A DNA stretch of 64,000 nucleotides from a virus. Its lineage: Duplodnaviria > Heunggongvirae > Uroviricota > Caudoviricetes. The notes below the pieces were generated by a model. That model saw only the letters and a list, made by a program, of their open reading frames with translations, made no database searches and was not told where the DNA came from. Made by a program: the position numbers and the translations under genes. Location: the IMG/VR virus record IMGVR_UViG_3300042889_001305. One strand, 5' to 3'. Positions 1 through 64,000 of this stretch are shown in pieces (position 1 is the stretch's first letter; the number at the start of each line of letters is the position of its first letter).

Positions 1-254
1 TTTTCATCAGATGCGTTTAGTATCATAAAATCACAATTGATTGAATTAACAATCAACTTTGCAAGAGTGGTTTTACCTGTTCCCGCTTTACCAAATAAAA
101 GTAAATGTGGGACATCTCCACTTTCAATATAATCGCGAATCTTTTGTTTTAAATGGTCATTGCCAACATAATCCTCTAATTTCTTAGGACGATATTTTTC
201 AACCCAAAGTGTGTTGGGGGTTTCTTCTTTTATATTTTCTTCGAAAAATGCCAT
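1..254 (-). CDS. Clamp loader AAA+ ATPase subunit (RFC small subunit / T4 gp44-like). Partial: the C-terminus lies beyond the window start.
   Basis: Reverse complement of 1-254 reads MAFFEENIKEETPNTLWVEKYRPKKLEDYVGNDHLKQKIRDYIESGDVPHLLLFGKAGTGKTTLAKLIVNSINCDFMILNASDE. It has the RFC box (WVEKYRP) and a Walker A (GKAGTGKTT). The ATG sits at 252-254. The ORF track omits it because it is truncated. Confidence 0.85.
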   Translation of the reverse strand, partial: MAFFEENIKEETPNTLWVEKYRPKKLEDYVGNDHLKQKIRDYIESGDVPHLLLFGKAGTGKTTLAKLIVNSINCDFMILNASDE

Positions 255-255
255 A

Positions 256-843
256 TTATTTATTTTGTGTTGTATCCGTATTATATTTTGCTAATTCCTC
301 AGGTGTTGCAAATGGTTCAGGAGGTTGTTCAGACCAAAATTGTTGCTCCAATTCAGGTGTCCAACCACCATCATCAATTGCACCAAAGAAATCATTTTCT
401 AATTCCTCTAATGATTCGCCTAATGATTTGTTTATATTTTGTATAGTTGGAGAATTTGGGCCGTGTTCCGGTTTCCATGTTGAATTAGTATAACTCATTG
501 TACTCCCACTTGGATACCCATATGCAGTTGCTGATGGAGTTGATGTTACAAATTGTGGTGTTGCGTATGTAATAGAACTTTGACCAGGTGTTGTTGTTAT
601 TGTTCCAGATGAACCACTACCACAATTTATTTGATATGGGTTATATGGGTTATATGGTTGGATAAATGGTAATGTTTGTATTGGTGCAGTATTAGGAACT
701 CCAAACGGAAATCCTATTGGTTCTTCATCCTTAACCTCTACCAATTTATCTTTTAACGCATCCCATTGTTTTGGAGTTGGTGCGTATTCGTGGCAGGCTT
801 CTACAAAACCTTTAAGCCATATAACGTATTCTTTCGATGTCAT
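256..843 (-). CDS. Hypothetical protein with a low-complexity P/N/Y/S/T-rich middle region
   Basis: 195 aa ORF with an ATG start. Its stop overlaps the clamp loader start. I see no recognisable motif. Confidence 0.45.
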   Translation of the reverse strand: MTSKEYVIWLKGFVEACHEYAPTPKQWDALKDKLVEVKDEEPIGFPFGVPNTAPIQTLPFIQPYNPYNPYQINCGSGSSGTITTTPGQSSITYATPQFVTSTPSATAYGYPSGSTMSYTNSTWKPEHGPNSPTIQNINKSLGESLEELENDFFGAIDDGGWTPELEQQFWSEQPPEPFATPEELAKYNTDTTQNK

Positions 844-864
844 TATGTATAAATATTATTTGTT

Positions 865-2217
865 TTATTTCTTAATAAGGATAAACTCTCTAAAATAATT
901 CATTTCATTATAAATCCAATCTAAAATTAATTTCTTATTATGTTTAATTTTAGGTAAATTTTCTAAATAAATTCTTTTAGCATCTTCCAGTGATATATTC
1001 CCTAATGCTTCAATTACATAATCCATTTGTTTAATCGGGTCTTCAGTTTCTAAAAATAAAGGATTGATTCCCAATTCTTTTATAAAGGTATGGCCTCCCA
1101 ATTTCTCAAATTCTCTATAAAATTTATTTGAACCTACTGAAATATATAATTTTTCAAAGAATAATCCATGATATGTTTTTTCAGACCAAAAATCAAATAA
1201 TTTATTAAATAGTATATGAGTTTCACCCACCACTTCAATATAACTTTTGTTGTAATCTTTATTGACAATATTTTCAGTTGAATATTCAAATCGTTTATGC
1301 TCTCCTAATGGGTCGTAAATCTTATCGTAGTGTGATATTGGTTTATAAAAATCACTATTCCAATACTTGTATACTTCGGATTTGATTAAATTAGTTCCAT
1401 CAGTATTTGGATTTTTAGTTCTTACCATTTCTGAATATTCTTTGAAAAAGAACTTATTCATAGTTACATATCCCTTATCAATCAACCCATTTTCTATAAT
1501 GTTATTAATAAAATATAATCTATGATAACGTGGTTTACCACCCAACATTCCAAATACTTTTTCCCTATCTTTAATTGGTTCTACCAATCTATGTAACCAA
1601 TCGTAAAACGTTTCTTCACCATTTAGGATTTGTTGCCAGTTATTTGGTGATACCTCAAATGCAAGAATATCATAAATGTAATTCCAAAGTGAATTGAATG
1701 TATTTACCTTAGTATTTTTCAATCCTTCAAATAATGGATAATCAGCCATTTTGATATAATCAAAATCGTAATCATTAATACATCCCACATAGTGGTCTGC
1801 TTCATAATCACAAGGTTCAAAATATGATAATCCAAACGCTATTCTACAATTACGTTCCTTATATACTTTTTCAAGTTGTTTTACAAACCCAATACCAAAC
1901 ACTCTAAATAGTTTAACCCATACCCCTACAAATTGCCATCTATCTAAAATGAAAGTTGCATTTTCAGGTGGGTTAATAAAAATGGAATCTTGATTAGTAG
2001 CAAAGAAATTATGATTTGTAATTTCCTGACCTCTATCATCGCGTGTCATCCACACAATATTATTTTCATCGAAATCACTAAATAACTTAATCTGAAATTC
2101 CTCACCTTCATGCGTAAGATTGAGTACTTTATACTCCGGTGTTAGTTCTAATTGTTTAAATTTAGATTTACCGAATAAGGAAAATAATTGAGGTTCTCTT
2201 GATACTATATTAATCAT
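865..2217 (-). CDS. Hypothetical protein (450 aa)
   Basis: Long ORF with an ATG start, packed between the SPPY paralog P1 and the 195 aa gene. I see no recognisable motif. Confidence 0.5.
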   Translation of the reverse strand: MINIVSREPQLFSLFGKSKFKQLELTPEYKVLNLTHEGEEFQIKLFSDFDENNIVWMTRDDRGQEITNHNFFATNQDSIFINPPENATFILDRWQFVGVWVKLFRVFGIGFVKQLEKVYKERNCRIAFGLSYFEPCDYEADHYVGCINDYDFDYIKMADYPLFEGLKNTKVNTFNSLWNYIYDILAFEVSPNNWQQILNGEETFYDWLHRLVEPIKDREKVFGMLGGKPRYHRLYFINNIIENGLIDKGYVTMNKFFFKEYSEMVRTKNPNTDGTNLIKSEVYKYWNSDFYKPISHYDKIYDPLGEHKRFEYSTENIVNKDYNKSYIEVVGETHILFNKLFDFWSEKTYHGLFFEKLYISVGSNKFYREFEKLGGHTFIKELGINPLFLETEDPIKQMDYVIEALGNISLEDAKRIYLENLPKIKHNKKLILDWIYNEMNYFREFILIKK

Positions 2218-2219
2218 AA

Positions 2220-3854
2220 TTATGGTTTGTAAAATACAAAAATGGGTTCAAACTTATACGCTTTACCATCGTGTTTAACTGCGTTTTTAATACCGGTTTT
2301 AGATGGGTCTAATCCTACCATTCGGGTCATTAACATCTTCAATCTACCTTTATACTCACAACCTAATCCGGTTAGAATATCAATAGAATCTTGTTCCAAT
2401 GCATAATAGGTATCCTTACCAATTTTAATATCGGCTATGTTCCATAGAATGTATCTATCATTTTTAAGATAATCATAAATGGTAGTTAGAGTAGGACGTA
2501 AGAAGTTTTGTCTCCAATCCTCATATTCACCATATGCTTTGAATGATTGATTCTCATCTTGTGAATATTGTTCTCTATTAAAATATGGGGGTGATGTGAA
2601 TGCTAAATCCAATTTACCTGCATACTTTTGAAACTTAGGATTATGTTGAATCAACTCCGAGCCATCTTGAAATAACTCATAAGTGTTTGATTGTTTTTGA
2701 ACCTCAAAGAACTTACCAAATGTTTCTGAGTAATCATCTACACAATTTTTGTTATAGAAATCAGCCACATACTCATAACGTGAAATACCTAATTCCGGTA
2801 TAAAGTTATCAGGGTTCGGGTCAGTTCCAATGTAATGGGTTTTCTTACGAGAACTCATTGCACCTAATATTCTGCCACCCCATCCACTTGATGAATCATA
2901 AATGTGTAGGGGGTCTGATTGTTCAATATGTGAAGTGTAATGTTCGTATAACCACTTAGCAGTTAGTGCAGGGAAATTCACTGCAGGTTGACCACAACTT
3001 AAACGAAACACTTGTAATATCTTTGGAAAGATACCAATTGTCTTATCATACCAACGAATCAGATAGAAAAACTTTTTAACCGTCCCATCTTTTAAAGTGG
3101 TAGATGGTTCAATCGTTTTAATATTAGATAATTGAGTATGTGATAACCATCCCTTATCCTTACATTCTTGTACTTGTTCAGCAGTTAGGTATAGATTACC
3201 AAATCCAATATATTGTTCATTGATAGTACCATAATTATCTAAGGTATCCTCCTTTACTTTCGCAAGAACAATACCTATGTTTTCGTACTTACCAACGAAC
3301 ACTTTACCTTCATGTACTTTTTGTATAAATTCAATTCCAGTTTCACCATCCCAAAATTCATTCTCATCTTTCTTATTCACAATAGAACGTGACCACGAAT
3401 ACATAGAATCTTTCTTAACCGCCCTCTTCATTATATGAACGAAGGTATCTTCTAATTTCGGGTCTGAGAAATGGTCATAAATAGATAATCCACCTTCTGC
3501 TGATTTACCGATTGATATTTTGGTTTTCAACATAGTTGGAAAGAATTGATTTACGGCTGATGCATCTTTATTGAAGTTTTGTAAAATACCCAATGAGTTA
3601 TCATCTCCCGTCAAATCTTTTTGAAGGAAATCACAATCATTTGTTTTTAACTTTTTGAATGAATCGATTATATCATTCTTATCTTTTCCGATAACAGGAG
3701 GAACACCATCGGTATCCCATTGTTTAGTTACTTCTATGCGTAGTAACTTTGCCCAACTAATAAACTCATCATCAGTCATTTCTAATAACCGATGATAAGT
3801 TGTATTGGATTGGAATTCAGAAAATTTAGACCTTTCGTAATAGTGTTTACTCAT
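2220..3854 (-). CDS. SAM-dependent amino-methyltransferase-like protein (SPPY motif), paralog P1. About 300 aa of unknown N-terminal domain.
   Basis: Motif I-like YDSSSGWGGRILGA precedes motif IV DLAFTSPPYFNREQY, the gamma-type order of N6A/N4C methyltransferases. The C-terminus is similar to the products of 11339-12559 and 12564-13796. Confidence 0.6.
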   Translation of the reverse strand: MSKHYYERSKFSEFQSNTTYHRLLEMTDDEFISWAKLLRIEVTKQWDTDGVPPVIGKDKNDIIDSFKKLKTNDCDFLQKDLTGDDNSLGILQNFNKDASAVNQFFPTMLKTKISIGKSAEGGLSIYDHFSDPKLEDTFVHIMKRAVKKDSMYSWSRSIVNKKDENEFWDGETGIEFIQKVHEGKVFVGKYENIGIVLAKVKEDTLDNYGTINEQYIGFGNLYLTAEQVQECKDKGWLSHTQLSNIKTIEPSTTLKDGTVKKFFYLIRWYDKTIGIFPKILQVFRLSCGQPAVNFPALTAKWLYEHYTSHIEQSDPLHIYDSSSGWGGRILGAMSSRKKTHYIGTDPNPDNFIPELGISRYEYVADFYNKNCVDDYSETFGKFFEVQKQSNTYELFQDGSELIQHNPKFQKYAGKLDLAFTSPPYFNREQYSQDENQSFKAYGEYEDWRQNFLRPTLTTIYDYLKNDRYILWNIADIKIGKDTYYALEQDSIDILTGLGCEYKGRLKMLMTRMVGLDPSKTGIKNAVKHDGKAYKFEPIFVFYKP

Positions 3855-3857
3855 ATC

Positions 3858-4571
3858 TTAGTTAGCGATTTCCACTAAATAGTAATCGGATGTATAGGCA
3901 TCTACTTCAAAATGAATGTGAGATAATCCTTGTGATGAAATTTCTAAGATAGCATCTTTAGCTTCTTTGTTTGCAACTAAGATTTCCTTTAAGTAAGTTG
4001 CTGAGAATGAGATTGGGTTAATACTACCTTCACACTCACAATCAACATCAATAGAAATTCTATTAGTGTTAATGTTTGAATGACCTAAGATAATTTGACA
4101 CTTACCATCTTTTGCAACAAATGTGAAATTGTTCTCATCTGTCAACGCCGATTTAGCACGGATGAACTTTGTAATAAAGTTTTCGTCTAACTTAATTTTA
4201 ATGTTGAAAGTTGGTAATTGTTTCAAATCAGGTACATTTGGGATAACCGAAAGGTCAGCCAACATATAATTGATTGAAGTTGAACCATCTTTAAACTTTA
4301 ATGATACCGCTTTACCATCTACATCAGAAATTTCAAAATCAATTGATTCTCCTAATACTGATAACATTTTAGTCAACTTAGATGTATCATATACACCAAA
4401 TGTTGTATCACTATAACCAAAATCTGTCATTGTTACTTTACCCAATACTGATTTGTCATCAGAAATGAATGCAGTTGTTAATGAGTTGTCTTTTGTTTCC
4501 CACTTTACAGATTCTACTAAACCTGCAAGATTGTACTTTTGTACGAAACGACCTAATTTACCTTTTTCCAT
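3858..4571 (-). CDS. Sliding clamp (T4 gp45-like), putative
   Basis: 237 aa (T4 gp45 is 228 aa). It lies immediately downstream of the DNA polymerase on the same strand, in the same operon region as the clamp loader. A host-type promoter sits upstream. I have no motif-level proof. Confidence 0.5.
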   Translation of the reverse strand: MEKGKLGRFVQKYNLAGLVESVKWETKDNSLTTAFISDDKSVLGKVTMTDFGYSDTTFGVYDTSKLTKMLSVLGESIDFEISDVDGKAVSLKFKDGSTSINYMLADLSVIPNVPDLKQLPTFNIKIKLDENFITKFIRAKSALTDENNFTFVAKDGKCQIILGHSNINTNRISIDVDCECEGSINPISFSATYLKEILVANKEAKDAILEISSQGLSHIHFEVDAYTSDYYLVEIAN

Positions 4572-4605
4572 GTTGTTTTTTTTTATTGTTTTAATTTATT
4601 GTAAG

Positions 4606-4638
4606 TGTAAAGATACGAATAATTTTTGAATTATCCAA
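4606..4638 (-). promoter_or_regulatory. Host-type promoter (TTTG-N20-TATCTTTAC) upstream of the sliding clamp gene
   Basis: The reverse complement reads TTTGGATAATTCAAAAATTATTCGTATCTTTAC. The spacer contains the palindrome ATAATT-N4-AATTAT. Confidence 0.5.
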
Positions 4639-4645
4639 ATTTATT

Positions 4646-7153
4646 TTAAAAAGAAAAGAATTTTTCTGCATTTTTTTGTTCACTCATTACTTCACCCCAA
4701 CCTAAGGCGTTATAGAAATCTTGTAACTTACCTTTTAATTCCGCTTCGAAGATTCGATTATGGTCGGTATAAGTTGTAATGAAATCAACTATTTCTTGTG
4801 GGTCATCATATCCTGTGAATCCCAATCCATCAATTCCTAATGGATTATTTTTAAGATAGACCCATTTGATTTTATCACCATCTTTCATTGGTGAATATTT
4901 GAATGGGGCTTTAAAGTGGGTTAAACAATCATTATATAGAATTGCTGCTTTAACGTGAGCAGGTGCACCTTTTTCCATATGGAATAATTGTCTTTTCTTT
5001 GGTGAATATTTTGAAAGGTTTTTAACTGCTGAGTTCTTTGCAATTTCATGTATCGGTCTACTTACCATACTCTTTTTAAACGCAAGAACAAATGCTGTTA
5101 ATTCCTCTTCAGTTTTACCTTTTAAGATATCTATTAGAACCGTCCCCATACAATCTTGAAACGCCTTAGGGAATGATGACCTTCTAACATCCAATCCCTT
5201 TACATCCAATCTATCTACGGCAACACCATTGTTTGAAATAATCCATTGTGCGTATCTCTTTTTTGCAATCCAAATACCTGCCCTAGCAACGTATTCCTTT
5301 TTAATTTCTAATCGGTGATTTTGAACATTGAAAAACTTATCTGAAAGAATATCATAAAACTTATTTAGATAATCTTGCATTTCACCTGCGATTCCATCTA
5401 CCAATACTGCAACTTCACTATCTGGCATTTCCTTCCAATTTGGATGACGGAAATCTAAAAGTGGTACTGCAGAAAAAAATACTGAATCCGTATCAATGTA
5501 AATGTTAGAATCCACATCAGTAGTACCTAACTCTTTATTGTATTTGATGTTTCCCATATTCGCAGAGTTCTTAATAACCGTCTGACCCGTAGTCGTAACT
5601 GCCTCCGCATTATCAACATCATAAAACCGAAAGGCAGGAAGACCAAGCACACCATAAAGAGAGTTAAGTAGAATTTTTTGAACCAACTGTCTTTTGCCGT
5701 AAAAGGCATATTTTTCTTTATTACCCTCCTGGCCGTACTTCTTTTCCAACTTTCTAAACTCCACCCTTTCATTGAACCAAATATCTAAAATTTCAGGAAT
5801 ACATCCTATTTTATCTTTACGATATAACACACCATTTGATGATATTGTTAAATCTGCCTCTTTAATATACTTTTCTAAATTATCACGTGAGATTTTATTA
5901 TCACCCATTTGATAGTAATCAACCTCCCTCTTCATATATTTCTGAACATCCCAATCTGCAATTTTAGCAACTTTGGTTTCAGGAGAAATGTTGATTGTCA
6001 TGATGATTGATGGATATAGAGATGTTAAATCCAAATCATATACCCAATCATACTTACCCACAATCGGGTCTTTTACATACGCACCGATAAACTTTTCTTG
6101 TTCATTATCTCTCAATGCCTGCATCATTTCCTTACGGTCTGATGGTTTATTCGGAGCAACTAATCCCTTACGTTTAAGGAAACATAACAATGCACCCTCT
6201 AAATACTTAGATGAATAAACGAAGTCCTCATAGGGAACGTGTCCTGCGTGGCAGATACCTCTACATAAATCAATGAATTGTAATTTCTTATCCAACTCCA
6301 CAACAATCTCAACATCGACTAAGTTATACTCAATGAACTTTTCAATGTCTTCATTAAATAAATCATCCAATGAACCTTGATATTCAATCTTACCCTTACC
6401 TAATTCAATCGTACCAATGGTATCTAATCGATAGTTAGGTAATTCGTTGTAGTTAAATTTCTTATAGAGTGATAGGTAATCCAAACAACTTACTCCTGCA
6501 AAGAACCATCTTTGACGATATGGAGAATAAAATGCTTGACCAATAGGTGATAACCTCTTTGCTTGAGATTCACCTAAGATGCGTTTCATTCGGTTGAATA
6601 GATACGGAATATCAAAATTATCAATGTTCCAACCAGTTAAAATATCCGGTGCAATACCTTCATAAAGTTCTAAGAACTTCATACACATATCCCTTTCATC
6701 TCTGAATGGTAGAATGATTGCCTTATCGGTTTTTCGTTCCACCATCTTACCTTTCTTATCCATAATCAATACCCAATATTGATTGGTGATATTATCTTGT
6801 AGACCAATAGCGGTAAGTTCGTTTTCAGCTTTTTCGGTATCAGGTAATCCACTTTCCATTTCCACCTCAATATCAAATGTCATTGTTACGATGGTATCTG
6901 ATGGAATATCGGAATCGGTATAAGTATCGACTAAAACACGTGTTGTTTCGGGTACATCCGATTCAAATAAATTTGGGTCATCCCCTTTGAATTTATAAAT
7001 CTTAGTTAATTTATCACCATAAATAGAACGGGCTTCACCTCTCTCTGCTCTTTCGTATGCGTATCTGGTGTATGGGAAGGTTCGGTAACCTAAATGAGAA
7101 TCCCAAAGGTGAATGAGATTTCGTTCCCTTTGATAATATATGTTTTTGTACAA
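4646..7153 (-). CDS. Family B DNA polymerase (T4 gp43-like)
   Basis: DLTSLYPSII (motif A, DxxSLYPS) and YIDTDSVFF (motif C, YGDTDS) are present. It also has exonuclease-like N-terminal blocks. 835 aa. The apparent start codon is TTG (7151-7153) with no in-frame ATG nearby. Confidence 0.9.
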   Translation of the reverse strand: MYKNIYYQRERNLIHLWDSHLGYRTFPYTRYAYERAERGEARSIYGDKLTKIYKFKGDDPNLFESDVPETTRVLVDTYTDSDIPSDTIVTMTFDIEVEMESGLPDTEKAENELTAIGLQDNITNQYWVLIMDKKGKMVERKTDKAIILPFRDERDMCMKFLELYEGIAPDILTGWNIDNFDIPYLFNRMKRILGESQAKRLSPIGQAFYSPYRQRWFFAGVSCLDYLSLYKKFNYNELPNYRLDTIGTIELGKGKIEYQGSLDDLFNEDIEKFIEYNLVDVEIVVELDKKLQFIDLCRGICHAGHVPYEDFVYSSKYLEGALLCFLKRKGLVAPNKPSDRKEMMQALRDNEQEKFIGAYVKDPIVGKYDWVYDLDLTSLYPSIIMTINISPETKVAKIADWDVQKYMKREVDYYQMGDNKISRDNLEKYIKEADLTISSNGVLYRKDKIGCIPEILDIWFNERVEFRKLEKKYGQEGNKEKYAFYGKRQLVQKILLNSLYGVLGLPAFRFYDVDNAEAVTTTGQTVIKNSANMGNIKYNKELGTTDVDSNIYIDTDSVFFSAVPLLDFRHPNWKEMPDSEVAVLVDGIAGEMQDYLNKFYDILSDKFFNVQNHRLEIKKEYVARAGIWIAKKRYAQWIISNNGVAVDRLDVKGLDVRRSSFPKAFQDCMGTVLIDILKGKTEEELTAFVLAFKKSMVSRPIHEIAKNSAVKNLSKYSPKKRQLFHMEKGAPAHVKAAILYNDCLTHFKAPFKYSPMKDGDKIKWVYLKNNPLGIDGLGFTGYDDPQEIVDFITTYTDHNRIFEAELKGKLQDFYNALGWGEVMSEQKNAEKFFSF

Positions 7154-7180
7154 ATCTGTAACTTTTTATGTGTAATTTTA

Positions 7181-7546
7181 TTATTTTATTGATTCATTAA
7201 ATCTTCTTCTCTCTTCCATTGATTTCCAATTCACACCATCAATCAAATCATCAATGGTATCAAATGATGGAGAATTTATCAGACCACCACCCATTAACAT
7301 AACAATCTTACCAGATGAGGATTTTTTAATACTACCGGTAGATATTACTTGCCAAAAGTTTCTTTTACCTTTATATTCATCAGGAACGATAAAATCAATA
7401 ATATTACCTTTACCTTTGATTATATTTAACTTTTCAGTCTTACTAATTTTTTCCAAAGATTTATTAGCAGGGATTCCTTCAGCTCCTTTAAATTGTTTTC
7501 CGCCGAATTCGGTAATTAGATTCTTTAACTTTATCATATTGGACAT
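7181..7546 (-). CDS. Hypothetical protein
   Basis: The track ORF starts at a TTG (7594). I prefer the in-frame ATG at 7544-7546 (MSNMIKLKN...), which is preceded by AAGGA. No recognisable motif. Confidence 0.4.
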   Translation of the reverse strand: MSNMIKLKNLITEFGGKQFKGAEGIPANKSLEKISKTEKLNIIKGKGNIIDFIVPDEYKGKRNFWQVISTGSIKKSSSGKIVMLMGGGLINSPSFDTIDDLIDGVNWKSMEERRRFNESIK

Positions 7547-7613
7547 CCTTGTTATTTGTTTATAAATATAAAATAAATTGGATTTAACACCCAATTTTAC
7601 ATTTTTGTTTTAA

Positions 7614-7856
7614 TTATAGTTTTTTTAATGGAACTAATTTACCATCAACTATTTTATGAGGTATCCCATCTTTAATTACAAATGGTGGTTTTTTATTTAT
7701 ATCAATTCCTTGATTAAGTAACTCTTGTTTTATTTGTTTTTTACGCAGTTCTTCCTCTCTACGATTGAACCATTTTTCAGCTTTTAAACTACCTTCTTTT
7801 GGTAAAGATATCTTATGTGGTTTAAATGAACTCTTCTTTTTTATATCACCTGCCAT
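7614..7856 (-). CDS. Hypothetical basic protein (80 aa)
   Basis: ATG start. Lys/Arg-rich. It sits in the operon between the PLP enzyme and the polymerase. Confidence 0.4.
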   Translation of the reverse strand: MAGDIKKKSSFKPHKISLPKEGSLKAEKWFNRREEELRKKQIKQELLNQGIDINKKPPFVIKDGIPHKIVDGKLVPLKKL

Positions 7857-7868
7857 TATTTTATTTTT

Positions 7869-8708
7869 TTAAAATTTGTAAATTCCACCAATATTCCAGA
7901 ATAGAATAGTTCCTTCGATTTGGTCTATGTTTTCTTCTAACCACTTCCATTGCTTTACATCCCAAAATTGGTTGCAAGGGAATGGGGTTTCGTAACCATC
8001 TAATCTATTCTCAAATAGATACTCTGATTTTCGTATATTTAGGGGAATTGGAATCCCACTCTTTTTAAGTGTTTTATTGATTGAACTAACCGATGATACA
8101 CATGTTGTCCAAATCTTCTTTTTAACTTGTGGAAAAAACTCTTTAAGTTCCTCTCTATAATATCCTCTTGCTAATCCTGCAAGAGTTACACCACTACCAG
8201 ATGATACTACTAAATTATCAAAATGGGCAAGGGGTTGAATTCTATCTGCAAGATAATCTTTATAGAAATCGTGGTCAAAAGCGTAAGGTAACATTTGCCA
8301 TCCCCTTTCTCTTGCATCTTTCTTTAACGAATTATACATAATCTGCATCATATTAGGTCTAATTGGATATAGGTTTGTTTTAGGATGCATTTCCTTAATC
8401 ATTCTCAAATATTCCTGTGATATCTTTTTAGAATCAGGGTGTGCTGCATAAAATTCAATTCCCAATTCCTCACATATTGCACTCAATGCCCATGCTGTCC
8501 AACTACCATCTACGGAAAGGTGAACCAGTGGTTTTGATTTATCAATATATTTTTTAACCAATTCAAATAATGCTGCTAATTTACCCCACGGCGGTAATAT
8601 CATACCATCGCCCATCAAGTCATCCCTCTTTACCCATACTTCTCTACCCTTAATGTGATAAAGTTCTAATGGGGTATCTTCGGTTAATCCTTTTAGTTTT
8701 AAATCCAT
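7869..8708 (-). CDS. PLP-dependent enzyme, fold type II (ACC deaminase / D-cysteine desulfhydrase family), shortened
   Basis: TPLELYHIKGREVWVKRDDLMGDGMILPPWGKLAALFEL parallels E. coli DcyD TPLEYL..GREIFIKRDD......GNKLRKLEFL, placing the PLP lysine in WGK. The glycine loop VVSSGSGVTLAGLA parallels VVASGSAGTHAGLA. It is 279 aa against about 330 for the family. Confidence 0.7.
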   Translation of the reverse strand: MDLKLKGLTEDTPLELYHIKGREVWVKRDDLMGDGMILPPWGKLAALFELVKKYIDKSKPLVHLSVDGSWTAWALSAICEELGIEFYAAHPDSKKISQEYLRMIKEMHPKTNLYPIRPNMMQIMYNSLKKDARERGWQMLPYAFDHDFYKDYLADRIQPLAHFDNLVVSSGSGVTLAGLARGYYREELKEFFPQVKKKIWTTCVSSVSSINKTLKKSGIPIPLNIRKSEYLFENRLDGYETPFPCNQFWDVKQWKWLEENIDQIEGTILFWNIGGIYKF

Positions 8709-10204
8709 TGATATATTCCTCCTGAGTTTGACGTTAATTCTCCTTTCATTTTTCTATGAGAGAACCCGTGTATTTTTTCAAAGTTATCACCAATGACATG
8801 AATCATATTTTTTCTTTTCTTAAAATTAATAGATTCATCTTTTAAAATGATTTCTTCGATGTATTGTTTAAAATTTGTTCCTTTTTGAAATGCTCTTTTT
8901 TCCTGGTCTAAAATCTCATCAGGCAGTTTACCTCTGAATGCATTAGCAAGTGGTAATTTCCATTGACCTCCTTTAGATAAGTATTCATCGGTTAAATTAG
9001 TAGTATAGTTTAAAAATTCGGTATCAAAGAATGGGCATCTTAATTCGATTGTTCCATAATTCATAAAGATAGTATTACCTCTTAATAGGTTACCATAGTA
9101 TTGTTTTTCAAATAACTTTTTACGAACATCACTCCAATCTGGTTTCTTACTGAACATACGGAATGTACCATACGAACCATAGGATTCATCAGAACCCTCA
9201 CCACTAAATGCTACCTTAATACCATCTCTTGCCATTTGTTCTGCAATAAAGGATTGTAGGATACCCACTTCCATTTGAACGGTCGATGGATATTCGATTA
9301 CTCTAATTGAATCTAAAAATCTTTGTTTAATTATTTCTTCATCTTTAGGAACAAATACTTCAACTAACTCCACTCCTAAATACTCCGCACATACTCTTGC
9401 CTTTTGTAAATCCTTTGAGGTTTCATCAAATGCAATTGTGTATGCTTTTAGGTTTGGTATACGTTGTGATAGTAGGTAGGTAATGATTGCAGAATCAATC
9501 CCACCACTTAGTGATGTAGCAATTGGTACATCTGATAATAATCTTTTATCTACTGCAGTTTCTAATAACTTAAATGTAGTTTCACCAACTTCTTCATGTG
9601 ATGCCGGTATAGTAGGTTCGTTTGAGAATTGAAAATAATAATCTTTATGAACTACAATCGTATCAGTATTTAAATCAATTTCTACCAATGAATTCTTAGG
9701 TACAAACTTAATATCTGAACTCTTTACCTGTGTTGTAATGGATTTCAATTCACTAGCGATGATATAGTTGTTTGTATTGTGAATATAAAGGGGCAATTTA
9801 CCCACCCAGTCCCTCGATAGTATCAACTTATCATTATCGTATATAATGAATGAGAACATACCCTCTAATCTCTTTAATTCACCTTCCTTGTAAAGATATA
9901 GAATAATTTCTGAATCTGAATTAGATTTAAAGTGATACCCCCTTCCTTCGTATTCTTTACGCAATTGAGGATAGTTCCAAATCTCACCATTGACTACCAA
10001 TTCAACTCCATCCCATTCCATAGGTTGATTACCCAATGGTGAAGTATCGTTGATTGATAATCGGTTATGTCCTAAGATAATATGTTTATCGTTATATTGG
10101 AATTCTTTAATACCACGATTATCTCTACCACGATGCTCAATTGCTTCGAGCATTACATTCACATCATCTCTTTTATATCCAATCGTTGCTACAATTCCAC
10201 ACAT
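8699..10204 (-). CDS. Asparagine synthetase (glutamine-hydrolysing)-like amidotransferase
   Basis: The N-terminal MCGI carries the Cys2 nucleophile of class II glutamine amidotransferases. The PP-loop SLSGGIDSAIITYL is an ATP pyrophosphatase motif. 501 aa. Its stop overlaps the start of the PLP enzyme gene. Confidence 0.85.
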   Translation of the reverse strand: MCGIVATIGYKRDDVNVMLEAIEHRGRDNRGIKEFQYNDKHIILGHNRLSINDTSPLGNQPMEWDGVELVVNGEIWNYPQLRKEYEGRGYHFKSNSDSEIILYLYKEGELKRLEGMFSFIIYDNDKLILSRDWVGKLPLYIHNTNNYIIASELKSITTQVKSSDIKFVPKNSLVEIDLNTDTIVVHKDYYFQFSNEPTIPASHEEVGETTFKLLETAVDKRLLSDVPIATSLSGGIDSAIITYLLSQRIPNLKAYTIAFDETSKDLQKARVCAEYLGVELVEVFVPKDEEIIKQRFLDSIRVIEYPSTVQMEVGILQSFIAEQMARDGIKVAFSGEGSDESYGSYGTFRMFSKKPDWSDVRKKLFEKQYYGNLLRGNTIFMNYGTIELRCPFFDTEFLNYTTNLTDEYLSKGGQWKLPLANAFRGKLPDEILDQEKRAFQKGTNFKQYIEEIILKDESINFKKRKNMIHVIGDNFEKIHGFSHRKMKGELTSNSGGIYQWI

Positions 10205-10209
10205 ATTAT

Positions 10210-10632
10210 TTATTTTATATCAGCTTCTACGTCTTTTAAATTCATTTCTATCATTTTCAACTCATCATTTAACCAATCATATTTTCCAAATGCTATATCC
10301 TTTATCTTTGCATTGATTTCCCAACGTTGAATAATATCTCCTACTACATTTAATTCTAATAATTGAAACGAAATTGTATTAGTTTGTTTAGATTTATTTT
10401 CTGCTAATCCCTTGCAAATAATTGAAGCAATTGGAATTTCTGAAGTTTCATACATCTCAATTGTTAAATCACCCCAATTTACCCACCCATCATCATAAAC
10501 ACAAACTACTTTTAATTCACTCATTTTATGGACCGCATATGTTGGGATAACAAATGGGGAATTAAATTCAATTAAAAATCTATTTACTTTTTGTGGTTCA
10601 AATGCTACGAACTCTTGTTGTTCTTTTTTCAT
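10210..10632 (-). CDS. Hypothetical protein (140 aa)
   Basis: ATG start that overlaps the stop of the TS-like gene (translational coupling). No recognisable motif. Confidence 0.45.
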   Translation of the reverse strand: MKKEQQEFVAFEPQKVNRFLIEFNSPFVIPTYAVHKMSELKVVCVYDDGWVNWGDLTIEMYETSEIPIASIICKGLAENKSKQTNTISFQLLELNVVGDIIQRWEINAKIKDIAFGKYDWLNDELKMIEMNLKDVEADIK

Positions 10633-10633
10633 A

Positions 10634-11332
10634 TTATTTATTTAATACTTCTAATAACTTATGAGTCTTTTTCGTTTCATCATTCATTTTACCGATATGA
10701 CAAGAACAAGCTAAAACTGAAACTTTCCCTAACTCCATACCACTTTCTCTCGCTAAGAACTTACCCATCTCAACCAATGCAGTGTAATCTGCGTAACCTG
10801 ATTTGGATACTCTATTTGAACGAATGATTGATGTTAGGTAGATTTTACCACCACGAGGTTTAATATCAATCCCTAACATACAAGGTTGTGAGTATGGATT
10901 CCTAGCATCTCTGCTCGGGTCAAAGATAATCAATTCACATCTCTTAACTGCTTTACCAGTTTTAAGGATTTTAATTACATTTTCTACTTGATTAAATGTT
11001 CCTTGCCATGCAATCATTCTACCCCAATATGAATCATGCCAGTGGTCTTTAATGAATTTGTATTCCAATCCCTCTTCGGCTACAAAGAATGGGTTATCCG
11101 ATACCTTTGGTTGTGGTTCTAAGAAGGTTACGGTCTTTGCGTAATCAATTCTATCATCTCCCATAATTTCTCTAAAATGTGGGTCGAACCATTCATCAGA
11201 TTTAAATTCGGTGATTTCTGTCATTACGTTTAACTCTTCGGTTAAATCGCCTACCTTTACGCCATTGGCAATAAGGTGTTTAGATACCTTTACCCATGCA
11301 TCTCCCGGAGATGTTGCTTCTATAACTGTCAT
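10634..11332 (-). CDS. Thymidylate synthase-family enzyme (dNMP 5-hydroxymethylase/methylase-like), short form
   Basis: SQPCMLGIDIK carries the Pro-Cys nucleophile. KIYLTSIIRSNRVSKSGYADYTALVEM parallels TS [27 protein letters not shown], and VSVLACSCHI parallels the TS C-terminal block. It is 232 aa, shorter than ThyA and closer in size to phage dCMP/dUMP hydroxymethylases. Confidence 0.75.
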   Translation of the reverse strand: MTVIEATSPGDAWVKVSKHLIANGVKVGDLTEELNVMTEITEFKSDEWFDPHFREIMGDDRIDYAKTVTFLEPQPKVSDNPFFVAEEGLEYKFIKDHWHDSYWGRMIAWQGTFNQVENVIKILKTGKAVKRCELIIFDPSRDARNPYSQPCMLGIDIKPRGGKIYLTSIIRSNRVSKSGYADYTALVEMGKFLARESGMELGKVSVLACSCHIGKMNDETKKTHKLLEVLNK

Positions 11333-11338
11333 ATTATT

Positions 11339-12559
11339 TTATTTTATTTTTTTCCAAATCCAAATGGGTTCACCAAATGCATTATTTTTATTGAGTTCTG
11401 TTTTTTCTTTGAGTTCTTCTGCAAAATATTCAGATTTAGCATTTCCTGCACCGCCGGAATTAAACCTTTTTGTCATTTCCATTCCAATACAACCCATATA
11501 TTCTAATCCCTCTGATTTAATAAAGTCATTCATAGCATTTACAATATCAACATACCCCTTATCTGGTGCTGAAAATACATCTGCAATATTAACTGCTAAT
11601 AACCCACCCTTCTTTAAGGTAGGGATTATTTTTTTAATTGTTTTATGTAGGAAATTGGTATTCCAATCATCTATCTTTTTATAGCGTAAATAACTTTGAG
11701 TATCATGTGTGGAATACTTTTCAGTATTGAAGTATGGAGGTGAAGTGAAGATTGTATCAAAAAAGTTTTCATATTTGGAATAATCCACATCTTCTGCCGG
11801 TAACTTTATCAGTTCCACAGTTTTAGGATTCTCAAAAAACGTTTTGTGTTTCTGATAAAATTCTATTTGGTTTTCATAATTTGGGTGATTATCTAAATTA
11901 GGGTCTATACCAACATAATGTTTACCCGTTTCACTTGCAAAGAATCCACATAATCTATCTCCCCAACCTGCTGAAAAATCTAATATATTCTCACTTTGGA
12001 ATCTATCATAAAATGCTTTAGCAATTACAGGTTTGAATTGTGATGCCACATACTTTCGTAATGTAGTTGCCATCTTTAGTGTTTCCTTATTTACATCAGT
12101 TAGGACTTGTTCTAATGTGAAGAATGCCCGAACTATGGTTTTTATACCATTAACTGTCTGCCATGTCTTCCAACCTGATGGTGTTCTTGACCAATCTACC
12201 TTCCATCGATTTTCTATATGGAATGGGTTGGATGCGTTATTACCAACATTCGTTCTTTTAAAGTAATAATTACTACTATCAAATGTAAGTGGATATGCAG
12301 ATTCCCTTTCATTACGCGGAAACCATTCTCCCTCCACTAAAATATCCGGCCACCAAGTACCCTTTAACTTTTTATATGCATCAATCGTTTCTTGTTCTGT
12401 AATAATAGGAATAGGTGGTGGATAAGTATGTAATACTTCTGATAATGTTTCTACTATCTCTTCCTTTTCAAATGTATTTAGTATATGTTTCCACTCCTCC
12501 TTATCAATATTGATATAGGGGGTCATTCCATAAAACTTTTTGAAATATTCTTTTATCAT
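11339..12559 (-). CDS. SAM-dependent amino-methyltransferase-like protein (SPPY motif), paralog P2
   Basis: LDFSAGWGDRLCGFFA (motif I) and FTSPPYFNTEKY (motif IV). The N-terminus MIKEYFKKFYGMTPY matches the P3 N-terminus MYIEYFDKFYGMTPY. I therefore take the ATG at 12557-12559 rather than the track's TTG at 12667. AGGAAAA lies 12 nt upstream. Confidence 0.6.
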   Translation of the reverse strand: MIKEYFKKFYGMTPYINIDKEEWKHILNTFEKEEIVETLSEVLHTYPPPIPIITEQETIDAYKKLKGTWWPDILVEGEWFPRNERESAYPLTFDSSNYYFKRTNVGNNASNPFHIENRWKVDWSRTPSGWKTWQTVNGIKTIVRAFFTLEQVLTDVNKETLKMATTLRKYVASQFKPVIAKAFYDRFQSENILDFSAGWGDRLCGFFASETGKHYVGIDPNLDNHPNYENQIEFYQKHKTFFENPKTVELIKLPAEDVDYSKYENFFDTIFTSPPYFNTEKYSTHDTQSYLRYKKIDDWNTNFLHKTIKKIIPTLKKGGLLAVNIADVFSAPDKGYVDIVNAMNDFIKSEGLEYMGCIGMEMTKRFNSGGAGNAKSEYFAEELKEKTELNKNNAFGEPIWIWKKIK

Positions 12560-12563
12560 TAAA

Positions 12564-13796
12564 TTACATTTTCCTAAATACCCATACCGGTTCGCAGAAA
12601 GTTTTACCGGCATTTTCAATTGCCTTTTGCTTTTCTTCTTCGGAATATCGGTCTTCATCTCCCTCAATCATTGCACCTGCTCCAATTGAACCTGGCCTCT
12701 TAGCCATTTCCATACCTAAACATCCTTGATACTCTGCACCTTCTAATGTGGAAATAAAATCGTTCATTGGGTTAGTGATTTCCTGTTGACCTTTGCCATC
12801 ACCCTTTGAGGATGCATATACATCTGCGATATTAACTGCTAGATACCCACCCTTACGGATAGTAGGCCATACTTTTTCAATCGTTGCATGTAAGAATAAT
12901 TTATTCCATGCATCAATATTTTTATATCGAATCCAACTTTGAGTATCATCATATGAATATCTCTCTACGTTGAAATATGGTGGCGAACTGAATACAATAT
13001 CAAAGTAATCGGTATACTCACTATAATCCATATCCTCTGCGGGAGAACAATGAAAGGTTGCCCTCTTATCAGTTTCAAAAAAACCATTATTCTTTTTATA
13101 GAATTCGGCTTGTTTTTCGTATATTGGATGATTTTCTTTACGCGGGTCAATACCTACATAATGCTCACCATATTCTGATGCGAAAAATCCACATAATCTA
13201 TCACCCCATCCAGCAGAAATATCTAATACATTCTTTGCTTGAACGAAATCATAAAGTGCCTTTGCTACGTTTGGTTTGAACTGAGAACAAATATACTTTC
13301 TTAAAGATAGACAAGTTCTTAGGGTATTTTTACTAACCTCATCAAATTTTAGGGTATACATTCCACCGATTAGTGAAAACATAAAATCAGGGTTATTCCA
13401 AGTACGGAATGGGCCAGGCGATACTGTCCCATCTACGCTCCATCTATTTGCTTGTTGAAAATGATTCGATGCCCCATTACCAGTATTCAGCCTTCTTACA
13501 TATTGTTGTTTACCTTGAAATCCTAATGGATAACGGGTTTCAGATGCCTTACGAGGAAACCACTCACCTTCGGTTAGAAGTTCGTGATAACGAGTTCCTT
13601 TTAATTTAAGATACTCTTTTCTTGCATCCTCTTCAGAAATATCTGCATATGGTAATTCATATGTCATACATACTTTGGCAAGAGATTCCTTAACGTCTTC
13701 TCTTTGGTATGTTTTTTTAATGTGAGACCACTCTTCCTTACCGATATAAAGATATGGTGTCATACCATAAAATTTATCAAAATACTCTATATACAT
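12564..13796 (-). CDS. SAM-dependent amino-methyltransferase-like protein (SPPY motif), paralog P3
   Basis: LDISAGWGDRLCGFFA and FSSPPYFNVERY. It sits in tandem with P2 and is collinear with it over the whole length. ATG start, with a host-type promoter 36 nt upstream. Confidence 0.6.
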   Translation of the reverse strand: MYIEYFDKFYGMTPYLYIGKEEWSHIKKTYQREDVKESLAKVCMTYELPYADISEEDARKEYLKLKGTRYHELLTEGEWFPRKASETRYPLGFQGKQQYVRRLNTGNGASNHFQQANRWSVDGTVSPGPFRTWNNPDFMFSLIGGMYTLKFDEVSKNTLRTCLSLRKYICSQFKPNVAKALYDFVQAKNVLDISAGWGDRLCGFFASEYGEHYVGIDPRKENHPIYEKQAEFYKKNNGFFETDKRATFHCSPAEDMDYSEYTDYFDIVFSSPPYFNVERYSYDDTQSWIRYKNIDAWNKLFLHATIEKVWPTIRKGGYLAVNIADVYASSKGDGKGQQEITNPMNDFISTLEGAEYQGCLGMEMAKRPGSIGAGAMIEGDEDRYSEEEKQKAIENAGKTFCEPVWVFRKM

Positions 13797-13831
13797 AACC
13801 TTTTATTATTTTATTCAGTTTATATTTTATC

Positions 13832-13863
13832 AAAGATACGAAAAATATTCCGTATTTCCAAAT
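13832..13863 (-). promoter_or_regulatory. Bacteroidetes sigma-A-type promoter (minus strand TTTG-N20-TATCTTTG) heading the modification operon
   Basis: The reverse complement reads TTTGGAAATACGGAATATTTTTCGTATCTTTG, which is -33 TTTG, a 20 nt spacer and -7 TAnnTTTG. The spacer contains the inverted repeat ATACG-N10-CGTAT. Confidence 0.6.
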
Positions 13864-14048
13864 CAAATGTGTGTCCACGTTTGACGTTTTACAATTTCTG
13901 AAATATTCCACTTACTAACTTTAAAGTTTCTTGCTATAACATTAACTGAAAACCCTTTCTTAAAAAGGTCTCTTATTGATATAACTTGCTCGTTTGTTAG
14001 TTTAGCCTTAGGATGATTTTCCCCTCGTCTATTATTGGATACATTCAT
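13863..14048 (-). CDS. Small helix-turn-helix protein
   Basis: GENHPKAKLTNEQVISIRDLFKKGFSVNVIARNFKVSKWNISEIVKRQTWTHI resembles the C-terminal DNA-binding module that I recall from phage HNH/GIY homing endonucleases. It is freestanding at 61 aa and overlaps the thioredoxin stop. Confidence 0.4.
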   Translation of the reverse strand: MNVSNNRRGENHPKAKLTNEQVISIRDLFKKGFSVNVIARNFKVSKWNISEIVKRQTWTHI

Positions 14049-14295
14049 TTATTGCGTTTATATATGCCATCTTCGAAGACATTCCAGTAAAGCGATTTAT
14101 TTCTTTACCATCTTTTTCAATGATTACGGTCGGTACTGAACGAATTCCGTACTTTGTTGCCTCATCATATGCGATATCTACATCGTAATCTTCAAATTTA
14201 ACATTTGAAAATTGATTTTTTATTTCATTAATAACCGGAGCTAATGCTCTACAAGGGCCACACCACACTGCTGAAAATTTCTTAACTGTTACCAT
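14032..14295 (-). CDS. Thioredoxin/glutaredoxin-like protein, likely the RNR reductant
   Basis: WCGPC active site. The track start is GTG at 14325. I prefer the ATG at 14293-14295 (MVTVKKFSAVWCGPC). It lies immediately downstream of nrdA. Confidence 0.8.
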   Translation of the reverse strand: MVTVKKFSAVWCGPCRALAPVINEIKNQFSNVKFEDYDVDIAYDEATKYGIRSVPTVIIEKDGKEINRFTGMSSKMAYINAINECIQ

Positions 14296-14314
14296 TTTGT
14301 TTTTTCCTTTTTGT

Positions 14315-16096
14315 TTATCCTTCACAACTTACACATTCAGGGTCCATTGCCTTTGTAGCAATATCGCCTCTTAATACGGATTCCGTTCTCATGTAGTACA
14401 ATGTCTTAACTCCTTGTTTCCAAGCCTCCATTGTTACCTGATTAATCCATTTAGGTTCTGCAATTGCAGGGAATGCTAAGTTTAGTGAAACTGATTGGTC
14501 TATATATTGTTGTCTAATACCCGCCTGTCTTACTAAATCTAATTGGTTAATTTCTTTGAATGTTTTAAATACATCCTTAACATTAAATGTTTTATGTTTG
14601 TCTTCAGGTAATACCTCTTCACAAAGAATTGCTTTACCATTTACAAAACACCAATTATCTAATTCTGCTATATCTTGAATAGAACCACCATCTTCTAAAA
14701 TCTTATCCCAAATTTCTTTGGTATTGATTCCCACTTTTTTAAGTAGTTTTTCTAATTCAGAATTTCTACGAATGAATGTTCCTTTTGAAGTTTGTTCCGT
14801 AAATACATTTGCTGCCCACGGCTCAATACCAGAACTTACATCTCCACTCAATTTAGAGTTAGAAACTGTTGGTGCGATTGCACGTAAGTGAGTATTACGG
14901 AAACCACTATCTCTACACCAAAGTGGTTCACCATATTCAGATGCCATATCTCTACTTGCTCTTTCAGATTCAATTTTCATTTGAGAAAATATCTTACGAG
15001 TTTCAAATTGAGCAGGCATTCCTTCAAATGGAATTCCTCTTTGTTGTAGGTAAGTATGCCATCCTAATACACCTAACCCCAATGCTCTACCTTTTTCTGC
15101 TGAACGAACTGCATTTTCAAATCCTTTCATATTCTTAGCCTTTTGTATGAATTCTGAAAGAACTCCATCTAAGAAATAAGTTGATGTGTAAATCAAATCC
15201 GTATCCTTCCACTCATCATATTTTGCTAAGTTTAAAGAACTTAGGCAACAAACGAATGAATGTGATTCATCGGTATGTAATACAATTTCAGAACAGATAT
15301 TAGTCATAAAAACTTTCAATCCATTTTGTTTGTACATAGATGGGTTTTGCTTATTAACATTACCCTTAAATAAGATATAAGGTTCACCTGTTGCTTTTCT
15401 TTTCTGAAGTAGTTTACTCCATTTTCTTCTAGCCTCAGATTCTCCATCTTGTAGTTTTCTCATAAACTTATCACCCACAACTGCACATTGATGAAGATTT
15501 AAACATTGACGATTAACATCACCCTTCGGTTCTCTAATCTCCAACCAATCTTCAAAATCTTTATGTTCGATGTTTAAGTTTACTGATGCTGCACCTCTTC
15601 TTACCGAACCTTGATTCGTTGCAAGAATAGTTGAGTCATATATTTTAGCAAATGGAACTACTCCATCAGATGTACCATTACCGGTAATCTTTGCACCTGC
15701 TGGTCTGATTTGGTTTATACCAATACCAACTCCACCACCATGCTTTGCTAATAGCATTAATTCTAAATTCTTTGAACCTATATCAAAAATGGAATCTGCT
15801 ACATCTATACCAAAACAACTAATAGGTAATCCCCTATCAGTACCTGTGTTTGATAATACCGGTGTAGCTAAACATAACCATCCTCTCCATATATAATCGA
15901 AAAATTTAGATGCTAGTTGCGGTTGGCCTAATCTCTGTGCTACTTTTGTAGACACTCTCCAATACGCATCTTTCGGTGTTTCTCCCTCAATCAAGTAACC
16001 CTTTGATATGGTTTTAACATATACTTCGGTATTACCCCACTCCGGAAAATCGACACCAAGTTCCCATCCAAATTCTTCACCTTGATTTTTTGCCAT
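14315..16096 (-). CDS. nrdA: Ribonucleoside-diphosphate reductase alpha subunit (class I, no ATP cone)
   Basis: NICSEI (NxCSEI active site), LAKHGGGVG, and the C-terminal pair of Cys CVSCEG. 593 aa. Confidence 0.9.
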   Translation of the reverse strand: MAKNQGEEFGWELGVDFPEWGNTEVYVKTISKGYLIEGETPKDAYWRVSTKVAQRLGQPQLASKFFDYIWRGWLCLATPVLSNTGTDRGLPISCFGIDVADSIFDIGSKNLELMLLAKHGGGVGIGINQIRPAGAKITGNGTSDGVVPFAKIYDSTILATNQGSVRRGAASVNLNIEHKDFEDWLEIREPKGDVNRQCLNLHQCAVVGDKFMRKLQDGESEARRKWSKLLQKRKATGEPYILFKGNVNKQNPSMYKQNGLKVFMTNICSEIVLHTDESHSFVCCLSSLNLAKYDEWKDTDLIYTSTYFLDGVLSEFIQKAKNMKGFENAVRSAEKGRALGLGVLGWHTYLQQRGIPFEGMPAQFETRKIFSQMKIESERASRDMASEYGEPLWCRDSGFRNTHLRAIAPTVSNSKLSGDVSSGIEPWAANVFTEQTSKGTFIRRNSELEKLLKKVGINTKEIWDKILEDGGSIQDIAELDNWCFVNGKAILCEEVLPEDKHKTFNVKDVFKTFKEINQLDLVRQAGIRQQYIDQSVSLNLAFPAIAEPKWINQVTMEAWKQGVKTLYYMRTESVLRGDIATKAMDPECVSCEG

Positions 16097-16109
16097 AATA
16101 TTGTTTTAT

Positions 16110-17123
16110 TTAAAATAAGTCATCCCAATTCTCACCCTCACCTGCTTTTGAATAATCAGTAGGTCTCATTGCGAAGAAATCCGTATGAGTTAAACCTCCA
16201 GTTAGGTGATAGAACCAATCCAATTCAGCTGCTTTCTTTTTATTGAATTCAAAATAATCATCACCGCCAGGCATTGGATTGTATCCTAACTCTGCAAGTT
16301 TCTCATTAATTCGTTTAATAATAAAGTGTTTTAGGTCATCTTTTTTCATATTCTCTAAATCACCCTGTTCAAACATCTTATCAATAAATCTATGTTCTAA
16401 TTCCATTATTAGTTTTGCTGCTTCATAAATTGATACTTTAGCATCTTCTAATAATTCTGGAAATTCATCACACATATGTCTGAATAATTGACATCCCATT
16501 CTACTATGTAGGGATTCATCTCTTACACTCCACTTCATTTGTTGTCCAATTCCTTTTAATTTATTTCTCATTTGGAATGAGTAAAGAACTGCAAATGATG
16601 AATAAAGGGATACACCCTCTGAAAATGCTGAGAATATTGCTAAACTTCTACCAACTTCTTTTCTTGCAATTGGGTTTGTTGCCAAATCCTCATGTGTCCA
16701 ATCCGAAGTAGTTTTTGTTAATAATTCAAACTTTTCTGCAATTGCAGGTTCGTGTAAAAATGCTTCAAAATCATCTAATCCTAAAGTTTCATTTAGATAC
16801 GAATATGCAATTGCGTGAATTGTTTCTTGAGAACCAAACATCATTGCCATCTGACGGATTTCATGTTTTGGAAACCATTGGGTAACCATATTAGTCCAAT
16901 AATCAGATACGGCACACTCAGTCTGAGCAAATCCTAAAAGGATGTTACCTACTAAATTCTTTTCAGAATCAGTTAGAGTTTCATTCCAATCCTTAATATC
17001 ACCTTGCATTGGGATTTCGGTATGTAACCAAAATGCCTGTGCTTGTTTTAACCATCCCTCAGTATAATATATCGGAAATTCAAAAGGTTTGAATGGAATT
17101 CTTTCAGTAAATAGTTTGCTCAT
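16110..17123 (-). CDS. nrdB: Ribonucleotide reductase beta subunit
   Basis: QETIHAIAYSY matches the ExxH iron ligands with the tyrosyl radical region. 337 aa. Adjacent to nrdA. Confidence 0.85.
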   Translation of the reverse strand: MSKLFTERIPFKPFEFPIYYTEGWLKQAQAFWLHTEIPMQGDIKDWNETLTDSEKNLVGNILLGFAQTECAVSDYWTNMVTQWFPKHEIRQMAMMFGSQETIHAIAYSYLNETLGLDDFEAFLHEPAIAEKFELLTKTTSDWTHEDLATNPIARKEVGRSLAIFSAFSEGVSLYSSFAVLYSFQMRNKLKGIGQQMKWSVRDESLHSRMGCQLFRHMCDEFPELLEDAKVSIYEAAKLIMELEHRFIDKMFEQGDLENMKKDDLKHFIIKRINEKLAELGYNPMPGGDDYFEFNKKKAAELDWFYHLTGGLTHTDFFAMRPTDYSKAGEGENWDDLF

Positions 17124-17136
17124 TTTGTAACTTTTT

Positions 17137-17307
17137 TTATTTGTTCTCTTCTACTGATAATTTTCTATAATCTGTAATAAGTTTTTTTAATTCTCCAATC
17201 GCTTTTCTTGCTCTTGATTTGGATGCTTTAGTTGCTCCGTTGTGTTCTGCTTCGAATTGAGTAAATAAATCCTTCATTTGTTCGAATAATTCAGTTGATG
17301 TTGCCAT
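17137..17307 (-). CDS. Small Lys/Arg-rich DNA-binding (histone H1/HU-like) protein, 56 aa
   Basis: Not in the ORF track because it is under 60 aa. The reverse complement translates to MATSTELFEQMKDLFTQFEAEHNGATKASKSRARKAIGELKKLITDYRKLSVEENK. The ATG is at 17305-17307 and the stop TAA at 17137-17139. Confidence 0.4.
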   Translation of the reverse strand: MATSTELFEQMKDLFTQFEAEHNGATKASKSRARKAIGELKKLITDYRKLSVEENK

Positions 17308-17460
17308 AAATTGTTTGTTTGTTAAATTGTTAAAAATTACTCCAACAAAATATCTTGTTGGTGAGTATAACTATTGTATATATGAAAAAAAGAAATGATT
17401 TTTTTTAATATTTTTTTTCTTTTTTATTATCCCATACTAACAAAAAGCTAACCCCTTTAT

Positions 17461-17505
17461 TATAATAGGGTTACCCCATATTTTCTACATACTTTTTATG
17501 CAGAA
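17461..17505. repeat. Direct repeat copy A (about 44 bp), just downstream of the DNA methyltransferase gene
   Basis: ttaccccatattttctacatactttttatgcagaagttgtttttt matches 18624-18667 with a single mismatch. Confidence 0.85.
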
Positions 17506-17513
17506 GTTGTTTT

Positions 17514-18620
17514 TTACTCAAAAAATTGATTTATTTTTTCTTTCACTTCCGGTTTCACTTCTACACGGTTTCCTTTTATTGGTTTGCTAACCGGTCTGTT
17601 TTTTTCATATTCAATTCTTGTTTTCGAAATTTCAAAGTATTCTTTTTCTCTTTCAATACCAATAAAATCAAAACCACCTCTAATTGCTGCTTTACCAGTA
17701 CTTCCACTTCCCATAAACGGGTCTAATATCGTTCCATCGTTTTTAGTAACCAAACGAATAAGGTATAGCATCAAATCCGTTGGTTTGACAGTCGGGTGTG
17801 TGTTATTACTTCCTTCGTTTCTATCACTCTTTGATGTTTTAGGACAGTAGAAAAATCTACTAGCACCACCAACATCTCCCAATCCACCTAAATTTGCAGC
17901 TTTAACATCTAATGCATAGTTTCCATATTTACCGTTTTTGCCCAATTCTCCCATTGATTTATCCCCACTACCTCCTGGTGATTTTGATACTCCACTTTGT
18001 TCATCCAATAACCTACCTGCTTCTTCATCAAAGATTACATTTGCTGGAAATCTGCCTATTGTATCTGCTATGTTAGCGTTACTACTATCATAACCATCAT
18101 CTAATCCTGTCAATGAGGGTCTACCATTTGCTTTTGATTTATAATCACCATTAAGTTCAATCCTGCAACCATCTATGTTTATCCCACCAGTTCCCCATTC
18201 TAAAACATTCTCTGCTACTGTGCTTTCACTCAAAGGTTTTCTTGCCATTACAATAGGTTCATGTGCCGGTTTAAGAGCAGTTCCCCAACCTTGCCATTCT
18301 TCTAACTTATGTCCTATGTTATGTGATTTAGGAAACCCTGAACCATATATCCACATAATCTGGTCTCTAATCTCAAACCCTGCATCTTCAATTCTTACAG
18401 CCATTCTGTGATAAGTTCTACTACCCGCGAATGAAAGGATATGACCTCCTGGTTTTAGAACACGAAGGCATTCTTCCCATATCTGCTGTGATGGAACATC
18501 ATAATCCCAGTGTTTGCCCATAAATGCAAGTCCATATGGCGGGTCAGTAACAATACTATCCACCGAATTATCATCTAATTCTTTAAGTTTATCTAAACAA
18601 TCTCCTAGTAATAATTTCAT
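17514..18620 (-). CDS. DNA methyltransferase (N6-adenine or N4-cytosine, DPPY type)
   Basis: SIVTDPPYGLAF (motif IV) near the N-terminus, and DPFMGSGSTGKAA (motif I) near the C-terminus. This is the beta-class order of the N6_N4_Mtase family. 368 aa. Confidence 0.85.
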   Translation of the reverse strand: MKLLLGDCLDKLKELDDNSVDSIVTDPPYGLAFMGKHWDYDVPSQQIWEECLRVLKPGGHILSFAGSRTYHRMAVRIEDAGFEIRDQIMWIYGSGFPKSHNIGHKLEEWQGWGTALKPAHEPIVMARKPLSESTVAENVLEWGTGGINIDGCRIELNGDYKSKANGRPSLTGLDDGYDSSNANIADTIGRFPANVIFDEEAGRLLDEQSGVSKSPGGSGDKSMGELGKNGKYGNYALDVKAANLGGLGDVGGASRFFYCPKTSKSDRNEGSNNTHPTVKPTDLMLYLIRLVTKNDGTILDPFMGSGSTGKAAIRGGFDFIGIEREKEYFEISKTRIEYEKNRPVSKPIKGNRVEVKPEVKEKINQFFE

Positions 18621-18623
18621 AAC

Positions 18624-18667
18624 TTATCCCATATTTTCTACATACTTTTTATGCAGAAGTTGTTTTT
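18624..18667. repeat. Direct repeat copy B, between the helicase stop and the methyltransferase start
   Basis: ttatcccatattttctacatactttttatgcagaagttgttttt. It overlaps the helicase stop codon (18624-18626) and ends 3 nt before the methyltransferase ATG. Confidence 0.85.
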
Positions 18668-19985
18668 GAACCATTTGTCCATTGTTAGATTCCTTTGAAG
18701 CAATGATTCCATCAGCGGAAGCTGCATCATATACTTCAATAAATCCTGTGTTTGTATCCATCTTACAAGGAAATGTAATTCCATCTGGTCCGAATCGGTT
18801 TTTCATAATGTGAGCCCTTGCAGTGTTATTCAATTTGTCTTTTGATTTTCTACTCCAACTCATAATGAAATCCGCATTCATAACCTTTGCATATGAATCT
18901 GCAATCTTATCTGCTTCAATTACATCTGAATCTATCGCAGAACGATTTGTTTGAGAAGCAGTCCATATTGGAATTCTCAATTCACCACCCATACCTCTAA
19001 GGTCAATGTAAACACCACCTTGTTCGGCATAAGTTGAATCCGTTTTATTTGAATGGGAAAGAAGTAAATCTGCGTAATCCACAATAATCAGGTCAGGTCG
19101 GTTTCCGGCTGCAATCATTTTTTCAATATGCATTTGCAACTTCTTAACACTTACCCCCTTCGGTGGATAATATTTAATAAGTAATTTTCCTTTTAATCCT
19201 TTGATTTTTGCTTTAACATCCTCTTTTCTATCTCTCAAATCTGCAGATGGGATATGAGTAAAGACTGTATCGTATCTTGCACCTACATAGTGTTCTGATA
19301 ACTCCATTGTATAATGAACTACACTTAATCCTGCTTTAACTGCCGATGCACCTAATGCGGTTAAAATCCATGTCTTACCAACACCAGATGGTGCAACTAC
19401 TACTCCTAATTCTCCTGGTCCTAATCCTCCATCCATTAAATCAGTAATGGGTTTCCAATCAGTTGGGACGGTATCTCTCTTTTCATCAGTTGAACGTGCA
19501 TCAAAATCTAAAACATAATCATGTCCTAAATCGTTTTCAACTCCAACCTTCATTGCCCTATCTACGAGGTCTTTGATTTTATCGTAACTTCCTGCCTTTA
19601 ATAAATCTACTGATTGTAGAATTACTTGTTTTAAGTTTTGATTTTTACAAAAGGATGTAAATTCCGTTTTAATGTAGGCTAAATCAGTTACGTTACCTAC
19701 TTGTGTGTAGATATGGCGTAATTGTTCTACAATCGTTGTTTGTAATCCTTTGTTATCTAATTTCGATAAACTTACTTTGAAAGCATCCATTGTGGGTGCT
19801 TGTCTATATTCAGTATGATAGTTAACAATTTCACTAACTATCCATTTGTTCGCATCCGATTCAAAAAATTTGGGTGTAACAATTTCTGATATTTGGTCTA
19901 AGAATTTATTATCGGTTAATAATGCAGATACAACTTTAGATTGGAAAGACTGTCCGTATTTCGATAAGTTGTCTATATCTTGCAT
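18624..19985 (-). CDS. Replicative DNA helicase (DnaB / T4 gp41-like)
   Basis: DnaB-like N-terminal domain. Walker A VVAPSGVGKTWILT. RecA-fold C-terminal region. 453 aa. Confidence 0.8.
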   Translation of the reverse strand: MQDIDNLSKYGQSFQSKVVSALLTDNKFLDQISEIVTPKFFESDANKWIVSEIVNYHTEYRQAPTMDAFKVSLSKLDNKGLQTTIVEQLRHIYTQVGNVTDLAYIKTEFTSFCKNQNLKQVILQSVDLLKAGSYDKIKDLVDRAMKVGVENDLGHDYVLDFDARSTDEKRDTVPTDWKPITDLMDGGLGPGELGVVVAPSGVGKTWILTALGASAVKAGLSVVHYTMELSEHYVGARYDTVFTHIPSADLRDRKEDVKAKIKGLKGKLLIKYYPPKGVSVKKLQMHIEKMIAAGNRPDLIIVDYADLLLSHSNKTDSTYAEQGGVYIDLRGMGGELRIPIWTASQTNRSAIDSDVIEADKIADSYAKVMNADFIMSWSRKSKDKLNNTARAHIMKNRFGPDGITFPCKMDTNTGFIEVYDAASADGIIASKESNNGQMVQKQLLHKKYVENMG

Positions 19986-20215
19986 TATTTATTTTTTTCC
20001 TTCTTTGTTTTTGTTTTAATTTCTTCAACTTGAGTTTCGACTTCTTCGGTAATCACTTCGGTCTTACTCTTTCCTTTGGATGATTTCCATTCGCTCTTTG
20101 GAACAAATTTCCAATGCCCACCTTTTACTCTCTCATCTGCCTCGATATCAGTCACTCTTTTAATTTCTCCTAACGTATAGGATTTTCCTTCCTTAATTGT
20201 TTTAATACACTTCAT
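19985..20215 (-). CDS. Hypothetical small protein with a Lys/Glu-rich tail
   Basis: 76 aa ORF with an ATG start, between the RNase H and helicase genes. Confidence 0.4.
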   Translation of the reverse strand: MKCIKTIKEGKSYTLGEIKRVTDIEADERVKGGHWKFVPKSEWKSSKGKSKTEVITEEVETQVEEIKTKTKKEKNK

Positions 20216-20237
20216 AGTTTTCCTCCATGTTTAATTG

Positions 20238-21281
20238 TTATTTTGTAATAATATTTCCAAATGTTGTTTTTAACCAATCATTGATATCACCAAAGTTGTT
20301 TACCGCTTTATACTTTAAACATACCTTCATAAAATCTAATTTATTTAATTGGTCGTTTGGTTCGTTAAATTTACTCAATATATTCATTTTTATAATACCT
20401 GATATATCGGGGTCATCTAATTGCATCAATTCTCTATTCATAAGAATCTGCTCTCTTGCAGAAAGGATATCATCGTATATCTTAATCTTACCTCTCTTTT
20501 CTTCACATAGGCGGAATAAGTCATCAACAGATAATTTAACATCCTCAGTCAGTTCTGGAAACCTCTTTACGAGGGTTTTTACACCACATCCATTAACTCC
20601 TGGTATGTTATCCGATTTATCACCATCCAATACCCTATATAAAAGTAGATTCTTTGATTCGATACCGAATTCTTCCTTAACAACGTTCCTATTATAGATT
20701 TTCTTTTTGGTGGGTGACCAAACGATGGTTTTTTCGTTAACCAATTGAAGGAAATCCTTATCAGTTGACATAACCACCGCTTGTTCATCCTCTTTAAGTA
20801 GTTGTGTAGTGATATAGGCCATAACATCATCTGCCTCTACACCATCATATATCATGTTGGTTACAGGTAGATAATTTAGCATTTCGTTCAACCAAACAAA
20901 TTGTCTTTTCATTGATTCGCGTTCATCCTCGATATTCATCATACCGGCATATTGACGATTCACTCTAAGTTTGTTTGGGTCTCTATCTGCCTTATAACCC
21001 GAAAATCTCTTTTTTCTACTTTGGGAGCCACCTTTACCATCGAAAACTACAATAACACGAGTCGGTTGAACCTGACGGATTGCGTAACCTATTGATTTTA
21101 AGACACCCGTTACACCACCTAAATGGTCGCCATCATCATTCATTGTGGGAATGGATGACCAGCAACGGATGAATGTATTTAATCCATCAATTATCAGAAC
21201 TCTAGAATTTCTAGTTTTAATAGAATTGCTAGTGTGTTCTTTTTCTACCGATTCTAAAATGTTTTTGTATATTGCTTTCAA
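20238..21281 (-). CDS. 5'-3' exonuclease / flap endonuclease (T4 RNase H-like)
   Basis: VLIIDGLNTFIR. Acidic clusters VVFDGKGG and EADDVMA are typical of FEN/53EXO metal sites. 347 aa. The apparent start is TTG. Confidence 0.8.
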   Translation of the reverse strand: MKAIYKNILESVEKEHTSNSIKTRNSRVLIIDGLNTFIRCWSSIPTMNDDGDHLGGVTGVLKSIGYAIRQVQPTRVIVVFDGKGGSQSRKKRFSGYKADRDPNKLRVNRQYAGMMNIEDERESMKRQFVWLNEMLNYLPVTNMIYDGVEADDVMAYITTQLLKEDEQAVVMSTDKDFLQLVNEKTIVWSPTKKKIYNRNVVKEEFGIESKNLLLYRVLDGDKSDNIPGVNGCGVKTLVKRFPELTEDVKLSVDDLFRLCEEKRGKIKIYDDILSAREQILMNRELMQLDDPDISGIIKMNILSKFNEPNDQLNKLDFMKVCLKYKAVNNFGDINDWLKTTFGNIITK

Positions 21282-21296
21282 TGTGTTGTTTTTAAA

Positions 21297-22418
21297 TTAA
21301 TCATCCATTCCTGCACCTGATTCATCGATTTCCATATTTTCGATATCTAATGTATCTGATTTGTATTGTAATATCGTAGATTCACAAATCTTTTTATATA
21401 TTTGTTCTCTAACGTCAACCCTACTTTCCATCAAAGTAATGAAATCTTTAGATTGGAATTTAATAACTTCGCCACTTTCAGTATCAGTATATTCATACCA
21501 AGCACCTGCTTGTTTAACGATTTTATTATCTTTCATTACAACTAACCACGAACCATAGTTATCGATTCCTCTATCAAAGAAGATATCAAAATCGGCACAT
21601 CTTAATGGTGGGCCCATTCTATTCTTAACGACTTGAGCTCTTACTTTCATACCAACGATTTTATCGTTACCATTTACCTTCATCTTAATCTGTCCCATTC
21701 CTTTCAAACGTAATCTAACCGAAGCATGGAATGCTAAGGCTTTACCACCGGATGTAGTCCACGGGTCACCGAACGGCATTGCGTTCATTTTCTGACGAAG
21801 TTGGTTTGTATATACTAATAAGATTTTTTGTCTACCAATCATATTGGTAATCTTTCTCATCGCCTTTGAGATGATGATTGCTTTGTCAGTTGCATAGCCA
21901 TCTTTACCATAATCAGAAGCCAACTCCGTTTTAGTGGATGCTGCTGCTACTGAATCGGTTACAATTACTACTAACCTGTCTTTGTCTGTCTGTCTAACTT
22001 TCTCAATAATAGTTTCAGTAAAATCAAAAATTTGTTCAACTGAGTCTGCTGATACATAAAGTAATTTCTTTACATCCACACCGATTGCTTCAAGAAATTC
22101 TCTACTCACTGCAGTTTCAGTATCTATTAACACTGCAACACCACCTTGCTTTTGTGTTTCAGCAAGGATGTGTGCAGATACTAATGATTTTCCACTTTGT
22201 TCTAATCCTGTTATCTCAACAATTCTACCAACAGGCAATCCACCATAAGGACGATTTGAAATCGCAACATCTAATGTAGCACATCCGGTTGATACCCAAC
22301 CCTCTACGTTTGTAGGAGTCGCATCATCATCTAAGAAGAATGCTACTTTTTGGTCTTTAGATTGTTTATTTAGCTCACTCGCTAGAATATCGGCTAAATC
22401 CAATTCCTGTTTTGCCAT
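21297..22418 (-). CDS. RecA/UvsX-family recombinase
   Basis: Walker A GLEQSGKS within VGRIVEITGLEQSGKSLVSAHILAE. 373 aa. Lies beside the SSB gene. Confidence 0.85.
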   Translation of the reverse strand: MAKQELDLADILASELNKQSKDQKVAFFLDDDATPTNVEGWVSTGCATLDVAISNRPYGGLPVGRIVEITGLEQSGKSLVSAHILAETQKQGGVAVLIDTETAVSREFLEAIGVDVKKLLYVSADSVEQIFDFTETIIEKVRQTDKDRLVVIVTDSVAAASTKTELASDYGKDGYATDKAIIISKAMRKITNMIGRQKILLVYTNQLRQKMNAMPFGDPWTTSGGKALAFHASVRLRLKGMGQIKMKVNGNDKIVGMKVRAQVVKNRMGPPLRCADFDIFFDRGIDNYGSWLVVMKDNKIVKQAGAWYEYTDTESGEVIKFQSKDFITLMESRVDVREQIYKKICESTILQYKSDTLDIENMEIDESGAGMDD

Positions 22419-22430
22419 AAAATTTGGTTA

Positions 22431-23267
22431 TTAATTGTTAAATAAATCATCGAATGCTGCAGCTACATCATCAGTCTTTTTAGAAACTGGTGGTTGTGAT
22501 GGAGTTTCGATTGAACCGCCTAAATCATGTGATACACTTGGTGTAGCCTTAGATGTAGTGTTGGTTGAAAGGGTTTCCTCTACTACTGAAGTTGTATCAT
22601 CATCTTCCGATGTTGCAGATGGATTTAACCATCCTTCTAATACATTCTTTAATTCAGCGTAAGAAAGTTCGGAATACAATTCAGTAATCTCAGTTTGATT
22701 ATCTAAGAATTTCTGAAGGTCTCCACCTTCTGCCAATGGTGTTTGATTTGGTTTAACACGCAGTGTAGTCGTAGGATACGATGTACCTGCATCTTCCGCA
22801 GAAATGTAATCAACTGTTAAATCTCTACCGGCATTTGGGTCAGTAATATCTCCGTAATCGGGGTCAGCAATGTAACCCAAAATTTCTTGATAAACTGTCT
22901 TGCCAAATCCCCAAAATTTAACTCCTTCACTTTCTTGACCGCGAACAATAACAGGAACGAAGGTTCTCAACTTAGGCTCCATTGCCTTTGCTGCTTTCCA
23001 ATCTTCCTTATCACCCATTCTTTTAAGTTTGTCTGCAAACTCAACAATAGGGTCAGGTCTACCAAATGAAATTGGAGATAGATAAGTTTTGTTATTTACG
23101 TTGTAGTGAAAATAAAGTTCGATAAAAGGATTATCTTTGTTGAACTTGTAAGGGACGATACGGACTTGGGATTTGCCAGGTGTTGGTTTCCACAATGCAT
23201 CCGTTTTCTTTTGTGTGTTTTGTAGTTTGTTTAGTCTACCTCTAATTGCGTTAATGTCTAATGCCAT
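22431..23267 (-). CDS. Single-stranded DNA-binding protein (gp32-like), putative
   Basis: The N-terminal block KPTPGKSQVRIVPYKFNKDNPFIELYFHY resembles the gp32 core. The acidic C-terminal tail DDVAAAFDDLFNN is typical of SSBs. It sits upstream of uvsX. Confidence 0.55.
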   Translation of the reverse strand: MALDINAIRGRLNKLQNTQKKTDALWKPTPGKSQVRIVPYKFNKDNPFIELYFHYNVNNKTYLSPISFGRPDPIVEFADKLKRMGDKEDWKAAKAMEPKLRTFVPVIVRGQESEGVKFWGFGKTVYQEILGYIADPDYGDITDPNAGRDLTVDYISAEDAGTSYPTTTLRVKPNQTPLAEGGDLQKFLDNQTEITELYSELSYAELKNVLEGWLNPSATSEDDDTTSVVEETLSTNTTSKATPSVSHDLGGSIETPSQPPVSKKTDDVAAAFDDLFNN

Positions 23268-23352
23268 TTTTTCTCCGTTTAAGTGTTTAAAATTAAGTTG
23301 TTTTATGGTTTTATTTACGAGTCTTTCCTACTCGCGGTGTGTGTATATAAAT

Positions 23353-23375
23353 ATACGAATTTCCGATTTTCGTAT
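23353..23375. promoter_or_regulatory. Inverted repeat ATACGAA-N9-TTCGTAT upstream of the SSB gene, with the TATATAAATATA motif adjacent (23344-23355)
   Basis: atacgaatttccgattttcgtat. The same TACGAA/TTCGTA half-sites lie inside the promoter spacers at 25587-25618 and 13832-13863. Confidence 0.45.
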
Positions 23376-23394
23376 ATAATTAATCAAAGAATTT

Positions 23395-25017
23395 TTATAA
23401 TTTATTCAACGATTCAATTGCAAATTCAACGTTATTAACATATGTTTGTCTGAATTCTTGTATAGCTAATTCCCACATTTCATTATTAGCCGGAATATCT
23501 ACAAAGAATGAATTAGCTTCAATTGCATTTATCTTTTCTTCATCCGATAATGTTTGATAGTATTCAGAAAAATCATAATTATATTGCTCTTTCAACGATT
23601 TCTGATTAAGTACATTTATTCGAACCAACCGACCTATTAATTGTCTTGCGAATTCAGTAAGTGATAGCCCGTCACCATCATCTTTATCAGTTCTCTTTAA
23701 AACCATTACTCCACTCATAGTAGGAATATTCATTCCCATAGTTCCTTTATGAACGACAAGAATTACGGATAAAGGGTCTTCGTTATTATTTAATTTTCGT
23801 TTTAATGAAGTTTCATTTTCTTGTTCAATACTTCCATCGGGAGAGTAAGATTCATTTCTACCACTTGTCATAACACATGTTTTAAAATCACCTTCCATTC
23901 CCAAATCTAAATAAATTTGATTTACCCTTTCCAATACGGAATCTACTTCATATGGATTATCATATCCACTAATAGCACATGATAACAAAAGTGTTTTCTT
24001 AACTCCTGTAATTAATTTTGAGTTTTCAATTTCAATAATTCTTTCTTTTACTTTATCAAATGTTTCTTCTACCTTTTCTAAATTCAAATATCCATGTTCT
24101 TTAATCCATGCCTGTTTTGGTAGTAAAAGTTGCACAGGACAACTTTTATTTATAATTTGAAAAGTAGTTTTTGAATTATTGATTGCTACTTTTCCAGTTT
24201 GTTCACCATTTGGTGTTGCGGTTAAACCAAATACATATGGATTGTAACGTGTAATTTCAGATAATAAATTATAGAGGCATGCAGAATAACCATCGGTATT
24301 CCAACCTACTACCTTTTTATAAACTTCTGGATTAGTACATAACCACGTGTGGGCCTCATCGATAATTATCGCATGTTTTACGTTACTTTTCTTACAATAT
24401 TTTATAAGATTCTTTCCATTCTTACTTACCAATCCTTTGTGAGTTGAAATATGGATTACACGATGACCATCTTCTAAAAGTTCAAGTGTACGTTGAGGGT
24501 TATCTGAAAAAAACCATTTATTTGTTTGTGCACATAATAAAAAATCAATTTCATCTAAAATACCACATTGTGGTGCCGATACTATCACTAATTGAAGATT
24601 ATGTTTTGGTTTTGACCATTCTGGTATCATATATTTAGTAATCGTAAATGTTTTACCTTGACCAGTTTTACCAACAATAATACCAATATTATTTGTTATT
24701 TTTGGAAATAGAGGTGAATTACAATATGCAATCCAATCTTTCCATATAAAATCGATAGGGTCTATCCAACTACTACCTTCTACTTTTTTTAAGTTTCTAC
24801 CCGGTGTCTGCCAATCTTGATATAAATTTGTCTTGTATTGTGCACAATTACCACATAATGTTAAAAGATTATCTGATAAATTATTATTAGGATTACCATC
24901 CCAGTGTTCAATTGTTAAAATACCTTTTGAATTGTTATCAATTGGTAAGGTATAGGTACATTCATAACCTAATATAGCGTTACAATTTTCACAATATTCT
25001 TTTTTACTATACTTCAT
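23395..25017 (-). CDS. HNH endonuclease domain fused to an SF2 (DEAH) helicase/ATPase
   Basis: The N-terminus has CENC...EHWDGNPNNNLSDNLLTLCGNCAQ (His-Me finger with Zn-binding cysteine pairs). Walker A VGKTGQGKTFT and Walker B IIIDEAHTW follow. 540 aa. Confidence 0.7.
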   Translation of the reverse strand: MKYSKKEYCENCNAILGYECTYTLPIDNNSKGILTIEHWDGNPNNNLSDNLLTLCGNCAQYKTNLYQDWQTPGRNLKKVEGSSWIDPIDFIWKDWIAYCNSPLFPKITNNIGIIVGKTGQGKTFTITKYMIPEWSKPKHNLQLVIVSAPQCGILDEIDFLLCAQTNKWFFSDNPQRTLELLEDGHRVIHISTHKGLVSKNGKNLIKYCKKSNVKHAIIIDEAHTWLCTNPEVYKKVVGWNTDGYSACLYNLLSEITRYNPYVFGLTATPNGEQTGKVAINNSKTTFQIINKSCPVQLLLPKQAWIKEHGYLNLEKVEETFDKVKERIIEIENSKLITGVKKTLLLSCAISGYDNPYEVDSVLERVNQIYLDLGMEGDFKTCVMTSGRNESYSPDGSIEQENETSLKRKLNNNEDPLSVILVVHKGTMGMNIPTMSGVMVLKRTDKDDGDGLSLTEFARQLIGRLVRINVLNQKSLKEQYNYDFSEYYQTLSDEEKINAIEANSFFVDIPANNEMWELAIQEFRQTYVNNVEFAIESLNKL

Positions 25018-25045
25018 ATTTTAAGTTTTATGTTTTATTATTAAG

Positions 25046-25077
25046 CTAAGATACGATTATTATCTGATATATCCAAA
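25046..25077 (-). promoter_or_regulatory. Host-type promoter (TTTG-N20-TATCTTAG) for the HNH-helicase gene
   Basis: The reverse complement reads TTTGGATATATCAGATAATAATCGTATCTTAG, which has one mismatch to the -7 consensus TAnnTTTG. Confidence 0.45.
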
Positions 25078-25088
25078 TATTCTATCGT

Positions 25089-25559
25089 TTATTTTGCCCA
25101 TTTACCATTAGAAACTATTTGTGCAATAATTCCATATACTGATAGGTCTTGAAAGGTATCTTCTATTGATTCCCCAACTGAATCCTCTTTACTTAGGACT
25201 ACCAATTGTTTTAATCTTTGGATTTTATCGTTCATTCTAAACCATAATCCCGTTAGTGATAATTTCTTATCCTCAGCAGTTTCTAATTTAGTACCAACCG
25301 AAATATTGTTTGGGCCGTAGTTTGATTGTTTTAGACAAAACAATTCGTATTGAGTAAACATAAGTCGTTTAAACTCATCCGTCATTTCTGGATATTCTTT
25401 TTCGACCTGTTCTATGATTTTGGGATTATCATATTTGATAAATGCAACCTCATCATCTTTAGTCTCCAATTTAGGAGCGATGTTCATTTGAAGTTGATTC
25501 TTCACCTGTTGGCCTATAATCTTAGGGCCACTTGATTGTGGGGGTGTGTTTTTTGCCAT
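25089..25559 (-). CDS. Hypothetical protein (156 aa)
   Basis: ATG start. A host-type promoter lies 28 nt upstream. Confidence 0.45.
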   Translation of the reverse strand: MAKNTPPQSSGPKIIGQQVKNQLQMNIAPKLETKDDEVAFIKYDNPKIIEQVEKEYPEMTDEFKRLMFTQYELFCLKQSNYGPNNISVGTKLETAEDKKLSLTGLWFRMNDKIQRLKQLVVLSKEDSVGESIEDTFQDLSVYGIIAQIVSNGKWAK

Positions 25560-25586
25560 TATAACCTTTATTTATTTTTATTAATT

Positions 25587-25618
25587 CAAAGATACGAATA
25601 ATATTTCGTATTACCAAA
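25587..25618 (-). promoter_or_regulatory. Host-type promoter (TTTG-N20-TATCTTTG) with an embedded palindrome TACGAA-N6-TTCGTA
   Basis: The reverse complement reads TTTGGTAATACGAAATATTATTCGTATCTTTG. Confidence 0.6.
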
Positions 25619-25619
25619 T

Positions 25620-26030
25620 TTATTGAGGAGTATTTTCAGAAGTTTCTATCACTTCAAAAATTCTTGTACTAAGTTTCTTAGTTCCTTCGGTATTTGTCAC
25701 TATAATAGTGTTTCTAAATTTTTCCCAATCTATCTCAAAACTCTTATCTAATTTACCACCATTTTCCTCTTTAACTAATTCATTTAGGGCGTTGATTGTA
25801 TATAAGGTATTAGATTGTTTTTTTCTATGTACTAAAATAGTATCTTTTAGTGGAGTAGATGGTTTATATTGAGTATCTATATTGTATGTAATATATAATT
25901 CATCTAAGTTAGATTTATTCTGAAGCACGTATATGTAATTATAAACAATTGTATATGTTTGTCTAATTTTTTCTAGTATGGTTTGTAACTCATCTCTTTT
26001 TGTAAAGGTACACAATAATTGTGTTTGCAT
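25620..26030 (-). CDS. Hypothetical protein (136 aa)
   Basis: ATG start preceded by AGGAGAGA. Confidence 0.45.
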   Translation of the reverse strand: MQTQLLCTFTKRDELQTILEKIRQTYTIVYNYIYVLQNKSNLDELYITYNIDTQYKPSTPLKDTILVHRKKQSNTLYTINALNELVKEENGGKLDKSFEIDWEKFRNTIIVTNTEGTKKLSTRIFEVIETSENTPQ

Positions 26031-26103
26031 CGATTCTCTCCTATTTTTTTATACTCTCTACAATAAGTATAAAAAACGAAATCGAAAGACTTATTTACTG
26101 ATA

Positions 26104-28347
26104 CTAGTCATCTAAATCATCACCACTTTCGGTATCGTATGCAGTATTTTCATTATCTACCATTGTATCTGGAACTTTCCCATCACCTGTGAATGAATAT
26201 TGTGGCCCACCTCCTGCTCTACCTGCAGTTCTTCTAGTTCTATATGTAATCGAATAATCATTAGGTTCATTTGTACCTTTATCAGTTACAAAATGTGGTT
26301 CACCATTATCATCATAATATTGTTTATTATGTTCTAATCCGTATCCATCTGAAGTTCTAATACTATTCGCATCGTTAATCATACAAAGTGCAACTTCAAC
26401 AGGTACTTCTCCTTTTTTATTACGAGCATTACCTACATTATTTTTACCTATTAATTTTTCAATTTTTTCTTCGGTCATTATTTTACCCATCCTAGTCGCA
26501 TATTCCTTATCGATTCCAGCCAACCTTTTACCAAACTCTTCCCAATATTTATCTTTACTAGGAAATGAAGTTGATGCCATTTCCTGTTTTATTTTTTCAA
26601 TTTCAGATGTGTATTCTGCTATAATAGTAGCATATTCATTTAATTCTTTTTCATCGAATACCCCTGTTAATCCAATTTCACCTAATGAATTTATTACGAA
26701 TTTTTTAGTTTTATCGATAGTTTCCTCTTTAGTATCTCCTCTATATAGTTCATCATTTAATACTAATAAATGACCACCTTCTCCTAAATACTGACCAGTC
26801 ATTTCTCTTTTGTTTGGGTCTGGATGTACCGATTGAATAGCTTTTGCATTTGCAGGGCAACCATACGTTCTACCTGATTTACCAAACTTACAACTAATCA
26901 ATGAAACCATACCACTACCATCTTTCATAATAACATCTCCTGCTGGGAAATTACCCTTAGATGGTAAGTACACTTCTTCTCCTCTTGCCAATAGGGTTTC
27001 ATATAAACGATTTTCAGCTAATTGTTTCATTACCGCAGAAGCAGCATCTGCATCTGCCTCGTGTAAATCAACCATCATTTGATTATAAGACTCATCAATT
27101 GCTGTAGCTAATTCTTCAGATGGTGATTCGTATTTATCTAATAGACTTTGTAATCTATTTTTATGATTTTGTAACGCAGAAACAAATTTTTCATCAATTT
27201 CACCATTCTTAGACATGTCAGTTGCGACTTGAATTGTTCTATCTAATGCCGGATTTTTAAAACTTTGTTCCAAATATTCTTTTGAGTATTTATTACTCGG
27301 CATTTTAGGATTTCCACTCTCATCCATAACTGAAAAGAATCCCCATAATGATTCATTTACTCTACTTAAAATTGGATTACTTTGGAAAAATTCCTTTACT
27401 TGTTTATATTTTTTTGGATTTGCTTCGTTTTCTTTACCTAAATCCGGTTTAGCTGCGGATGATAATTTATCCTTAATACCCTTTTGATTATGTTCTCTTA
27501 CTTCCGCGTGTTGTTTTACTCTATTAACTAATTCTGCTGCTGATGCAGTTCCTGCTTTTCCTGAAATGATTTTTCGATTTCCACCCAATGCATTAAAATA
27601 TGCTTTAGTTCCGTTATCATTGGTAGAGAATTTCATATTATCCACTAACCATTGTGCACTCTCTTTTTTTAATTCATCTGATGAATTCTCATCATAAAGA
27701 TTTTCAATTCTACTTAATGCTTCATTTACTAATTCCTGTTGTTGTGCATTTAGAAATTGGGTATTTTCACCAATTCTTCTTTGAAAATCATTTATAGCAG
27801 ATTGGTCTTTTTTAGAATATTTTCGATTGGATTCTCTAGCTGCTTTCTCCGATGCTTCTTTCTCTTTCTTAAATCGTTCTTGAGATTGAGGGTCTTGTAA
27901 TGAAGTTCCCTTTTCCGGTTCTGCAGGTGGTTGTTCACCCCCTACCGCTTGACCTTCTTCCCCGTTACCTTTTTCCTGTGGTTTAGCGTTTGGATTGTTA
28001 GTTGGTCCGCCCTCTTCACCAGCTTTATTTTTTTGTTTTTCATATTCATCATCACTTACCGGTGAATATTTTCCATTATCATCTTTTTTAAATTTCTGTG
28101 CACCTTCTTTACCTTCATCACTTACTTTTACATAGAATCCCTGTCCAACGTGTTTGTATTGAGCATCTTCTTCTCCACCTTCGGTTAAATTTTGGATTAG
28201 TTCCGATTCCATTGAACTCAAACCCCATTCTGATAGAATATCTGATATTAGGTCTTGATGTTCTTTTTTAGCGAGTATAGGATACCCTTCGGTACTCCTA
28301 TAAGAAAGTTCACGTAATAATTTATTGAAAAATTGATTTGAAGTCAT
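26104..28347 (-). CDS. Large hypothetical protein with an acidic/Lys-rich, probably disordered region (residues about 50-200)
   Basis: 747 aa. The low-complexity segment is EGGEEDAQ...KGNGEEGQAVGGEQPPAEPEKG. The C-terminus is acidic (ESGDDLDD). No catalytic motif recognised. Confidence 0.5.
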   Translation of the reverse strand: MTSNQFFNKLLRELSYRSTEGYPILAKKEHQDLISDILSEWGLSSMESELIQNLTEGGEEDAQYKHVGQGFYVKVSDEGKEGAQKFKKDDNGKYSPVSDDEYEKQKNKAGEEGGPTNNPNAKPQEKGNGEEGQAVGGEQPPAEPEKGTSLQDPQSQERFKKEKEASEKAARESNRKYSKKDQSAINDFQRRIGENTQFLNAQQQELVNEALSRIENLYDENSSDELKKESAQWLVDNMKFSTNDNGTKAYFNALGGNRKIISGKAGTASAAELVNRVKQHAEVREHNQKGIKDKLSSAAKPDLGKENEANPKKYKQVKEFFQSNPILSRVNESLWGFFSVMDESGNPKMPSNKYSKEYLEQSFKNPALDRTIQVATDMSKNGEIDEKFVSALQNHKNRLQSLLDKYESPSEELATAIDESYNQMMVDLHEADADAASAVMKQLAENRLYETLLARGEEVYLPSKGNFPAGDVIMKDGSGMVSLISCKFGKSGRTYGCPANAKAIQSVHPDPNKREMTGQYLGEGGHLLVLNDELYRGDTKEETIDKTKKFVINSLGEIGLTGVFDEKELNEYATIIAEYTSEIEKIKQEMASTSFPSKDKYWEEFGKRLAGIDKEYATRMGKIMTEEKIEKLIGKNNVGNARNKKGEVPVEVALCMINDANSIRTSDGYGLEHNKQYYDDNGEPHFVTDKGTNEPNDYSITYRTRRTAGRAGGGPQYSFTGDGKVPDTMVDNENTAYDTESGDDLDD

Positions 28348-28464
28348 TTTTATTTTTTTTACCCATTACAAATATACAAAAAATATTTCGGTTTTCCTAA
28401 TTTATCTTTGCTTATTTATATAAATATCCATATTCCGAATTATATCCCGTAAGTTGTTTTTATG

Positions 28465-29082
28465 TTAAGATACATTTAGTTGTACATAATCAACCCATGG
28501 GCCGTGATTACCATTCCAGTTTCCTACATCTTGTCCGGTTATTCGAACTTCTACGGATGCTATTGTATCAAATGTTGCCGGAATTTCACTTCTATCTAAA
28601 GTCAATGTTACATCGGTATAGTTCAAAGGAGCGATACTTTGATTTGTTGTTTTTGTTACAAGGGTTGTTCCACCGGAGTTTTTAAATAATAATGTAAAAT
28701 TATAAGTATCATTATTATTTGGGCCGTTGTTCTCACGTTTAATATTAACAATTCCAGTAAAAGAATTTGCAGTAGAAACATAACTACTAACATTTACAGA
28801 TTGACTAACTGTTCTACTTACATATGTGAAGTACAATACTCCATTTAAAACTGCAGCTTGATTTGATGAATAAAAATCCCATGTTCCAAATCCACCACTT
28901 GCTGTCCATCCCGTTGTTCCGGAACTAAAGTCAGAATTGGTTAATAATTGTGTTGTAGTTGGTGATGATACTACCGAACCTGATATAATTGCTTTACCAA
29001 CAAAATCACCAAATGCTAAATTCTTACCACTTGTAGATGTTTTTAATTCAGTTATTATTCCGTTTGTTAATACTATTGCCAT
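28465..29082 (-). CDS. Hypothetical beta-rich protein, possibly carbohydrate-binding or structural
   Basis: 205 aa. S/T/N/G-rich. No motif recognised. Confidence 0.4.
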   Translation of the reverse strand: MAIVLTNGIITELKTSTSGKNLAFGDFVGKAIISGSVVSSPTTTQLLTNSDFSSGTTGWTASGGFGTWDFYSSNQAAVLNGVLYFTYVSRTVSQSVNVSSYVSTANSFTGIVNIKRENNGPNNNDTYNFTLLFKNSGGTTLVTKTTNQSIAPLNYTDVTLTLDRSEIPATFDTIASVEVRITGQDVGNWNGNHGPWVDYVQLNVS

Positions 29083-29093
29083 TTTGTTTTTCC

Positions 29094-29759
29094 TTATTTT
29101 TGTTTGAATTTAAACCCTGTTAGTTTTTCAATATCCGAAACCTCTACTTTATTATTATTTATACCATCTGGTTTAGATAAGTCGTTCTCAAATAAAAACG
29201 CAAACCATTCTTTATTTCTAACTACATAAAAAACTTTCCAACATTGTGTCGGTACGGAAATCTTTCCTATCTTTTTTAACTCACCCACATTTCCTGCCCA
29301 CACATGAACGGAATCTGATATTAGAGCAACATCTCTTGTTAGGGTTTCTAAGGATTTCCAATCTCCCGCATTTAATCTATGGTATTGTGCTACCATATTT
29401 GAATAATAGAAACTTTCATCTTGTATCGCCGGAGTTTGACATTGATTTGATTTTGCCGGCATTAGATGACCTCTATCAAATCCACTTCCTACATAATCGT
29501 TTCCAATATTGGTTTCGTTTGGTAAAAGGGGGTCGGGTTTAAAATTATCTTTACGTGGAATTGGATTTGGACAACCAATTTTTGCTTTGGTTTCCCACCA
29601 TTCTACTAAGACAGGATATCTTTTTGATTTACTAAAGTGTGAGGTGTAATTTGTGTGTTTTAAAACCACTACATCTTGTGCGAATGTTACAATTGTAACG
29701 AATGATAGCATCAACGTCATTAACGTAATCCCCACTATTGTTCCTAAATTTTTTCTCAT
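29094..29759 (-). CDS. Exported non-specific DNA/RNA endonuclease (beta-beta-alpha-Me, Serratia/EndoG family)
   Basis: N-terminal signal peptide MRKNLGTIVGITLMTLMLSFVTIVTFAQD. It carries the DRGH motif as GSGFDRGHLMPA. 221 aa. Confidence 0.75.
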   Translation of the reverse strand: MRKNLGTIVGITLMTLMLSFVTIVTFAQDVVVLKHTNYTSHFSKSKRYPVLVEWWETKAKIGCPNPIPRKDNFKPDPLLPNETNIGNDYVGSGFDRGHLMPAKSNQCQTPAIQDESFYYSNMVAQYHRLNAGDWKSLETLTRDVALISDSVHVWAGNVGELKKIGKISVPTQCWKVFYVVRNKEWFAFLFENDLSKPDGINNNKVEVSDIEKLTGFKFKQK

Positions 29760-29790
29760 ATACTAACTTTTCTCGTTTAGTATATAAATA

Positions 29791-31053
29791 TTAAATTTTA
29801 GAGTAATCCATGCCCCAACTCGCCTTAATTGGGAAGCCAAAACTTTCGAGCACGATTTTAATCCCCTTTGCAGACTCCATCCCCCAATTCAGAGGATACT
29901 CAAAGAGGAATGAATCATAGAGATATAGAACCGGTAGTGGAAGGTCGGATGCTTTTAATTTGTGGATGACTTCCATATTAAATTCCGTTTCGGTTGCTTG
30001 AAGGAGATAATTGAATGCCTTTTGTGGGGTTAGCCCTTCAATCCATTCGATAGGGATTTTACGCCCCTTTCCGGTTTGTATCCATCCTCTCTCCAATGAA
30101 CCGATATGGAGTTTTTGAATGAACTCATCAACCTTTTGGAAAAATGGGATACTCCTATCCTCCTCACTCACTCCACCATAAAGAATCCTAAAGGTTCGAG
30201 CCTTTGAGTCCTCATAGGAACAACCATATTGGTCTGCCAACCATTGGTGGACGGAAGTGGTTGGAAGGTCATACCCAATCAACTTGCCAATAATTCGAAC
30301 GTGATACGCATCGTAATCCATCCCTAAAAACATCGTTCCATCACGGGGAATAAAAACTTCTCTCGAACCATCCTTCTTATTCAATGCACCGAAATTGATG
30401 CCACCATGTCGATTGGAGGGACGGGAGGTTAGGGTATAGGGATTGTATTCTGTCCAAATGATTTCATTATGGAGGTGTTTAGTATTGGAAGGCCATCTAT
30501 CAATAAATTTTTTGTAGTCGACGTGGAGTCCCATTCGTTCAATATCTGAAAGGATAGGAATCATCGTATCATCAATCCACAAATCGTTTGTTGTATAAGG
30601 GATATCTTTACTAATAAGGTTTAATACCTCTACCCACTTCATTATAGGGAAACTTTTACCCAAATCATCTCTTATACCCAAACGAGTATAAAAGTTCAGG
30701 GCAGGTTCTAAAAGGGTGTTATATGGGATTGTTTTATTATGGAGGAAAAAGGATTCAGTTTCCAAATCATATAGGGATTGAATACCCAAATTCGTTTGTA
30801 GCAATCCCTTCTTATTCCACACTTTTTTAGGTTGTGTAGATTCACTAAGGTCAATTGTAATCGGTTCACAATCGGTATGGTCAAATGGAATTACCCATTC
30901 TCCCTTTGTTTCGAATCGGACATAGAGAAACGATATATAGGTATTCATTGGATGCTTTTCCAAATCAGCCCATATAGGAAAAACTATTGAGGTATGATTA
31001 CCCCAATAGTTTAAAAACTCTTGAACTTCTTGTTCGGTTTCTACTATAATCAT
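29791..31053 (-). CDS. Family A DNA polymerase-like protein (palm/fingers only, no exonuclease domain)
   Basis: FLGMDYDAYHVRIIGKL parallels motif A DYSQIELRI. KARTFRILYGG parallels motif B O-helix K-xxx-F-xxx-YG. VLYLYDSFLFE parallels motif C VHDELVFE. All three occur in canonical order within 420 aa. Confidence 0.5.
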   Translation of the reverse strand: MIIVETEQEVQEFLNYWGNHTSIVFPIWADLEKHPMNTYISFLYVRFETKGEWVIPFDHTDCEPITIDLSESTQPKKVWNKKGLLQTNLGIQSLYDLETESFFLHNKTIPYNTLLEPALNFYTRLGIRDDLGKSFPIMKWVEVLNLISKDIPYTTNDLWIDDTMIPILSDIERMGLHVDYKKFIDRWPSNTKHLHNEIIWTEYNPYTLTSRPSNRHGGINFGALNKKDGSREVFIPRDGTMFLGMDYDAYHVRIIGKLIGYDLPTTSVHQWLADQYGCSYEDSKARTFRILYGGVSEEDRSIPFFQKVDEFIQKLHIGSLERGWIQTGKGRKIPIEWIEGLTPQKAFNYLLQATETEFNMEVIHKLKASDLPLPVLYLYDSFLFEYPLNWGMESAKGIKIVLESFGFPIKASWGMDYSKI

Positions 31054-31057
31054 TTTA

Positions 31058-31089
31058 CAAAGATACGAAAAATTAGTTAGATTTCCAAA
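31058..31089 (-). promoter_or_regulatory. Host-type promoter (TTTG-N20-TATCTTTG) ending 4 nt before the ATG of the PolA-like gene
   Basis: The reverse complement reads TTTGGAAATCTAACTAATTTTTCGTATCTTTG. This implies a leaderless or near-leaderless transcript. Confidence 0.55.
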
Positions 31090-31399
31090 ATTGATACCAT
31101 TTTTTATTTTTTACATCCGGTTTTGCAAATGGTTGGGTGTTATCCCAAACATTTACTATACCCCCATACCTTACACTCATCATTTGACAAAAGATTTGAT
31201 GATATTCAGGTGGTATTCCTTCAAAATCTGCTTTGATTGATACATCTAATGATATACGGTCATCATCACCAACTATTAACCTCAAATGGTCTCTCATTTC
31301 AATAATGGTGCTCGTTTTCATTGTCAGATAACTCGCATCTCCAATATAAAATTCACTTTTCTTTTCGTTACTACTCACTTGTTTCTGTTTTTTCTTCAA
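31073..31399 (-). CDS. Hypothetical protein
   Basis: 108 aa. The track start is TTG, and the true start is uncertain. Confidence 0.35.
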   Translation of the reverse strand: MKKKQKQVSSNEKKSEFYIGDASYLTMKTSTIIEMRDHLRLIVGDDDRISLDVSIKADFEGIPPEYHQIFCQMMSVRYGGIVNVWDNTQPFAKPDVKNKKWYQFWKSN

Positions 31400-31528
31400 T
31401 GACCAAATATTTCTTATCCTTATGTTCTTTGATTATACCTGTTTGGATTAATTTATCTACCATTTTTGGATTTTGTTGTACCAATAACATAATGGTTTGT
31501 TCCATATAGATTATTTTCATATCTAATT

Positions 31529-32440
31529 TTATTGGATATTTTTAAACATTTGTGGAACTTGCCCATAGACCGGTAATTTACCATCCCATTTGTTAATATA
31601 TTCCAATTGTAACAACAATGGTGTTAGAGTTACTTGCTTCATTCGATTTGATTCCGCTTCTGCCTTTGCAGAGGTTAACATTGCCTGTGCATTACCTTCC
31701 GCAGTTGCTACTTTAATCTTCGCTTGTGCTTCAGCAGTTTTCACTTCGTTCTCTGCTCTTAATGCTGCTTGAACTGCGTTGTTCTTAGCTTCGATTGAAC
31801 GTTTGAATGTTTCTGGATAAATCAAATTCGATGTGAACTGATTAATTGTAAATCCCTCTTTTAATAATTGTCCATCTAATAACCTACGAACTTCAATTTC
31901 AAATATTGCTCTATTTGAGATTAACTCATCTGCGGTATATTTGTTAGTTGCTAATCTGAATGCATCATACACTGCTGTTTTTAAAAAGCCTTCCTCAATA
32001 TCTTCCAAAGGTCTACGATACTTAGAAAATATTGCCGGAACTTTATCCCTCTGAACTGAATAGTTCATAATCGGAGATACGTTAAATTCAGAACCATCCT
32101 TACTATTTACAATGAATGAATTTTCACCTTTGTATTCCTTATGTTGAATGAATGTAGGGAACTCATAAATCTTAGTTGTAATTGGATTATAGAATACCAT
32201 ACCGGTAACTGCTACTACATCATCCACCCCTTTGTTATCACCATATTGGTTTACTTTAACACCAACATATCCTGCATCAATTCTTTCACATGAATTGAAT
32301 AATACTACTAATAGGATAAATCCTAATACACCTGCACTAATTGCTTTAATCATTTTTTTGATTTTTAATTGTTTGTTTAATTTATATTCTTCAATCTCTT
32401 TTTGTCTTAGAGCTTGATAATCCGTATCATATACTGCCAT
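31529..32440 (-). CDS. SPFH / band-7 (stomatin/prohibitin/HflC-like) membrane protein
   Basis: One N-terminal TM helix (ISAGVLGFILLVVLF), then an SPFH-like core and an Ala/Glu/Lys-rich coiled-coil (AVQAALRAENEVKTAEAQAKIKVATAEGNAQAML). Confidence 0.7.
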   Translation of the reverse strand: MAVYDTDYQALRQKEIEEYKLNKQLKIKKMIKAISAGVLGFILLVVLFNSCERIDAGYVGVKVNQYGDNKGVDDVVAVTGMVFYNPITTKIYEFPTFIQHKEYKGENSFIVNSKDGSEFNVSPIMNYSVQRDKVPAIFSKYRRPLEDIEEGFLKTAVYDAFRLATNKYTADELISNRAIFEIEVRRLLDGQLLKEGFTINQFTSNLIYPETFKRSIEAKNNAVQAALRAENEVKTAEAQAKIKVATAEGNAQAMLTSAKAEAESNRMKQVTLTPLLLQLEYINKWDGKLPVYGQVPQMFKNIQ

Positions 32441-32441
32441 A

Positions 32442-32702
32442 TTATTTTGTTTTAGGTTTACGTTTTGGTTTTACATTTGTAGGTTCAATTGGTTTAACTT
32501 CGTCTACTGATTCATCAGGACTCCAAACCCAATCATATAATGCTAAACCACCCCAAATAAGTAATAGTAAAAGGGCAATACCACCTACTATATTAGCGAA
32601 AGTATCTGCCATTGTTAGACTAGGATACACTCCAAATTGTAATAACAACCATATTGTTATGAAAGTGAAGATTTGTTTTTTGTACTTTTTAATTTTATCC
32701 AT
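32442..32702 (-). CDS. Small membrane protein with two predicted TM helices
   Basis: FTFITIWLLLQFGVY and GGIALLLLLIWGGLALY, followed by a basic tail. It overlaps the start of the SPFH gene. Confidence 0.5.
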   Translation of the reverse strand: MDKIKKYKKQIFTFITIWLLLQFGVYPSLTMADTFANIVGGIALLLLLIWGGLALYDWVWSPDESVDEVKPIEPTNVKPKRKPKTK

Positions 32703-32715
32703 TTATTTTATTTAT

Positions 32716-33201
32716 TTACCATATTTGAAATCCTCCACAATTGCGAAGAAAGTTAATCCATTCTTTTAATCTACCTAACGATACACTATGTGATGGTTCA
32801 ACTAATGACCCATCTAATGCTACAACTGAGGTAAATAGAATATCACCATATTCGTATTGGTCATCCAATCCTTCGGTAACTTCGTTTGGTATAAATTTAC
32901 CCGTACCTGCTTCACACCACATACCCATACAAACATATAATCGGTCTTCATCTTCCGTAAGATGTTCACCATATTTTTCAGATATCAATAATTCTATTGC
33001 ATCTGCTAACTTATTACACTCACGTTGATTCTTTAAACCTTTACCATCATTTGAACCCCAATTTGTGGTATCAAACCCCAATCCCTTTAATTCGATTGCA
33101 GTTTCAGAAAGTGCTTGGATTGGTCTCCATCCCCACCAATTAGCACCGAAATAATCACCTGTTTCTATTTTGGGCTTTCTGCCCGATACATCTACTCCCA
33201 T
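32716..33201 (-). CDS. Hypothetical protein (161 aa)
   Basis: ATG start. No motif recognised. Confidence 0.4.
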   Translation of the reverse strand: MGVDVSGRKPKIETGDYFGANWWGWRPIQALSETAIELKGLGFDTTNWGSNDGKGLKNQRECNKLADAIELLISEKYGEHLTEDEDRLYVCMGMWCEAGTGKFIPNEVTEGLDDQYEYGDILFTSVVALDGSLVEPSHSVSLGRLKEWINFLRNCGGFQIW

Positions 33202-33219
33202 AATTTTATATTTTAAATT

Positions 33220-33435
33220 TTATCTATATAATGTTACAAACGAACCGAAGTTTTTATCAAACACATTTACTGCGTTTTCATAATCACTACTCATCATTTC
33301 TTTTTTGATTGCTGCAGCATCTAATCCCAATTGTTTGGCTAGATTACCGGCAGTTCCGATTAAGAAAAATACATTACCTTGTGGACCTGTAAGGTCAATC
33401 TCAATACCTTTGTTTTCTTTTTTACTTTTTATCAT
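33220..33435 (-). CDS. Hypothetical small protein
   Basis: 71 aa, ATG start. Confidence 0.35.
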   Translation of the reverse strand: MIKSKKENKGIEIDLTGPQGNVFFLIGTAGNLAKQLGLDAAAIKKEMMSSDYENAVNVFDKNFGSFVTLYR

Positions 33436-33439
33436 TGTT

Positions 33440-33787
33440 TTAATTTTTAAGTTTTAAATTTATTATATGTTTACAATCCTTACCTCTACCAAATCCATGT
33501 GCCGGACAACTACATGTCCATCTACCATTCTCACTTACCACCTCATAAATCTTACCTTTACTACCTTCAACTGAGAAAGTTTGTTTTTTTACTATTTTTG
33601 GTAGTATTACTACTGATTTTATATCATTTGTAAACTGTCGTTTAGTCCACATCTTTTCTAACTCACTCCATTCATATTTTCTATCTACCTCCACCCAACC
33701 CAATTTCGGGTCAGTCGTTACAATATACCATTGACCTGATATAATAGATTGAAACGATACTGGTGGTAAAAGTGATTCTATTTTCAT
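33440..33787 (-). CDS. SWIM zinc finger protein
   Basis: C-terminal CxC-Xn-CxH in GRWTCSCPAHGFGRGKDCKHI. Confidence 0.55.
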   Translation of the reverse strand: MKIESLLPPVSFQSIISGQWYIVTTDPKLGWVEVDRKYEWSELEKMWTKRQFTNDIKSVVILPKIVKKQTFSVEGSKGKIYEVVSENGRWTCSCPAHGFGRGKDCKHIINLKLKN

Positions 33788-33789
33788 AA

Positions 33790-34161
33790 TTATACCATTG
33801 AAAATCCAGCTACGGAATTTGTTGTTGAACGAAAGGGTTTTGATGCTTGAGCAAATCTACCCAAACTTTGAACTGAATTAGATGGTTGACCGATAGTATC
33901 CCACGGCGATTCCCATTTATCAGGTAATGTACCATCCTTCATTCGAAGTAAATGAACTGCCGGTAAAAAATCCTTTATATCACCATATTTTACCTTAAAG
34001 AAGGTATTTACCCTATTTTCTTTATCAACTAAAATAAAGAGAACTGAGCGGGATTTAACCTTACATAATTTAAGATTTCGGGTCTTAACCTTACCATTAA
34101 GGGAAACGGTCACATCAATAAATTGACCAGCGGGGGTGTTGTCAAAAATAGAAGAGTTCAT
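33790..34161 (-). CDS. Hypothetical protein
   Basis: 123 aa. A host-type promoter lies 31 nt upstream. Confidence 0.4.
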   Translation of the reverse strand: MNSSIFDNTPAGQFIDVTVSLNGKVKTRNLKLCKVKSRSVLFILVDKENRVNTFFKVKYGDIKDFLPAVHLLRMKDGTLPDKWESPWDTIGQPSNSVQSLGRFAQASKPFRSTTNSVAGFSMV

Positions 34162-34191
34162 ATTGTTTATAGTTTAATCATTTATTACAAA

Positions 34192-34224
34192 GCTAATATA
34201 CGAAGAATAGCTGAGATTTCCAAA
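34192..34224 (-). promoter_or_regulatory. Host-type promoter (TTTG-N20-TATATTAG)
   Basis: The reverse complement reads TTTGGAAATCTCAGCTATTCTTCGTATATTAG. It contains the TTCGTAT half-site. Confidence 0.45.
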
Positions 34225-34225
34225 T

Positions 34226-34447
34226 TTATTTTAATGAATAACAAAATTGATATCCACAATCCTCATCATAATCATCCTTTTCTTCAACCGATTGACCTAC
34301 TATTTCCTGTAACTTTTTCACATCAACTCTATTCCAATATCCAAATCGAAGATACACCTCATTTGAACCAAAAGCCTGGTCAATATCAAAATAACCAAAC
34401 ACCTCTTCAATTTTCTTTAATACATTAATATCAATTCTATTCATCAT
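34226..34447 (-). CDS. Hypothetical small acidic protein
   Basis: 73 aa, ATG start. Confidence 0.35.
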   Translation of the reverse strand: MMNRIDINVLKKIEEVFGYFDIDQAFGSNEVYLRFGYWNRVDVKKLQEIVGQSVEEKDDYDEDCGYQFCYSLK

Positions 34448-34475
34448 AACGTTTATATTTTAAATTTTAATAATA

Positions 34476-34835
34476 TTACAATCCTTGTTCTCTACGCAAA
34501 TCGTACTCTTCCTTTTCAATCTCTGAATACTCTGCCACTTTAAGGTAGGGTTGAAACTTTGTTTCGTAATAACCTCTAAGGTTAGCCATATCAATCATTG
34601 AATCAACGAATGATTTACGAACATAAGTCATATCAGATGAACCAAACCCCTGGTCTTCCGGCCAATCTTGATAATCTTCAGCCACATCATTTAGGGCTTC
34701 ATACACTGCATCGGAGTAAGTAATTACTCTTTTAGTAAAACGACCCTCAACAGGGAAAGCGTTTCTAACTACATCGAACCCTTCGATTAAGGAGGCGGTA
34801 GCGAGAACGGAATTAAGGTTAAATGGTAGGCTCAT
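34476..34835 (-). CDS. Hypothetical protein
   Basis: The track start is TTG at 34868. I prefer the in-frame ATG (MSLPFNLNSV...) at about 34833-34835, but it is uncertain. Confidence 0.4.
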   Translation of the reverse strand: MSLPFNLNSVLATASLIEGFDVVRNAFPVEGRFTKRVITYSDAVYEALNDVAEDYQDWPEDQGFGSSDMTYVRKSFVDSMIDMANLRGYYETKFQPYLKVAEYSEIEKEEYDLRREQGL

Positions 34836-34878
34836 AATTTTATATTTTAAAGGTTTATTATCTCTCAATCTTATACAG

Positions 34879-34910
34879 CTAAACTACACATTATTTTCCA
34901 CATTTCCAAA
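34879..34910 (-). promoter_or_regulatory. Host-type promoter (TTTG-N20-TAGTTTAG)
   Basis: The reverse complement reads TTTGGAAATGTGGAAAATAATGTGTAGTTTAG. Confidence 0.4.
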
Positions 34911-34944
34911 TATTTTACCGCTTATTTTTCATTTATTTTTAGAC

Positions 34945-34975
34945 AAAAAATAACTCATTGATTTTCAATGAGTTA
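34945..34975 (-). terminator. Rho-independent terminator after gene 34998-35729
   Basis: Perfect 10 bp inverted repeat taactcattg / caatgagtta with a 5 nt loop. An A6 run on the plus strand gives a U-run on the minus transcript. Confidence 0.6.
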
Positions 34976-34997
34976 TAATATGTTGGTAATCAATTGG

Positions 34998-35729
34998 TTA
35001 TATTTGTAGGTATATATACTCTGAAAACTCCTTATTTCCATTGGGTGAAAGATGCCAATCTCCATTATTTAATTCAGAATCACAAGTCCACCCTTTATTT
35101 ATGGTTAATTCTCGTAAATTTGTTAAAGCCGGTTCAATATATTTCCTAATATTATCACCCATTAATTTATCCCATGATAATAATAATGTTGATATATTAT
35201 TTTTTTTATCATCAATACCTTTTAAAGTATAGTATGTTGATAAAATAGAATTTCGTTGTAAAAATATTTCATTTGATAATTTTTTATTGAATATATTACA
35301 AAAGGTAGTTAACTCCGCATCGTAATATGGATATTCTTCATTAAAGTTTCTATGAGGTGAAAACGGAACAATTGAATTCAGGTCATTTTTTTTTAAAATT
35401 GAATGCTGAAATGCTATTCTATTCCAATAGGTTAATTGAAAAATTATTAGTGAATCATCATATATTTCACGAGGTAATCTATCTCCATATAGTTCTATTT
35501 GCTTATCATTATTAGGATGCGGAAATTCTAATTTAGAATTTATACAATTTAAATAATATAAATTTTCAATGTTTGAACTACCATTTATTGAATAGTTGTA
35601 TACATTTTTAGCTGATATATTTAACTTATCCGCTAACAAATCTACATATGATTTGCAATTAGGGTCAATAGAATTGGTATTTAACGAATGAGAACACCCA
35701 AAAATATATAAATGTTTGTATTTATTCAC
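34998..35729 (-). CDS. Hypothetical protein, weakly SGNH/GDSL-hydrolase-like
   Basis: The N-terminal LYIFGCSHSLNT resembles GDSL block I with Asp replaced by Cys. GTG start. Low confidence. Confidence 0.35.
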   Translation of the reverse strand: MNKYKHLYIFGCSHSLNTNSIDPNCKSYVDLLADKLNISAKNVYNYSINGSSNIENLYYLNCINSKLEFPHPNNDKQIELYGDRLPREIYDDSLIIFQLTYWNRIAFQHSILKKNDLNSIVPFSPHRNFNEEYPYYDAELTTFCNIFNKKLSNEIFLQRNSILSTYYTLKGIDDKKNNISTLLLSWDKLMGDNIRKYIEPALTNLRELTINKGWTCDSELNNGDWHLSPNGNKEFSEYIYLQI

Positions 35730-36498
35730 CCCAATACTTTTGTCTTAATTCGTACATATCAATTGCCTCTCTTTTCATTTGATTTCCAGCATGAAAATAT
35801 GCACCTTCTTTAAGATAACCACCTAAGAAATTTCTTCTCATTCTATTAGGGTCTTTATTTGGTTCTGACCCATGTACTACATGTGAGTGTAAAAGTGCAA
35901 CTTGTCCTTTTTTCAAATACCCTTCTATCTTACGGAAATCATGCCCTTCTGGCATTACACAACTTTTACCTCTCTCACTTCTCCAGTTATCGGTATTTGT
36001 TGCTTTTCTTTCTTCGTTATCTTCGATTGGTAAAACCGGTAATCTATGTGAACCTTCATAGTTCCATACTGCACCATTTTCAGGGTCGTGATTATCTAAT
36101 GCCAATGCAGTGTTGATAATTTCATTGTGTCCACAACCAGTATAGAATGCATTTTGATGTTGGTCTCTACCCAATTCGCCCTTTGGTTTGTAATAACCCC
36201 AAGTTTGTAATCCAACAACTCCACCTTCCATTAGGAATTCTGCTGCTTCTAAAATTTTTGGATGTGAAAATAATTTAGCTATTTTTTCTGATTCTCTATG
36301 TGGATACATAATGGGTTCGAACTCTTGCCATTTTCCTGGTTCTTTTTCATTACGTTCTACACGTAAACGGTCTAATTCTTCGTTGATTTCATCTACTTCT
36401 GCTTCGGTTAATAATTCCAAAACTGTGAAGCCTCGGTATCTCCAATCAAATGACATTTGTTGAAGTTCTTCCGTTGTAAGGTGTTTGTATTTTTGCAT
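35722..36498 (-). CDS. Fe(II)/2-oxoglutarate-dependent dioxygenase, PhyH (phytanoyl-CoA dioxygenase) family
   Basis: HQNAFYTGCGH and ALLHSHVVHGSEPN...R fit the PhyH HxD/E...H...R arrangement. 258 aa. Confidence 0.6.
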   Translation of the reverse strand: MQKYKHLTTEELQQMSFDWRYRGFTVLELLTEAEVDEINEELDRLRVERNEKEPGKWQEFEPIMYPHRESEKIAKLFSHPKILEAAEFLMEGGVVGLQTWGYYKPKGELGRDQHQNAFYTGCGHNEIINTALALDNHDPENGAVWNYEGSHRLPVLPIEDNEERKATNTDNWRSERGKSCVMPEGHDFRKIEGYLKKGQVALLHSHVVHGSEPNKDPNRMRRNFLGGYLKEGAYFHAGNQMKREAIDMYELRQKYWGE

Positions 36499-36564
36499 AA
36501 CTTTTGTGTTTTATATAAATATATATAATTTGTAAAAACGATAATTATTTTTTTATGATTGTTA

Positions 36565-36954
36565 TCACTTATAAAATTGTAATAAATTTGGTAGGTATAA
36601 TTTTAAGGTAGGTATTTTTTCATATACCAATTTTATTGCCCTTCTATTTGATTCACTTACACTTACATCAAATACATCACCATTTTCTCTATATTGAGTT
36701 TCCTTTGGGCCAGATATTCTCCATTTCAAAGAACAACGACTGAATAAGGGGTTTGTTTGAAATCTTAAATATGTTTTTCCATTGATTTCAAATATAGGTG
36801 AATTCACATCATTTACTTTTTTTATAAAATATCTACTGATATATCCACGAGTATAATCTAATTTAGATGGCGTAGGAATATAGGTATCAAATGAATCATT
36901 TGGTAATGATGTTGTTGGGTTTATCAACTTATTATATGAATCTAATATACTCAT
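36565..36954 (-). CDS. Hypothetical protein
   Basis: 129 aa, ATG start. It is translationally coupled to the 835 aa structural gene upstream. Confidence 0.4.
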   Translation of the reverse strand: MSILDSYNKLINPTTSLPNDSFDTYIPTPSKLDYTRGYISRYFIKKVNDVNSPIFEINGKTYLRFQTNPLFSRCSLKWRISGPKETQYRENGDVFDVSVSESNRRAIKLVYEKIPTLKLYLPNLLQFYK

Positions 36955-36956
36955 TG

Positions 36957-39464
36957 TTATTTAGGTTTACTTTCTTTACCTACTATTCTTAATTTAGATT
37001 TAACATCCGTTGTCCATGTCATACCATCTAATGTGTGGTCTACTTTCACTACTTGAAATACATTTGGTTGACCGAATTTATCAGGTAATCCATCTACTTG
37101 AAATTGGTCGCCCACTTTAAATCCACTTACACCATGTACTTTGAAATCAAAATCAGCAACACCAAATGGTGGATTTTGTGTATTATTAGCAGCTTTCGTT
37201 TGTAAAGTTTGACTAACGGCTAAACCCTTATCAACTAAAAAACATTGTCTTAGGGCTGATGTGTCATTCCATGAACCTACCATTAATACATTTTCAATTG
37301 TGTTATCGTTAGCTGCACTATCAAAAAAGGTTTTAGTTATATCTAGTTTTGCCTCTCTATCTTGAATTTTAGGATATACTGCACCTGTTTTTACAAAAAA
37401 TTCAAAATTTGCTACCTTAGCCTCTAATTCTAATTCATCTGCACTTTTTCGTTTTGGTGGGTTATTTGATGTATCAGGTGGTCCTTCTTCTTCTTCCTTT
37501 TCTGCTTGTTGTATTCCTGCTAGGATAGTACCAACAAAATCTTGTCTTCTAGAAAATACAGTTCCTAAAGCCGGACGGGGATTTAATTCAGGACTATGGT
37601 CATATGTATGACCCTTATCATCTTTTAATTTATTATTCACAACCGATGACATCATTGCGGCAGGAACTTCTACTGAAAAATCACAACTAATAAATGGCGA
37701 TTTAACTCCTCTAGATTGAAATGTTACAATACCACTATTATTTGAGATATCACCTAAAAAATTTAAATCAACTACTGCTAATTCATATTTACCATCTGGA
37801 GTTGGTTCAGGTACTTCTTGTATTTGAAATTTCCAAATTGAATTACATGCAGATGACATACCATTTAACATTTCATAAAAAACATCTCTAACTACAAAAT
37901 TTGGTTTACTTATACATTCTACGAAAAAATTAAAATTTATATATAAATCTTTTAAGTATCCCCAAAATCTAGCTTTTTCTTGTACTGCTATAAATGTAGA
38001 ATCTGCTTGAGATTTTGCACTTATTCCCCTTGTATTTGGAAATGCATATGGAACTAACCTACTCTTACCATCTGATGGGTCTATTCTTGAATCTACGTGT
38101 TGTAGCCAGGGGTATGATGTTAGTTCTGCTAAAGGGTGTATATTTGAAAAATTTTTGGAATCATCTAACGCATCAAACTCAAAATAAGTTTTTATTTCTT
38201 TATCCGCGGATAGTGCATCTAAAAATTTAAAATTTGGAGTAGTTGGATTTGGTATAAATAATTTTGTAGGGTCAGTCGAAAACATATGTGGAAATCCACT
38301 AATATAAGTATTTTTAATATTAATTAGTTTACTACGAGTTTTATAACTACCACATGAACTTGGTTTACTTTTTAAATCATATACATAACTATTCATTATT
38401 TCACATGCCAATTCAAATCTAATAAATTTTTCTTCTGATAATAGCGGTAAATCTTTGGGTATAGCCACTTCTGCGCCAGAAGATGATTTTAATTCACCTG
38501 CCTCTGATAATGCATCTTTTAAAGTTTCCCCAACTACTTTATCTATGTTTACAAAATTAGCAGTATCTGACCATTGTGGATTGTTCCATAAATTATAAAC
38601 TTTAGGTGTCCTTTTTTGTCCAGGAAGTTGATTAAACATTTGCATAAAAAGTGCGGCACCTATTTTTTTATCACCTACCTGTGTTTCAATTTGTTGTGGT
38701 GAAAAAGTCTTTCCACTATCTTTTTTATTTTCATTTGTGTTATTAGCATCTCTATGCGTTTGCATATATTCAGCTACATTACCAACTGATGTTAATTTTA
38801 CTTCCAATTCATAACTTTCATTATCTCCAAATGAAATTCCACCGCCAGTTACAATACCTAAAAATGCATCATAAGTAAAATCAGATTTAATTCTTTTTTC
38901 TTTAATTGTAGACCATTGGTCGTATGCAACTAAATCACAATTTGTTACCTTTCCACCGCCTCCAACTTTTTGTGCATTTGATTTTTGAGTATTCCAACCC
39001 CACTCACATAAGGCATGAAATCCCGGTTCTAAAAAATATCCGGCTAATAAATCAGATTGTTCTTTTGTAAATGCACGAATTTTAATAGTTGCTAATCGAC
39101 TACCACCTTCAGCTTTTTCATCCATAGTCATAGATGTTATAATAGGTGGTGGTCTAAGTGCTCTACTTCTACCAGATGGTATCCATATTTCATCACCACT
39201 AAAATTTCTACCGATAGCACCAGGGCCGATGTAAGAACCACCATTTGAACCATATACCGATGTGAAATCAGTAGCGTTTGGATTTATTGATTCTAATATA
39301 CACCCATTTGGTGCCACCCCAGCTAATAATCTAATCCAAGTAGATAGACCACTAACACCGGGATTTGCTTTTACATTCCACGGGTTATTGTTACCTGCTC
39401 TATTTTTTAGAGTAGTTTCTAATTCAGGATATATATTTGATAAATTTGGAAATGAACCTGGCAT
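36957..39464 (-). CDS. Large virion/baseplate-associated protein, putative
   Basis: 835 aa. It sits in the tail module between the LysM-like protein and small genes. No catalytic motif recognised. Confidence 0.45.
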   Translation of the reverse strand: MPGSFPNLSNIYPELETTLKNRAGNNNPWNVKANPGVSGLSTWIRLLAGVAPNGCILESINPNATDFTSVYGSNGGSYIGPGAIGRNFSGDEIWIPSGRSRALRPPPIITSMTMDEKAEGGSRLATIKIRAFTKEQSDLLAGYFLEPGFHALCEWGWNTQKSNAQKVGGGGKVTNCDLVAYDQWSTIKEKRIKSDFTYDAFLGIVTGGGISFGDNESYELEVKLTSVGNVAEYMQTHRDANNTNENKKDSGKTFSPQQIETQVGDKKIGAALFMQMFNQLPGQKRTPKVYNLWNNPQWSDTANFVNIDKVVGETLKDALSEAGELKSSSGAEVAIPKDLPLLSEEKFIRFELACEIMNSYVYDLKSKPSSCGSYKTRSKLINIKNTYISGFPHMFSTDPTKLFIPNPTTPNFKFLDALSADKEIKTYFEFDALDDSKNFSNIHPLAELTSYPWLQHVDSRIDPSDGKSRLVPYAFPNTRGISAKSQADSTFIAVQEKARFWGYLKDLYINFNFFVECISKPNFVVRDVFYEMLNGMSSACNSIWKFQIQEVPEPTPDGKYELAVVDLNFLGDISNNSGIVTFQSRGVKSPFISCDFSVEVPAAMMSSVVNNKLKDDKGHTYDHSPELNPRPALGTVFSRRQDFVGTILAGIQQAEKEEEEGPPDTSNNPPKRKSADELELEAKVANFEFFVKTGAVYPKIQDREAKLDITKTFFDSAANDNTIENVLMVGSWNDTSALRQCFLVDKGLAVSQTLQTKAANNTQNPPFGVADFDFKVHGVSGFKVGDQFQVDGLPDKFGQPNVFQVVKVDHTLDGMTWTTDVKSKLRIVGKESKPK

Positions 39465-39471
39465 AATTTAT

Positions 39472-39759
39472 TTATTTTGAAAAACTATTTGAAATTTCTA
39501 AATAATTTTCTGGTATTCTTAGTATTGTTCCATCGTTTACTGCGAATGGTGCATCGTGGATATTGTTAGCAGTTGCTATAATCCACCATAAGGATGCATC
39601 TCCGTAAAACTGATGTGCAAGTGTATCCAATCGGTCACCCGTCTGGGTCACTGCGTAAATATCAGTATCTCGTAATGGTATATTTGGATATATCTTTGTT
39701 CTGAAGACTTCCCTACCATCTTTGAGTTTTTGTATTTTATTATTTGTATATCTTGACAT
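39472..39759 (-). CDS. LysM-like tail protein (phage P2 gpX-like)
   Basis: TGDRLDTLAHQFYGDASLWWIIATANNIHD..DGTILRIP parallels P2 gpX QGDTLDAICVRYYGRTEGVVETVLAANPGL..GTAVELP. Confidence 0.55.
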   Translation of the reverse strand: MSRYTNNKIQKLKDGREVFRTKIYPNIPLRDTDIYAVTQTGDRLDTLAHQFYGDASLWWIIATANNIHDAPFAVNDGTILRIPENYLEISNSFSK

Positions 39760-39804
39760 AATTTAATTTATTTTTCACCGGATAGTTTACTATATTAAGG
39801 TGGG

Positions 39805-42414
39805 TTAGATTCCTTGCTCTTTAAGTGGGTTAACTCCGTTATTAACCATTCTGAACCACGTATTGTATCTCATTGCTACGGCAACTCCGGCTTTATTTAT
39901 AAAGAAACACATATCTCTACTTGATGTTTGTCCTTTATAGGTTACCGGTGCGTAATATGCAGTTTCAGTTGCTTTTTCAATACTACCATCACTAATTTTA
40001 CTACCTAATGCTATCTCATCGGCCATTCTAGCAGCTATCAAATCTGGTATACCAAGTTCATCTTTATAGTTTGTATACGCCTCTTTTCGAAGTTCTTCTG
40101 CCCTGGTTTCCGATTTTTTAATAATTGCAGCCAATAAAGCAGGGTCAATACTTTCTTTTGGTGTTTCTGCCGGCTGTCCTGTATCTAATGATTTTGGAGT
40201 TGAATCCATCCCTAACATACCGCCACTTGTTGATTCTGTCTTTGGTGGTTCAGTTTGTGCTACCCCCACACTATTAATTGGCGGTGGTGGTGTTGTTGGT
40301 TGAACTACTTGGATTGTATTTGTTTTTGTAATTACTGAAGTACCACCGGTTTTTGGTTCTTGACTTACAGTATTTGTATTACCAGATTGTTCAGCCTTTC
40401 TCTTATTAATTACTTTAACCGCCTCTTTAGAAATTGGAGTTCCATAAAGTTTAAGTTCTGAACCAACATTTTCAACAAATTTAAATTCCATTTGGACTTC
40501 AACTATTTTTGGTAATTGATTACCATTTACAGTTTCCCATGTACCATCATCAGGGAATGTGTACGAAAGAGAGTTTATAAATGCAGTTTTTCGTTGATAC
40601 ATATTACCCAATGTAAATTCAATAAATGGTGGATTTACTAAATTACTCTTATCAATAGTTGGATATGCTTTACCTGTTAAAAATTGAATTCGTTGCCACA
40701 TTGTTGATAATTCATTAGAATTCATACAATACATTTTTAATTGCAATGATAAGGTTCTTTCTACTCCACCATATGTGTAGTAACTATATGGATTACCGAC
40801 AAATTTAGCAGAATCCCAAGTTGGTGAAACAGTTTCACTTAAACTTGTTATTAGGGTTCTAAAATATACTTTTTTAGAATCACTTACACCTGCTATTGAA
40901 AATGTTACCAAATCTTTATCATCGCCATTACCAATACCACTTACTCCATACGAACTATTAATTAAATCACCATTATTACTTGTAATTCCATATTGCGTTT
41001 CTATTGTAGTAATTTTTTGGCCTCCTGCTACTCCACTATATGTATTAGTTGGGTCATTAGGCATAACAGCACCAGTATTATTTTTTATATCTTTAAATGC
41101 ATAGGGTGATGTACCAAATACACCATTTGTACCTCTTCTATCAATTCCATATACCGGTGATACTAATTTCAAATCAATACGTTCACTTACTTTTTCGTTT
41201 GTATAATCACCTAATTTTCCACTATAAGTGGTTGGAGTTGCAGTAGTTGTTTTAGTTTTTGCTTCAACTGCTTTATCTATTTCTGGTTTTGATTCAGTAC
41301 CTTTTAATTTATCTTTTATTGATGTAGCACTTTTTCCTAACTTTTCTTTAGCCTTACCAATTTCTGCAGAATCTTTTACTGCAGTATCGGTAGATTCAGC
41401 AGTTGGCATTCTTAAATTAGTTTCTGTACTATTTGATGTTATATATGAACTATATTTTTCATTATATGGTCTAGAATTATCAGCTCTTTCTTTAGCTTTT
41501 TCCTCTATAAGTTTGTCAAGTGCAGATGGGTCTGCAGTCTTTTTTAATTTTTGTTTTAGAGATGCAGTTGCATTTGCAGATGCCTCTCCTAATTTTTTCT
41601 TAGCATCAAGTTGTAATTGAGTTACTTTTTTGGTAATATCAGTTGCAGCTTTATCTACTTTACTTACTGATTTTGAATTAAATTTAACATTATCAATTTG
41701 TTTTGAATATGGTAGTTTTGAACTATATTCGTATTTATCAGTTGCACCTGCAGTATTAGTACCTAATGAGTTTGGATTACCAAATAGGGTAGTTCTCAAT
41801 TTATCTTTTACTAATGAGATACCTTGTCCTATTATTTGTTTGCCAATTGTTTTTGGATTACCACCACCAGTATTCTTTAAGAATCTACCAACGATTGTAC
41901 CCTTTGCATCATTTTTGATTTTTGAAAGAGTAATCATTGTATCTGGCTCTAATCCTGCTTGTAATTCTCCTGTATTATTTACATAAGTTGGTATCACATT
42001 TTGTGGAATACCTAAACGAGAATTTATACCATCTCTTGCTTGGTTTAGGGATGTTACTTTACCACCAAAAACAAATTTACCAAACTTACCACCGGTAATT
42101 GCACCTAATCCTTTACCAATCAATCCACCATCTCCTGCACTTCCACCCGTTGCCTGTTTCATTTTCTCAACCGATGATGTACTACGAGTTGCTATACGAA
42201 TTGCTTCGTTACCATATATTAATGGATTATTTAATTCTACCTTAGTTTTTATACGAATACCACTAAGTTCTTGTTCTATTAAAGTTAGTTTATCTGGTTT
42301 TACACTTTTTTCTTGTGTAGAACCTGCAAATAATTCTTGCACGGGAGTTAAGTCCAATATTTTTGGAGTTATATCTTTATTCGAACCTTTAAATAATTCT
42401 AATATTGTTGGCAT
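39805..42414 (-). CDS. Large tail/baseplate protein with a Lys-rich coiled-coil and Pro/Thr linkers
   Basis: 869 aa. It is downstream of the tape measure gene. It contains a TTPPPPINS linker. Confidence 0.45.
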   Translation of the reverse strand: MPTILELFKGSNKDITPKILDLTPVQELFAGSTQEKSVKPDKLTLIEQELSGIRIKTKVELNNPLIYGNEAIRIATRSTSSVEKMKQATGGSAGDGGLIGKGLGAITGGKFGKFVFGGKVTSLNQARDGINSRLGIPQNVIPTYVNNTGELQAGLEPDTMITLSKIKNDAKGTIVGRFLKNTGGGNPKTIGKQIIGQGISLVKDKLRTTLFGNPNSLGTNTAGATDKYEYSSKLPYSKQIDNVKFNSKSVSKVDKAATDITKKVTQLQLDAKKKLGEASANATASLKQKLKKTADPSALDKLIEEKAKERADNSRPYNEKYSSYITSNSTETNLRMPTAESTDTAVKDSAEIGKAKEKLGKSATSIKDKLKGTESKPEIDKAVEAKTKTTTATPTTYSGKLGDYTNEKVSERIDLKLVSPVYGIDRRGTNGVFGTSPYAFKDIKNNTGAVMPNDPTNTYSGVAGGQKITTIETQYGITSNNGDLINSSYGVSGIGNGDDKDLVTFSIAGVSDSKKVYFRTLITSLSETVSPTWDSAKFVGNPYSYYTYGGVERTLSLQLKMYCMNSNELSTMWQRIQFLTGKAYPTIDKSNLVNPPFIEFTLGNMYQRKTAFINSLSYTFPDDGTWETVNGNQLPKIVEVQMEFKFVENVGSELKLYGTPISKEAVKVINKRKAEQSGNTNTVSQEPKTGGTSVITKTNTIQVVQPTTPPPPINSVGVAQTEPPKTESTSGGMLGMDSTPKSLDTGQPAETPKESIDPALLAAIIKKSETRAEELRKEAYTNYKDELGIPDLIAARMADEIALGSKISDGSIEKATETAYYAPVTYKGQTSSRDMCFFINKAGVAVAMRYNTWFRMVNNGVNPLKEQGI

Positions 42415-42416
42415 AA

Positions 42417-44975
42417 TTAAGCTCCCATTAATCCAAATCGGTTTTCACCACTTTTTTCGTTTGTTTTCACTACTGCTGATGAAACTTTTTCTTTATCCAT
42501 ATAGACATCTCTATTAGAATATACCGCTGAGATTAATTCATCTAATTTAGCAACAACTGCAGTGTTATCTTGTCCTCCACCCATCATACCACCCAATAAT
42601 CCACCAATACCAGTTCCTAAGCCTGTAGCAATTGTTTCCAATAAACTAGCAGGGTCTTTAGTTGCTAATAAAACATCCGCTGGATTTGTTCCTATTACTT
42701 TACCATCTTGAACCACACCATCGTTAATACTTGAAGTTGTTGCGGTACTTCCATCAGTTTTTGCTTCATCACTTATTCCTAAGAATGAACCTATCGAACT
42801 AAATACACTCCCTATTCCGTTTACTGCCCACATAATCGGGTCTACTATATATTTAGAAATTGTATCTCCTATAAAACTAATTACATCATATATCAATCCA
42901 AATCCTTTTACTAAGAAATCTACAAAAAATCCAATTGCTCCACCTACTAATGAACCAAATATTTTACCAATACTACTAATAACTCCAATTATTGGTTGTG
43001 CAAATTTCATCATTACTTCTTTGAATTCACCTATTTTTAAAAACAATGGTTCTAATGCATCAAACGCAGCTTCAAATGGAGTAAGTAATGCATTTGTTAT
43101 TGCAGAACCGATTGCTACTAATGGCATGACAATTGCAGATATAACATCATAAACTGCTTTAAGTGGTTTGAATACCATTTTAAACGCCAATCCTATAACT
43201 CTAAATATCGGTAATAGAACTGCGTTTAATATTGTAAATAAATCATTTAATACTGGCATTACAAATGCTGCTATTGGTTCGAACATATCACTAAATCCAG
43301 TTTTAAGAGCAGATGAACTATTTGCAAGGTTATCCATTACTCCTTGCATATCCTTTTGAGATGATAATCGTTTAGTTTGTAAATCTAAATCCTCTTTTGA
43401 TAATGAAGTGATATCTCTACCAGAATCCATTAAGGACATTGCCGATGCTAATTGTTCTGAATTTAATTTACCAAATTGTTCTCTAATTCTTTGTTGATTT
43501 ATTAAATCACCCATTTGCATACCAGTTGCTTTAGTAAGAGCATCTTGTTCAAATTTATTTAATTTTGTTAAATCACCTAAACTCGATACTTGGTCTAATA
43601 CAGCCTGTTGTGCACCCAATATGTCATTATTAGCTGCTAGATATCTTGCTTGAGAAAGATTTAGGTTTGTTCCTAATATTGCACTTGCTTCTAATTCTGA
43701 GGTAATACTACTTTCAAAATCCAAAAGATTATCTGCAACTGCACCTGCTTCTTTAATCGATGTTCCTAATTTTGCTGCTTGAACTGCTGCTTTAGCTAAT
43801 TCTTTTGGAGAACCATTAAAATAACGATATGCATATTCAGAACTCTCCGCCATATCTGCTATTACCTTTGAAGGTGCAACCCCAGCCATCTTTGCCATTT
43901 CAGCAGTTTGACCGATTAGTGCTTGTGATTGTGCGGCAGTTAATCCACCTATATTTTGAAATACTTTATTTAATTCGGCACCTTGTTCTACCCCAACACC
44001 AAAGTTTTTATTCAACATAACCATAGAACCCAACACTTCTCTTGAAGGTTGCTCTAGCCCGCCAAATGTTTGTGTAAACGCGGTTGCAGATTTACCTACA
44101 TCTTCTGCACTTACACCTAATCCTGCGAATTCAGTTGATACTGCTTTTATGTTACCTTGTAAAGTTCTAGTTTGAGAATTTAATAATCCGGTTTCCTCTC
44201 TAAAAGATTTTGCTGCTGCTTCTATTTCTTTAAATCTCTCCAACCCTACTTCAAATGCTTTGTATAAAGCATATGCAATTAATGCAACTGCTGCAACTAC
44301 TGCGACAACGGATAATATTGCTATCCCTTGAGGTCCTAACAATCCCATTATCATATTTTTAGCAGAACCAAATCCTCTACTTAATCCGGAAGTAAATGAT
44401 TCCATCATATTAGAACCCTTATTAGTTGCTTGAGTAAATCCCGTTTTGAACTGAGTCATAAAACGTTTTTTTACTGCATCTATACTTCCTTTTGCTTTAT
44501 CTGAGAAGGGTGTCCAAAATCTATTAAATAGTGTTTCCCCTATTATGGGTATACCTTTTATTTTTTCACCAATGGAATCTAATGATTTTACAAATTTATT
44601 TTGTAAATTATCTGCAATTCGTTGGGTTTCATTTATTATTTTTAATCTAGCTAATTCCTTTTTTACAATAGCATCTGCTGCATCTAATTGTGCTAGATAC
44701 GTTGATTTCATTTTTTCATTAACACCAAAATTTGATTGTAGGACTTGTCCTTTTTGGGCCGATAATTTAATTAGAGCCTCTTCGTAGGATTTTTCATCCT
44801 TTAATGAGTTTAACACTTTTTTAGTTAAACTTATTTCTTCAAATATTTTTTTATTGCGCAAATCAGAAGCTTCAGCAGTTTCTTCAATAGCCCTCTTCAT
44901 ATCACCTATGATAGATGAGGTATATTTGACTGCATCTTGATATTCTTTTTCTTCTGCTGTTTTATTTTTTGCCAT
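42417..44975 (-). CDS. Tail tape measure protein
   Basis: 852 aa. Coiled-coil N-terminal region. Hydrophobic and Gly-rich segments (IAILSVVAVVAAVALIAYALY, GLGTGIGGLLGGMMGGG). It sits in the expected position after the tube and chaperone genes. Confidence 0.7.
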   Translation of the reverse strand: MAKNKTAEEKEYQDAVKYTSSIIGDMKRAIEETAEASDLRNKKIFEEISLTKKVLNSLKDEKSYEEALIKLSAQKGQVLQSNFGVNEKMKSTYLAQLDAADAIVKKELARLKIINETQRIADNLQNKFVKSLDSIGEKIKGIPIIGETLFNRFWTPFSDKAKGSIDAVKKRFMTQFKTGFTQATNKGSNMMESFTSGLSRGFGSAKNMIMGLLGPQGIAILSVVAVVAAVALIAYALYKAFEVGLERFKEIEAAAKSFREETGLLNSQTRTLQGNIKAVSTEFAGLGVSAEDVGKSATAFTQTFGGLEQPSREVLGSMVMLNKNFGVGVEQGAELNKVFQNIGGLTAAQSQALIGQTAEMAKMAGVAPSKVIADMAESSEYAYRYFNGSPKELAKAAVQAAKLGTSIKEAGAVADNLLDFESSITSELEASAILGTNLNLSQARYLAANNDILGAQQAVLDQVSSLGDLTKLNKFEQDALTKATGMQMGDLINQQRIREQFGKLNSEQLASAMSLMDSGRDITSLSKEDLDLQTKRLSSQKDMQGVMDNLANSSSALKTGFSDMFEPIAAFVMPVLNDLFTILNAVLLPIFRVIGLAFKMVFKPLKAVYDVISAIVMPLVAIGSAITNALLTPFEAAFDALEPLFLKIGEFKEVMMKFAQPIIGVISSIGKIFGSLVGGAIGFFVDFLVKGFGLIYDVISFIGDTISKYIVDPIMWAVNGIGSVFSSIGSFLGISDEAKTDGSTATTSSINDGVVQDGKVIGTNPADVLLATKDPASLLETIATGLGTGIGGLLGGMMGGGQDNTAVVAKLDELISAVYSNRDVYMDKEKVSSAVVKTNEKSGENRFGLMGA

Positions 44976-44977
44976 AA

Positions 44978-45244
44978 TTAGTAATCAAATCCTAAATATT
45001 TTCTAACTGATTGAGGTATTGCCTTTTTAACTGCTTCTTTATCGCCACCGAATCGTTTTTCAATAGTTTCACGAGCAGTTTCGATTGATTCGTCTGCATC
45101 TTTTATTGCTTTAGCTATATTTTTATCACTTTTTAAATTACGACTTAATATAGATAAAAATAAATTACTAATAAATCCTTCTTTCAATTTATGTTTAGTA
45201 TAAATTTCTTTAAAAAGTTGTCTATCTTCTTTTGTTAATTTCAT
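44978..45244 (-). CDS. Hypothetical small protein
   Basis: 88 aa. ATG with AGGAGAA 7 nt upstream. It lies between the frameshift region and the tape measure gene. Confidence 0.4.
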   Translation of the reverse strand: MKLTKEDRQLFKEIYTKHKLKEGFISNLFLSILSRNLKSDKNIAKAIKDADESIETARETIEKRFGGDKEAVKKAIPQSVRKYLGFDY

Positions 45245-45280
45245 AAGGTTCTCCTATTATACTCCTATAAATATAAGACA

Positions 45281-45310
45281 TAAAAAAAGTGAGGAATTTA
45301 TTTCCTCACT
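45281..45310 (-). terminator. Rho-independent terminator overlapping the last codons of ORF 45298-45537
   Basis: Perfect 9 bp stem agtgaggaa / ttcctcact with a 5 nt loop. An A7 run on the plus strand immediately follows in the minus-strand direction, giving a U7 run. Confidence 0.55.
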
Positions 45311-45537
45311 CTTACACCTGGTCCTTTTGATGGTTGGTTATTTTTTTGTGCTTTATTTGCATTATCACTTTCTCGTTTCTTTGTATCTACCAATTCTTTG
45401 TAATAAAAATTTCTTAAATGAACTGGTAATCTATATACATCCGATTGAATGAACCCATTTCCATGATAACATAATTCAAAAATTTGTCTATGTAATAGGA
45501 TAGAATAATTACTCGGTAGGCCAAAAAAAGCTAACAC
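45298..45537 (-). CDS. +1-frame extension ORF with no ATG of its own, candidate frameshift product of gene 45509-46264
   Basis: Its nominal start is a GTG lying inside the upstream gene's ATG-GGT-GTT. It overlaps that gene by 29 nt across a T7 run (AGC TTT TTT TGG in frame 0, GCT TTT TTT GGC in frame +1). Confidence 0.3.
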   Translation of the reverse strand: MLAFFGLPSNYSILLHRQIFELCYHGNGFIQSDVYRLPVHLRNFYYKELVDTKKRESDNANKAQKNNQPSKGPGVRVRK

Positions 45538-46264
45538 CCATTGTAATAGGTCTTACCTCCATTTCTCCTGTTTCAGGGTTTTCGTAATCAAATTCCATTT
45601 TGATATCCGGTTGTAAATTTTTTACATGTTCTCTAAATCCTTTAGTATCTCTAGCAAGGAATTTATTATTAATAAAATCAGTTATAGATTTGGTGTCTTC
45701 TTTACCATCTACCGATTGTATCATATAACGATAACGGGTGGTTAATTCACTCCCCATTGAATCTTTGTTCAATCTTTTTAAAGCGTTAACATCAGCATCA
45801 ATTCGTTTTTCATCACCATGTGTTAATAGTTTAAAAACTAATACATTTCCAGTTGATGTTGTAAATTGATAACGATTTTCAGTATTTAACTTTGAATAAT
45901 CAATATCTTTTGTTTGAACTTTACCTAAATCAACAGTAATTTGTTGTTTGGTATCATTATCATCTAATATTTCAATCTTATATTCTGGTCCATATCCTAA
46001 GATACGAGTTGCTAACATAATAGCGTTTTTATCACCCAAAAGAATATCATCTGGATTTACTTTCTTATCTACTATAATTGCTTCGAATAATTTATCTAAT
46101 ACTACACCTTTTTTAATCAAACTTTGAGATGAAAGAATTTCTTCCTCTCTTGCCGTCATATATTTTAATTCGATGTTACCACTTGATAATGGATTTGTTT
46201 CTGGATAGCATTTACCTTGAGATGGTAATCCAACTATTTCCGTTGAGAATTCGTATTGTGACAT
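45509..46264 (-). CDS. Tail assembly protein / chaperone candidate (251 aa)
   Basis: It sits between the tail tube and tape measure genes. It ends ...GVSFFWPTE* across the T7 run. Confidence 0.45.
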   Translation of the reverse strand: MSQYEFSTEIVGLPSQGKCYPETNPLSSGNIELKYMTAREEEILSSQSLIKKGVVLDKLFEAIIVDKKVNPDDILLGDKNAIMLATRILGYGPEYKIEILDDNDTKQQITVDLGKVQTKDIDYSKLNTENRYQFTTSTGNVLVFKLLTHGDEKRIDADVNALKRLNKDSMGSELTTRYRYMIQSVDGKEDTKSITDFINNKFLARDTKGFREHVKNLQPDIKMEFDYENPETGEMEVRPITMGVSFFWPTE

Positions 46265-46312
46265 ATTTTACCTTTATTTTGTTATTGTATATAAATATAT
46301 AAATAAAAAAAA

Positions 46313-46346
46313 AATTGAAAAAAAAGGAGATATTTCTATCTCCTTT
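46313..46346 (-). terminator. Rho-independent terminator downstream of the tail tube gene
   Basis: 9 bp stem aaggagata / tatctcctt with loop tttc. An A8-9 run precedes it on the plus strand, giving a U-run after the hairpin on the minus transcript. Confidence 0.65.
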
Positions 46347-46369
46347 CTTAATTTTATATTTTAATTCTA

Positions 46370-46858
46370 TTAGAATTCAAGTATTGCATAATCGTAAGCT
46401 AACGTTAATGTAATCTCTGCAGGGTCATTTGATGTCCAATCTAATTCACCAAATTGTGCGTTTAAGATAAATGCACCTTTAAGTTTCCAGTTTTCAATTT
46501 TATCACCTACTGGTCCTAACATATAGATATCAATATCTTTTTTGTAGAAATCTGCATATCCATCACGTCCTGTTAGGGATTCATGTGAAGTTCTAACCCA
46601 CTCCATTACTGCCTGTGCACCTGATGGTACGATTGGGTCATATAATGTGATTTCTAAATCTTGCCATTCACCTTTACCTTTCAACTTTCTTTTTAAGTTG
46701 ATGTGTTCTAATGTTACAGCTTCAAACTGAATGTTTGGTCTGTTACCTGCTTTGATAAGATATGAAGGGATACCAGCGATTTCCATGATGAAACGATTTT
46801 TCATCTTTGGTTCAAAGTTGGTATAGAACATTTCGTTAAACTCTAATATTTCTGCCAT
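46370..46858 (-). CDS. Tail tube protein, putative
   Basis: 162 aa, immediately downstream of the sheath gene. AGGAGAAAATAAAA precedes the ATG. Confidence 0.55.
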   Translation of the reverse strand: MAEILEFNEMFYTNFEPKMKNRFIMEIAGIPSYLIKAGNRPNIQFEAVTLEHINLKRKLKGKGEWQDLEITLYDPIVPSGAQAVMEWVRTSHESLTGRDGYADFYKKDIDIYMLGPVGDKIENWKLKGAFILNAQFGELDWTSNDPAEITLTLAYDYAILEF

Positions 46859-46912
46859 TTTTATTTTCTCCTATTATATTAATAAATATAAGGTTTCTCT
46901 TTTTTTTAAAAT

Positions 46913-49312
46913 TTATGCTGAGAACGATGCTCCAGTCGGTAAGATGTTGAAATCTAACACGATGAATTCAGCGGTTTTTGTTGGTTGTAAGAAAATCTGT
47001 CCAGCCAATATATTTCTATCAATTACATCAGGAGTGTTATTACTCTCATCCATTACTACTCTAAATGCATATAAACCTTGTCTTTGTTGAATTGCTTCTA
47101 AATAAGGATTAACTGTATTTAAGAATCTTGAACGAGTGGTAGAAGTATTTTGTTCGAATACTAAGTATCTTGATGTAGAAGCGATATACTTCTTAACTTT
47201 GATAAGTAATCTTCTAACATTGATTCTATCTAACGCTGATGATTTTTCTTGTAATGTTTTCTGTCCAAATGCCACGATACCCTCGCCAGGGAAAGATGCG
47301 ATAGGATTTATTTTTCCTTCGTATAATGTATCTCTCTCTGCGTGTGTTAATCTATTCAATACTGAAACTGCTCCTACGATTCCACCACGATTTAAACCAG
47401 CTGGTGCGAACCATTCTGCTGCAACCGCATCATTTGCTGCGTAAATACCTGGCATCAATACTGATGGTGGTACTGCAGTTAATTTGTTAGTGTTTCTATC
47501 GATTGTCTTAACCCACGGGTAATAAGTACCTACATAGTTAGAATCTACTGCTGCACCTTGTGCAACTGCTTCATCAATTGTATCATTACCACCATCACAA
47601 CCAACTACATCACCAATGAAGAATACATCTTCACGATTCTCACACATTTCACTTATGTAATCAAATACATATGAGTGATGTCTACGAACTATACCTGGTG
47701 CTGCGATTAAGTTGATATCAAAATCATCAGGGTTAGATACTGCGTTGATTGCTTTTACATATGCAACCGAACCACTTGCAATTGATGTTGCTAAGTTAAA
47801 TCCTTGTGAATTACCTGCTGATATATCCACACCTTTGTTAATTGTTTTTGCTGGCGTTGTACCATCAAATCCACCTTGAAACGCTAAAGTAAATTGTCTT
47901 TTAGCAATTGTTTCGGCCGAATCATCAGTTGATAATGAATAACCAAAATTATATGTTCCAACCGAACCACTTACAATAGCAGTAATATCTGCATCAAATG
48001 TAAAATCAGTATTTCTACCAGTACTAAATTCAGTTCCCGGTAATGGTTTTAAATATTGTGTATTATTTATTTTTACTGCAGTAGTTTCTAAATCAATACC
48101 AGAGTATCTATATGCAGATGATGCTGTATTATTAACAGAACCCGTTGAATATATAACTGCAGGAACGATTGTTTCTATCGTTGCATCGATTGGATTGATG
48201 TATGCACCATGTCCAAAAGGTGCTGCTATGATAGGGAATGAACCTTCAGCTGCAACTTTTACTCTAACTAATTTAGAACGATTTGCGTAATCACCAGTTT
48301 CAGTTTGTTTACCATTTGCATCAATTGTTAATGTTCTATCACCAATTACTTTAGCAATATAGTTTGGAGATGCAGGGTCTAAGTTAACGTTATTATATGT
48401 TTCTTTTACTGATTTTTTTCTATCAGTATCACTAAATCCACGAACTACTATTGAGAATGTAGCGTAATCAGTTGCACCAGATACTCCTGCTGCTTTGACG
48501 TTAAAAATACTTATTTTATATTCGGTATTGTATGGATTACCATCACCTAATGTTTCAAATTTAAATAAATCGTGGCGTTGACCGCTAATTAATTGAGATT
48601 TAACCATTGGTGTTTCTGCGTATGTAATACCATTAGTATCAGCTCCAAATACTTGAGTTGGTAATTGAACTAATGAAATAGAACCAGAACCTGCAGATAA
48701 GTATGCACTTAAATCAGTAGCTGTTTTTTCAAAGTATGTATACACATATGCTTTTTTAGTTCCAAATGGAGATTCTCCAAATACATCACCAATATCATTT
48801 CCTTCTGAAGGGTCAATTGATGCTGAACCATTATATGCAATATTACTTCCACTAATTGTAAAATAACTATCAGTTGATGTCCCGTTTGCAAATACTATTG
48901 AACCAGTAGCAAATCCGGTTGATTCACTACCACTTAATGTAGCGTGTAATGTACCGATGATATGTTCACTACCACTTGCATATGTTCCTGTAGCAGAACC
49001 AGATTCTAATGTTACTTTAATACCAATTGGTGCTACTTGTGAATAACCACCTAAGTGACCAACACGAACAATTGTAACTGTTCCTGCTTCTCTTAGATAG
49101 TTTTGTACTGCGTACCCTGTATAGTATGTTCCATCAGGTGTACCGAATATTTCTTCAAATTCTGATTGTGTATTTACGATAGTTGGTAAGAATGCTGGTC
49201 CTTTACTAAAAGGTCCTACTATTGCTGCTCCAATTTCTCCGATACCCTGTGATAAAAATGATAAATCATTCTCTCTTGTGAATACACCAGGTGATACAAT
49301 TTTTTCTGCCAT
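46913..49312 (-). CDS. Contractile tail sheath protein
   Basis: The N-terminus MAEKIVSPGVFTRENDLSF is the typical sheath ...SPGVY/F.E.D.S start. I take the ATG at 49310-49312, which is preceded by AGGAGTAAATAAA. The track's GTG at 49348 adds 12 residues of doubtful coding. Confidence 0.8.
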   Translation of the reverse strand: MAEKIVSPGVFTRENDLSFLSQGIGEIGAAIVGPFSKGPAFLPTIVNTQSEFEEIFGTPDGTYYTGYAVQNYLREAGTVTIVRVGHLGGYSQVAPIGIKVTLESGSATGTYASGSEHIIGTLHATLSGSESTGFATGSIVFANGTSTDSYFTISGSNIAYNGSASIDPSEGNDIGDVFGESPFGTKKAYVYTYFEKTATDLSAYLSAGSGSISLVQLPTQVFGADTNGITYAETPMVKSQLISGQRHDLFKFETLGDGNPYNTEYKISIFNVKAAGVSGATDYATFSIVVRGFSDTDRKKSVKETYNNVNLDPASPNYIAKVIGDRTLTIDANGKQTETGDYANRSKLVRVKVAAEGSFPIIAAPFGHGAYINPIDATIETIVPAVIYSTGSVNNTASSAYRYSGIDLETTAVKINNTQYLKPLPGTEFSTGRNTDFTFDADITAIVSGSVGTYNFGYSLSTDDSAETIAKRQFTLAFQGGFDGTTPAKTINKGVDISAGNSQGFNLATSIASGSVAYVKAINAVSNPDDFDINLIAAPGIVRRHHSYVFDYISEMCENREDVFFIGDVVGCDGGNDTIDEAVAQGAAVDSNYVGTYYPWVKTIDRNTNKLTAVPPSVLMPGIYAANDAVAAEWFAPAGLNRGGIVGAVSVLNRLTHAERDTLYEGKINPIASFPGEGIVAFGQKTLQEKSSALDRINVRRLLIKVKKYIASTSRYLVFEQNTSTTRSRFLNTVNPYLEAIQQRQGLYAFRVVMDESNNTPDVIDRNILAGQIFLQPTKTAEFIVLDFNILPTGASFSA

Positions 49313-49404
49313 TTTATTTACTCCTATTAAGTTTGTGTAATGATACACATATAAGTATTAGATACTTTTTCTAAAATATTATTTTATATATGCGTAACGT
49401 AGTA

Positions 49405-49674
49405 TTATTCTGCGATTGGTGTGAATTCTCCCGTTGTAGGGTTGTAATCACCATCTCCGTATTTTTCATTTAATCCTTTAAATAAGGTTTCTTCCGTTAT
49501 AACTAAATCCGAATGTTGTTTAGTTAATTCTGCTTCTCTTTCTTCTAATTCTGACAATCTTCTTCTTTTTTCAATATGAATTTGTCCTAATTCAGTAAAA
49601 ACAGCCCCAACATCAATTCGTAATTTGTTAATTTGTGCGACTTCGTCTTCCGTAAACTTAATTTTTTCTGCCAT
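49405..49674 (-). CDS. Hypothetical small coiled-coil protein
   Basis: 89 aa, ATG start. Confidence 0.4.
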   Translation of the reverse strand: MAEKIKFTEDEVAQINKLRIDVGAVFTELGQIHIEKRRRLSELEEREAELTKQHSDLVITEETLFKGLNEKYGDGDYNPTTGEFTPIAE

Positions 49675-49743
49675 TTTGATATATTTTGTTTATTAATTAG
49701 TTATATATATAAATATATAGATTTTCACCAAACGATAAAAAAA

Positions 49744-51021
49744 TTATCTAACAAATGAATAAGCAGATGTCCAAGCACCTTTAAGACCTTGGTCAATTGC
49801 TCTAACTCTAGCATACCACGTACCTGCAGTTAATAGGGTATTAACTTCAATAGTTGTAGTACTCCATTCCGTATTATCTACTATATTTGTAGCAAATGTA
49901 TTTCCAGATGATATTTGTATATCATATGCAGTAATACCAGCTGTTCCAACTGCAGTAGGTGCTACCCAACTTAAACTTGGAGATGCATATGCTAATGAGG
50001 TTGGTGCACCAGGAGCTCCTAAATCCGTAAATGCGTTACCACCTTTATTATGGGTAATATATCCATTTACTAAATAGGTATCTTCTGCTTCCACATCTAA
50101 TGATACGATTTCAGATGTTTCTTCATCAATTGTTATTGATGTTATATCTATTTCTTGTGTATTACCATTTTCAAATTTAATTAATTTATCATTAAGATTT
50201 AAATTAAACATTTGTTTAAATCTATATAAATTATCAGTAGAATCTTTAACTAATAATGGATGTTCTGATGTAGCAGTGATTTCACCATTATTAACATTGT
50301 AATATTTACCAGTAAATGAATATATTACATTCACAACTGTTACTTCTTTTTCAGTTTTATTTAATTCAGATGTAGACCAATCATAGAATGTGCCATCTGA
50401 ATCGATTGATAATCCACTTAAAGAAAATCCTTTTAATTTATCACCTTCTTCAATTTGGCCAACTTCCTTAATAGAACCATCAGCCATTGTTATTGGTGAA
50501 TCAGATGTTAAACATAATGCAACGGAGTTACCATCATAAGAATCTACGGAATAAACCGTCTTATCTCTAGAAGTATTATACCCAGTTGCGTGTGTATTAT
50601 ATCCATCTGCAAATATTGCTCTAATAGTATGAGTTTGAATTGTTTGTAGTACAGTCTGTGCACCTACCCCTTGTGGGTTCATTGATGATATACTAAAACT
50701 AGCGGTTGTACCACTATTTGTTCCTAATGTTATGAATGACCCAGCAGGAACACTCCATGTGAAGTTTGCTGCTCTACTACTAATTCTATCAAAATTTGCA
50801 CCAGCACCACTAAACCCTAATGTATAAGTTTCACTTGTAGATTCAACTCCGTATGTATAACCAGTTACTGAACCTACCGAATCAATTGCAAATGATGACA
50901 TTGAAATAGGACCGGTTGAATTTCCCTTTGCTGCTGATAATGCTCTTGGTCCTGCTGCAACACCTGTTGCTGCACCTAATGAATTTAAACTTTTGGTTTG
51001 TCCTGATGTTAATGTTGCCAT
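49744..51021 (-). CDS. Virion-associated protein with an internal Hint (intein/BIL-like) domain and a C-terminal fibronectin type III domain
   Basis: Residues about 170-325 read CLTSDSPITMADGSIKEVGQIEEGDKL (Hint block A), ATSEHPLLV (TxxH block B), and EIVSLDVEAEDTYLVNGYITHN (C-terminal HN). The C-terminal about 90 aa (PGAPTSL...TWYARVRAIDQGLKGAWTSAYSF) looks like FN3. Confidence 0.6.
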   Translation of the reverse strand: MATLTSGQTKSLNSLGAATGVAAGPRALSAAKGNSTGPISMSSFAIDSVGSVTGYTYGVESTSETYTLGFSGAGANFDRISSRAANFTWSVPAGSFITLGTNSGTTASFSISSMNPQGVGAQTVLQTIQTHTIRAIFADGYNTHATGYNTSRDKTVYSVDSYDGNSVALCLTSDSPITMADGSIKEVGQIEEGDKLKGFSLSGLSIDSDGTFYDWSTSELNKTEKEVTVVNVIYSFTGKYYNVNNGEITATSEHPLLVKDSTDNLYRFKQMFNLNLNDKLIKFENGNTQEIDITSITIDEETSEIVSLDVEAEDTYLVNGYITHNKGGNAFTDLGAPGAPTSLAYASPSLSWVAPTAVGTAGITAYDIQISSGNTFATNIVDNTEWSTTTIEVNTLLTAGTWYARVRAIDQGLKGAWTSAYSFVR

Positions 51022-51032
51022 TTATGTGTTTC

Positions 51033-52031
51033 CTATTTATTATAAATATCTAATAATGAATCAATCCACTTATTCTTATCTGTATATTTTTTAATCATAT
51101 AATTTTTTATAATATTAAACCAATATAATTTTTCAGAATAAGATAATGTAGTAATCTTTGTATAAATATCAAAAAATTCAGTTTTAGACGATGCTCGGTA
51201 TGGATATTCTAAATCTTTACACCAACTCGAATGTAGTATTGGTAATTTACCTTTATCAACCGCTTCAAATATTGAATATCCAAAGGGTTCTGATATAAAC
51301 GCAGAGTGTGATATACCCCAATCCATATCATAAAATGTATCTTTAAAATCTGGAGTATAATGATATAATTTTGATTTTGAAATATCTACTTTTACCCCAT
51401 TTTTCCAAAGTACATTAAATTCTTGAGAGTTAGTAAAAATAAGACTAGGAATTTTATCTAAATAGTGTGGATTTTTTCTACCTTCACTTCTTGCTGCAAA
51501 TCCTAACCTATTAGATTCGGATAGTGGTAAATTCCATTTAAATTCGTAAAAATTTGGTATATTAGTATTTTTATAAAGTATTTCGTATAATCCTACCCAT
51601 ATATTAGTTTCACACCAATCAGTAACCTCTTGTTCCCATTCTGAACTCATATAAGGATGATGTCCTATTGGTAAATCACTTCCAAATTGAGATTTTAGGA
51701 TGTGGTCTATTGAATTGTGTAATATATTTGAATGGATTTTATCTTTATTATCTACGATTGGTTTCATTGGAGTATAATGTCCATGTAGGATATTAATTCT
51801 TCGTGCACCTTTACATAGTTCTTCAAATTTTTGAATATCTTCACCATGCCAGTAAGTTTCTATTGGGAATTCGTAATCTTCGTGTCCTTTGGGTTTGTTT
51901 CTATGAATTAGTAGAATTGGTTTAATATCTAATTTAGGTGCTATTAATTCTATCCAAAGATTTACCCAAATATCAGAACCTGCATTGACCCACGGTCCAC
52001 CACCTGTGGTATAATAAACATCGTAAACCAT
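51033..52031 (-). CDS. GT-B fold glycosyltransferase, putative
   Basis: The C-terminal block AFISEPFGYSIFEAVDKGKLPIL matches the GT1/GT4 signature E-x-F-G-x4-E-A-x3-G-x-P-v-i. 332 aa. Confidence 0.5.
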   Translation of the reverse strand: MVYDVYYTTGGGPWVNAGSDIWVNLWIELIAPKLDIKPILLIHRNKPKGHEDYEFPIETYWHGEDIQKFEELCKGARRINILHGHYTPMKPIVDNKDKIHSNILHNSIDHILKSQFGSDLPIGHHPYMSSEWEQEVTDWCETNIWVGLYEILYKNTNIPNFYEFKWNLPLSESNRLGFAARSEGRKNPHYLDKIPSLIFTNSQEFNVLWKNGVKVDISKSKLYHYTPDFKDTFYDMDWGISHSAFISEPFGYSIFEAVDKGKLPILHSSWCKDLEYPYRASSKTEFFDIYTKITTLSYSEKLYWFNIIKNYMIKKYTDKNKWIDSLLDIYNK

Positions 52032-52036
52032 TTATA

Positions 52037-53911
52037 TTATTTTTTAATTATAATTAGTCCAGAAAATAATCCAGCAAAAGTTATAGTTAACGCATTAACT
52101 GAGGTTGATTCTATAATTGAGGGAACTTCTTGTCTTTTATTAGTAGTATTCCATGCTTGAACTATTGGATATTCTTCACCCAAACTATGAGTGATTGAAT
52201 AGGTTGAATTACCACTAACTGTTTCCTTATAGGTTGTTAATGCAGTTATTTGTGAAGACCCACTCACCAACCCACTTGGCGTTCCTGCTAAGTTATTCCA
52301 AGATGTAGAACCACTTACTATATGTCCACCTTTAGCAACTACTGCGTATCCACTTTGAGCGGATGATAATACTATTGTTGCAGTATTATTATTAGTAAGT
52401 GTTACCGATGATGGTATTATTTGTGAATCATTTGTTCCGTATACTGAAACTAATACATTTTTAGTATTAAAATTATGGGTTACCTCAATAGTTGATTGGG
52501 TATCAAACGAAGATGTGATTGTTGCAACTTCTGCAATTTCAGTTACTACGTTTGTAATACCACTACCATCCCCAACAAAGAACGATGCAGTGATTGCACC
52601 ATTTCCTAAATTAATTGATTGACTTACTAATGATGAAATGATTTGGGTAGAAGATGATACAATGTTGCTTCCACCTAATATTTGTATCGACCCGGATATT
52701 AATGTTGGTAATGAACTAATTTCACTAAAAGTAATTTGAGATGACCCTGATACAATATTATCACCACTAGCAAGTAGTATTTTAGATTCAGACCCACTTA
52801 CTCCGCTTTTCCAATAATCATTAGTCGAATCCCATAATAGAGAACCACTAATAATAGAAGCACCGGTTGAATCTTTAACTAATAAACCACCATTTGCTAC
52901 ACCACTACCATTCAATTCAATAATATTATCACCTAATTGAATTGTAGTTGAGTTTACGGAGGTGGTTGTTCCTCTAACGGTCAAATCACCTAAAACAATT
53001 ACATTCGAACCTGTCAACTCTAACGCAGTTTTAAGAGAGGATGTATATGTGTTTAAAGATGCAGTTGATTCTTGTATTCTATCTAACTCACTATCAATTG
53101 AAGCAGTATATGTTGCAAGGGTTGAGTTCTTAGTATCTTGTGATTGTGTATACGAATTTAATGAACTCAATATACTAACTATCTGAGATGAACCACTTAC
53201 TAATCCGCTTGGTTTATTTGTATGATTTGTATAATCTAAATAATATGAACCGGATTCGCCATTTAATTTATTTGAATCATCTGCAGAACCACTAACAATG
53301 TGGCCACCTTTAGCAACTACTGCATAACCACTTTGAGCGGAAGTTAATACTATTGTTGCAGTATTTAAATCCGTAAGAGTTACTGATGATGGGATTATTT
53401 GTGCATAATTAGAATCGTATACTGAAATGATTACATTTCGTGAATTAAAATTATGACTAACTGATATGTTTGAGGAATTAAAGAAAGCGTAATTAACAGT
53501 TGCTACTTGAGAGATATCGGATGCGGGTAGATTTGTTAATCCACTACCATCTCCTCCAAATGAACCAGTGAAAGAACCACTAATAGTTCCTTCACCTAAT
53601 GTATTTAAATATCTTGAATCTAATGAGGATGTTAATTGAGATGAACCGGAAACCATTCCAGTCCCACCGAAAGTTATTTGAGAACCATTTCCTATGAAAT
53701 TTGAAGCCGTTATAGCACCACCGATATTAATTGAACCAGAAATTAGGGCATCAGTAACAACTATTGATTGTATGGAAGGGACTCCGTTATCTTTTTCAAA
53801 ATACAACTTACCATCGTAAGTGTTTATCGCCAACTCTCCTAACTCAAGAGTGTCGGTTGTAGGTGATTTTCCCTGAACTGCCGTTCTTTTTAGCTTTAAT
53901 ACTTGTGCCAT
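52037..53911 (-). CDS. Tail fibre protein
   Basis: It shares an N-terminus (MAQVLKLKR...) with the other four fibre genes. Internal duplications (YAVVAKGGHIVSGS twice). It also carries the shared module IQLGDNIIELNGSG..LLVKD..SGSLLWDSTNDYWKSG. Confidence 0.7.
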   Translation of the reverse strand: MAQVLKLKRTAVQGKSPTTDTLELGELAINTYDGKLYFEKDNGVPSIQSIVVTDALISGSINIGGAITASNFIGNGSQITFGGTGMVSGSSQLTSSLDSRYLNTLGEGTISGSFTGSFGGDGSGLTNLPASDISQVATVNYAFFNSSNISVSHNFNSRNVIISVYDSNYAQIIPSSVTLTDLNTATIVLTSAQSGYAVVAKGGHIVSGSADDSNKLNGESGSYYLDYTNHTNKPSGLVSGSSQIVSILSSLNSYTQSQDTKNSTLATYTASIDSELDRIQESTASLNTYTSSLKTALELTGSNVIVLGDLTVRGTTTSVNSTTIQLGDNIIELNGSGVANGGLLVKDSTGASIISGSLLWDSTNDYWKSGVSGSESKILLASGDNIVSGSSQITFSEISSLPTLISGSIQILGGSNIVSSSTQIISSLVSQSINLGNGAITASFFVGDGSGITNVVTEIAEVATITSSFDTQSTIEVTHNFNTKNVLVSVYGTNDSQIIPSSVTLTNNNTATIVLSSAQSGYAVVAKGGHIVSGSTSWNNLAGTPSGLVSGSSQITALTTYKETVSGNSTYSITHSLGEEYPIVQAWNTTNKRQEVPSIIESTSVNALTITFAGLFSGLIIIKK

Positions 53912-53977
53912 ATGTATGACTTAATAATTTCATTATATAATTATTTAACTAGAAACTCCTTATATAAGAAGTTTTGA

Positions 53978-53999
53978 ACTATAACCCGTGTGGGTTATA
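53978..53999. repeat. Perfect 9 bp hairpin (ctataaccc-gtgt-gggttatag) at the 3' end of fibre gene 53995-55605
   Basis: The inverted repeat is visible in the sequence and overlaps the stop codon region. No clean U-run follows on the minus strand. Confidence 0.4.
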
Positions 54000-55605
54000 G
54001 TCCAGTTTCTAATTTATTAATTTTGTTTGATAAATCTTCGATTTGCTTTTGTTGTTCTTTTATACCTTCGATTAATAGAGCAACTAATTTGTCATATTTA
54101 ACCGCTTTATATCCATTATCACGAGTTACAACTAACTGTGGTAATACTTCTTCAATTTCTTGTGCGATTACACCGACATCGTTTCCTTCAAATCCATGTA
54201 TATCTTTATTTTCTGCTTTCCAATCGTATGTGTTACCACTAATCATTTTGATTTTTTCGATTGGAGATTGAATTGTTGTAATATTTTCTTTGAAACGAAT
54301 ATCTGAAGCAGAGAATGCTGTAATATCACCCGTTGCAGTTATTGCTCCGTTAATTGTTAAACCTGCGAAAGTTGGGGATGATGAAGTTAAAACTGCTTGG
54401 TTTAATACTGAACCATATCCTGTTGTAGATGATAGAGTTACTTGAGATGAACCACTAACCACACCAGTTGGTAAAATTGCAGTGACACTACCTGCGGTTA
54501 CTGTTCCTATTGTTGTAATAGAATCATCACCACTATATGTTCCACCCGCAACAGCTGCCAATGTAGCGTTATATGCTTGAACATCTGAACCGATTGCTAC
54601 TCCTAAGTTAGTTCTAGCAGTACCTGTATTTGTTAAATCTGATAAATTTGATGACTTTGATAATTTACCATCTACTAAAGTATTTAAAGTAGAATCACCA
54701 CTTGCAAGTGATGCAGAAATTTCTAATAAAGTATCAAACGCTGCACTAGCACCACCGATTAAATCAGTTAATTCTTGTTGAACGTATGCAGTAGTAGCAA
54801 TTTGAGTTGAATTTGTATTTACTGCAGCAGTTGGTGCTATTGGAGTACCTGTAAATTCAGGAGAAGTAAACATTGTTGCTTTACTTTCATTTGTTACGTT
54901 TCCTAAACTAACATGAGTAGCAGTTACACCACTAACAGTTCCAGTAAATGTAGGAGAAGTAAACATTGTTGCTTTACTTTCATTTGTTACGTTTCCTAAT
55001 GATAAGAAAGTTTTAACATTTGAAGCCGAACCACTTACTACTGCTAATGAATTGTTATATGCTAAAACATTTTCATCAAAATTAGTAATCGAATCTGCGT
55101 TTACTTGTGAACTACCACTAACAACGCCAGTTGGTAATGTTGAAGTAAGTTGTGCAGAACCAGAGATTACACCGGTTGGTAACAATTCAGTTACTTGAGT
55201 AGAACCACTTACAATTCCAGCTGGGATTGAAGAGATACTAGCATAAGTTATTTGAGATGACCCACTAACCAATCCTCTACCCTTTGTTTCATAAGATGAA
55301 GTTGCAGAGTTTAAGTTTGAAAGTTGTGTATCAACTGATGCGGTATAAACTGCAAGAGTTGAGTTCTTAGTTTCTAACGATGATGTATACGATTCAATTA
55401 AATCTAATCTAGCATCTTGAGAGCCAGTATCAATATTTAATTGTTGAATTTTAGTTTCTAATGATGCAGAAAAAGTCTTAGGGTCTCCCAAACCTGCAAC
55501 TGAACCACTAAACGAACCACTATATATACCATTATCTGGTAAGGTGAATGTTGCACCATTTGCAAAGGTTAGTGAACCTGAAATTATGGGACTATGTATT
55601 ATCAT
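53995..55605 (-). CDS. Tail fibre protein with a C-terminal intramolecular chaperone (peptidase S74-like) domain
   Basis: The C-terminus SASDIRFKENITTIQSPIEKI...YDWK...GVIAQEIEEVLPQLV...YKAVKYDKLVALLIEGIKEQQKQIEDL carries the SDxRxKxNI autocleavage motif. The N-terminus is repeat-rich (S/T/G). Confidence 0.7.
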   Translation of the reverse strand: MIIHSPIISGSLTFANGATFTLPDNGIYSGSFSGSVAGLGDPKTFSASLETKIQQLNIDTGSQDARLDLIESYTSSLETKNSTLAVYTASVDTQLSNLNSATSSYETKGRGLVSGSSQITYASISSIPAGIVSGSTQVTELLPTGVISGSAQLTSTLPTGVVSGSSQVNADSITNFDENVLAYNNSLAVVSGSASNVKTFLSLGNVTNESKATMFTSPTFTGTVSGVTATHVSLGNVTNESKATMFTSPEFTGTPIAPTAAVNTNSTQIATTAYVQQELTDLIGGASAAFDTLLEISASLASGDSTLNTLVDGKLSKSSNLSDLTNTGTARTNLGVAIGSDVQAYNATLAAVAGGTYSGDDSITTIGTVTAGSVTAILPTGVVSGSSQVTLSSTTGYGSVLNQAVLTSSSPTFAGLTINGAITATGDITAFSASDIRFKENITTIQSPIEKIKMISGNTYDWKAENKDIHGFEGNDVGVIAQEIEEVLPQLVVTRDNGYKAVKYDKLVALLIEGIKEQQKQIEDLSNKINKLETGL

Positions 55606-55651
55606 CGCTTTTGATTTTTTTTTATTTTATTTACTAATAAATATATTTTTT

Positions 55652-56296
55652 TTAAATTGAACCGCCATCTATACTAGATATTGTTGTTGCATTTGCTGTT
55701 CCTGTCACATCTCCGCTCAATGTTATTTGAGCCGAACCACTAAATAAACCAAGTACATTTACTTGATTTGTTACTGAAGCATCAAAACCTATAATTTTAC
55801 TCGAATCAATCGAACCACTAAGAATATGACCACCTTTTGCTACAACTACATAACCACTTCTAGCGGATTCGAATGTAATTGTTATAGTATTATCGTCAGT
55901 ATGTCTTAATGTTGATGGGATTATTTGATATCCTTCTGCATCAAACACTTGTGCTATTGCATTGGGAGTATTCAAATTATGGTTAACTACCCAACTTGAT
56001 GAAGCAGTAAAAGAACGTTGAACTGTTGCTGCTTGTGCAACTGTTATATTTTCTAACCCACTACCATCACCTTTAAAAAATGATGCGGTAATTGAACCTG
56101 TTATATTAAGGTTACCAGCAATGGCAGTTGAAGTATTAGTTGTTACTAATGATTCTATCGAATCTACTGAACCTGACTTTCTAAAAAATACCTTACCATC
56201 GGTAACGTTCATTGCTATTTCACCATATTGTAGTGAACCAGTTTCAGGTATTGCTCCAGCGGTCGTTGACCTTTTGAATTTAATAATTTGTGCCAT
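55652..56296 (-). CDS. Short tail fibre protein
   Basis: It shares the N-terminus MAQIIKFKR with the other fibres. 214 aa. Its start overlaps the stop of the 1295 aa fibre by 1 nt. Confidence 0.6.
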   Translation of the reverse strand: MAQIIKFKRSTTAGAIPETGSLQYGEIAMNVTDGKVFFRKSGSVDSIESLVTTNTSTAIAGNLNITGSITASFFKGDGSGLENITVAQAATVQRSFTASSSWVVNHNLNTPNAIAQVFDAEGYQIIPSTLRHTDDNTITITFESARSGYVVVAKGGHILSGSIDSSKIIGFDASVTNQVNVLGLFSGSAQITLSGDVTGTANATTISSIDGGSI

Positions 56297-59200
56297 TAAT
56301 TTTCTATTTTGGTTTTTAAATATTCCACTTGTTTGGTTAATTCCTTAATACCTTCAATTAAAACGGATACTAATTTATCATATTTAACTGCTTTGTAACC
56401 ATTTTCTCTTGTTTGTACTAATTCTGGGAATACTTCTTCAATTTCTTGAGCGATTACTCCGTAATCTTTACCACTATAAATAGATTGCAACTCATCATTC
56501 CATTCAAACTCACAGCCATTAATTTTAGAAATCTTTTCTAATGGGGATTCGATTGGTTTGATATTATTTTTTAATCTAATATCTGATGATGCAAAAGCAA
56601 CAATATCACCACCTGCATTGATACCACCACTTACCCCTATACCACCTGTTACGATAAATGCACCAGTTGTTTTATCAGTCGATGCGGTAGCATTTGAAAT
56701 GGTAATTGCATTTGTTGTAGATGCACCGGTATCAGTTATTTGTTGTAATGTTCTTGTTACTTGTGATGAACCTGAAATTACTCCATCAACATCTAATTTA
56801 GCTTTAACGTTTGAATCAAAGTTTGTAATTGAATCAGCATCTACTTGAGATGAACCTGAAACTACTCCGCTTGGTAACAATAATATAATTTGTGAACTTC
56901 CACTAACTACTCCCGAAGGTAGTGTTGCGGTAAGTTGCGATGAACCCGATATTACTCCGTTTGTAGCGTTTATTACTCCATTAAATGAAGTTGCAATTAC
57001 ATCACCTATTGTTGTAAGTGAACCTGTTATTTGAACTGAACCTGTAAATTCATGTGTATCATTTCCAAAATCACCAAACCTATTAGAGCCACTACTGAAT
57101 ATAACCGATGCAGTTTCACTAATTGTTGTTAAATTAACAATAGTTAAATCCGTAATAGTTGTTCCACTTAATTGAGATGAACCAGAAATTATTCCGGCTG
57201 GGATTGATGAAATATCTGCGTATATTATTTGAGAACTACCACTAACAATTCCTGCTGGAATAGAACTAATGTTTGCATATGTTATTTGAGAACTTCCACT
57301 TACCAACCCACTTCCACCAAATATTTGAGAACTTCCACTAACAATTCCTCTACCATTTGTTTCGTAAGATGAAGTTGCACTATTTAAATTTGATATATGA
57401 GAATCAATCGAAGCTGTATAAATAGCAAGAGTTGAATTCTTTGTATCTTGTGAAGATGTATATGAATTTAATGAGGTTAATGGAATTAATCTAGCATCAA
57501 CACCATTTGTGAAATGTGTAGAACCAGTATTTAATGTAAGAGTTACATCACCTGATAATCCTCCTCCACCTAAACCATCACCTGCACTTACCGATAAAAT
57601 GTCTGCAACAGCTGCTGCAGCTAAAAGTTCTTCGGTTCTCCAATCTATATATTTTTTTGTTGCTCCTGCAGTGAGTAAATGATTATTTGTATAATTAATA
57701 CTTCCACTTACTAATACTACATCAACCGATGATGTTACATTATAAAATGCGGCTGAACCTAATGATACTAACGGATTTGCACCCAATAAAGTAGCAAAAG
57801 ATGCCGATGGTGCATATCTTAAATCATATGAACCAGTCAATTGTTGTGAACCACTAACTACACCAGTTGGTAATAATGATGGTATCTGTGAAGAACCACT
57901 AACTATGCCCGCCGGAATTGATGATAATGATGTGTATACTACTTGAGATGAACCACTTACTACTCCATTTGTTGCGTTGATTTCGCCGATGATTGAACCA
58001 GTAAATCCTGCTGATGCACTTACTGCACCTGTTACATTTAACGAAGAACCAACAAATACACCATTTACACCAACAATAGAAACTGTTTGTGCACTATCAT
58101 CTATTTTTAAGTAATTGGTATCGTCACCAAAGTAGTTGAAATCTGTATTACCTTTAAAGTGAATATCATTACCCGAAGGTGCAGCAGTATTATAAATTTG
58201 AAAATATCTTGCATCATTAACATCAGGTTGTAAAAATATATTTCCAATACCTTTAATTTCATTAGTTACTATTAAAGAAGAACTTATTATTTGCTCACCT
58301 TTAAATGTATTTGAACCGGTTGTTGCAAATGAACCAGTTAAATTTTGTAATGTTAAATTCTTAGTATCTAAACTTGATGTATAATTTCCTAAAGTTAAGT
58401 TCTTAGTATCTTGTGAAGATGTGTAAGAATTTAATGATGAAGTTGATTCGTGTATTCTAGCTAAATCTAAATCAATTGAAGCAGTATAATTTCCTAAAGT
58501 TGAATTCTTAGTATCTTGTGAAGATGTGTATGAATTTAATGATTTTATTCTATCATCAACTGATTGTGAATATGTTGAAAAATTAGTTACATCATTTAAA
58601 TTTATTTGAATTGATGATGATATAACACCTTCTACATTTAATCTTGTTTTAATACCACTTACATAATTTGTAGTTGATGTTAAATCAATCTGTGATGAAC
58701 CAGAAACTACACTATCACCTTCAGCTAAAAGTATTTTAGATTCAGCACCTAATTTACCACTTTTCCAATAATCATTAACCGAATCCCAAAGTAAAGAACC
58801 TGATATCGTTGATACTGCAGTTGGGTCTTTAACTAATAAACCACCATTTGCTGCTCCCGTACCATTTAATTCGATAATGTTATCACCTAATTGAATTGTA
58901 TTTGAATCTAATGTAGTTTGTGTTCCTTTAACAACTAAGTTTCCTAAAATTGTTACAGATGAACCAGTTAATTCAATTGCATTTTTTAATGATTGAGTAT
59001 ATGATAAAACTGATGCGGTTACATTTAATAATGTTTCCCATTTAGTATCAATTGAAGCAGTATAAATTGCTAAAGTTGAATTCTTAATTGATTGAGACCA
59101 TAAAGTATCATCAACCGAACTACTTTTTAGTTCTAAATTATTTAATCTACCATTAACACTTTCAGTATAAATTCCAAGTGTTGAATTCTTAGTATCTTGT

Positions 59201-60183
59201 GATTGCGTATAAGAATTTAATGAAGCCGTTGCTGATAAAATCGATGAGGTTACATTTAATAATGTTTCCCATTTCGTATCAATCGAACCAGTATAAATTG
59301 CAAGAGTACTATTTTTAGTATCTTGTGATTGTGTATAAGAATTTAATGATGATGTTGCAGATAAAATTGATGCGGTTACATTTAATAATGTTTCCCATTT
59401 AGTATCAATTGAAGCCGTATAATTTGCAAGAGTACTATTTTTAGTATCTTGTGATTGCGTATAAGAATTTAATGAAGCAGTTGCAGATAAAATTGATGCG
59501 GTTACATTTAATAATGTTTCCCATTTAGTATCAATTGAAGCCGTATAAAGTTCTAAACTTGCAGTATAATTTCCTAAAGTTGAATTTTTAGTATCTTGTG
59601 AAGATGTGTAAGAATTTAGTGATGCGGTTGCTGATAAAATCGATGAGGTTACATTTAATAATGTTTCCCATTTAGTATCAATTGAACCAGTATAATTTGC
59701 TAAAGTTAAATTTTTATCATTAATACTTCCAGTATAAGTTGCAAATGATGTATTGGATGATGATAAAATACCACTTCCTGGTACGGATATATTATCTATT
59801 GATGCAGAAACTGCATATAAATTTTTCCATTTACGAGTATCACTACCTAAATCGTATTGATTTGATGCAGAAGGTATTAATGAACCACTCACTTGTGCAG
59901 TAACGATTATATTATCACTACCACTATCACCTAAATAAATATTTCCACTTAATCTTACATCTCTTGCGGTTAAATCACCACTTAAAAGGATATTAGAAGC
60001 AGAAATATCACCAACTAAATTTATGTTACCATATGCGGGTGCACCTAATGGTAATAATGTATATGTACTTGAACCACTTCCAAATTGGATTGAACCCGAA
60101 CTTTGATGTAAATATAATTCACTCTCATCTAATGATGGAGATGCATTAGATGTACCTCTTCGTAATTGTAATATTGCAGCCAT
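56296..60183 (-). CDS. Large tail fibre protein with tandem 42-aa repeats and a C-terminal S74 intramolecular chaperone domain
   Basis: Repeats of SQDTKNSTLANYTASIDTKWETLLNVTASILSATASLNSYTQ. The shared LLVKD..SGSLLWDSVNDYWKSG module is present. The C-terminus has ASSDIRLKNNIKPIESPLEKI...GVIAQEIEEVFPELV...YKAVKYDKLVSVLIEGIKEL. Confidence 0.75.
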   Translation of the reverse strand: MAAILQLRRGTSNASPSLDESELYLHQSSGSIQFGSGSSTYTLLPLGAPAYGNINLVGDISASNILLSGDLTARDVRLSGNIYLGDSGSDNIIVTAQVSGSLIPSASNQYDLGSDTRKWKNLYAVSASIDNISVPGSGILSSSNTSFATYTGSINDKNLTLANYTGSIDTKWETLLNVTSSILSATASLNSYTSSQDTKNSTLGNYTASLELYTASIDTKWETLLNVTASILSATASLNSYTQSQDTKNSTLANYTASIDTKWETLLNVTASILSATSSLNSYTQSQDTKNSTLAIYTGSIDTKWETLLNVTSSILSATASLNSYTQSQDTKNSTLGIYTESVNGRLNNLELKSSSVDDTLWSQSIKNSTLAIYTASIDTKWETLLNVTASVLSYTQSLKNAIELTGSSVTILGNLVVKGTQTTLDSNTIQLGDNIIELNGTGAANGGLLVKDPTAVSTISGSLLWDSVNDYWKSGKLGAESKILLAEGDSVVSGSSQIDLTSTTNYVSGIKTRLNVEGVISSSIQINLNDVTNFSTYSQSVDDRIKSLNSYTSSQDTKNSTLGNYTASIDLDLARIHESTSSLNSYTSSQDTKNLTLGNYTSSLDTKNLTLQNLTGSFATTGSNTFKGEQIISSSLIVTNEIKGIGNIFLQPDVNDARYFQIYNTAAPSGNDIHFKGNTDFNYFGDDTNYLKIDDSAQTVSIVGVNGVFVGSSLNVTGAVSASAGFTGSIIGEINATNGVVSGSSQVVYTSLSSIPAGIVSGSSQIPSLLPTGVVSGSQQLTGSYDLRYAPSASFATLLGANPLVSLGSAAFYNVTSSVDVVLVSGSINYTNNHLLTAGATKKYIDWRTEELLAAAAVADILSVSAGDGLGGGGLSGDVTLTLNTGSTHFTNGVDARLIPLTSLNSYTSSQDTKNSTLAIYTASIDSHISNLNSATSSYETNGRGIVSGSSQIFGGSGLVSGSSQITYANISSIPAGIVSGSSQIIYADISSIPAGIISGSSQLSGTTITDLTIVNLTTISETASVIFSSGSNRFGDFGNDTHEFTGSVQITGSLTTIGDVIATSFNGVINATNGVISGSSQLTATLPSGVVSGSSQIILLLPSGVVSGSSQVDADSITNFDSNVKAKLDVDGVISGSSQVTRTLQQITDTGASTTNAITISNATASTDKTTGAFIVTGGIGVSGGINAGGDIVAFASSDIRLKNNIKPIESPLEKISKINGCEFEWNDELQSIYSGKDYGVIAQEIEEVFPELVQTRENGYKAVKYDKLVSVLIEGIKELTKQVEYLKTKIEN
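58960..59720. repeat. Coding tandem repeats (about 120-126 bp unit, 5-6 copies) inside the 1295 aa fibre gene
   Basis: The near-identical block tgatgcggttacatttaataatgtttcccatttagtatcaattgaag recurs at about 59011, 59251, 59372, 59492 and 59641. Confidence 0.7.
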
Positions 60184-60290
60184 TAATTGAAATTTCCTAT
60201 TTTATTTCCTATAAATATAGATATTTAATAAAATGTAAGTAAGATATAATAGTTATACCACCTATATAAGTATTGAAAAATAAAAAGATA

Positions 60291-60328
60291 AAAAAAATCC
60301 CCCACTATTGTGAGGGATTTTGATTTTT
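60291..60328 (-). terminator. Rho-independent terminator between the 1005 aa and 1295 aa fibre genes
   Basis: Stem atcccccac / gtgagggat (one mismatch) with loop tattg. An A8 run precedes it on the plus strand, giving a U8 run after the hairpin on the minus transcript. Confidence 0.6.
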
Positions 60329-60341
60329 TATTTATTCCGTA

Positions 60342-63300
60342 TTAGAAAGTTCCACCATCTAATTCGTTTGAAGCAATGAATGATGAACCATTCCATTGAA
60401 TCAAATCACCAGCGTTTGATGGAGTTACTGAGATTAACTTTTTAGAACCATTCGATACTACGAATGAGTTAGCAGTTAATCCGGTAATTACCAAATCAGT
60501 TCCAATAGTTACTTTAACAGCATCATCAGAAATTTGAGAATTTACAAATAATCCACTTGCTCCTACTACTTGAACCGAACCTGATGTTGGAGTTGCACTG
60601 AATCTAGCAAGTTCTTTTTCAGAACCTAACGCTCCAGCTTTCCAATAATCAGATGTAGAATCCCAAAGTAAAGAACCAGATGCAGTGTTTGGATTGGTAA
60701 CATCTTTTACTAATAAACCACCATTTGCTGCTCCACTTCCGTTCAATTCGATGATGTTATCACCAATTTGTACGGTCGTTGAATCAACTGTTGTAGTTGT
60801 ACCTTGAACATATAAGTTACCAGCGATTGTTACTGAATCTGCGGTTGAGTTACCTAAGAAAACATCACCATTTGCAGTAAATGAACCAGAAACCGTTACG
60901 TTATCAGGTAAACCGATAGTTACTGTCCCACCTGAACCTAAAGTTACTGAACCACCTGTGATTTCAATTTCATTAGCTGTTCCTTGTACGGTCAATGAAG
61001 TATTACCTTCTACTGCAGTACCAGATGTTGAACCATAATCCACTTTTAATGAATTATCACCACCATCTAAAGAAAGACCAGTTCCAGCAACATCAGCGTT
61101 TAAAGTTGCTGCGGTTACACCATTTGCTTTAATTGCAACGTTACCAGAAGTTACATCAAAGTTAGTAGATGAGAATGAAGCAACACCTTTTGCAGATGTA
61201 CTTGCATTATCAGCTGTAATTGTAATTGTATTACCGGTTACTGCTGCAGAGATTGAATTTGAACCCGTTACTAATAACGCTTCAGTTTTCAAATTAAGAG
61301 TATCATTACCAGTAGAACCACTAAATGCTAATGTACTTGCAATACCTGTTAAGTTACTACCATCTCCTGAGAATGTTCCAAAATGTGAACCACTAAATGA
61401 ACCACTTGCAGATACATTTGTTAATGTTGCAAGATTGATTGTAGTTGAATCCAATTGAGAAGAACCAGAAACGATTCCTGCAGGGATTGAAGATATATTT
61501 GCGTATGTAATTTGAGATGAACCCGAAACTACTGTTTCTGCATCTAATTTAGCTTTAACATTTTCATCAAAATTAGTAATTGAATCTGCATTTACTTGTG
61601 CAGAACTACTAAATAATCCACTTCCGCCTAATATTTGAGATGAACCAGAAACTATACCATTTGTAGCGTTAATTGCTCCGTATACGTTAGTTGCGTAAAC
61701 ATTAGCAAATAATCTAGTATCAGAACCTAAACTACGAACATTAGAACCAGAAGGTATAATATCTGAAGTTAAATCTGCTGCGAATGATACTGTATCAGTT
61801 GTAGCATCACCAATTGTGATATTACCACCTAAAGTTAAGTTACCATCAATTTTAGCGTTTCCTGTGATATTCAAAGATGAACCTGAAATACCAGCAAGAT
61901 TCACATTTGAACCTGATAAGTTTGCAACTACTTGTGCTGAACCACTTACAATTCCACCTGGTTTACCATTAAGGTTTTCCCATGTAGCTGCTGCGGTTGA
62001 TGCACTGATTGCTGTTGCTACTGAACTACTATAATCAGTAAATCCAGTTGTTGATGAAATTGTAATTTGAGATGAACCCGAAACTACTGAATCGCCACCT
62101 GCTAAAAGAATTTTAATTTCAGAATCTTTAACTCCAGCCTTCCAGTAATCATTTGTAGTATCCCACAATAGAGAACCAGTTGCAGTGTTTGGTGCGGTTG
62201 CATCTTTTACATATAAACCACCATTTGCTGCTGCCGAACCATTCAATTCGATAATATTATCACCGATTTGAACCGTTGTAGAATCAACAATAGTTTGTGT
62301 TCCTGCTACTGTAAAGTTACCAGGAATAGTTACATTACCACTAAATGTTACATCTGCACCACTTGCAGTAAATGCTGCTCTTAATGATGAAGTGTATGAA
62401 TTGATAGCAGAAAGACTAGTATCAACTGATGCAGTATAAGTTGCTAAAGTTGAATCTTTACTTTCTTGAGAACTACTAAATGTATTTAATGCACTTAATA
62501 TACCAACTACTTGAGATGAACCTGAAACTACTCCATCAGCATCTAATTTAGCTTTAACATTTTCATCAAAATTAGTAATTGAATCCGCATCTACTTGTGA
62601 AGAACCAGAAACGGTCCCCGTTGGTAATAATGGAATGATACCTGCTGAACCTGAAATTACTCCATCAGCATCTAATTTAGATTTAACGTTTGAATCAAAG
62701 TTAGTAATCGAATCTGCATCAATTTGAGATGAACCCGATACTAATGTTGGTAATGAACTAATTTCACTAAAAGTTACTTGAGAAGAACCACTAACAATTC
62801 CCGCTGGAATTGAAGAGATACTTACATAAGATATTTGTGAAGAACCCGATACTGTACCGGTTGGTAATAATGGGATGATACCAGCTGAACCTGAAATTAC
62901 ACCGTCAGCATCTAATTTAGCTTTAACGTTTTCATCAAAGTTAGTGATTGAATCCGCATCTACTTGTGCAGAACTTGAAATAGTTCCAGTCGGTAATAAA
63001 GCAGCAACTTGACCAGAACCTGAAACGATTCCTGTTCCGCCAGTATTTGCTGTTGCTTTTACCTCAACATTACCACCTTTATTAACGATGAATAATTTTT
63101 CAGTTGATGTGTTATAAAATGGAATACCATCTATTGAGGTATCATATGTTGCTCCTGTTAAATCAGGTGTTGCAGTTCCTTGTAAAATTTTATTTGCGGG
63201 AGTTACTGTTGAACCATCAATACCTACGAATAAGATTGAGTTACCATTAGTTGCTGTGATTCCTGCTGAACCCGTTACAACTAATAATTCACCTGCTCTT

Positions 63301-63359
63301 TTTGTAGCACTTGATACGGATTCTAACGAACCCCTCCTATGTTTAATTATTTGTGCCAT
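60342..63359 (-). CDS. Tail fibre protein (1005 aa) with repeated DADSITNFDENVKAKLDADGVISGS units and two copies of the shared LLVKD..SGSLLWD module
   Basis: The N-terminus MAQIIKHRR is shared with the other fibres. It has a repetitive S/G/T-rich beta architecture. Confidence 0.7.
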   Translation of the reverse strand: MAQIIKHRRGSLESVSSATKRAGELLVVTGSAGITATNGNSILFVGIDGSTVTPANKILQGTATPDLTGATYDTSIDGIPFYNTSTEKLFIVNKGGNVEVKATANTGGTGIVSGSGQVAALLPTGTISSSAQVDADSITNFDENVKAKLDADGVISGSAGIIPLLPTGTVSGSSQISYVSISSIPAGIVSGSSQVTFSEISSLPTLVSGSSQIDADSITNFDSNVKSKLDADGVISGSAGIIPLLPTGTVSGSSQVDADSITNFDENVKAKLDADGVVSGSSQVVGILSALNTFSSSQESKDSTLATYTASVDTSLSAINSYTSSLRAAFTASGADVTFSGNVTIPGNFTVAGTQTIVDSTTVQIGDNIIELNGSAAANGGLYVKDATAPNTATGSLLWDTTNDYWKAGVKDSEIKILLAGGDSVVSGSSQITISSTTGFTDYSSSVATAISASTAAATWENLNGKPGGIVSGSAQVVANLSGSNVNLAGISGSSLNITGNAKIDGNLTLGGNITIGDATTDTVSFAADLTSDIIPSGSNVRSLGSDTRLFANVYATNVYGAINATNGIVSGSSQILGGSGLFSSSAQVNADSITNFDENVKAKLDAETVVSGSSQITYANISSIPAGIVSGSSQLDSTTINLATLTNVSASGSFSGSHFGTFSGDGSNLTGIASTLAFSGSTGNDTLNLKTEALLVTGSNSISAAVTGNTITITADNASTSAKGVASFSSTNFDVTSGNVAIKANGVTAATLNADVAGTGLSLDGGDNSLKVDYGSTSGTAVEGNTSLTVQGTANEIEITGGSVTLGSGGTVTIGLPDNVTVSGSFTANGDVFLGNSTADSVTIAGNLYVQGTTTTVDSTTVQIGDNIIELNGSGAANGGLLVKDVTNPNTASGSLLWDSTSDYWKAGALGSEKELARFSATPTSGSVQVVGASGLFVNSQISDDAVKVTIGTDLVITGLTANSFVVSNGSKKLISVTPSNAGDLIQWNGSSFIASNELDGGTF

Positions 63360-63485
63360 TGTTTTCCTTCTTTGTTTTTTTAATTTAAATGATAACCTTT
63401 ATTTTTTTGGTTGTAAGGACATATGCCTAAATAATAAAACACTATGTAGTGTTATGAATATAAGTATGAAGATATTTTAGATTTA

Positions 63486-64000
63486 TTATATTTTACCGCA
63501 ATCAATTGTAAAAGAACCTGAAGAAATTACAGATTCTACTCCACTTTGAAAATGTAAAGAGCCAGTATCTAATGAAAATGATATTGTAGTTCCAGATACT
63601 GAGCCGGTTAATCCATTAGATGCTTCGTATGTGTTACCACCACCAAAAGTGTAAGTGTTCCAAGTAATAGAATCACTAAACGTATTCGAGAAATCTGCGT
63701 ATGTTACATCAGCCTGATATAATGTGTTGGTATCTACAACATAAACGATTTGACCATCTGTAAAATAATTTGCATAAACAGCGGTTAAATCTGCATAAGT
63801 TGGGTAGATTTGAAATGCCCCTCTATTACTTAATAGGACTTCCTCCCAACCATTAACATTCGCTACATTTGAGGTATCTTTTAATACCCATATAGTGTTT
63901 GTATCGCGTTGATAGACAAGTAAACCTTCATATATGTTTGCGGCGGATAATGCATAACGTGCCGATTGGTCTGCTAAACTAAATCTAGCATCGACTGGGT
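63486..64000 (-). CDS. C-terminal part of a structural (fibre/baseplate-like) protein. Partial: the N-terminus lies beyond the window end.
   Basis: The reverse complement is an open frame ending ...SGSFTIDCGKI*, with the stop TAA at 63486-63488. S/T/G/N-rich. The track omits it because it is truncated. Confidence 0.5.
   Translation of the reverse strand, partial: PVDARFSLADQSARYALSAANIYEGLLVYQRDTNTIWVLKDTSNVANVNGWEEVLLSNRGAFQIYPTYADLTAVYANYFTDGQIVYVVDTNTLYQADVTYADFSNTFSDSITWNTYTFGGGNTYEASNGLTGSVSGTTISFSLDTGSLHFQSGVESVISSGSFTIDCGKI

Follow-up and report, generated by a model that had tools for sequence, protein, structure and literature searches.

A phage gene for a signal-peptide-bearing, non-specific nuclease was identified in the window (the whole stretch of 64,000 nucleotides that was analysed), and the explanation that we hold, with slightly better than even confidence, is that its product is exported, cleaved by signal peptidase I (SPI) and resident in the periplasm, where it would act on unprotected nucleic acid outside the cytoplasm. 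The features on which this explanation is based are as follows.

29094..29759, minus strand: complete coding sequence of the pre-nuclease, a 221-aa ORF with an ATG start and its stop codon (29094-29096) included (ORF list, Pfam, PHROG)
29679..29759, minus strand: signal peptide, residues 1-27, with predicted SPI cleavage at A27/Q28
29097..29678, minus strand: mature nuclease domain, residues 28-221, a single domain without C-terminal extension (Pfam, AF2, Foldseek)
29466..29477, minus strand: codons of D95-R96-G97-H98, reverse complement GAT AGA GGT CAT (catalytic His, beta-beta-alpha-Me finger)
29346..29372, minus strand: codons from N130, the putative Mg2+-ligand Asn, to E138 (NucA alignment)
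29791..31053, minus strand: upstream gene of the same predicted unit, for a 420-aa protein with weak similarity to family-A DNA polymerases
28465..29082, minus strand: 205-aa downstream protein of the same predicted unit, beginning after an 11-nt gap from the nuclease stop
31058..31089, minus strand: promoter-like motif TTTGGAAATCTAACTAATTTTTCGTATCTTTG, of the -33 TTTG / -7 TAnnTTTG type, the nearest upstream of the nuclease
28369..28400, minus strand: promoter-like motif TTAGGAAAACCGAAATATTTTTTGTATATTTG, 21 nt upstream of a 747-aa gene, bounding the predicted three-gene unit

The assignment of the product to the Serratia/NucA/EndoG-type beta-beta-alpha-Me nucleases is well supported. Residues 28-220 matched model positions 14-218 of 223 in Pfam family PF01223 (Endonuclease_NS) with 125.1 bits against a cut-off of 23 (E 4.3e-36), so far over the cut-off that the nuclease motif found in the ORF, GSGFDRGHLMPA, is not a product of chance, and the 221-aa protein also matched PHROG 14168 'nuclease' (E 4.6e-22). 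Searches of NCBIfam and PADLOC gave no match for the nuclease, including none to a PADLOC defence family at E <= 0.01. Among 241 aligned homologs, D95, R96 and G97 were invariant and H98 was present in 240, and in alignments this tetrad coincides with the RGH of EXOG and NucA. N130 and E138, 8 residues apart, were likewise invariant and fall on the conserved N...E pair of NucA (alignment with 1zm8 and 2o3b), with N130 as the counterpart of the Asn in the NucA DNN stretch; by analogy with Serratia N119/E127 and NucA N155/E163, we take these residues to be the Mg ligand and the catalytic Glu. Full conservation was also found for N121 and for C63, C107 and C173, and R69 occurred in 240 of the 241 sequences. 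The three invariant Cys are specific to this subfamily.

Structural comparison gave the same picture. The AF2 model (pLDDT 92.2, pTM 0.85) was matched by Foldseek with a probability of 1.00 to EXOG, NucA, EndoG and Serratia nuclease (TMq 0.74-0.80), the best structure being NucA 2o3b (TMq 0.80, rmsd 1.6 A), and EXOG, NucA and Serratia nuclease were also recovered as sequence matches in the PDB. Homology, catalytic residues and fold thus uphold an earlier sequence-only reading of this DNA, which had recognised a DRGH nuclease of the beta-beta-alpha-Me class. The mature protein of 194 residues would be an Mg2+-dependent endonuclease that is non-specific for both sugar and sequence, with His98 as general base and Asn130 and Glu138 holding the metal; Mg2+-dependent cleavage of DNA as well as RNA regardless of sequence is a predicted property of the family.

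The N-terminus, MRKNLGTIVGITLMTLMLSFVTIVTFA|QD, starts positively charged and goes on to a hydrophobic core, with a Kyte-Doolittle value of about 2.3, and then a T-F-A site, corresponding to an n-region MRKNLGTIVG, an h-region ITLMTLMLSFVTIV and a c-region TFA (T25-F26-A27). Of the 60 ORFs of at least 70 aa on the minus strand of the window, no other has an N-terminus of the classical signal-peptide type. A full signal-like N-terminus was present in 235 of the 241 homologs, with lengths of 16-32 aa and a mode of 19 aa (134/235); a 27-aa signal was found in 49 homologs, including the clade of the query. The n-region carries a charge of +2 in 190 of the 235, only one acidic residue occurs among 4927 signal residues, position -1 is A, S, T or G in 240/241, and Q occupies +1 in 239/241 close homologs. 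When 47 diverse representatives (at most 50% mutual identity) were compared with the cleavage site anchored on the first conserved strand, Q still followed a small residue in 40, and +2 was variable. Pairwise identity among homologs is 37% in the signal segment versus 75% in the mature part, which suggests that the segment evolves as a targeting signal, its sequence being free and its properties kept. A Gln at +1 (the Q-rule) is specific to SPI substrates of Bacteroidetes (PMC5837995) and has been noted in phage proteins (PMC10367356). That residues 1-27 behave as a cleaved Sec/SPI signal of the Bacteroidetes Q-rule type is well supported by these sequence comparisons, and both the n/h/c pattern and the evolutionary behaviour of the N-terminus bear out the proposal of a real signal peptide and an exported protein. 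Removal of the signal by SPI would expose Gln28, probably cyclised to pyroglutamate.

The final destination of the enzyme was considered from the signals that it lacks. None of 235 homologs has a Cys among the last four signal residues, as a lipobox would require, +1 being Q, K or E. No type IX C-terminal sorting domain (e.g., PF18962 Por_Secre_tail) was detected, PF01223 being the only match at E <= 1, and the protein ends one residue past that match; longer family members also yielded no such C-terminal domain, and type IX secretion system (T9SS) cargo requires one (PMC11285876). Single family representatives carry extra domains of other kinds (S1/P1 nuclease, response regulator, DUF5763). 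A conserved inhibitor partner was sought among the neighbours, and no gene family lies within 4 kb of the nuclease in more than 15 of 54 loci; the genes called across some 52 kb of the window included no NuiA-type Pfam match, although an unlinked inhibitor may exist. An immunity or inhibitor role for the product of the 205-aa downstream ORF was weighed and discarded, as this ORF lies beside the nuclease in only five related loci. Since there is no lipobox, T9SS domain or conserved inhibitor gene, the enzyme most likely stays in the periplasm until lysis, although the argument from the missing T9SS domain depends on a Bacteroidota host, which is not certain. Of the two destinations proposed earlier, periplasm or outside, the former is thus the more likely and the latter is not favoured. 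Without an outer-membrane secretion signal, the nuclease would accumulate in the periplasm of the infected cell and reach the medium only at lysis.

Export might at the same time be a safety device, with the inner membrane separating the enzyme from replicating phage DNA and capsids shielding packaged DNA, so that neither an inhibitor gene nor DNA modification would be required. The earlier suggestion that the phage is immune through modification of its own DNA is therefore unneeded as well as unsupported; the occurrence of the nuclease gene in many phages with different neighbours also speaks against it, and a related Campylobacter prophage enzyme cuts methylated and unmethylated DNA equally (PMC4372405).

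The phage context of the gene is confirmed. Genes for tail sheath, gp19 tube, baseplate, tail fibres, gp32, UvsX/RecA, DnaB, PolB and ribonucleotide reductase (RNR) were found in the window, identifying the carrier as a large T4-like freshwater myovirus (genome of at least 132 kb) with the nuclease gene inside its replication module, and the genes annotated in the 64-kb window include neither an integrase nor a repressor. The GC content of the nuclease gene (33.9%) equals that of the phage (33.5 +/- 3.2%). Upstream, after a gap of 31 nt, lies the gene for the 420-aa protein, which matched PHROG 17 DNA polymerase over residues 189-294 (E 6e-9), gave only a negligible DpoZ match in NCBIfam (E 0.007, 14.8 bits against a cut-off of 500) and adjoins the nuclease in 15 of 54 loci. 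Pfam, PHROG, NCBIfam and PADLOC gave nothing for the 205-aa downstream protein, nor did NCBIfam or PADLOC for the 747-aa gene that comes next. The extended promoter-like motif occurs in seven copies in the window, all intergenic and on the coding strand, against a random expectation of 0.39; only this extended, mutually similar form is significant, whereas the generic TTTG-N19-21-TAnnTTTG pattern is not enriched (3 versus 2.25 expected). The copy at 31058-31089 may drive a transcript that carries the nuclease together with replication genes. Scans for sigma-70 promoters (64 promoter-like sites versus 55.5) and for terminators (4 versus 4.7) performed no better than on shuffled sequences, and a terminator-like hairpin at 29238-29252, within the CDS, was dismissed as a chance occurrence. 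The position of the gene varies among phages, being in the replication module here and after large unannotated genes in locus L054, so that expression timing cannot be generalised from one phage group to another.

Four contigs, one of them a JGI contig of 131.8 kb, encode the exact protein. At least 51 further viral loci, whose neighbouring genes differ, contain close homologs, and in IMG/VR such homologs are carried by 47 loci; at 90% identity the whole family exceeds 3,000 clusters. Conservation is higher in the mature enzyme than in the genes around it (for example, 71% versus 40-43% identity in loci L028-L032). A megablast of window positions 20000-40000 against 50,697 phage records gave no match, so no close sequenced relative is present in that set. 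Several pointers lead to a Bacteroidota host, namely the promoter motif, the Q+1 signal, a homolog in a Bacteroidia metagenome-assembled genome (MAG) and a low use of Shine-Dalgarno sequences (12 of 48 genes), but this host is not certain, because Mel-JY01, which comes nearest among cultured phages in its sheath (47%) and PolB (51%), bears the annotation of a Microcystis phage; a literature search on Mel-JY01 returned nothing usable. Genes for heme oxygenase, bilin reductase and AdoMet decarboxylase were observed near the L054 homolog. A cyanophage origin, considered in view of these L054 genes and the Mel-JY01 matches, was not adopted, as both L054 and Mel-JY01 carry the Bacteroidota-type promoter motif.

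Several other readings of the gene and its N-terminus were weighed against an exported and cleaved phage enzyme. It is improbable, in our estimate, that the N-terminus stays uncleaved as a signal-anchor or SAR-like tether on the outer face of the inner membrane until depolarisation at lysis. An 8-residue insertion in the query clade does create a 22-residue uncharged stretch rich in Gly, Thr and Ser (LGTIVGITLMTLMLSFVTIVTF), residues 5-29 form one helix in the AF2 model, and the same debate was held over T4 RI; RI, however, was settled as having a cleavable signal (PMC8385771). Moreover, the long variants keep the small residues at -3/-1 and Q at +1, the insert is polar (NLGSYVG) in most of them and thus reads as an extended n-region, and most homologs possess the textbook 19-aa signal. 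The long signal of the query clade, with up to 22 uncharged residues, could nevertheless slow or prevent cleavage, which would leave a membrane-tethered enzyme that still faces the periplasm. The opposite orientation, a transmembrane anchor of a cytoplasm-facing protein, had been named as the outcome that would overturn export, and it is disfavoured by positive charges that lie N-terminal to the hydrophobic segment and by the conserved -3/-1/+1 site that follows it. Still less probable is a nuclease that works in the cytoplasm and breaks host DNA down to recycle its nucleotides, in the manner of T4 and T7, with the hydrophobic N-terminus either irrelevant or serving as such an anchor. The location of the gene among replication and nucleotide-metabolism genes (RNR, thioredoxin, polymerases, gp32, UvsX) would suit this role, but the prevailing +2 charge and the near absence of acidic residues predict an N-in/C-out topology, a non-specific cytoplasmic enzyme would also cut the DNA of the phage itself, with no conserved inhibitor gene at hand, and the three invariant Cys fit, if weakly, an oxidising compartment. 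Least credible of all is that the contig is misassigned or chimeric and the gene that of a bacterial periplasmic nuclease. This idea draws on the Bacteroidia MAG homolog, which is 58% identical and sits in a genuine chromosomal context, adjoining a T9SS-sorted protein with cytochrome oxidase assembly genes nearby; that homolog, however, has only two close relatives, all its other matches being about 60% identical. Against the same idea, the gene studied here lies among phage genes on the 131.8-kb contig, on the same strand and with gaps of 11-31 nt, the identical protein recurs on several independent contigs, its close homologs populate the 47 IMG/VR loci, and its composition is that of the phage.

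The benefit to the phage is less clear than the location, and the sequence features separate none of salvage, clean-up and exclusion. In the reading of an exported periplasmic enzyme, only unprotected nucleic acid outside the cytoplasm would be attacked; nucleic acid reaching the periplasm would be broken down, as would host DNA and RNA once lysis merges the compartments, which might yield nucleotides and phosphate and free the virions. Salvage or clean-up, taken together, is given roughly an even chance of being the pay-off and is ranked above the breakdown of superinfecting or other incoming DNA, which appears about half as probable. Hints of the role come from a GH19 endolysin-like gene directly downstream of the nuclease in two loci (L063/L064), from one family member fused to an S1/P1 nuclease and from the reduction of viscosity that was proposed for streptococcal phage DNases (PMC3258162). 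The poor access of high-molecular-weight DNA to the periplasm weakens any role before lysis. A literature search for the nuclease gene as an auxiliary metabolic gene gave nothing usable. In T4 infection, host endonuclease I breaks down superinfecting T-even DNA once Imm and Sp have blocked its entry, and phages with contractile tails pass their DNA through a channel, which counts against exclusion in that a nuclease alone should not reach the DNA. Exclusion, by which a periplasmic nuclease would destroy the genomes of competing phages or transforming and conjugating DNA released into the periplasm of the infected cell, much as endonuclease I acts in T4 infection, is regarded as a minority possibility. 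The predicted periplasmic location and the T4-like carrier are consistent with it, superinfecting-phage DNA in the periplasm is recognised for T4 (PMC8385771), and Campylobacter prophage nucleases of the same class block natural transformation (PMC4372405); on the other side, an Imm/Sp-like partner would be required and the nuclease has no conserved partner gene, our literature search found no link between secreted nucleases and superinfection exclusion, and the enzyme resembles no PADLOC defence family. A broader proposal, that large freshwater Bacteroidota-type myoviruses (contigs of 100-430 kb) keep a highly conserved, horizontally shuffled exported nuclease as an extracytoplasmic weapon or tool, is offered tentatively. 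With similar reserve, two versions of it are envisaged, a periplasmic barrier against rival or foreign DNA and a lysis-coupled enzyme, kept harmless by compartmentation and freed when holin breaches the inner membrane; to our knowledge, neither mechanism has been shown for any lytic phage.

Should the predicted export hold, these lake phages, a very common group, would put a potent nuclease in the periplasm of every infected cell, with an effect on at least one of the following: the fate of competing phage DNA, the release and recycling of dissolved DNA, RNA and phosphorus at lysis, and the dispersal of virions. The abundance of the family and a mature identity of about 75% across phages that share almost no neighbours indicate a strong and general benefit. 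In addition, the Q+1 signal and the promoter motif may offer a handle, readable from sequence, on the host phylum of uncultured phages, and a small, single-domain, inhibitor-free enzyme could serve as a practical nuclease.

Exported phage nucleases are already known, and this one is a further predicted example, from a very widespread family. Its closest structural parallel is NucA of Anabaena sp. PCC 7120 (1zm8, 2o3b), which, like the Serratia marcescens nuclease (1smn, 1ql0), is an exported bacterial sugar-non-specific nuclease of the same Pfam family with the RGH His and the N...E metal site; the alignment to NucA is full-length (query 26-218 to NucA 38-241) at about 28% identity. Compared with NucA, the phage nuclease is shorter, phage-borne and marked by its three subfamily-specific invariant Cys, and whereas NucA has a cytoplasmic inhibitor, NuiA (title of 2o3b), the phage enzyme has no conserved counterpart of it. 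Human and mouse EndoG and EXOG, which were top sequence and Foldseek matches with the same catalytic motif, are mitochondrial and have a targeting presequence instead of a Sec signal, and the phage nuclease lacks the additional C-terminal domain of EXOG. The Campylobacter jejuni prophage nucleases CJE0566 and CJE1441 (CJIE2, CJIE4) are of a comparable class, likened here by description and not by sequence; located on integrated elements, they serve the lysogen by blocking transformation and removing biofilm eDNA, in contrast to the present carrier, a large T4-like myovirus for which the window gives no hint of lysogeny. Streptococcus pyogenes Spd1 (and Sda1) is likewise a phage product, a non-specific nuclease of the beta-beta-alpha-metal fold whose N-terminal signal is cleaved off, and viscosity reduction and dissemination of particles were proposed as its benefit to the phage (PMC3258162). 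Spd1 differs in its Gram-positive host, its truly extracellular location, its role as a virulence factor against neutrophil traps and its prophage linkage to toxin genes, and it was absent from the PDB sequence matches at E <= 1. A similar arrangement is that of the 'periplasmic DNA/RNA non-specific endonuclease' of the Klebsiella jumbo phages K64-1 and RaK2, a 226-aa protein of lytic large myoviruses that aligns with the present one from residue 1 and shares its architecture, with a signal-like N-terminus (MVKLLKTLVLITIFYIPFAFG|D) and a DKGH motif; it is about 26% identical, has no Q at +1, in keeping with an Enterobacterial host, and owes its function to annotation only.

The nuclease gene (29094..29759, minus strand) is an uninterrupted reading frame of 221 codons with an ATG start, whose product contains GSGFDRGHLMPA and carries the following motif:

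29466-29477, minus strand: codons GAT AGA GGT CAT of D95-R96-G97-H98, read from the sequence

The protein matches nearly the full model of Pfam PF01223 (DNA/RNA non-specific endonuclease) at residues 28-220 with 125 bits (E 4.3e-36; curated cut-off 23 bits), as well as PHROG 14168 'nuclease', and its top sequence matches among solved structures were human EXOG, Anabaena NucA, EndoG, and Serratia nuclease. The NucA alignment extends over the full length (query 26-218) and places N130 and E138, spaced by 8 residues, on the conserved Asn...Glu pair, which we take to be the holder of the Mg2+-water cluster (N119/E127 in Serratia nuclease and N155/E163 in NucA). D95, R96, G97, N121, N130, E138, and cysteines C63, C107, and C173 were invariant in all 241 close homologs, and R69 and H98 were kept in 240 of them. 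An AlphaFold2 model based on a 65-sequence alignment (mean pLDDT 92.2, pTM 0.85) matched only the Endonuclease_NS family when compared with the PDB by Foldseek, the closest superposition being NucA (2o3b; TM 0.80, rmsd 1.6 A, 205 columns). Because sequence match, conserved residues, and fold agree, the identification as a nuclease is solid: judged from sequence and model, the protein is clearly a regular PF01223 member with an intact catalytic and metal site and predicted activity, which bears out the DRGH beta-beta-alpha-Me nuclease named in the sequence-only reading.

The N-terminus, MRKNLGTIVGITLMTLMLSFVTIVTFA followed by QDVVVLKH, was assessed by the evolutionary behaviour of this segment across the 241 family sequences. 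Mean pairwise identity was 37% before the Q28 junction versus 75% after it, and segment length ranged from 16 to 32 residues (mode 19); the query clade has an 8-residue insertion, which in most members is the polar NLGSYVG and looks like a lengthened n-region. A net charge of +2 was present at the start in 190 of the 235 homologs with a full signal-like N-terminus, the core was strongly hydrophobic, and only 1 in 4,927 positions was acidic. The -1 position was A/S/T/G in 240 and the +1 position Gln in 239 of the 241 sequences, the -3 position was L/T/V/A/G/S/I, and no cysteine was found near the cleavage site in this family comparison. Since the conserved Gln might only mirror conservation of the mature part, 47 diverse representatives (mutual identity <= 50%) were checked, and in 40 of these the stretch linking the hydrophobic core to the first conserved strand contained a small residue directly before a Gln, with a variable +2 residue (D, T, N, E, S, V, P, G, K, and others). 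At the sequence level, this is the pattern of the 'Bacteroidetes Q-rule' of signal peptidase I substrates (PMC5837995), previously noted in phage-encoded Porphyromonas proteins (PMC10367356). Free in sequence, with kept n-, h-, and c-region properties and a conserved cleavage site, the N-terminus is of the signal-peptide type, as had been proposed, and Sec export with cleavage between A27 and Q28 is predicted. A transmembrane anchor of a cytoplasm-facing protein, the scenario that was to refute export, is unlikely because the positive charges lie on the N-terminal side of the hydrophobic segment, an orientation that would expose the catalytic domain to the periplasm even without cleavage. Of the window's 60 minus-strand ORFs of at least 70 aa, only the nuclease has a classical signal-peptide N-terminus.

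All window genes lie on the minus strand, and they include structural genes (tail sheath, gp19-type tube, T4-type baseplate, tail fibres), replication genes (gp32, RecA/UvsX, DnaB-type helicase, 5'-3' exonuclease, family-B polymerase, clamp loader), nucleotide-metabolism genes (class I RNR, thioredoxin), and others (three N6/N4 methyltransferase-like proteins, Asn-synthase-like protein, DUF1599, PhyH, SPFH protein); the carrier is a large T4-like myovirus. The nuclease resides in the phage, and the identical protein was found on a 131.8-kb JGI contig and three further contigs. With a base composition equal to that of the phage (GC 33.9% versus 33.5 +/- 3.2%; GC3 0.25 versus 0.22 +/- 0.06), it is a long-resident gene and no fresh import. 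It starts 31 nt past a weakly PolA-like gene, and a 205-aa unknown gene begins 11 nt after its end.

29791-31053, minus strand: 420-aa ORF directly upstream of the nuclease; weak, partial match to PHROG 17 family-A DNA polymerase (residues 189-294, E 6e-9), faint DpoZ match, no Pfam match
4646-7153, minus strand: full family-B polymerase (PolB) of the same phage
46913-49348, minus strand: tail sheath
31529-32440, minus strand: SPFH/Band-7 membrane protein (PHROG 200, E 2e-67)
32442-32702, minus strand: 86-aa protein with two hydrophobic segments, adjoining the SPFH gene
16303-16473 (approximate, from comparison locus L060 3326-3496), minus strand: 56-aa product, Hc1 histone H1-like protein (Pfam PF07432)

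The SPFH and 86-aa genes, 1.8 kb upstream of the nuclease, may form an SPFH/NfeD-like pair.

A 32-nt motif, TTTGG(N)AA(A/T)-N11-14-T(T/C)GTAT(C/A)TT(T/A)(G/A), occurs in seven near-identical intergenic copies, all on the coding strand, versus 0.39 expected per window in random sequence of equal composition.

4608-4639, 13831-13862, 25046-25077, 25587-25618, 28369-28400, 31058-31089, and 34193-34224, minus strand: promoter-like motif copies in intergenic gaps of the replication module

Its layout is, in sequence terms, the Bacteroidota -33 TTTG / -7 TAnnTTTG arrangement, and it probably marks promoters of an early or middle class in this phage group. Of 51 further viral loci with the nuclease, 35 contained the motif, with 122 copies on the nuclease strand versus one on the opposite strand, and it was not found in the bacterial loci L005 and L006. 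As one copy (31058-31089) lies ahead of the PolA-like gene and the next (28369-28400) beyond the 205-aa gene, these two genes and the nuclease between them probably form one three-gene unit of the replication module, in which the nuclease would be co-transcribed with replication genes. The -7 motif ends just 4 nt before the ATG of the 420-aa ORF, so either its annotated start or its leader is unusual.

A Bacteroidota host is favoured by three observations: Shine-Dalgarno sites are used sparingly (12 of 48 genes), the signal follows the Q-rule, and the chromosome of a Bacteroidia MAG carries a 58%-identical homolog beside a T9SS-sorted protein. Against this, the nearest cultured phage is 'Microcystis phage Mel-JY01' (sheath 47% and PolB 51% at the amino acid level), followed by Flavobacterium phage immuto (39%). 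Mel-JY01 has a GC content of about 35%, and its intergenic gaps carry Bacteroidota-type TTTG-N20-TAnnTTTG motifs (L062, PP395634.1 50000-99999, at 3695, 12957, 14032, and 16116), suggesting either that this kind of promoter is a trait of the phage lineage or that host assignments conflict.

According to PMC11285876, Bacteroidota cargo crosses the outer membrane only with a type-IX C-terminal domain. The nuclease is a single domain ending 1 residue past the PF01223 match, in which neither a lipobox nor a type-IX C-terminal domain was found, so it would reside in the periplasm during infection and be freed only at lysis, depending on the host phylum; were the host a cyanobacterium or another diderm, the enzyme would by default go to the periplasm as well. 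Of the destinations first suggested, periplasm or outside, the former is thus retained as a prediction and the latter is disfavoured before lysis. A non-specific nuclease would be lethal to a replicating phage, and export could keep the enzyme apart, replacing an inhibitor: the title of PDB 2o3b describes Anabaena NucA as neutralised by the intracellular inhibitor NuiA, whereas no co-travelling inhibitor gene was found within 4 kb of the phage nuclease across the 54 loci compared. Its substrate would be nucleic acid outside the cytoplasm, that is, whatever enters the periplasm during infection; at lysis, compartments would merge, exposing host DNA and RNA, and packaged genomes would stay protected. 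Immunity of the phage through DNA modification, proposed in the sequence-only reading, would not be required, since export would suffice and a related prophage enzyme cleaves methylated and unmethylated DNA equally (PMC4372405). Candidate DNA-modification genes, which bear on a separate modified-DNA idea, were not tied to the nuclease across loci:

25089-25559, minus strand: DUF1599 ('nucleotide modification associated domain 1')
17514-18620, 11339-12667, and 2220-3854, minus strand: three N6/N4 methyltransferase-like proteins
8699-10204, minus strand: asparagine-synthase-like amidotransferase
35722-36498, minus strand: PhyH dioxygenase

With a cut-off of E <= 1e-5, a word-indexed search returned 3,105 clusters (90% identity); its top 120 matches had lengths of 203-221 aa and identities of 75-96%. 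Among 1.84 billion representatives, a profile search revealed 10,213 superfamily members, only 115 of them at E <= 1e-30, so the short subfamily is compact; more distant representatives also lie in phage-like neighbourhoods. IMG/VR contained 47 loci with homologs (53-98% identity, contigs up to 434 kb), and the species-level genome collection contained only two, both MAGs (58%); the bacterial protein, used as query in turn, had just two close relatives, all other matches being about 60% identical. At least three synteny groups were observed, and a conserved partner gene is absent: the most frequent gene families within 4 kb of the nuclease recur in no more than 15 of 54 loci. In loci with shared neighbours, the nuclease is better conserved than these (e.g., 71% versus 40-43% in L028-L032), which, together with the varying neighbours, points to strong purifying selection and to shuffling or exchange among related phages. 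A 326-kb contig places a homolog among sigma factor, ThyA, and ATP-grasp genes, and in L054 (JGI 3300050206 Ga0502761_0000047, 243.6 kb) a nuclease of 80% identity that shares the 27-aa signal adjoins an AdoMet decarboxylase gene. Other neighbourhoods are as follows:

L054 8702-9100: AdoMet decarboxylase
L054 15329-16448: heme oxygenase and ferredoxin-dependent bilin reductase, 7 kb from the nuclease
L063 7001-8243 and L064 4006-5248: nuclease and, 17 nt later, a GH19 (endolysin-like) gene, in a more distant lineage (NCBI GCA_046464045.1 and GCA_046463975.1)

The AdoMet decarboxylase, heme oxygenase, and bilin reductase genes of L054 belong to the classical auxiliary set of cyanophages, yet this locus also has seven Bacteroidota-type promoter motifs. 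The L063/L064 lineage has a Phage_DsbA gene 4 kb upstream of the nuclease, and the GH19 and Phage_DsbA neighbours may link the enzyme to lysis or periplasmic folding.

For a lytic phage, the pay-off of a periplasmic nuclease has about an even chance of being salvage or clean-up, taken jointly. Bacterial enzymes of this class serve extracellular DNA and phosphate acquisition (Vibrio, Shewanella), and one family representative, P0257 (466 aa, signal-like N-terminus), fuses an N-terminal S1/P1 nuclease domain to Endonuclease_NS, which hints at nucleic-acid scavenging in some carriers. The carrier phages are large, with a presumably high nucleotide demand, the GH19 gene adjoins the nuclease in one lineage, and streptococcal phage DNases have been suggested to lower viscosity (PMC3258162). 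Exclusion of superinfecting or foreign DNA would be consistent with the T4 paradigm but requires an entry-blocking partner, of which none was seen, and we consider it rather doubtful; the rest of the probability falls to other or unknown roles.

Nucleases of this type that are encoded by phages and carry a signal peptide have been described before. Campylobacter CJIE2/CJIE4 prophage nucleases, which block transformation and remove biofilm extracellular DNA (PMC4372405), and S. pyogenes Spd1 share both properties with the enzyme described here, and the lytic Klebsiella jumbo phages K64-1 and RaK2 encode an annotated 'periplasmic DNA/RNA non-specific endonuclease', which likewise begins with a signal-like MVKLLKTLVLITIFYIPFAFG followed by D. 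New here are the carrier lineage, which consists of uncultured freshwater T4-like phages, the absence of a partner gene, the Q-rule signal, and the very wide, well-conserved distribution.

Follow-up and report, generated by a model that had tools for sequence, protein, structure and literature searches.

A 425-aa phage protein encoded within the window (the whole 64,000-nucleotide stretch of DNA that was analysed) carries, at residues C170–N325, what its modelled structure indicates is almost certainly a real Hint fold. The best explanation for this domain is an integral, vertically inherited and non-mobile Hint of the type-A bacterial intein-like (BIL) kind. The full explanation put forward here, that the domain is active in autoprocessing in the manner of type-A BILs and that Lys326-dependent ligation is the productive outcome, is given a probability of about 0.45.

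Domain layout and relationship to known Hint domains

The features of the locus are as follows.

49744–51021, minus strand: complete ORF of 425 aa and a stop; in order, a beta-sandwich "cargo" domain at the N-terminus, the Hint, a Lys-Gly linker and an FN3-like domain
50515–51021, minus strand: N-extein or cargo, residues 1–169; short N-terminal helices and a beta-sandwich (AlphaFold model)
50047–50514, minus strand: Hint (BIL-type) domain, C170–N325, 156 aa; HMM matches, fold matches and profile match to 2lwy and BIL2
50512–50514, minus strand: Cys170, Hint position 1, predicted nucleophile of the N–S acyl shift; invariant
50260–50271, minus strand: block B (TxxH motif), T251-S-E-H254; conserved, aligns with TFDHP of the C. 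thermocellum BIL
50047–50052, minus strand: His324-Asn325, block G, predicted Asn-cyclisation site and Hint C-terminus; invariant, aligns with the terminal LVHN of 2lwy
50041–50046, minus strand: Lys326-Gly327, the first two C-extein residues (+1/+2); invariant across family members
49747–50010, minus strand: FN3-like beta-sandwich, residues 338–425, variable C-extein module; profile, Pfam and model
51033–52031, minus strand: 332-aa partner that adjoins the Hint gene; its product is probably a glycosyltransferase of GT-B type (GT4-like)

The AlphaFold2 model (mean pLDDT 77) shows three domains, with the Hint domain sitting in an inter-domain linker, and both junctions are poorly modelled (pLDDT <50 at residues 162–170 and 326–334). 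The Hint domain is of mini-intein size, with no endonuclease insert, and is the only one within the window; Cys170 is the sole Cys of the protein. The positions given for the domain in the original prediction, 50047–50514, run exactly from the C170 codon to the end of N325, and the strings quoted there, CLTSDSPITMADGSIKEVGQIEEGDKL, ATSEHPLLV and TYLVNGYITHN, followed by K326, are all found in the translation. The description as an FN3 protein stands in part. An FN3-like C-terminal domain is supported by a family-profile match to titin FN3 (E 6e-7), precomputed PF00041 matches on homologues and a beta-sandwich modelled at residues 342–424, but what is conserved as a unit is the N-domain with the Hint, which always co-occur, and in relatives Laminin_G_3, LamG with a Gly-rich domain or a tail of 2–9 aa takes the place of FN3.

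There are 607 homologues of the 425-aa protein, the best 120 of which are all full-length (415–430 aa). The family amounts to hundreds of 90%-identity clusters in marine and freshwater phages, and all of its genomic contexts are phage; a scan of genome contigs returned only six small MAG contigs, which are probably phage fragments. Megablast of the 10 kb around the Hint gene found no nucleotide likeness to known phages, a PHROGs search with the 425-aa query gave no match, and no tRNAs were found in the window. A promoter and terminator scan around the Hint and partner gene pair gave the same result as shuffled sequence.

The Hint domain originally proposed, with Cys1, TxxH and a terminal HN, was borne out by HMM, fold and profile matches. 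TIGR01445 (intein N-terminal splicing region, NCBIfam) was matched at 28.4 bits (cut-off 24.5), across residues 170–258 and profile positions 1–83 of 83, with the alignment beginning at C170 as position 1. The match to Pfam Intein_splicing was sub-threshold (18.6 bits), and its alignment reaches the profile end (155/155) exactly at N325. PT-HINT (PF07591) had no match on the query and scored 16.7–25.7 bits on relatives, against a gathering cut-off of 27.7, with some precomputed matches listed; what follows the Hint is FN3, Laminin_G_3, a Gly-rich domain or a short tail, rather than the polymorphic toxin associated with PT-HINT. Foldseek comparison of the AlphaFold2 model matched the C. thermocellum BIL 2lwy (TM 0.73), BIL2 6y75/6tmm (TM 0.66–0.68), the Ssp DnaB mini-intein 1mi8 (TM 0.68) and Hedgehog 6tyy (TM 0.64), each with a probability of 1.00, and the top Hint match was BIL2 (E 3.8e-7, TM 0.68). 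A family profile of 27 diverse Hint domains matched 2lwy at E 4.4e-11, BIL2 at about 7e-9, the best true intein at 2.8e-6 and Hedgehog at 3e-3. By sequence, the domain resembles BILs more than it does inteins or Hog domains, and with BIL domains as its closest solved relatives, the BIL-like character first attributed to it was upheld.

Type-A BILs are defined by an N-terminal Cys, a C-terminal His-Asn and a non-nucleophilic +1 residue (PMC4031507, PMC7765530), all of which are found here. They lie in hypervariable regions of secreted, non-conserved bacterial proteins, however, whereas the present host is a phage tail-module protein with conserved flanks, and the phage family differs further in its invariant Lys-Gly at +1/+2 and its obligate GT-B-like neighbour. 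The C. thermocellum BIL, the best match by both profile and fold, has in common with the phage domain the N-terminal Cys, TxxH, terminal His-Asn, lack of a +1 Cys/Ser/Thr, lack of an endonuclease and an inter-domain site. Its +1 residue is Ala. BIL2, from the polyubiquitin-like BUBL1 locus of Tetrahymena thermophila and the second-best profile match, has a reported Lys-isopeptide chemistry (PMC8616854) that is what the invariant +1 Lys would allow in the phage family; it is, however, eukaryotic and zinc-regulated with ubiquitin-like flanks, and its identity to the phage Hint is about 20%.

Class-1 mini-inteins (Ssp DnaB 1mi8, gp41-1 6qaz) share the fold, blocks A, B and G, a similar size and the C-terminal His-Asn, but the phage Hint has no +1 Cys/Ser/Thr and no intein-free allele, lies outside any conserved active-site region and, on a reading of the profile alignment, lacks the usual Asp/His pattern in block F (DTY/DVY in the family, HNF in inteins). 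A +1 Lys rules out the class-1 Cys/Ser/Thr branched intermediate, and canonical splicing is impossible, as had been stated. Hedgehog and Hog domains resemble the family in fold, in the cargo-then-Hint order, in keeping cargo and Hint as a conserved unit and in having some relatives that end at the Hint. They possess a sterol-recognition region and no C-terminal His-Asn, whereas in the phage family HN is invariant, followed here by KG and FN3, and there is no such region. Homologous C-terminal Hint domains, followed by a tail of 7–10 residues, are present in fibre-like proteins from tail-gene neighbourhoods, namely phrog_38766 of Erwinia jumbo phages (Alexandravirus gp111-like) and the "large intein domain protein" of Phage NCTB, but there the cargo is a collagen-like fibre or a 1304-aa protein and the +1 residue is Thr or Ala. 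In the literature searched for phage BIL or Hint structural and tail-fibre proteins and for isopeptides linked to Hint domains, only ordinary inteins (in terminase and RNR genes) and general BIL reviews were found, with no description of this Hint family or of a cassette pairing a GT-B-like enzyme with a cargo-Hint protein.

Conservation of the junctions and the partner gene

The residues predicted to be catalytic, C170, T251, H254, H324 and N325, are unchanged in 121/121 close homologues, as are E253 and P255 of block B and both K326 and G327. Over 27 domains sharing 23–67% identity, no alignment column is invariant other than those of C1, the block-B His, E304, V310, H324, N325 and K326, with the block-B Thr and the +2 Gly near-invariant; the positional conservation on which the original prediction depended was thereby confirmed. 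In a subfamily with short tails, HN is followed by KG in 118/118 members, of which 113 terminate just 7–9 residues later, with the conserved tail KG[SAN]xS[DEN]P; one short-tail homologue, for example, finishes in HN-KGSNSNPF. The copy in the huge phage LR756508 has HN followed by KH, and SxxQ in place of TxxH.

The absence of a +1 nucleophile, as first described, thus holds for Cys, Ser and Thr, but the Lys at this position is as invariant as the catalytic residues, which suggests that it takes part in the chemistry. A Lys is not a generic need of the fold, because phage C-terminal Hints that have no partner gene carry other residues at +1 (HN then A in NCTB, HN then T in the Erwinia jumbo phage). 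The most conserved stretch of the whole protein lies on the other side of the domain, at residues 156–169 (SVDSYDGNS.AL, 95% identity). Conservation of HN-KG, of the short tail and of both flanks is the pattern expected if the flanks are joined, and selection would appear from these alignments to act on both junction chemistries. Lys326 could instead be a catalytic base, substituting for the absent block-F His.

The stop codon of the partner gene lies 11 nt upstream of the ATG of the Hint ORF; this GT-B-like neighbour was absent from the original prediction. The 332-aa gene is found beside the Hint gene in every lineage examined, also with the gene order reversed, as in LR756508, in which the cargo is different and yet the pair persists. 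This suggests that the partner gene follows the Hint domain and not the cargo. An adjacency count of 80/80 was obtained from a scan of viral contigs with the partner alignment, but the scan returned only close relatives and the count is for this reason not independent evidence; the same kind of scan with the LR756508 partner protein found no relatives. Among phage records, no homologue of the partner was found in a cultured phage, the single match being the uncultured LR756508. The partner is probably a GT-B (GT4-like) glycosyltransferase, an assignment that draws on a putative two-Rossmann fold in a model with a pLDDT of only 50 and on a motif that we take to be of GT-B type.

The Hint gene itself is placed between tail-fibre and sheath genes, and the Hint region of its relatives matches phrog_38766, annotated as "virion structural protein"; we infer from gene position and this match that the protein is virion-associated. 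Two fibres of the same gene block contain Peptidase_S74, an intramolecular chaperone. This module is only a functional analogue, being a self-removing C-terminal module of virion fibre proteins with an unrelated fold and Ser-Lys dyad chemistry.

Predicted chemistry and competing explanations

In the proposed mechanism, Cys170, aided by T251 and H254, would undergo an N–S acyl shift that converts the Leu169–Cys170 peptide bond into a thioester, and Asn325, aided by His324, would cyclise and cut the Asn325–Lys326 bond, thereby excising the 17.4-kDa Hint domain from the 45.0-kDa precursor. Resolution of the thioester would fall mainly to one of the two amines of Lys326, the invariant residue: the alpha-amine that Asn cyclisation exposes, a route proposed for type-A BILs, or the epsilon-amine, which would stand in for the usual +1 nucleophile in the manner of Tetrahymena BIL2. 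The main product would be a ligated 27.6-kDa N-domain–Lys-Gly–FN3 protein, accompanied by hydrolysed fragments of 17.2 and 10.4 kDa, and the adjacent GT-B-like enzyme may act on the same protein or in the same reaction. Thioester formation and Asn cyclisation, giving cleavage and some amine-mediated ligation, are what would be expected in common with type-A BILs, which can ligate via the free amine from Asn cyclisation even though cleavage products dominate (PMC4031507). The earlier statement that such domains perform cleavage rather than ligation was in this respect too narrow. BIL2 likewise forms a Lys-epsilon isopeptide through a splicing-type reaction in which no Cys/Ser/Thr nucleophile is used (PMC8616854).

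Judged from the sequences, active autoprocessing by the Hint domain is quite probable; that its productive outcome is Lys326-dependent ligation is, by analogy with these systems, a more tentative proposal with slightly less than even odds. The alpha-amine route alone leaves the requirement for Lys unexplained, and joining a tail of 2–9 residues (KH in LR756508, KGSNSDPF elsewhere) to the cargo has no obvious purpose. The epsilon-amine of Lys, for its part, is a poor nucleophile at neutral pH. Some related cargo-Hint proteins that also neighbour this partner gene lack a C-extein and stop at HQ, or continue from HN into VHDK, and in these, ligation via a +1 Lys is impossible. A "lysine-class" of splicing coupled to the GT-B-like enzyme is plausible but unlikely. 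There, the +1 Lys epsilon-amine would replace Cys/Ser/Thr and attack the Cys170 thioester, Asn325 cyclisation would leave an isopeptide link between N-domain and C-extein, and the enzyme might, for example, glycosylate the junction or supply an alternative acceptor. A pilin-type isopeptide between Lys and Asn was rejected because Lys326 and Asn325 are neighbours in sequence.

The possibility that an ordinary mobile mini-intein invaded a structural gene and later lost its +1 nucleophile is close to negligible. The layout of blocks A, B, F and G does resemble that of inteins, and the Hint module shows allele swapping, with 63% identity between phages that share 96% identity in the neighbouring gene, but there is no homing endonuclease, the position is a linker between domains and not a conserved site, the domain is found across lineages sharing just 23–36% identity, and its +1 residue is an invariant Lys rather than a decayed one. 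This reading was rejected because Hint-less alleles were not found: in a search of 1.8 billion clusters, the 150 best representatives included no homologue without the Hint, no such allele turned up in the 15-billion-protein collection, and seeming matches to the N-domain alone were frameshifted fragments. Hint and flanking domains also evolve at an equal rate (mean pairwise identity: Hint 71%, N-domain 66%, FN3 67%). A dead Hint fold retained as a structural spacer or interaction module would agree with the SxxQ of the LR756508 copy and with all Pfam Hint-family matches across the family falling under the gathering score, but it is highly improbable, since a dead Hint would lose its catalytic residues, whereas in more than 230 sequences, with identity down to 23%, the unchanging residues are exactly the catalytic ones.

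Maturation by cleavage alone, doubtful but to be taken seriously, would make the domain a single-turnover self-protease, in which the thioester is hydrolysed, Asn325 cyclises and the three domains separate, or in which just the N-terminal cut matters. The conserved N-domain would be released into the virion or the cell, comparable to the self-removal of the S74 chaperones in the neighbouring fibres. BILs yield predominantly cleaved products (PMC7664689, PMC4031507), and this reading also accords with the dispensable or very short C-extein beside a conserved N-domain and Hint, with the relatives that stop at HQ, with the C-terminal Hint and short tail on fibre-like proteins of other jumbo phages, and with the self-cleaving S74 domains of fibres in the same block. 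It leaves unexplained, however, why HN, the +1 Lys and the +2 Gly show the same invariance as Cys1 even where only 7–9 residues follow, and why the sequence and length of the short tail are conserved. Distinctly less likely is a trans-conjugation of the Hedgehog or BUBL kind, in which an external nucleophile (perhaps a lysine on a different virion protein, or else a sugar or amino-sugar that the GT-B-like partner synthesises or presents) captures the Leu169 thioester and anchors the N-domain covalently at its C-terminus. The covalent attachment suggested in the original prediction has precedents in the Hedgehog Hint, which moves its cargo onto cholesterol (PMC7765530), and in BIL2, which attaches ubl4 to lysines on several substrates (PMC8616854). 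The tracking of the Hint by the partner gene in LR756508, the placing of short-tail loci inside glycosylation clusters and the relatives that have no C-extein, and can use only N-junction chemistry, point the same way. This support is purely contextual and the candidate acceptors are hypothetical, the GT-B assignment depends on the low-confidence model and the motif described above, adjacent glycosyltransferases may just glycosylate the Hint protein, and the conserved HN-KG is again left unexplained. Weighing these readings, we favour ligation through the Lys326 amine over cleavage alone.

Significance of the family

Few Hint domains work with no Cys, Ser or Thr at +1, and such domains are wanted as ligation tools. 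This family is a candidate, open to direct testing, for protein ligation by an amine, possibly through an isopeptide bond, with a fixed Lys-Gly at +1/+2 and a C-extein of as little as 2–9 residues. The analysis also reveals a tightly linked two-gene cassette of a GT-B-like enzyme and a cargo-Hint protein, and it adds to phage tail-gene blocks a second kind of predicted self-processing module beside the S74 chaperone. If the splicing by a +1 Lys epsilon-amine set out above were true, phages would be using a mechanistically new class of protein splicing to build a tail-associated protein.

Genomic setting of the Hint gene

The Hint domain extends exactly from C170 to N325, with its coordinates set against the translation of a 425-aa protein in which Cys170 is the sole cysteine. 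All of the Hint motifs quoted in the original prediction were found in that translation, and Lys326 directly follows His324-Asn325 as had been read.

Features of the window discussed here
46913-49348, minus: sheath, 811 aa, GTG start
49405-49674, minus: 89-aa ORF between the Hint and sheath genes
49744..51021, minus: Hint protein ORF, 425 aa
50047..50514, minus: Hint domain, C170 to N325
51033..52031, minus: partner ORF, 332 aa, probably a GT-B (GT4-like) glycosyltransferase
52037-53911 and 55652-56296, minus: fibre-like proteins, 624 aa and 214 aa
53995-55605 and 56296-60183, minus: tail fibres ending in Peptidase_S74, 536 and 1295 aa
36957-44975, 26104-28347 and 60342-63359, minus: five ORFs, 747-1005 aa

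The G+C content of the window is 33%, the minus strand holds nearly all long ORFs, and no tRNA genes were found in positions 1-64000. A replication block encodes a family-B DNA polymerase, a DnaB helicase and a ribonucleotide reductase; the polymerase, the helicase and the reductase large subunit are usual intein hosts, and all three were checked and carry no Hint domain. A myovirus tail block is also present, running in transcription order from two long Peptidase_S74 fibres through two fibre-like proteins and the 332-aa ORF to the Hint protein, and onwards through the 89-aa ORF to the sheath, a gp19-type tube and a gp26-like hub. The 10 kb around the Hint gene showed no DNA-level similarity to known phages. 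The nearest relative of the sheath is that of Microcystis phage Mel-JY01 (47% identity), followed by that of the 484-kb uncultured phage LR756508, which also has the Hint-partner pair. The sheath is unusually long, with a large insertion separating its conserved N- and C-terminal parts.

The intramolecular-chaperone domain Peptidase_S74, at the C-terminal end of both fibres, is another self-cleaving module, so that the tail block holds two unrelated autoprocessing systems in the space of 10 kb. The 624-aa fibre-like protein contains an internally duplicated module of ~70 aa (NHNFN..NV..SVYD..QIIPSSVTLTD.NTATIVL.SAQSGYAVVAKGGHIVSGS) that recurs in the 214-aa protein, and both proteins match phrog_21918 and phrog_16122. 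The 89-aa ORF is acidic and probably coiled-coil, has no family match, and occupies the same position in a 289-kb contig at 62% identity. The five ORFs of 747-1005 aa are all without a match in PHROGs, and the 1005-aa one is without a match in Pfam as well. Three of them, in 36957-44975, follow just downstream of the tube and hub and are probably undescribed baseplate or tape-measure-like components.

Hint fold and conservation of the junctions

Residues C170-N325 form a genuine Hint domain. In the profile search that had been proposed, TIGR01445 (intein N-terminal splicing region) scored 28.4 bits (cut-off 24.5), with profile position 1 on C170; Pfam Intein_splicing, whilst sub-threshold, places its last position on N325. 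No Pfam Hint family reached its gathering score in either the query or its relatives, which therefore represent a divergent branch that the superfamily's catalogues do not yet hold. In the three-domain AlphaFold2 model built with 54 homologues (mean pLDDT 77), the Hint domain is placed in a flexible linker between a beta-sandwich at the N-terminus and an FN3-like sandwich; confidence is low in linker residues 162-170 and 326-334. Foldseek comparison of the Hint part with the PDB returned Tetrahymena BUBL1 BIL2, the best structural match (TM 0.66-0.68), as well as a Clostridium thermocellum BIL (0.73), the Ssp DnaB mini-intein (0.68) and Hedgehog (0.64). With a 27-domain family profile, the C. 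thermocellum BIL ranked first (E 4.4e-11) and BIL2 second (~7e-9), and all true inteins were weaker (best 2.8e-6). The proposed BIL-type identity is supported by both profile ranking and fold, and by sequence the branch is nearest to the type-A BILs.

A search over 5.8 billion clusters returned 607 homologues, the best 120 of which are full-length (415-430 aa, identity ≥ 58%). In the alignment of these 120 with the query, C170, T251, E253, H254, P255, H324, N325, K326 and G327 are each present in 121/121 sequences, upholding the expectation that the catalytic Cys, His and Asn would be positionally conserved. In an alignment of 27 Hint domains that share 23-67% identity with the query, no columns are invariant except Cys1, the block-B His, E304, V310, His324, Asn325 and Lys326, with the block-B Thr and Gly327 nearly so; the +1 Lys is therefore just as strictly conserved as the catalytic residues. 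The pattern indicates selection on both predicted junction chemistries.

When 1.8 billion representatives were searched exhaustively with a profile, the N-domain and Hint emerged as the constant unit, and the region after HN varied from FN3 to a lectin-like Laminin_G_3 domain of ~240 aa, LamG plus a glycine-rich domain (in a 933-aa protein) or almost nothing. A second search, seeded by a short-tail member, recovered a large short-tail subfamily, in which HN|KG is present in every one of the 118 sequences whose C-terminus could be recognised; 113 of these end 7-9 residues after HN, with a conserved tail KG[SAN]xS[DEN]P, and several of the genes were labelled complete at source.

A mobile intein was rejected, as the domain is of mini-intein size and carries no endonuclease, no Hint-less N-domain-FN3 homologue occurred among the 150 best representatives, and proteins that seemed to consist of the N-domain alone proved to be frameshifted fragments. 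Pairwise identity averages 66% in the N-domain, 71% in Hint and 67% in FN3, and the 14 residues preceding Cys170 are 95% identical. The Hint gene is a variation hot spot. Compared with window positions 49744-52031, three relative contigs (L007, L009 and L016) are 93-96% identical in the partner, 71-73% in the Hint protein and 63-65% in the Hint module, and a fourth (L013) is 93% identical in the module and ~80% in its flanks. Where the neighbouring gene reaches 96%, the Hint protein stands at 73% and its module at 63%. In this mosaic the module seems to occur as two or more divergent alleles that recombine.

The partner gene and linked loci

The partner ORF ends 11 nt before the Hint ATG, with AGGA in the gap, and its homologues beside Hint genes share 34-72% identity across linked loci. 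The pair is directly adjacent in the 289-kb contig of the same family, in three MAG contigs, in LR756508, and in 80/80 viral contigs found with the partner alignment, these being close relatives. It is also adjacent in three short-tail loci whose neighbours otherwise differ, comprising a methyltransferase, Glyco_transf_7-LamG proteins, radical-SAM enzymes and UDP-glucose dehydrogenase, not a sheath. In these loci (L003, L004 and L005) the pair lies inside a large putative glycosylation cluster, with several Glyco_transf_7N/7C-Laminin_G_3 fusions, Methyltransf_24, radical-SAM and UDP-glucose dehydrogenase, beside giant fibres that carry S74 domains.

In LR756508 (ORFs 2765-3484 and 3499-4797 of LR756508.1 124000-134000) the order is reversed, with the Hint gene first: a paralogue of its cargo that lacks a Hint domain comes before it, and the partner homologue after it. 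The Hint protein has an unrelated cargo domain, the ending HN|KH, and SxxQ rather than TxxH as block B. At some loci a second cargo-Hint gene lies upstream, across the partner (L087 515-1213, L003 5470-6822), ending CHQ*, with a C-terminal Gln and no C-extein, or HN|VHDK*; such variants would be confined to N-junction chemistry.

Predicted autoprocessing and its relation to known systems

Type-A BIL domains are the nearest known kind, and the Hint domain probably works as they do. It lacks the +1 nucleophile of class-1 inteins and, among the representatives searched, an intein-free allele, fits PT-HINT in neither score nor toxin context, and likewise fell outside Hog domains. A full-text literature search found no published description of such a Hint family. 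In the mechanism published for type-A BILs, a thioester forms, Asn cyclises and the amine thereby released attacks the thioester, with cleavage products dominating (PMC4031507; also PMC7664689, PMC7765530). A splicing-type reaction that makes a Lys-epsilon isopeptide has been reported for Tetrahymena BIL2 (PMC8616854).

Active autoprocessing of the Hint protein is predicted with good confidence. In the favoured reading (probability roughly 0.4-0.45), a thioester would form at Leu169|Cys170, Asn cyclisation would cleave Asn325|Lys326, and an amine of Lys326 would resolve the thioester to give a 27.6-kDa ligated product. It is favoured because the invariant Lys-Gly falls exactly on +1 and +2, because the short C-extein is conserved in sequence and length, and because both flanks are conserved. 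Against it, it is hard to see what ligation of a 2-9-residue tail would serve, relatives that lack a C-extein have nothing to ligate, and the Lys could instead act as a catalytic base. Of the alternatives, maturation by cleavage only is somewhat less likely, and transfer to an acceptor outside the protein, perhaps with the partner taking part, is unlikely.

Other phage C-terminal Hints, in the Erwinia Alexandravirus 'virion structural protein' (phrog_38766) and the 1304-aa protein of Phage NCTB, have no partner and carry Ala or Thr at +1, which makes the +1 Lys specific to the Hint-partner lineage. Unlike described BILs, the domain studied here resides in a phage tail-module protein, with conserved flanks, a fixed Lys-Gly junction and an obligate neighbour predicted to be GT-B-like. 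The family may even, though this is rather unlikely, splice naturally through lysine, by way of an isopeptide, in a reaction coupled to the partner enzyme.

Follow-up and report, generated by a model that had tools for sequence, protein, structure and literature searches.

Phage glycosyltransferases and Hint proteins described so far

As summarised in PMC12619734, mycobacteriophages carry glycans on capsid and tail-tube subunits. C-terminal extensions of these proteins are where the glycans are attached. The glycosyltransferases (GTs) responsible are coded by the phages themselves, as is the enzyme described here, which in addition is located inside a structural gene block. The likeness rests on role and not on homology. 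The mycobacteriophages are actinobacterial siphoviruses, glycans on their structural proteins are documented, and no Hint partner is described for their GTs.

Bacteriophage T4 codes for the DNA glucosyltransferases AGT (CAZy GT72) and BGT (GT63), whose substrate is hydroxymethylcytosine in DNA. Both are phage-encoded GT-B enzymes of similar size to the one studied here, but T4 b-gt adjoins gene 42 and a-gt adjoins gene 47, whereas the present gene is next to fibre and sheath genes. Large marine myoviruses have big host-recognition islands with GTs among the fibre genes, and these GTs are usually dismissed as host O-antigen modifiers. Modification of host glycans is the published reading for the host-recognition clusters of pelagimyophages and cyanophages (PMC7029224, PMC7824862), with the host O-chain as the target in pelagimyophages (PMC7029224).

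Hedgehog, BIL, and Tetrahymena BUBL proteins have a Hint fold with an invariant Cys1, a TxxH motif, and a terminal HN, and Hedgehog and BIL proteins are arranged as cargo followed by Hint. The protein coded next to the GT shares all these features. It differs from them in being part of a phage fibre module and persistently linked to a GT gene, and full-text literature searches revealed no description of such a GT-Hint link.

Fold, donor site, and family of the glycosyltransferase

The window, i.e., the whole stretch of 64,000 nt of viral DNA that was analysed, codes on the minus strand for a protein of 332 aa with an ATG start (51033-52031). The gene is real, as 648 homologous clusters at 90% identity were found and the family alignment is conserved. 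In this alignment of 67 sequences, the mean column identity is 42% and 27 columns are invariant, including R181, E183, R185, K186, H242, E248-Y252, D259, G261, and P264.

The AlphaFold2 (AF2) model of the protein (pLDDT 93.6, pTM 0.90) has alternating strands and helices in two blocks and terminal helices at residues 283-331. According to the model and the fold search, there are two Rossmann-like domains with a cleft between them, and a C-terminal helix crosses back, as in GT-B enzymes. Foldseek against PDB recognized 89 chains at E<=1e-3, and the best 50 of these 89 are almost all glycosyltransferases. The top matches are GT4/GT5 enzymes with E values of 1e-8 to 1e-5 and TM scores of 0.6-0.7, namely tll1591, PglH, GlgM, HepE, MshA, BshA, PimA, WaaG, and glycogen synthase. 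In BFVD, viral GT1-family glycosyltransferases were matched. The fold was confirmed by structure prediction and fold search only; no sequence method showed it. Searches of Pfam, PHROG, and NCBIfam, as well as of PDB with phmmer and with a profile of 67 sequences, revealed no recognised family; nitrophorin and SarX, the sole matches, were rejected as chance matches. The 67 members had zero matches to Pfam GT models even at E 0.05, and sequence profiles did not place the family in CAZy GT4 or Pfam Glycos_transf_1 (PF00534), with hhalign E values of 0.11 for WaaG and 0.04 for WaaB.

Three elements of a putative donor site, all on the minus strand, were located from the position of motifs, from the secondary structure, and from hhalign alignments of weak significance (E 0.04-0.11) rather than from model coordinates. 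The N-terminal Gly-rich loop T9-G10-G11-G12 (51996-52007) follows Rossmann strand beta1 (YDVYY); in the AF2 model, a strand at residues 3-8 is followed by a helix at 18-29. Of the 67 sequences, 66 have T9 and G10, and there is little or no variation at G18, D20, and W22. The loop R181-S-E183-G-R185-K186 (51474-51491), after beta1 of the C-terminal domain, contains the predicted diphosphate-binding Arg/Lys residues. Its R181, E183, R185, and K186 are invariant (67/67), and hhalign placed the EGRK of the loop opposite EGQK of WaaB, a GT4 enzyme of E. coli, although with a weak E value of 0.04. The EX7E-type nucleotide-sugar motif ISEPFGYSIFEAVDKGKLPIL (aa 246-266; 51234-51296) spans E248-x7-E256 and is invariant at E248, P249, F250, G251, Y252, D259, G261, and P264. 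At position 256, the second Glu of the motif, 39 of the 67 sequences have Q and the other 28 have E. E248 and E256 are in register with E281 and E289 of WaaG, at an E value of 0.11 that is non-significant alone.

The protein resembles the retaining GT4/GT5 enzymes (Glycos_transf_1 / Glyco_transf_4) in its two-Rossmann fold, in the Gly-rich loop after beta1, in the Arg/Lys pair after beta1 of the C-terminal domain, and in the pattern E-x-F-G-x4-E/Q-A-x-D-x-G-x-P, which aligns with the EX7E of WaaG. It differs in being only 9-14% identical to its structural neighbours, and its family differs in having Gln as the second Glu in 58% of members, in being compact (312-400 aa), in occurring essentially on phage contigs only, and in the lack of a GT Pfam match among the 67 members. 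The predicted structure supports the ORF as a nucleotide-sugar glycosyltransferase of the GT-B fold whose donor motif is of the EX7E type. Its mechanism is probably retaining, as its nearest structural neighbours are retaining enzymes.

The first-pass annotation had delimited exactly this ORF, placed it between fibre and virion genes, and called it a GT-B enzyme with an EX7E-type signature in a C-terminal block. The ORF and its surroundings were as described, the motif block is real, and the fold call is borne out by the high-confidence model and the fold search, together with the WaaG register. In the 67-sequence alignment, the residues predicted for the donor site are invariant or nearly so, apart from position 256. 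The isoelectric point of the protein is 6.3, that of T4 AGT 6.1, and that of T4 BGT 9.1, so DNA glucosyltransferases cannot be told from other GTs by this value.

The family of 648 clusters is represented by at least 580 IMG/VR loci and is essentially confined to aquatic phage contigs; it seems to occur essentially only in large aquatic phages. These IMG/VR scans were based on alignments, as the single proteins P0214 and P0166 retrieved almost nothing. When 1.84 billion cluster representatives were scanned in full with HMMER, only 157 matches were obtained, mostly short fragments, and among the matches listed none was longer than 400 aa except one fusion to a GT-A domain. In 185,579 species genomes of cellular organisms, only four matches were found, each on a short MAG contig. 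No cultured isolate carrying the gene was found. Microcystis phage Mel-JY01 is the closest cultured relative, with a tail sheath 47% identical to that of the window, and it has neither the GT nor the Hint gene upstream of the sheath gene. The family is abundant, yet it is missed by Pfam, PHROGs, and NCBIfam and is therefore annotated as hypothetical everywhere.

Gene block and the adjacent Hint protein

The GT gene is located in a block of structural genes, all on the minus strand, with fibre genes upstream and sheath and tube genes downstream according to PHROG matches. Directly upstream is a Ser/Thr/Gly-rich fibre-like protein of 624 aa (52037-53911; phrog_16122 virion structural protein, phrog_21918), with 17% Ser and six [VI]SGS[SAT] motifs. 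Its stop codon is 5 nt from the GT start, and its homologue directly precedes the GT gene in 60 of the 80 close relatives. Further upstream, two tail fibres are coded. One of 536 aa (53995-55605) has a C-terminal fibre-tip region and an SDIRFKEN motif and matches 32 PHROG tail-fibre families (best E 1.8e-36). The other of 1295 aa (56296-60183) has PHROG tail-fibre matches down to 1.1e-42 and eleven [VI]SGS[SAT] motifs. Downstream of the GT gene are the Hint protein (49744-51021), a conserved protein of 89 aa designated as p89 (49405-49674), the tail sheath (46913-49348; phrog_23, E 9.1e-73), and the tail tube (46370-46858; phrog_4542, E 3e-30).

Strong terminator-like hairpins are found at both ends of this block, and they could be its transcriptional boundaries: one upstream of the fibres (60294-60321; 12-bp stem, then T-run) and one after the tail tube (46320-46349; 13-bp stem, then T-run). 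A simple terminator scan gave no strong terminator between 60294 and 46349. The T4 late-promoter motif TATAAATA is present in 21 copies against 16 expected and is not enriched; therefore, the timing of expression cannot be read from promoters. Gene spacing and the terminator scan suggest that the GT is expressed late together with the tail-fibre, Hint, sheath, and tube genes.

The order fibre, GT, Hint protein, p89, and tail sheath is kept in 80 of 80 close relatives, with variable fibre genes. Besides these 80 relatives, p89 is also present in L006 and Mel-JY01. In the lineage of the window, the GT gene is a single, fixed component of the core block of fibre, Hint, and sheath genes, co-oriented with its putative targets, and other glycan genes are absent nearby. 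Across the family, a Hint ORF lies within 400 bp of the GT gene, on either side, in 14 of 19 subfamilies (119 of 151 unique proteins). The fixed gene order and this GT-Hint pairing are new findings.

The Hint protein has 425 aa and consists of an Ig-like cargo domain (aa 1-169; 50515-51021), a Hint/bacterial-intein-like domain (aa 170-325; 50047-50514), and an FN3 domain (aa 326-425; 49744-50046). It matches TIGR01445 intein_Nterm above the cut-off (28.4 bits), and its homologues carry PF07591 PT-HINT and PF00041 fn3. AF2 and Foldseek matched it to BIL2 (6tmm), BIL (2lwy, TMt 0.75), Hedgehog (1at0, TMt 0.72), and also 1mi8. The N-terminal Cys (C170), the block-B TxxH (T251-x-x-H254), and the C-terminal HN (H324-N325) are invariant. 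HN is followed by Lys instead of Cys, Ser, or Thr, which makes canonical splicing unlikely. The persistent pairing of this Hedgehog-like protein with the GT suggests that tail or fibre maturation includes a so far undescribed step of protein processing.

Possible acceptors of the enzyme

Taken as a whole, the evidence is best explained if the GT glycosylates a virion or fibre-associated protein, and we give this explanation about an even chance. The evidence for a protein target is guilt by association throughout, and the acceptor is putative. The target emphasized in the first-pass annotation was DNA. In that case, the enzyme would glycosylate 5-hydroxymethyl pyrimidines of the phage DNA like the T4 alpha- and beta-GT, on a substrate supplied by a TS-like hydroxymethylase coded at 10634-11332. 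Such an acceptor may exist, since the best solved relative of this TS-superfamily protein is the CMP 5-hydroxymethylase MilA (E 4.6e-4, catalytic Cys aligned), and a hydroxymethylase-like gene is also a feature shared with T4. The window codes in addition for a DUF1599 'nucleotide modification associated' protein. T4 AGT and BGT are in the PDB fold list of the GT (E about 5e-5), and a 'DNA alpha-GT' of cyanophage S-TIM5 is sixth in the BFVD list. However, in this fold list, GT4/GT5 enzymes were best and AGT (1y6g) and BGT (1c3j) ranked 42 and 46, below about 40 GT4/GT5 chains. No profile similarity was revealed by hhalign to BGT (E 0.6) or AGT (E 0.66), and these alignments are uninformative. 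The TS-like gene is 40 kb away and clusters with genes for modification enzymes of other kinds (amidotransferase, PLP-like, and methylase-like), while the GT gene lies within a structural block. Among 247 loci, the GT gene adjoins a hydroxymethylase or nucleotide-metabolism gene in none; its neighbours are fibre, Hint, methyltransferase, and GT-A genes. The 484-kb phage LR756508 has the GT-Hint pair and no TS-like homologue at E<=1e-3. Neither sequence similarity to BGT/AGT, nor a closest structural neighbour among them, nor linkage to hydroxymethylase or DNA-metabolism genes was found, and a DNA glucosyltransferase is very unlikely. A hydroxymethylase-like gene in the genome alone does not make a phage GT-B enzyme a DNA glucosyltransferase. 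So the fold and motif proposed in the first-pass annotation stand, its DNA target is unsupported, and its fallback of fibre or host-glycan modification is the direction favoured by the evidence, with fibre or virion ranked above host glycan.

Modification of the host envelope is the main rival to a virion-protein role, but it seems rather unlikely. The enzyme would add sugar to a lipid-linked or LPS/capsule acceptor of the host during infection, and the altered cell surface would exclude superinfecting phages or keep progeny off debris. Besides the published reading of pelagimyophage and cyanophage GTs, it is favoured by the closest structural neighbours, WaaG, PimA, and PglH, which are GT4 enzymes acting on LPS core, lipid-linked, or small acceptors, and by distant relatives located among sugar-nucleotide genes (UDP-glucose dehydrogenase, CTP_transf_3). 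Against it, the GT of the window lineage is the sole glycan gene in the fibre-Hint-sheath block, and GTs of the family pair with a Hint autoprocessing protein and with protein modifiers (SET, RimK-like, SPASM radical-SAM). The four homologues from cellular assemblies, being on short MAG contigs, place none in a confirmed cellular polysaccharide locus, and the late expression suggested by gene order would be a poor time for envelope remodelling. The protein could also have a GT-B fold without catalysis and serve as a fibre or Hint assembly factor or chaperone, or as a lectin-like binder of sugar-nucleotides or glycans. Its constant position amid structural and assembly genes and the lack of a detectable sequence link to catalytic GT families would fit such a protein. 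This is very unlikely, however, as invariant residues occupy the expected GT-B donor-loop positions (from secondary structure and weak hhalign), a GT-A catalytic domain occurs as a fusion in one family protein, and glycan-synthesis enzymes are neighbours of its relatives.

On the favoured explanation, the GT is a soluble enzyme with two Rossmann domains and a donor site like that of retaining GT4/GT5 enzymes. In this site, R181/K186 would bind the diphosphate, accompanied by the Gly-rich loop that follows beta1 and by His83 behind beta4, and E248 of EPFGY together with E/Q256 would contact the sugar and ribose. The NDP-sugar would be made by the host, because the window encodes no sugar-nucleotide pathway. 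Expressed late together with the structural and Hint genes around it, the enzyme would glycosylate a phage-encoded protein of the virion surface. The likeliest acceptor would be the Ig-like cargo that the neighbouring Hint protein sets free by autoprocessing; alternatively, the Ser-rich fibres would be modified. Five of the 19 subfamilies have no Hint neighbour, and therefore the Hint protein cannot be a universal acceptor. With its fixed place between fibre and sheath genes, this GT-B enzyme is a concrete candidate for virion glycosylation in aquatic phages, which, if true, would bear on receptor recognition, particle stickiness, and grazing or immune-like recognition.

More speculatively, the GT and the cargo-Hint protein may form a two-gene system of virion decoration. 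Hint would make a C-terminal thioester on the cargo, as in Hedgehog and Tetrahymena BUBL, and the cargo would then be joined to a hydroxyl of the GT-made sugar or glycan or, once glycosylated by the GT, to a lysine of fibre or sheath. This is improbable on present analysis; if true, the phage tail would bear a glyco-decoration that is attached covalently and without an enzyme. To our knowledge, no glycan-resolved or glycan-coupled Hint reaction has been described.

In more distant relatives, the GT gene is located in islands of GT-A, radical-SAM, SET, RimK-like, and methyltransferase genes just past giant fibre genes. The GTs there adjoin GT7N/7C-LamG fusions, GT2, a GT32-like gene, UDP-glucose dehydrogenase, and cytidylyltransferases (CTP_transf_3), and P0268, which belongs to the family, is a fusion with a GT2/GT7C GT-A domain. 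Protein-modifying families nearby are SET, RimK-like, 2OG oxygenase, and SPASM radical-SAM. In these phages, the same enzyme may start or extend a more elaborate protein-linked glycan, which the neighbouring GT-A (GT7-LamG, GT2), methyltransferase, and radical-SAM enzymes would build further. In the Hint-less L002 lineage, a poly-Thr Ig-like protein is coded close upstream of the GT gene, with one ORF between them.

The glycosyltransferase family and its predicted fold

The glycosyltransferase (GT) gene at 51033..52031 on the minus strand starts with ATG and has 332 codons. In the first-pass annotation it was called a GT-B enzyme lying between tail-fibre and virion genes; the ORF, the peptide quoted for it, ISEPFGYSIFEAVDKGKLPIL (residues 246-266, with Glu248 and Glu256 in EX7E spacing), and the flanking genes are all as described there. 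Its relatives form 648 clusters among 5.8 billion proteins, none of them named and none with a Pfam domain, and the alignment of 67 family members (mutual identity of 80% or less) has 27 invariant columns and a mean column identity of 42%, which clearly marks the ORF as a conserved gene. Searches of Pfam, PHROGs, NCBIfam, and PDB sequences gave no meaningful match, be the query the single protein, the family profile, or the 67 members one by one. An exhaustive HMMER scan of 1.84 billion representatives recovered no more than 157 related clusters, none of which links the GT to a named family. Among cellular genomes, 185,579 prokaryotic species genomes gave four matches only; each is on a short MAG contig from a Pelagibacter or Flavobacteriales bin, and the family is effectively restricted to phages. 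The sole deposited phage genome with a homologue, among about 50,000, is the 484-kb uncultured phage LR756508 (35% identity). This sizeable phage-only GT-B family, missed by all standard annotation resources, is new here, while its fold and its chemistry belong to a known type. In the 584-aa metagenome protein P0268, the family domain (aa 63-327) is naturally fused to a C-terminal GT2/GT7C GT-A catalytic domain.

The AlphaFold2 model computed from the 67-sequence alignment has a mean pLDDT of 93.6 and pTM of 0.90, with no segment below 50, and its strands and helices alternate in two blocks. Foldseek returned 89 PDB chains at E≤1e-3 and, among the matches listed, nearly all are glycosyltransferases. 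The best ones are of GT4/GT5 type (E 1e-8 to 1e-5, TM 0.6-0.7) and include tll1591, PglH, GlgM, HepE, MshA, BshA, SenB, PimA, WaaG, glycogen synthase, and sucrose-phosphate synthase. Model and matches support the GT-B call. Predicted viral structures agree, as the GT matches phage and giant-virus proteins labelled 'glycosyl transferase family 1'.

Conserved residues include T9 and G10 of the Gly-rich loop that follows strand 1 (66 of 67 sequences), D20 (66 of 67), H83 after strand 4 (64 of 67), and the invariant G18 and W22. Also invariant are R181, E183, R185, and K186, all within the loop that comes after the C-terminal domain's first strand, as well as H242, E248-P-F-G-Y252, D259, G261, and P264. 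The EX7E signature proposed earlier holds for its first Glu, E248; position 256 is Gln in 39 and Glu in 28 of the 67 sequences, and the second Glu is thus not strictly kept. In GT-B enzymes, Gln is able to form the same ribose hydrogen bonds as this second Glu. In hhalign, the family profile aligned HSAFISEPFGYSIFEAVDKGKLPIL to LLHPAYQEAAGIVLLEAITAGLPVL of E. coli WaaG (GT4), with E248 and E256 on the EX7E of WaaG (statistically weak, E 0.11), and EGRK of the family stood opposite EGQK of WaaB (also weak, E 0.04). These sequence alignments may be taken as faint corroboration of the fold result. The donor site looks intact, the active-site geometry being a predicted one.

Gene context and the Hint partner

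Upstream of the GT on the minus strand are Ser/Thr/Gly-rich proteins with many PHROG tail-fibre matches (52037-53911, 53995-55605, 55652-56296, and 56296-60183). Downstream on the same strand are a 425-aa protein with a Hint autoprocessing domain (49744-51021), an 89-aa protein (49405..49674), tail sheath (phrog_23, E 9e-73), and tail tube. The gene for the 624-aa fibre stops only 5 nt before the GT start codon, and 11 nt separate the GT stop from the Hint gene start. Between 46 and 64 kb, the minus strand has strong terminator-like hairpins only at 60321-60294 and 46349-46320, and these enclose the run of genes that begins with the 1295-aa fibre, passes through GT, Hint, and sheath, and ends with the tube. 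From the short gaps and the hairpins, co-transcription of the GT with late structural genes is likely. No enrichment of the T4 late-promoter motif was found. The fibres contain 14-17% Ser and 6-13 copies of the motif [VI]SGS[SAT], typically (V/I)SGSSQ(I/V), with 6, 6, 11, and 13 per protein (52037-63359, minus strand). Tandem coiled-coil-like units of about 40 aa, 'SLNSYTSSQDTKNSTL..YT.SID', were also seen in them. Two fibre proteins end in SDIR(F/L)K, which may resemble the site at which a self-cleaving chaperone domain of fibres is cut.

The 425-aa protein consists of an Ig-like N-terminal domain, a Hint/bacterial-intein-like (BIL) domain, and a C-terminal FN3 domain. The TIGR01445 score exceeds the cut-off of that model, and PF07591 is present in homologues. 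Foldseek matched the Hint domain to BIL2 of Tetrahymena BUBL, mini-inteins, a C. thermocellum BIL domain (TMt 0.75), and the Hedgehog autoprocessing domain (TMt 0.72). Invariant in this protein family are Cys170, Thr251-x-x-His254, and His324-Asn325, and the residue after the latter is Lys in all members, which favours cleavage or thioester chemistry over canonical splicing. In distant loci, Hint modules are joined to other cargo domains, for example in L004 (11069-13519, 816 aa) and L007 (1375-2901, with DUF642).

The gene context across relatives is the most informative result. In IMG/VR, the order GT, Hint protein, 89-aa protein, sheath is kept in all 80 close relatives; the upstream gene varies, being usually the 624-aa fibre and sometimes another ORF. 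A wider census of 247 loci gave 151 unique GT proteins in 19 clusters at 60% identity; 14 of the clusters (119 proteins) have a Hint-domain ORF no more than 400 bp away from the GT, whether before or after it. The linkage persists although the Hint-fused cargo domains differ and the wider context changes. This conserved coupling to a Hedgehog/BIL-type autoprocessing protein is new here, and full-text searches on phage glycosyltransferases with Hint or fibres turned up no description of it.

The other five clusters have no Hint ORF within 6 kb. They have a giant fibre-like ORF directly upstream of the GT, a methyltransferase-like gene downstream, and two or three downstream ORFs that are GT7-like by N-terminal sequence motif only, the comparison set being GT7-type genes identified with Pfam in related loci. 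In the Hint-less L002 lineage, DxD-motif ORFs and a GT2 follow the GT. Close upstream, with one ORF in between, a 386-aa protein (L002 7777-8937) that has several poly-Thr tracts as well as a Bact_surface_Ig-like domain is a candidate substrate for mucin-like O-glycosylation. The jumbo phage contig IMGVR_UViG_3300012347_000377 (288,673 bp) carries two GT paralogues about 50 kb apart: one is Hint-linked and adjoins the sheath gene, and the other is Hint-less in an island with methyltransferase-like and GT7-like ORFs. Islands of distant phages contain glycan-related genes (GT7N/7C-LamG fusions, UDP-glucose dehydrogenase, cytidylyltransferases) and protein- or peptide-modifying ones (radical-SAM/SPASM, B12-radical-SAM, methyltransferases, SET domain, RimK-like ATP-grasp, 2OG oxygenases). 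In locus L091, a 2OG oxygenase different from that of the window is directly upstream of the GT homologue. In L004, from a relative of the 484-kb phage, the surroundings of the GT-Hint pair include a weakly Mom-like ORF, a gene of GT32-like type (Gb3_synth), and a protein of 1009 aa, one segment of which is cytidylyltransferase-like (features at 3364-4038, 10322-11062, and 13756-16785), the region being directly downstream of Mre11/Rad50-like genes.

Possible acceptors of the sugar

The GT gene is part of the fibre-to-sheath block, with a persistent link to the cargo-Hint protein and to genes for glycan and protein modification, and glycosylation of virion proteins is the favoured role, given about an even chance. 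The enzyme would use a host NDP-sugar, as no sugar-nucleotide gene was identified in the 64-kb window, and would glycosylate a phage-encoded surface protein. Candidate acceptors are the cargo domain of the Hint protein and the Ser-rich fibres with their [VI]SGS[SAT] motifs. Glycans on structural proteins of mycobacteriophages, as summarised in PMC12619734, are a precedent. The first-pass annotation had left fibre and host-glycan modification as equal alternatives to a DNA role, and gene context now favours the virion side. The main rival, already proposed in print for the islands of pelagimyophages and cyanophages (PMC7029224; PMC7824862), is that such enzymes modify the O-chain or capsule of the host; this reading is rated lower because the GT is associated with Hint and protein-modifier genes, is a fixed single gene within the core structural block, and lacks cellular homologues beyond the four MAG-contig matches. 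A two-gene covalent decoration system, in which a Hint thioester would be resolved onto, or after, the GT-made glycan, is improbable.

The DNA glucosyltransferase role towards which the first-pass annotation leaned, acting on hydroxymethyl-pyrimidine DNA, is the least probable of these readings and very unlikely. Such DNA is plausible for this phage from sequence matches: the hydroxymethylase candidate named earlier is a diverged TS-superfamily protein (10634-11332, minus strand), with CMP 5-hydroxymethylase MilA as its best solved relative (E 4.6e-4, catalytic Cys aligned), and a 156-aa ORF (25089-25559, minus strand) matches DUF1599, 'Nucleotide modification associated domain 1' (27.3 bits, above cut-off). 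The latter adjoins a ResIII-type helicase (23395-25017). However, none of the results connects the GT with such DNA. The T4 alpha- and beta-glucosyltransferases rank only 42 and 46 among the fold matches listed, behind GT4/GT5-type enzymes, and hhalign gave E 0.66 and 0.6, respectively. Their genes sit in a DNA-metabolism setting (b-gt adjoins gene 42, a-gt gene 47), whereas the GT is in the fibre-to-sheath block, 40 kb from the TS-like gene, and is beside nucleotide-metabolism genes in none of the 247 loci. In LR756508, the GT-Hint pair is present, but a homologue of the TS-like protein was not found. The TS-like gene itself is clustered with a glutamine amidotransferase of asparagine-synthase type (8699-10204), an ORF weakly resembling PLP enzymes (7869-8708), and two long proteins with an N6_N4_Mtase-like segment at the C terminus only (2220-3854 and 11339-12667), all on the minus strand, which suggests a different, non-glycosyl hypermodification. 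This possible hypermodification cluster (2220-13796, minus strand) is interleaved with PolB, RNR, and thioredoxin genes; a full DNA methylase (17514-18620) is counted with it. ORFs 11339-12667 and 12564-13796 (minus strand) overlap by about 100 nt, and the TTG start assigned to the former is probably too far upstream, or the overlap is programmed.

Phage lineage and other genes of the window

In sheath and family-B DNA polymerase, the phage shares 47-51% identity with Microcystis phage Mel-JY01, which has no GT gene, and T4-like cyanophages are more distant relatives. IMG/VR contigs with near-identical GT copies reach 238-289 kb. Together these place the window in an uncultured aquatic jumbo myovirus lineage. 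Endonuclease_NS (non-specific DNA/RNA endonuclease, E 4e-36) and SPFH/Band-7 genes (29094-29759 and 31529-32440, minus strand) lie between the replication and structural modules. A PhyH-type 2OG-Fe(II) dioxygenase (35722-36498, minus strand) is inside the putative baseplate/structural region, and protein hydroxylation in virion components is a possibility.
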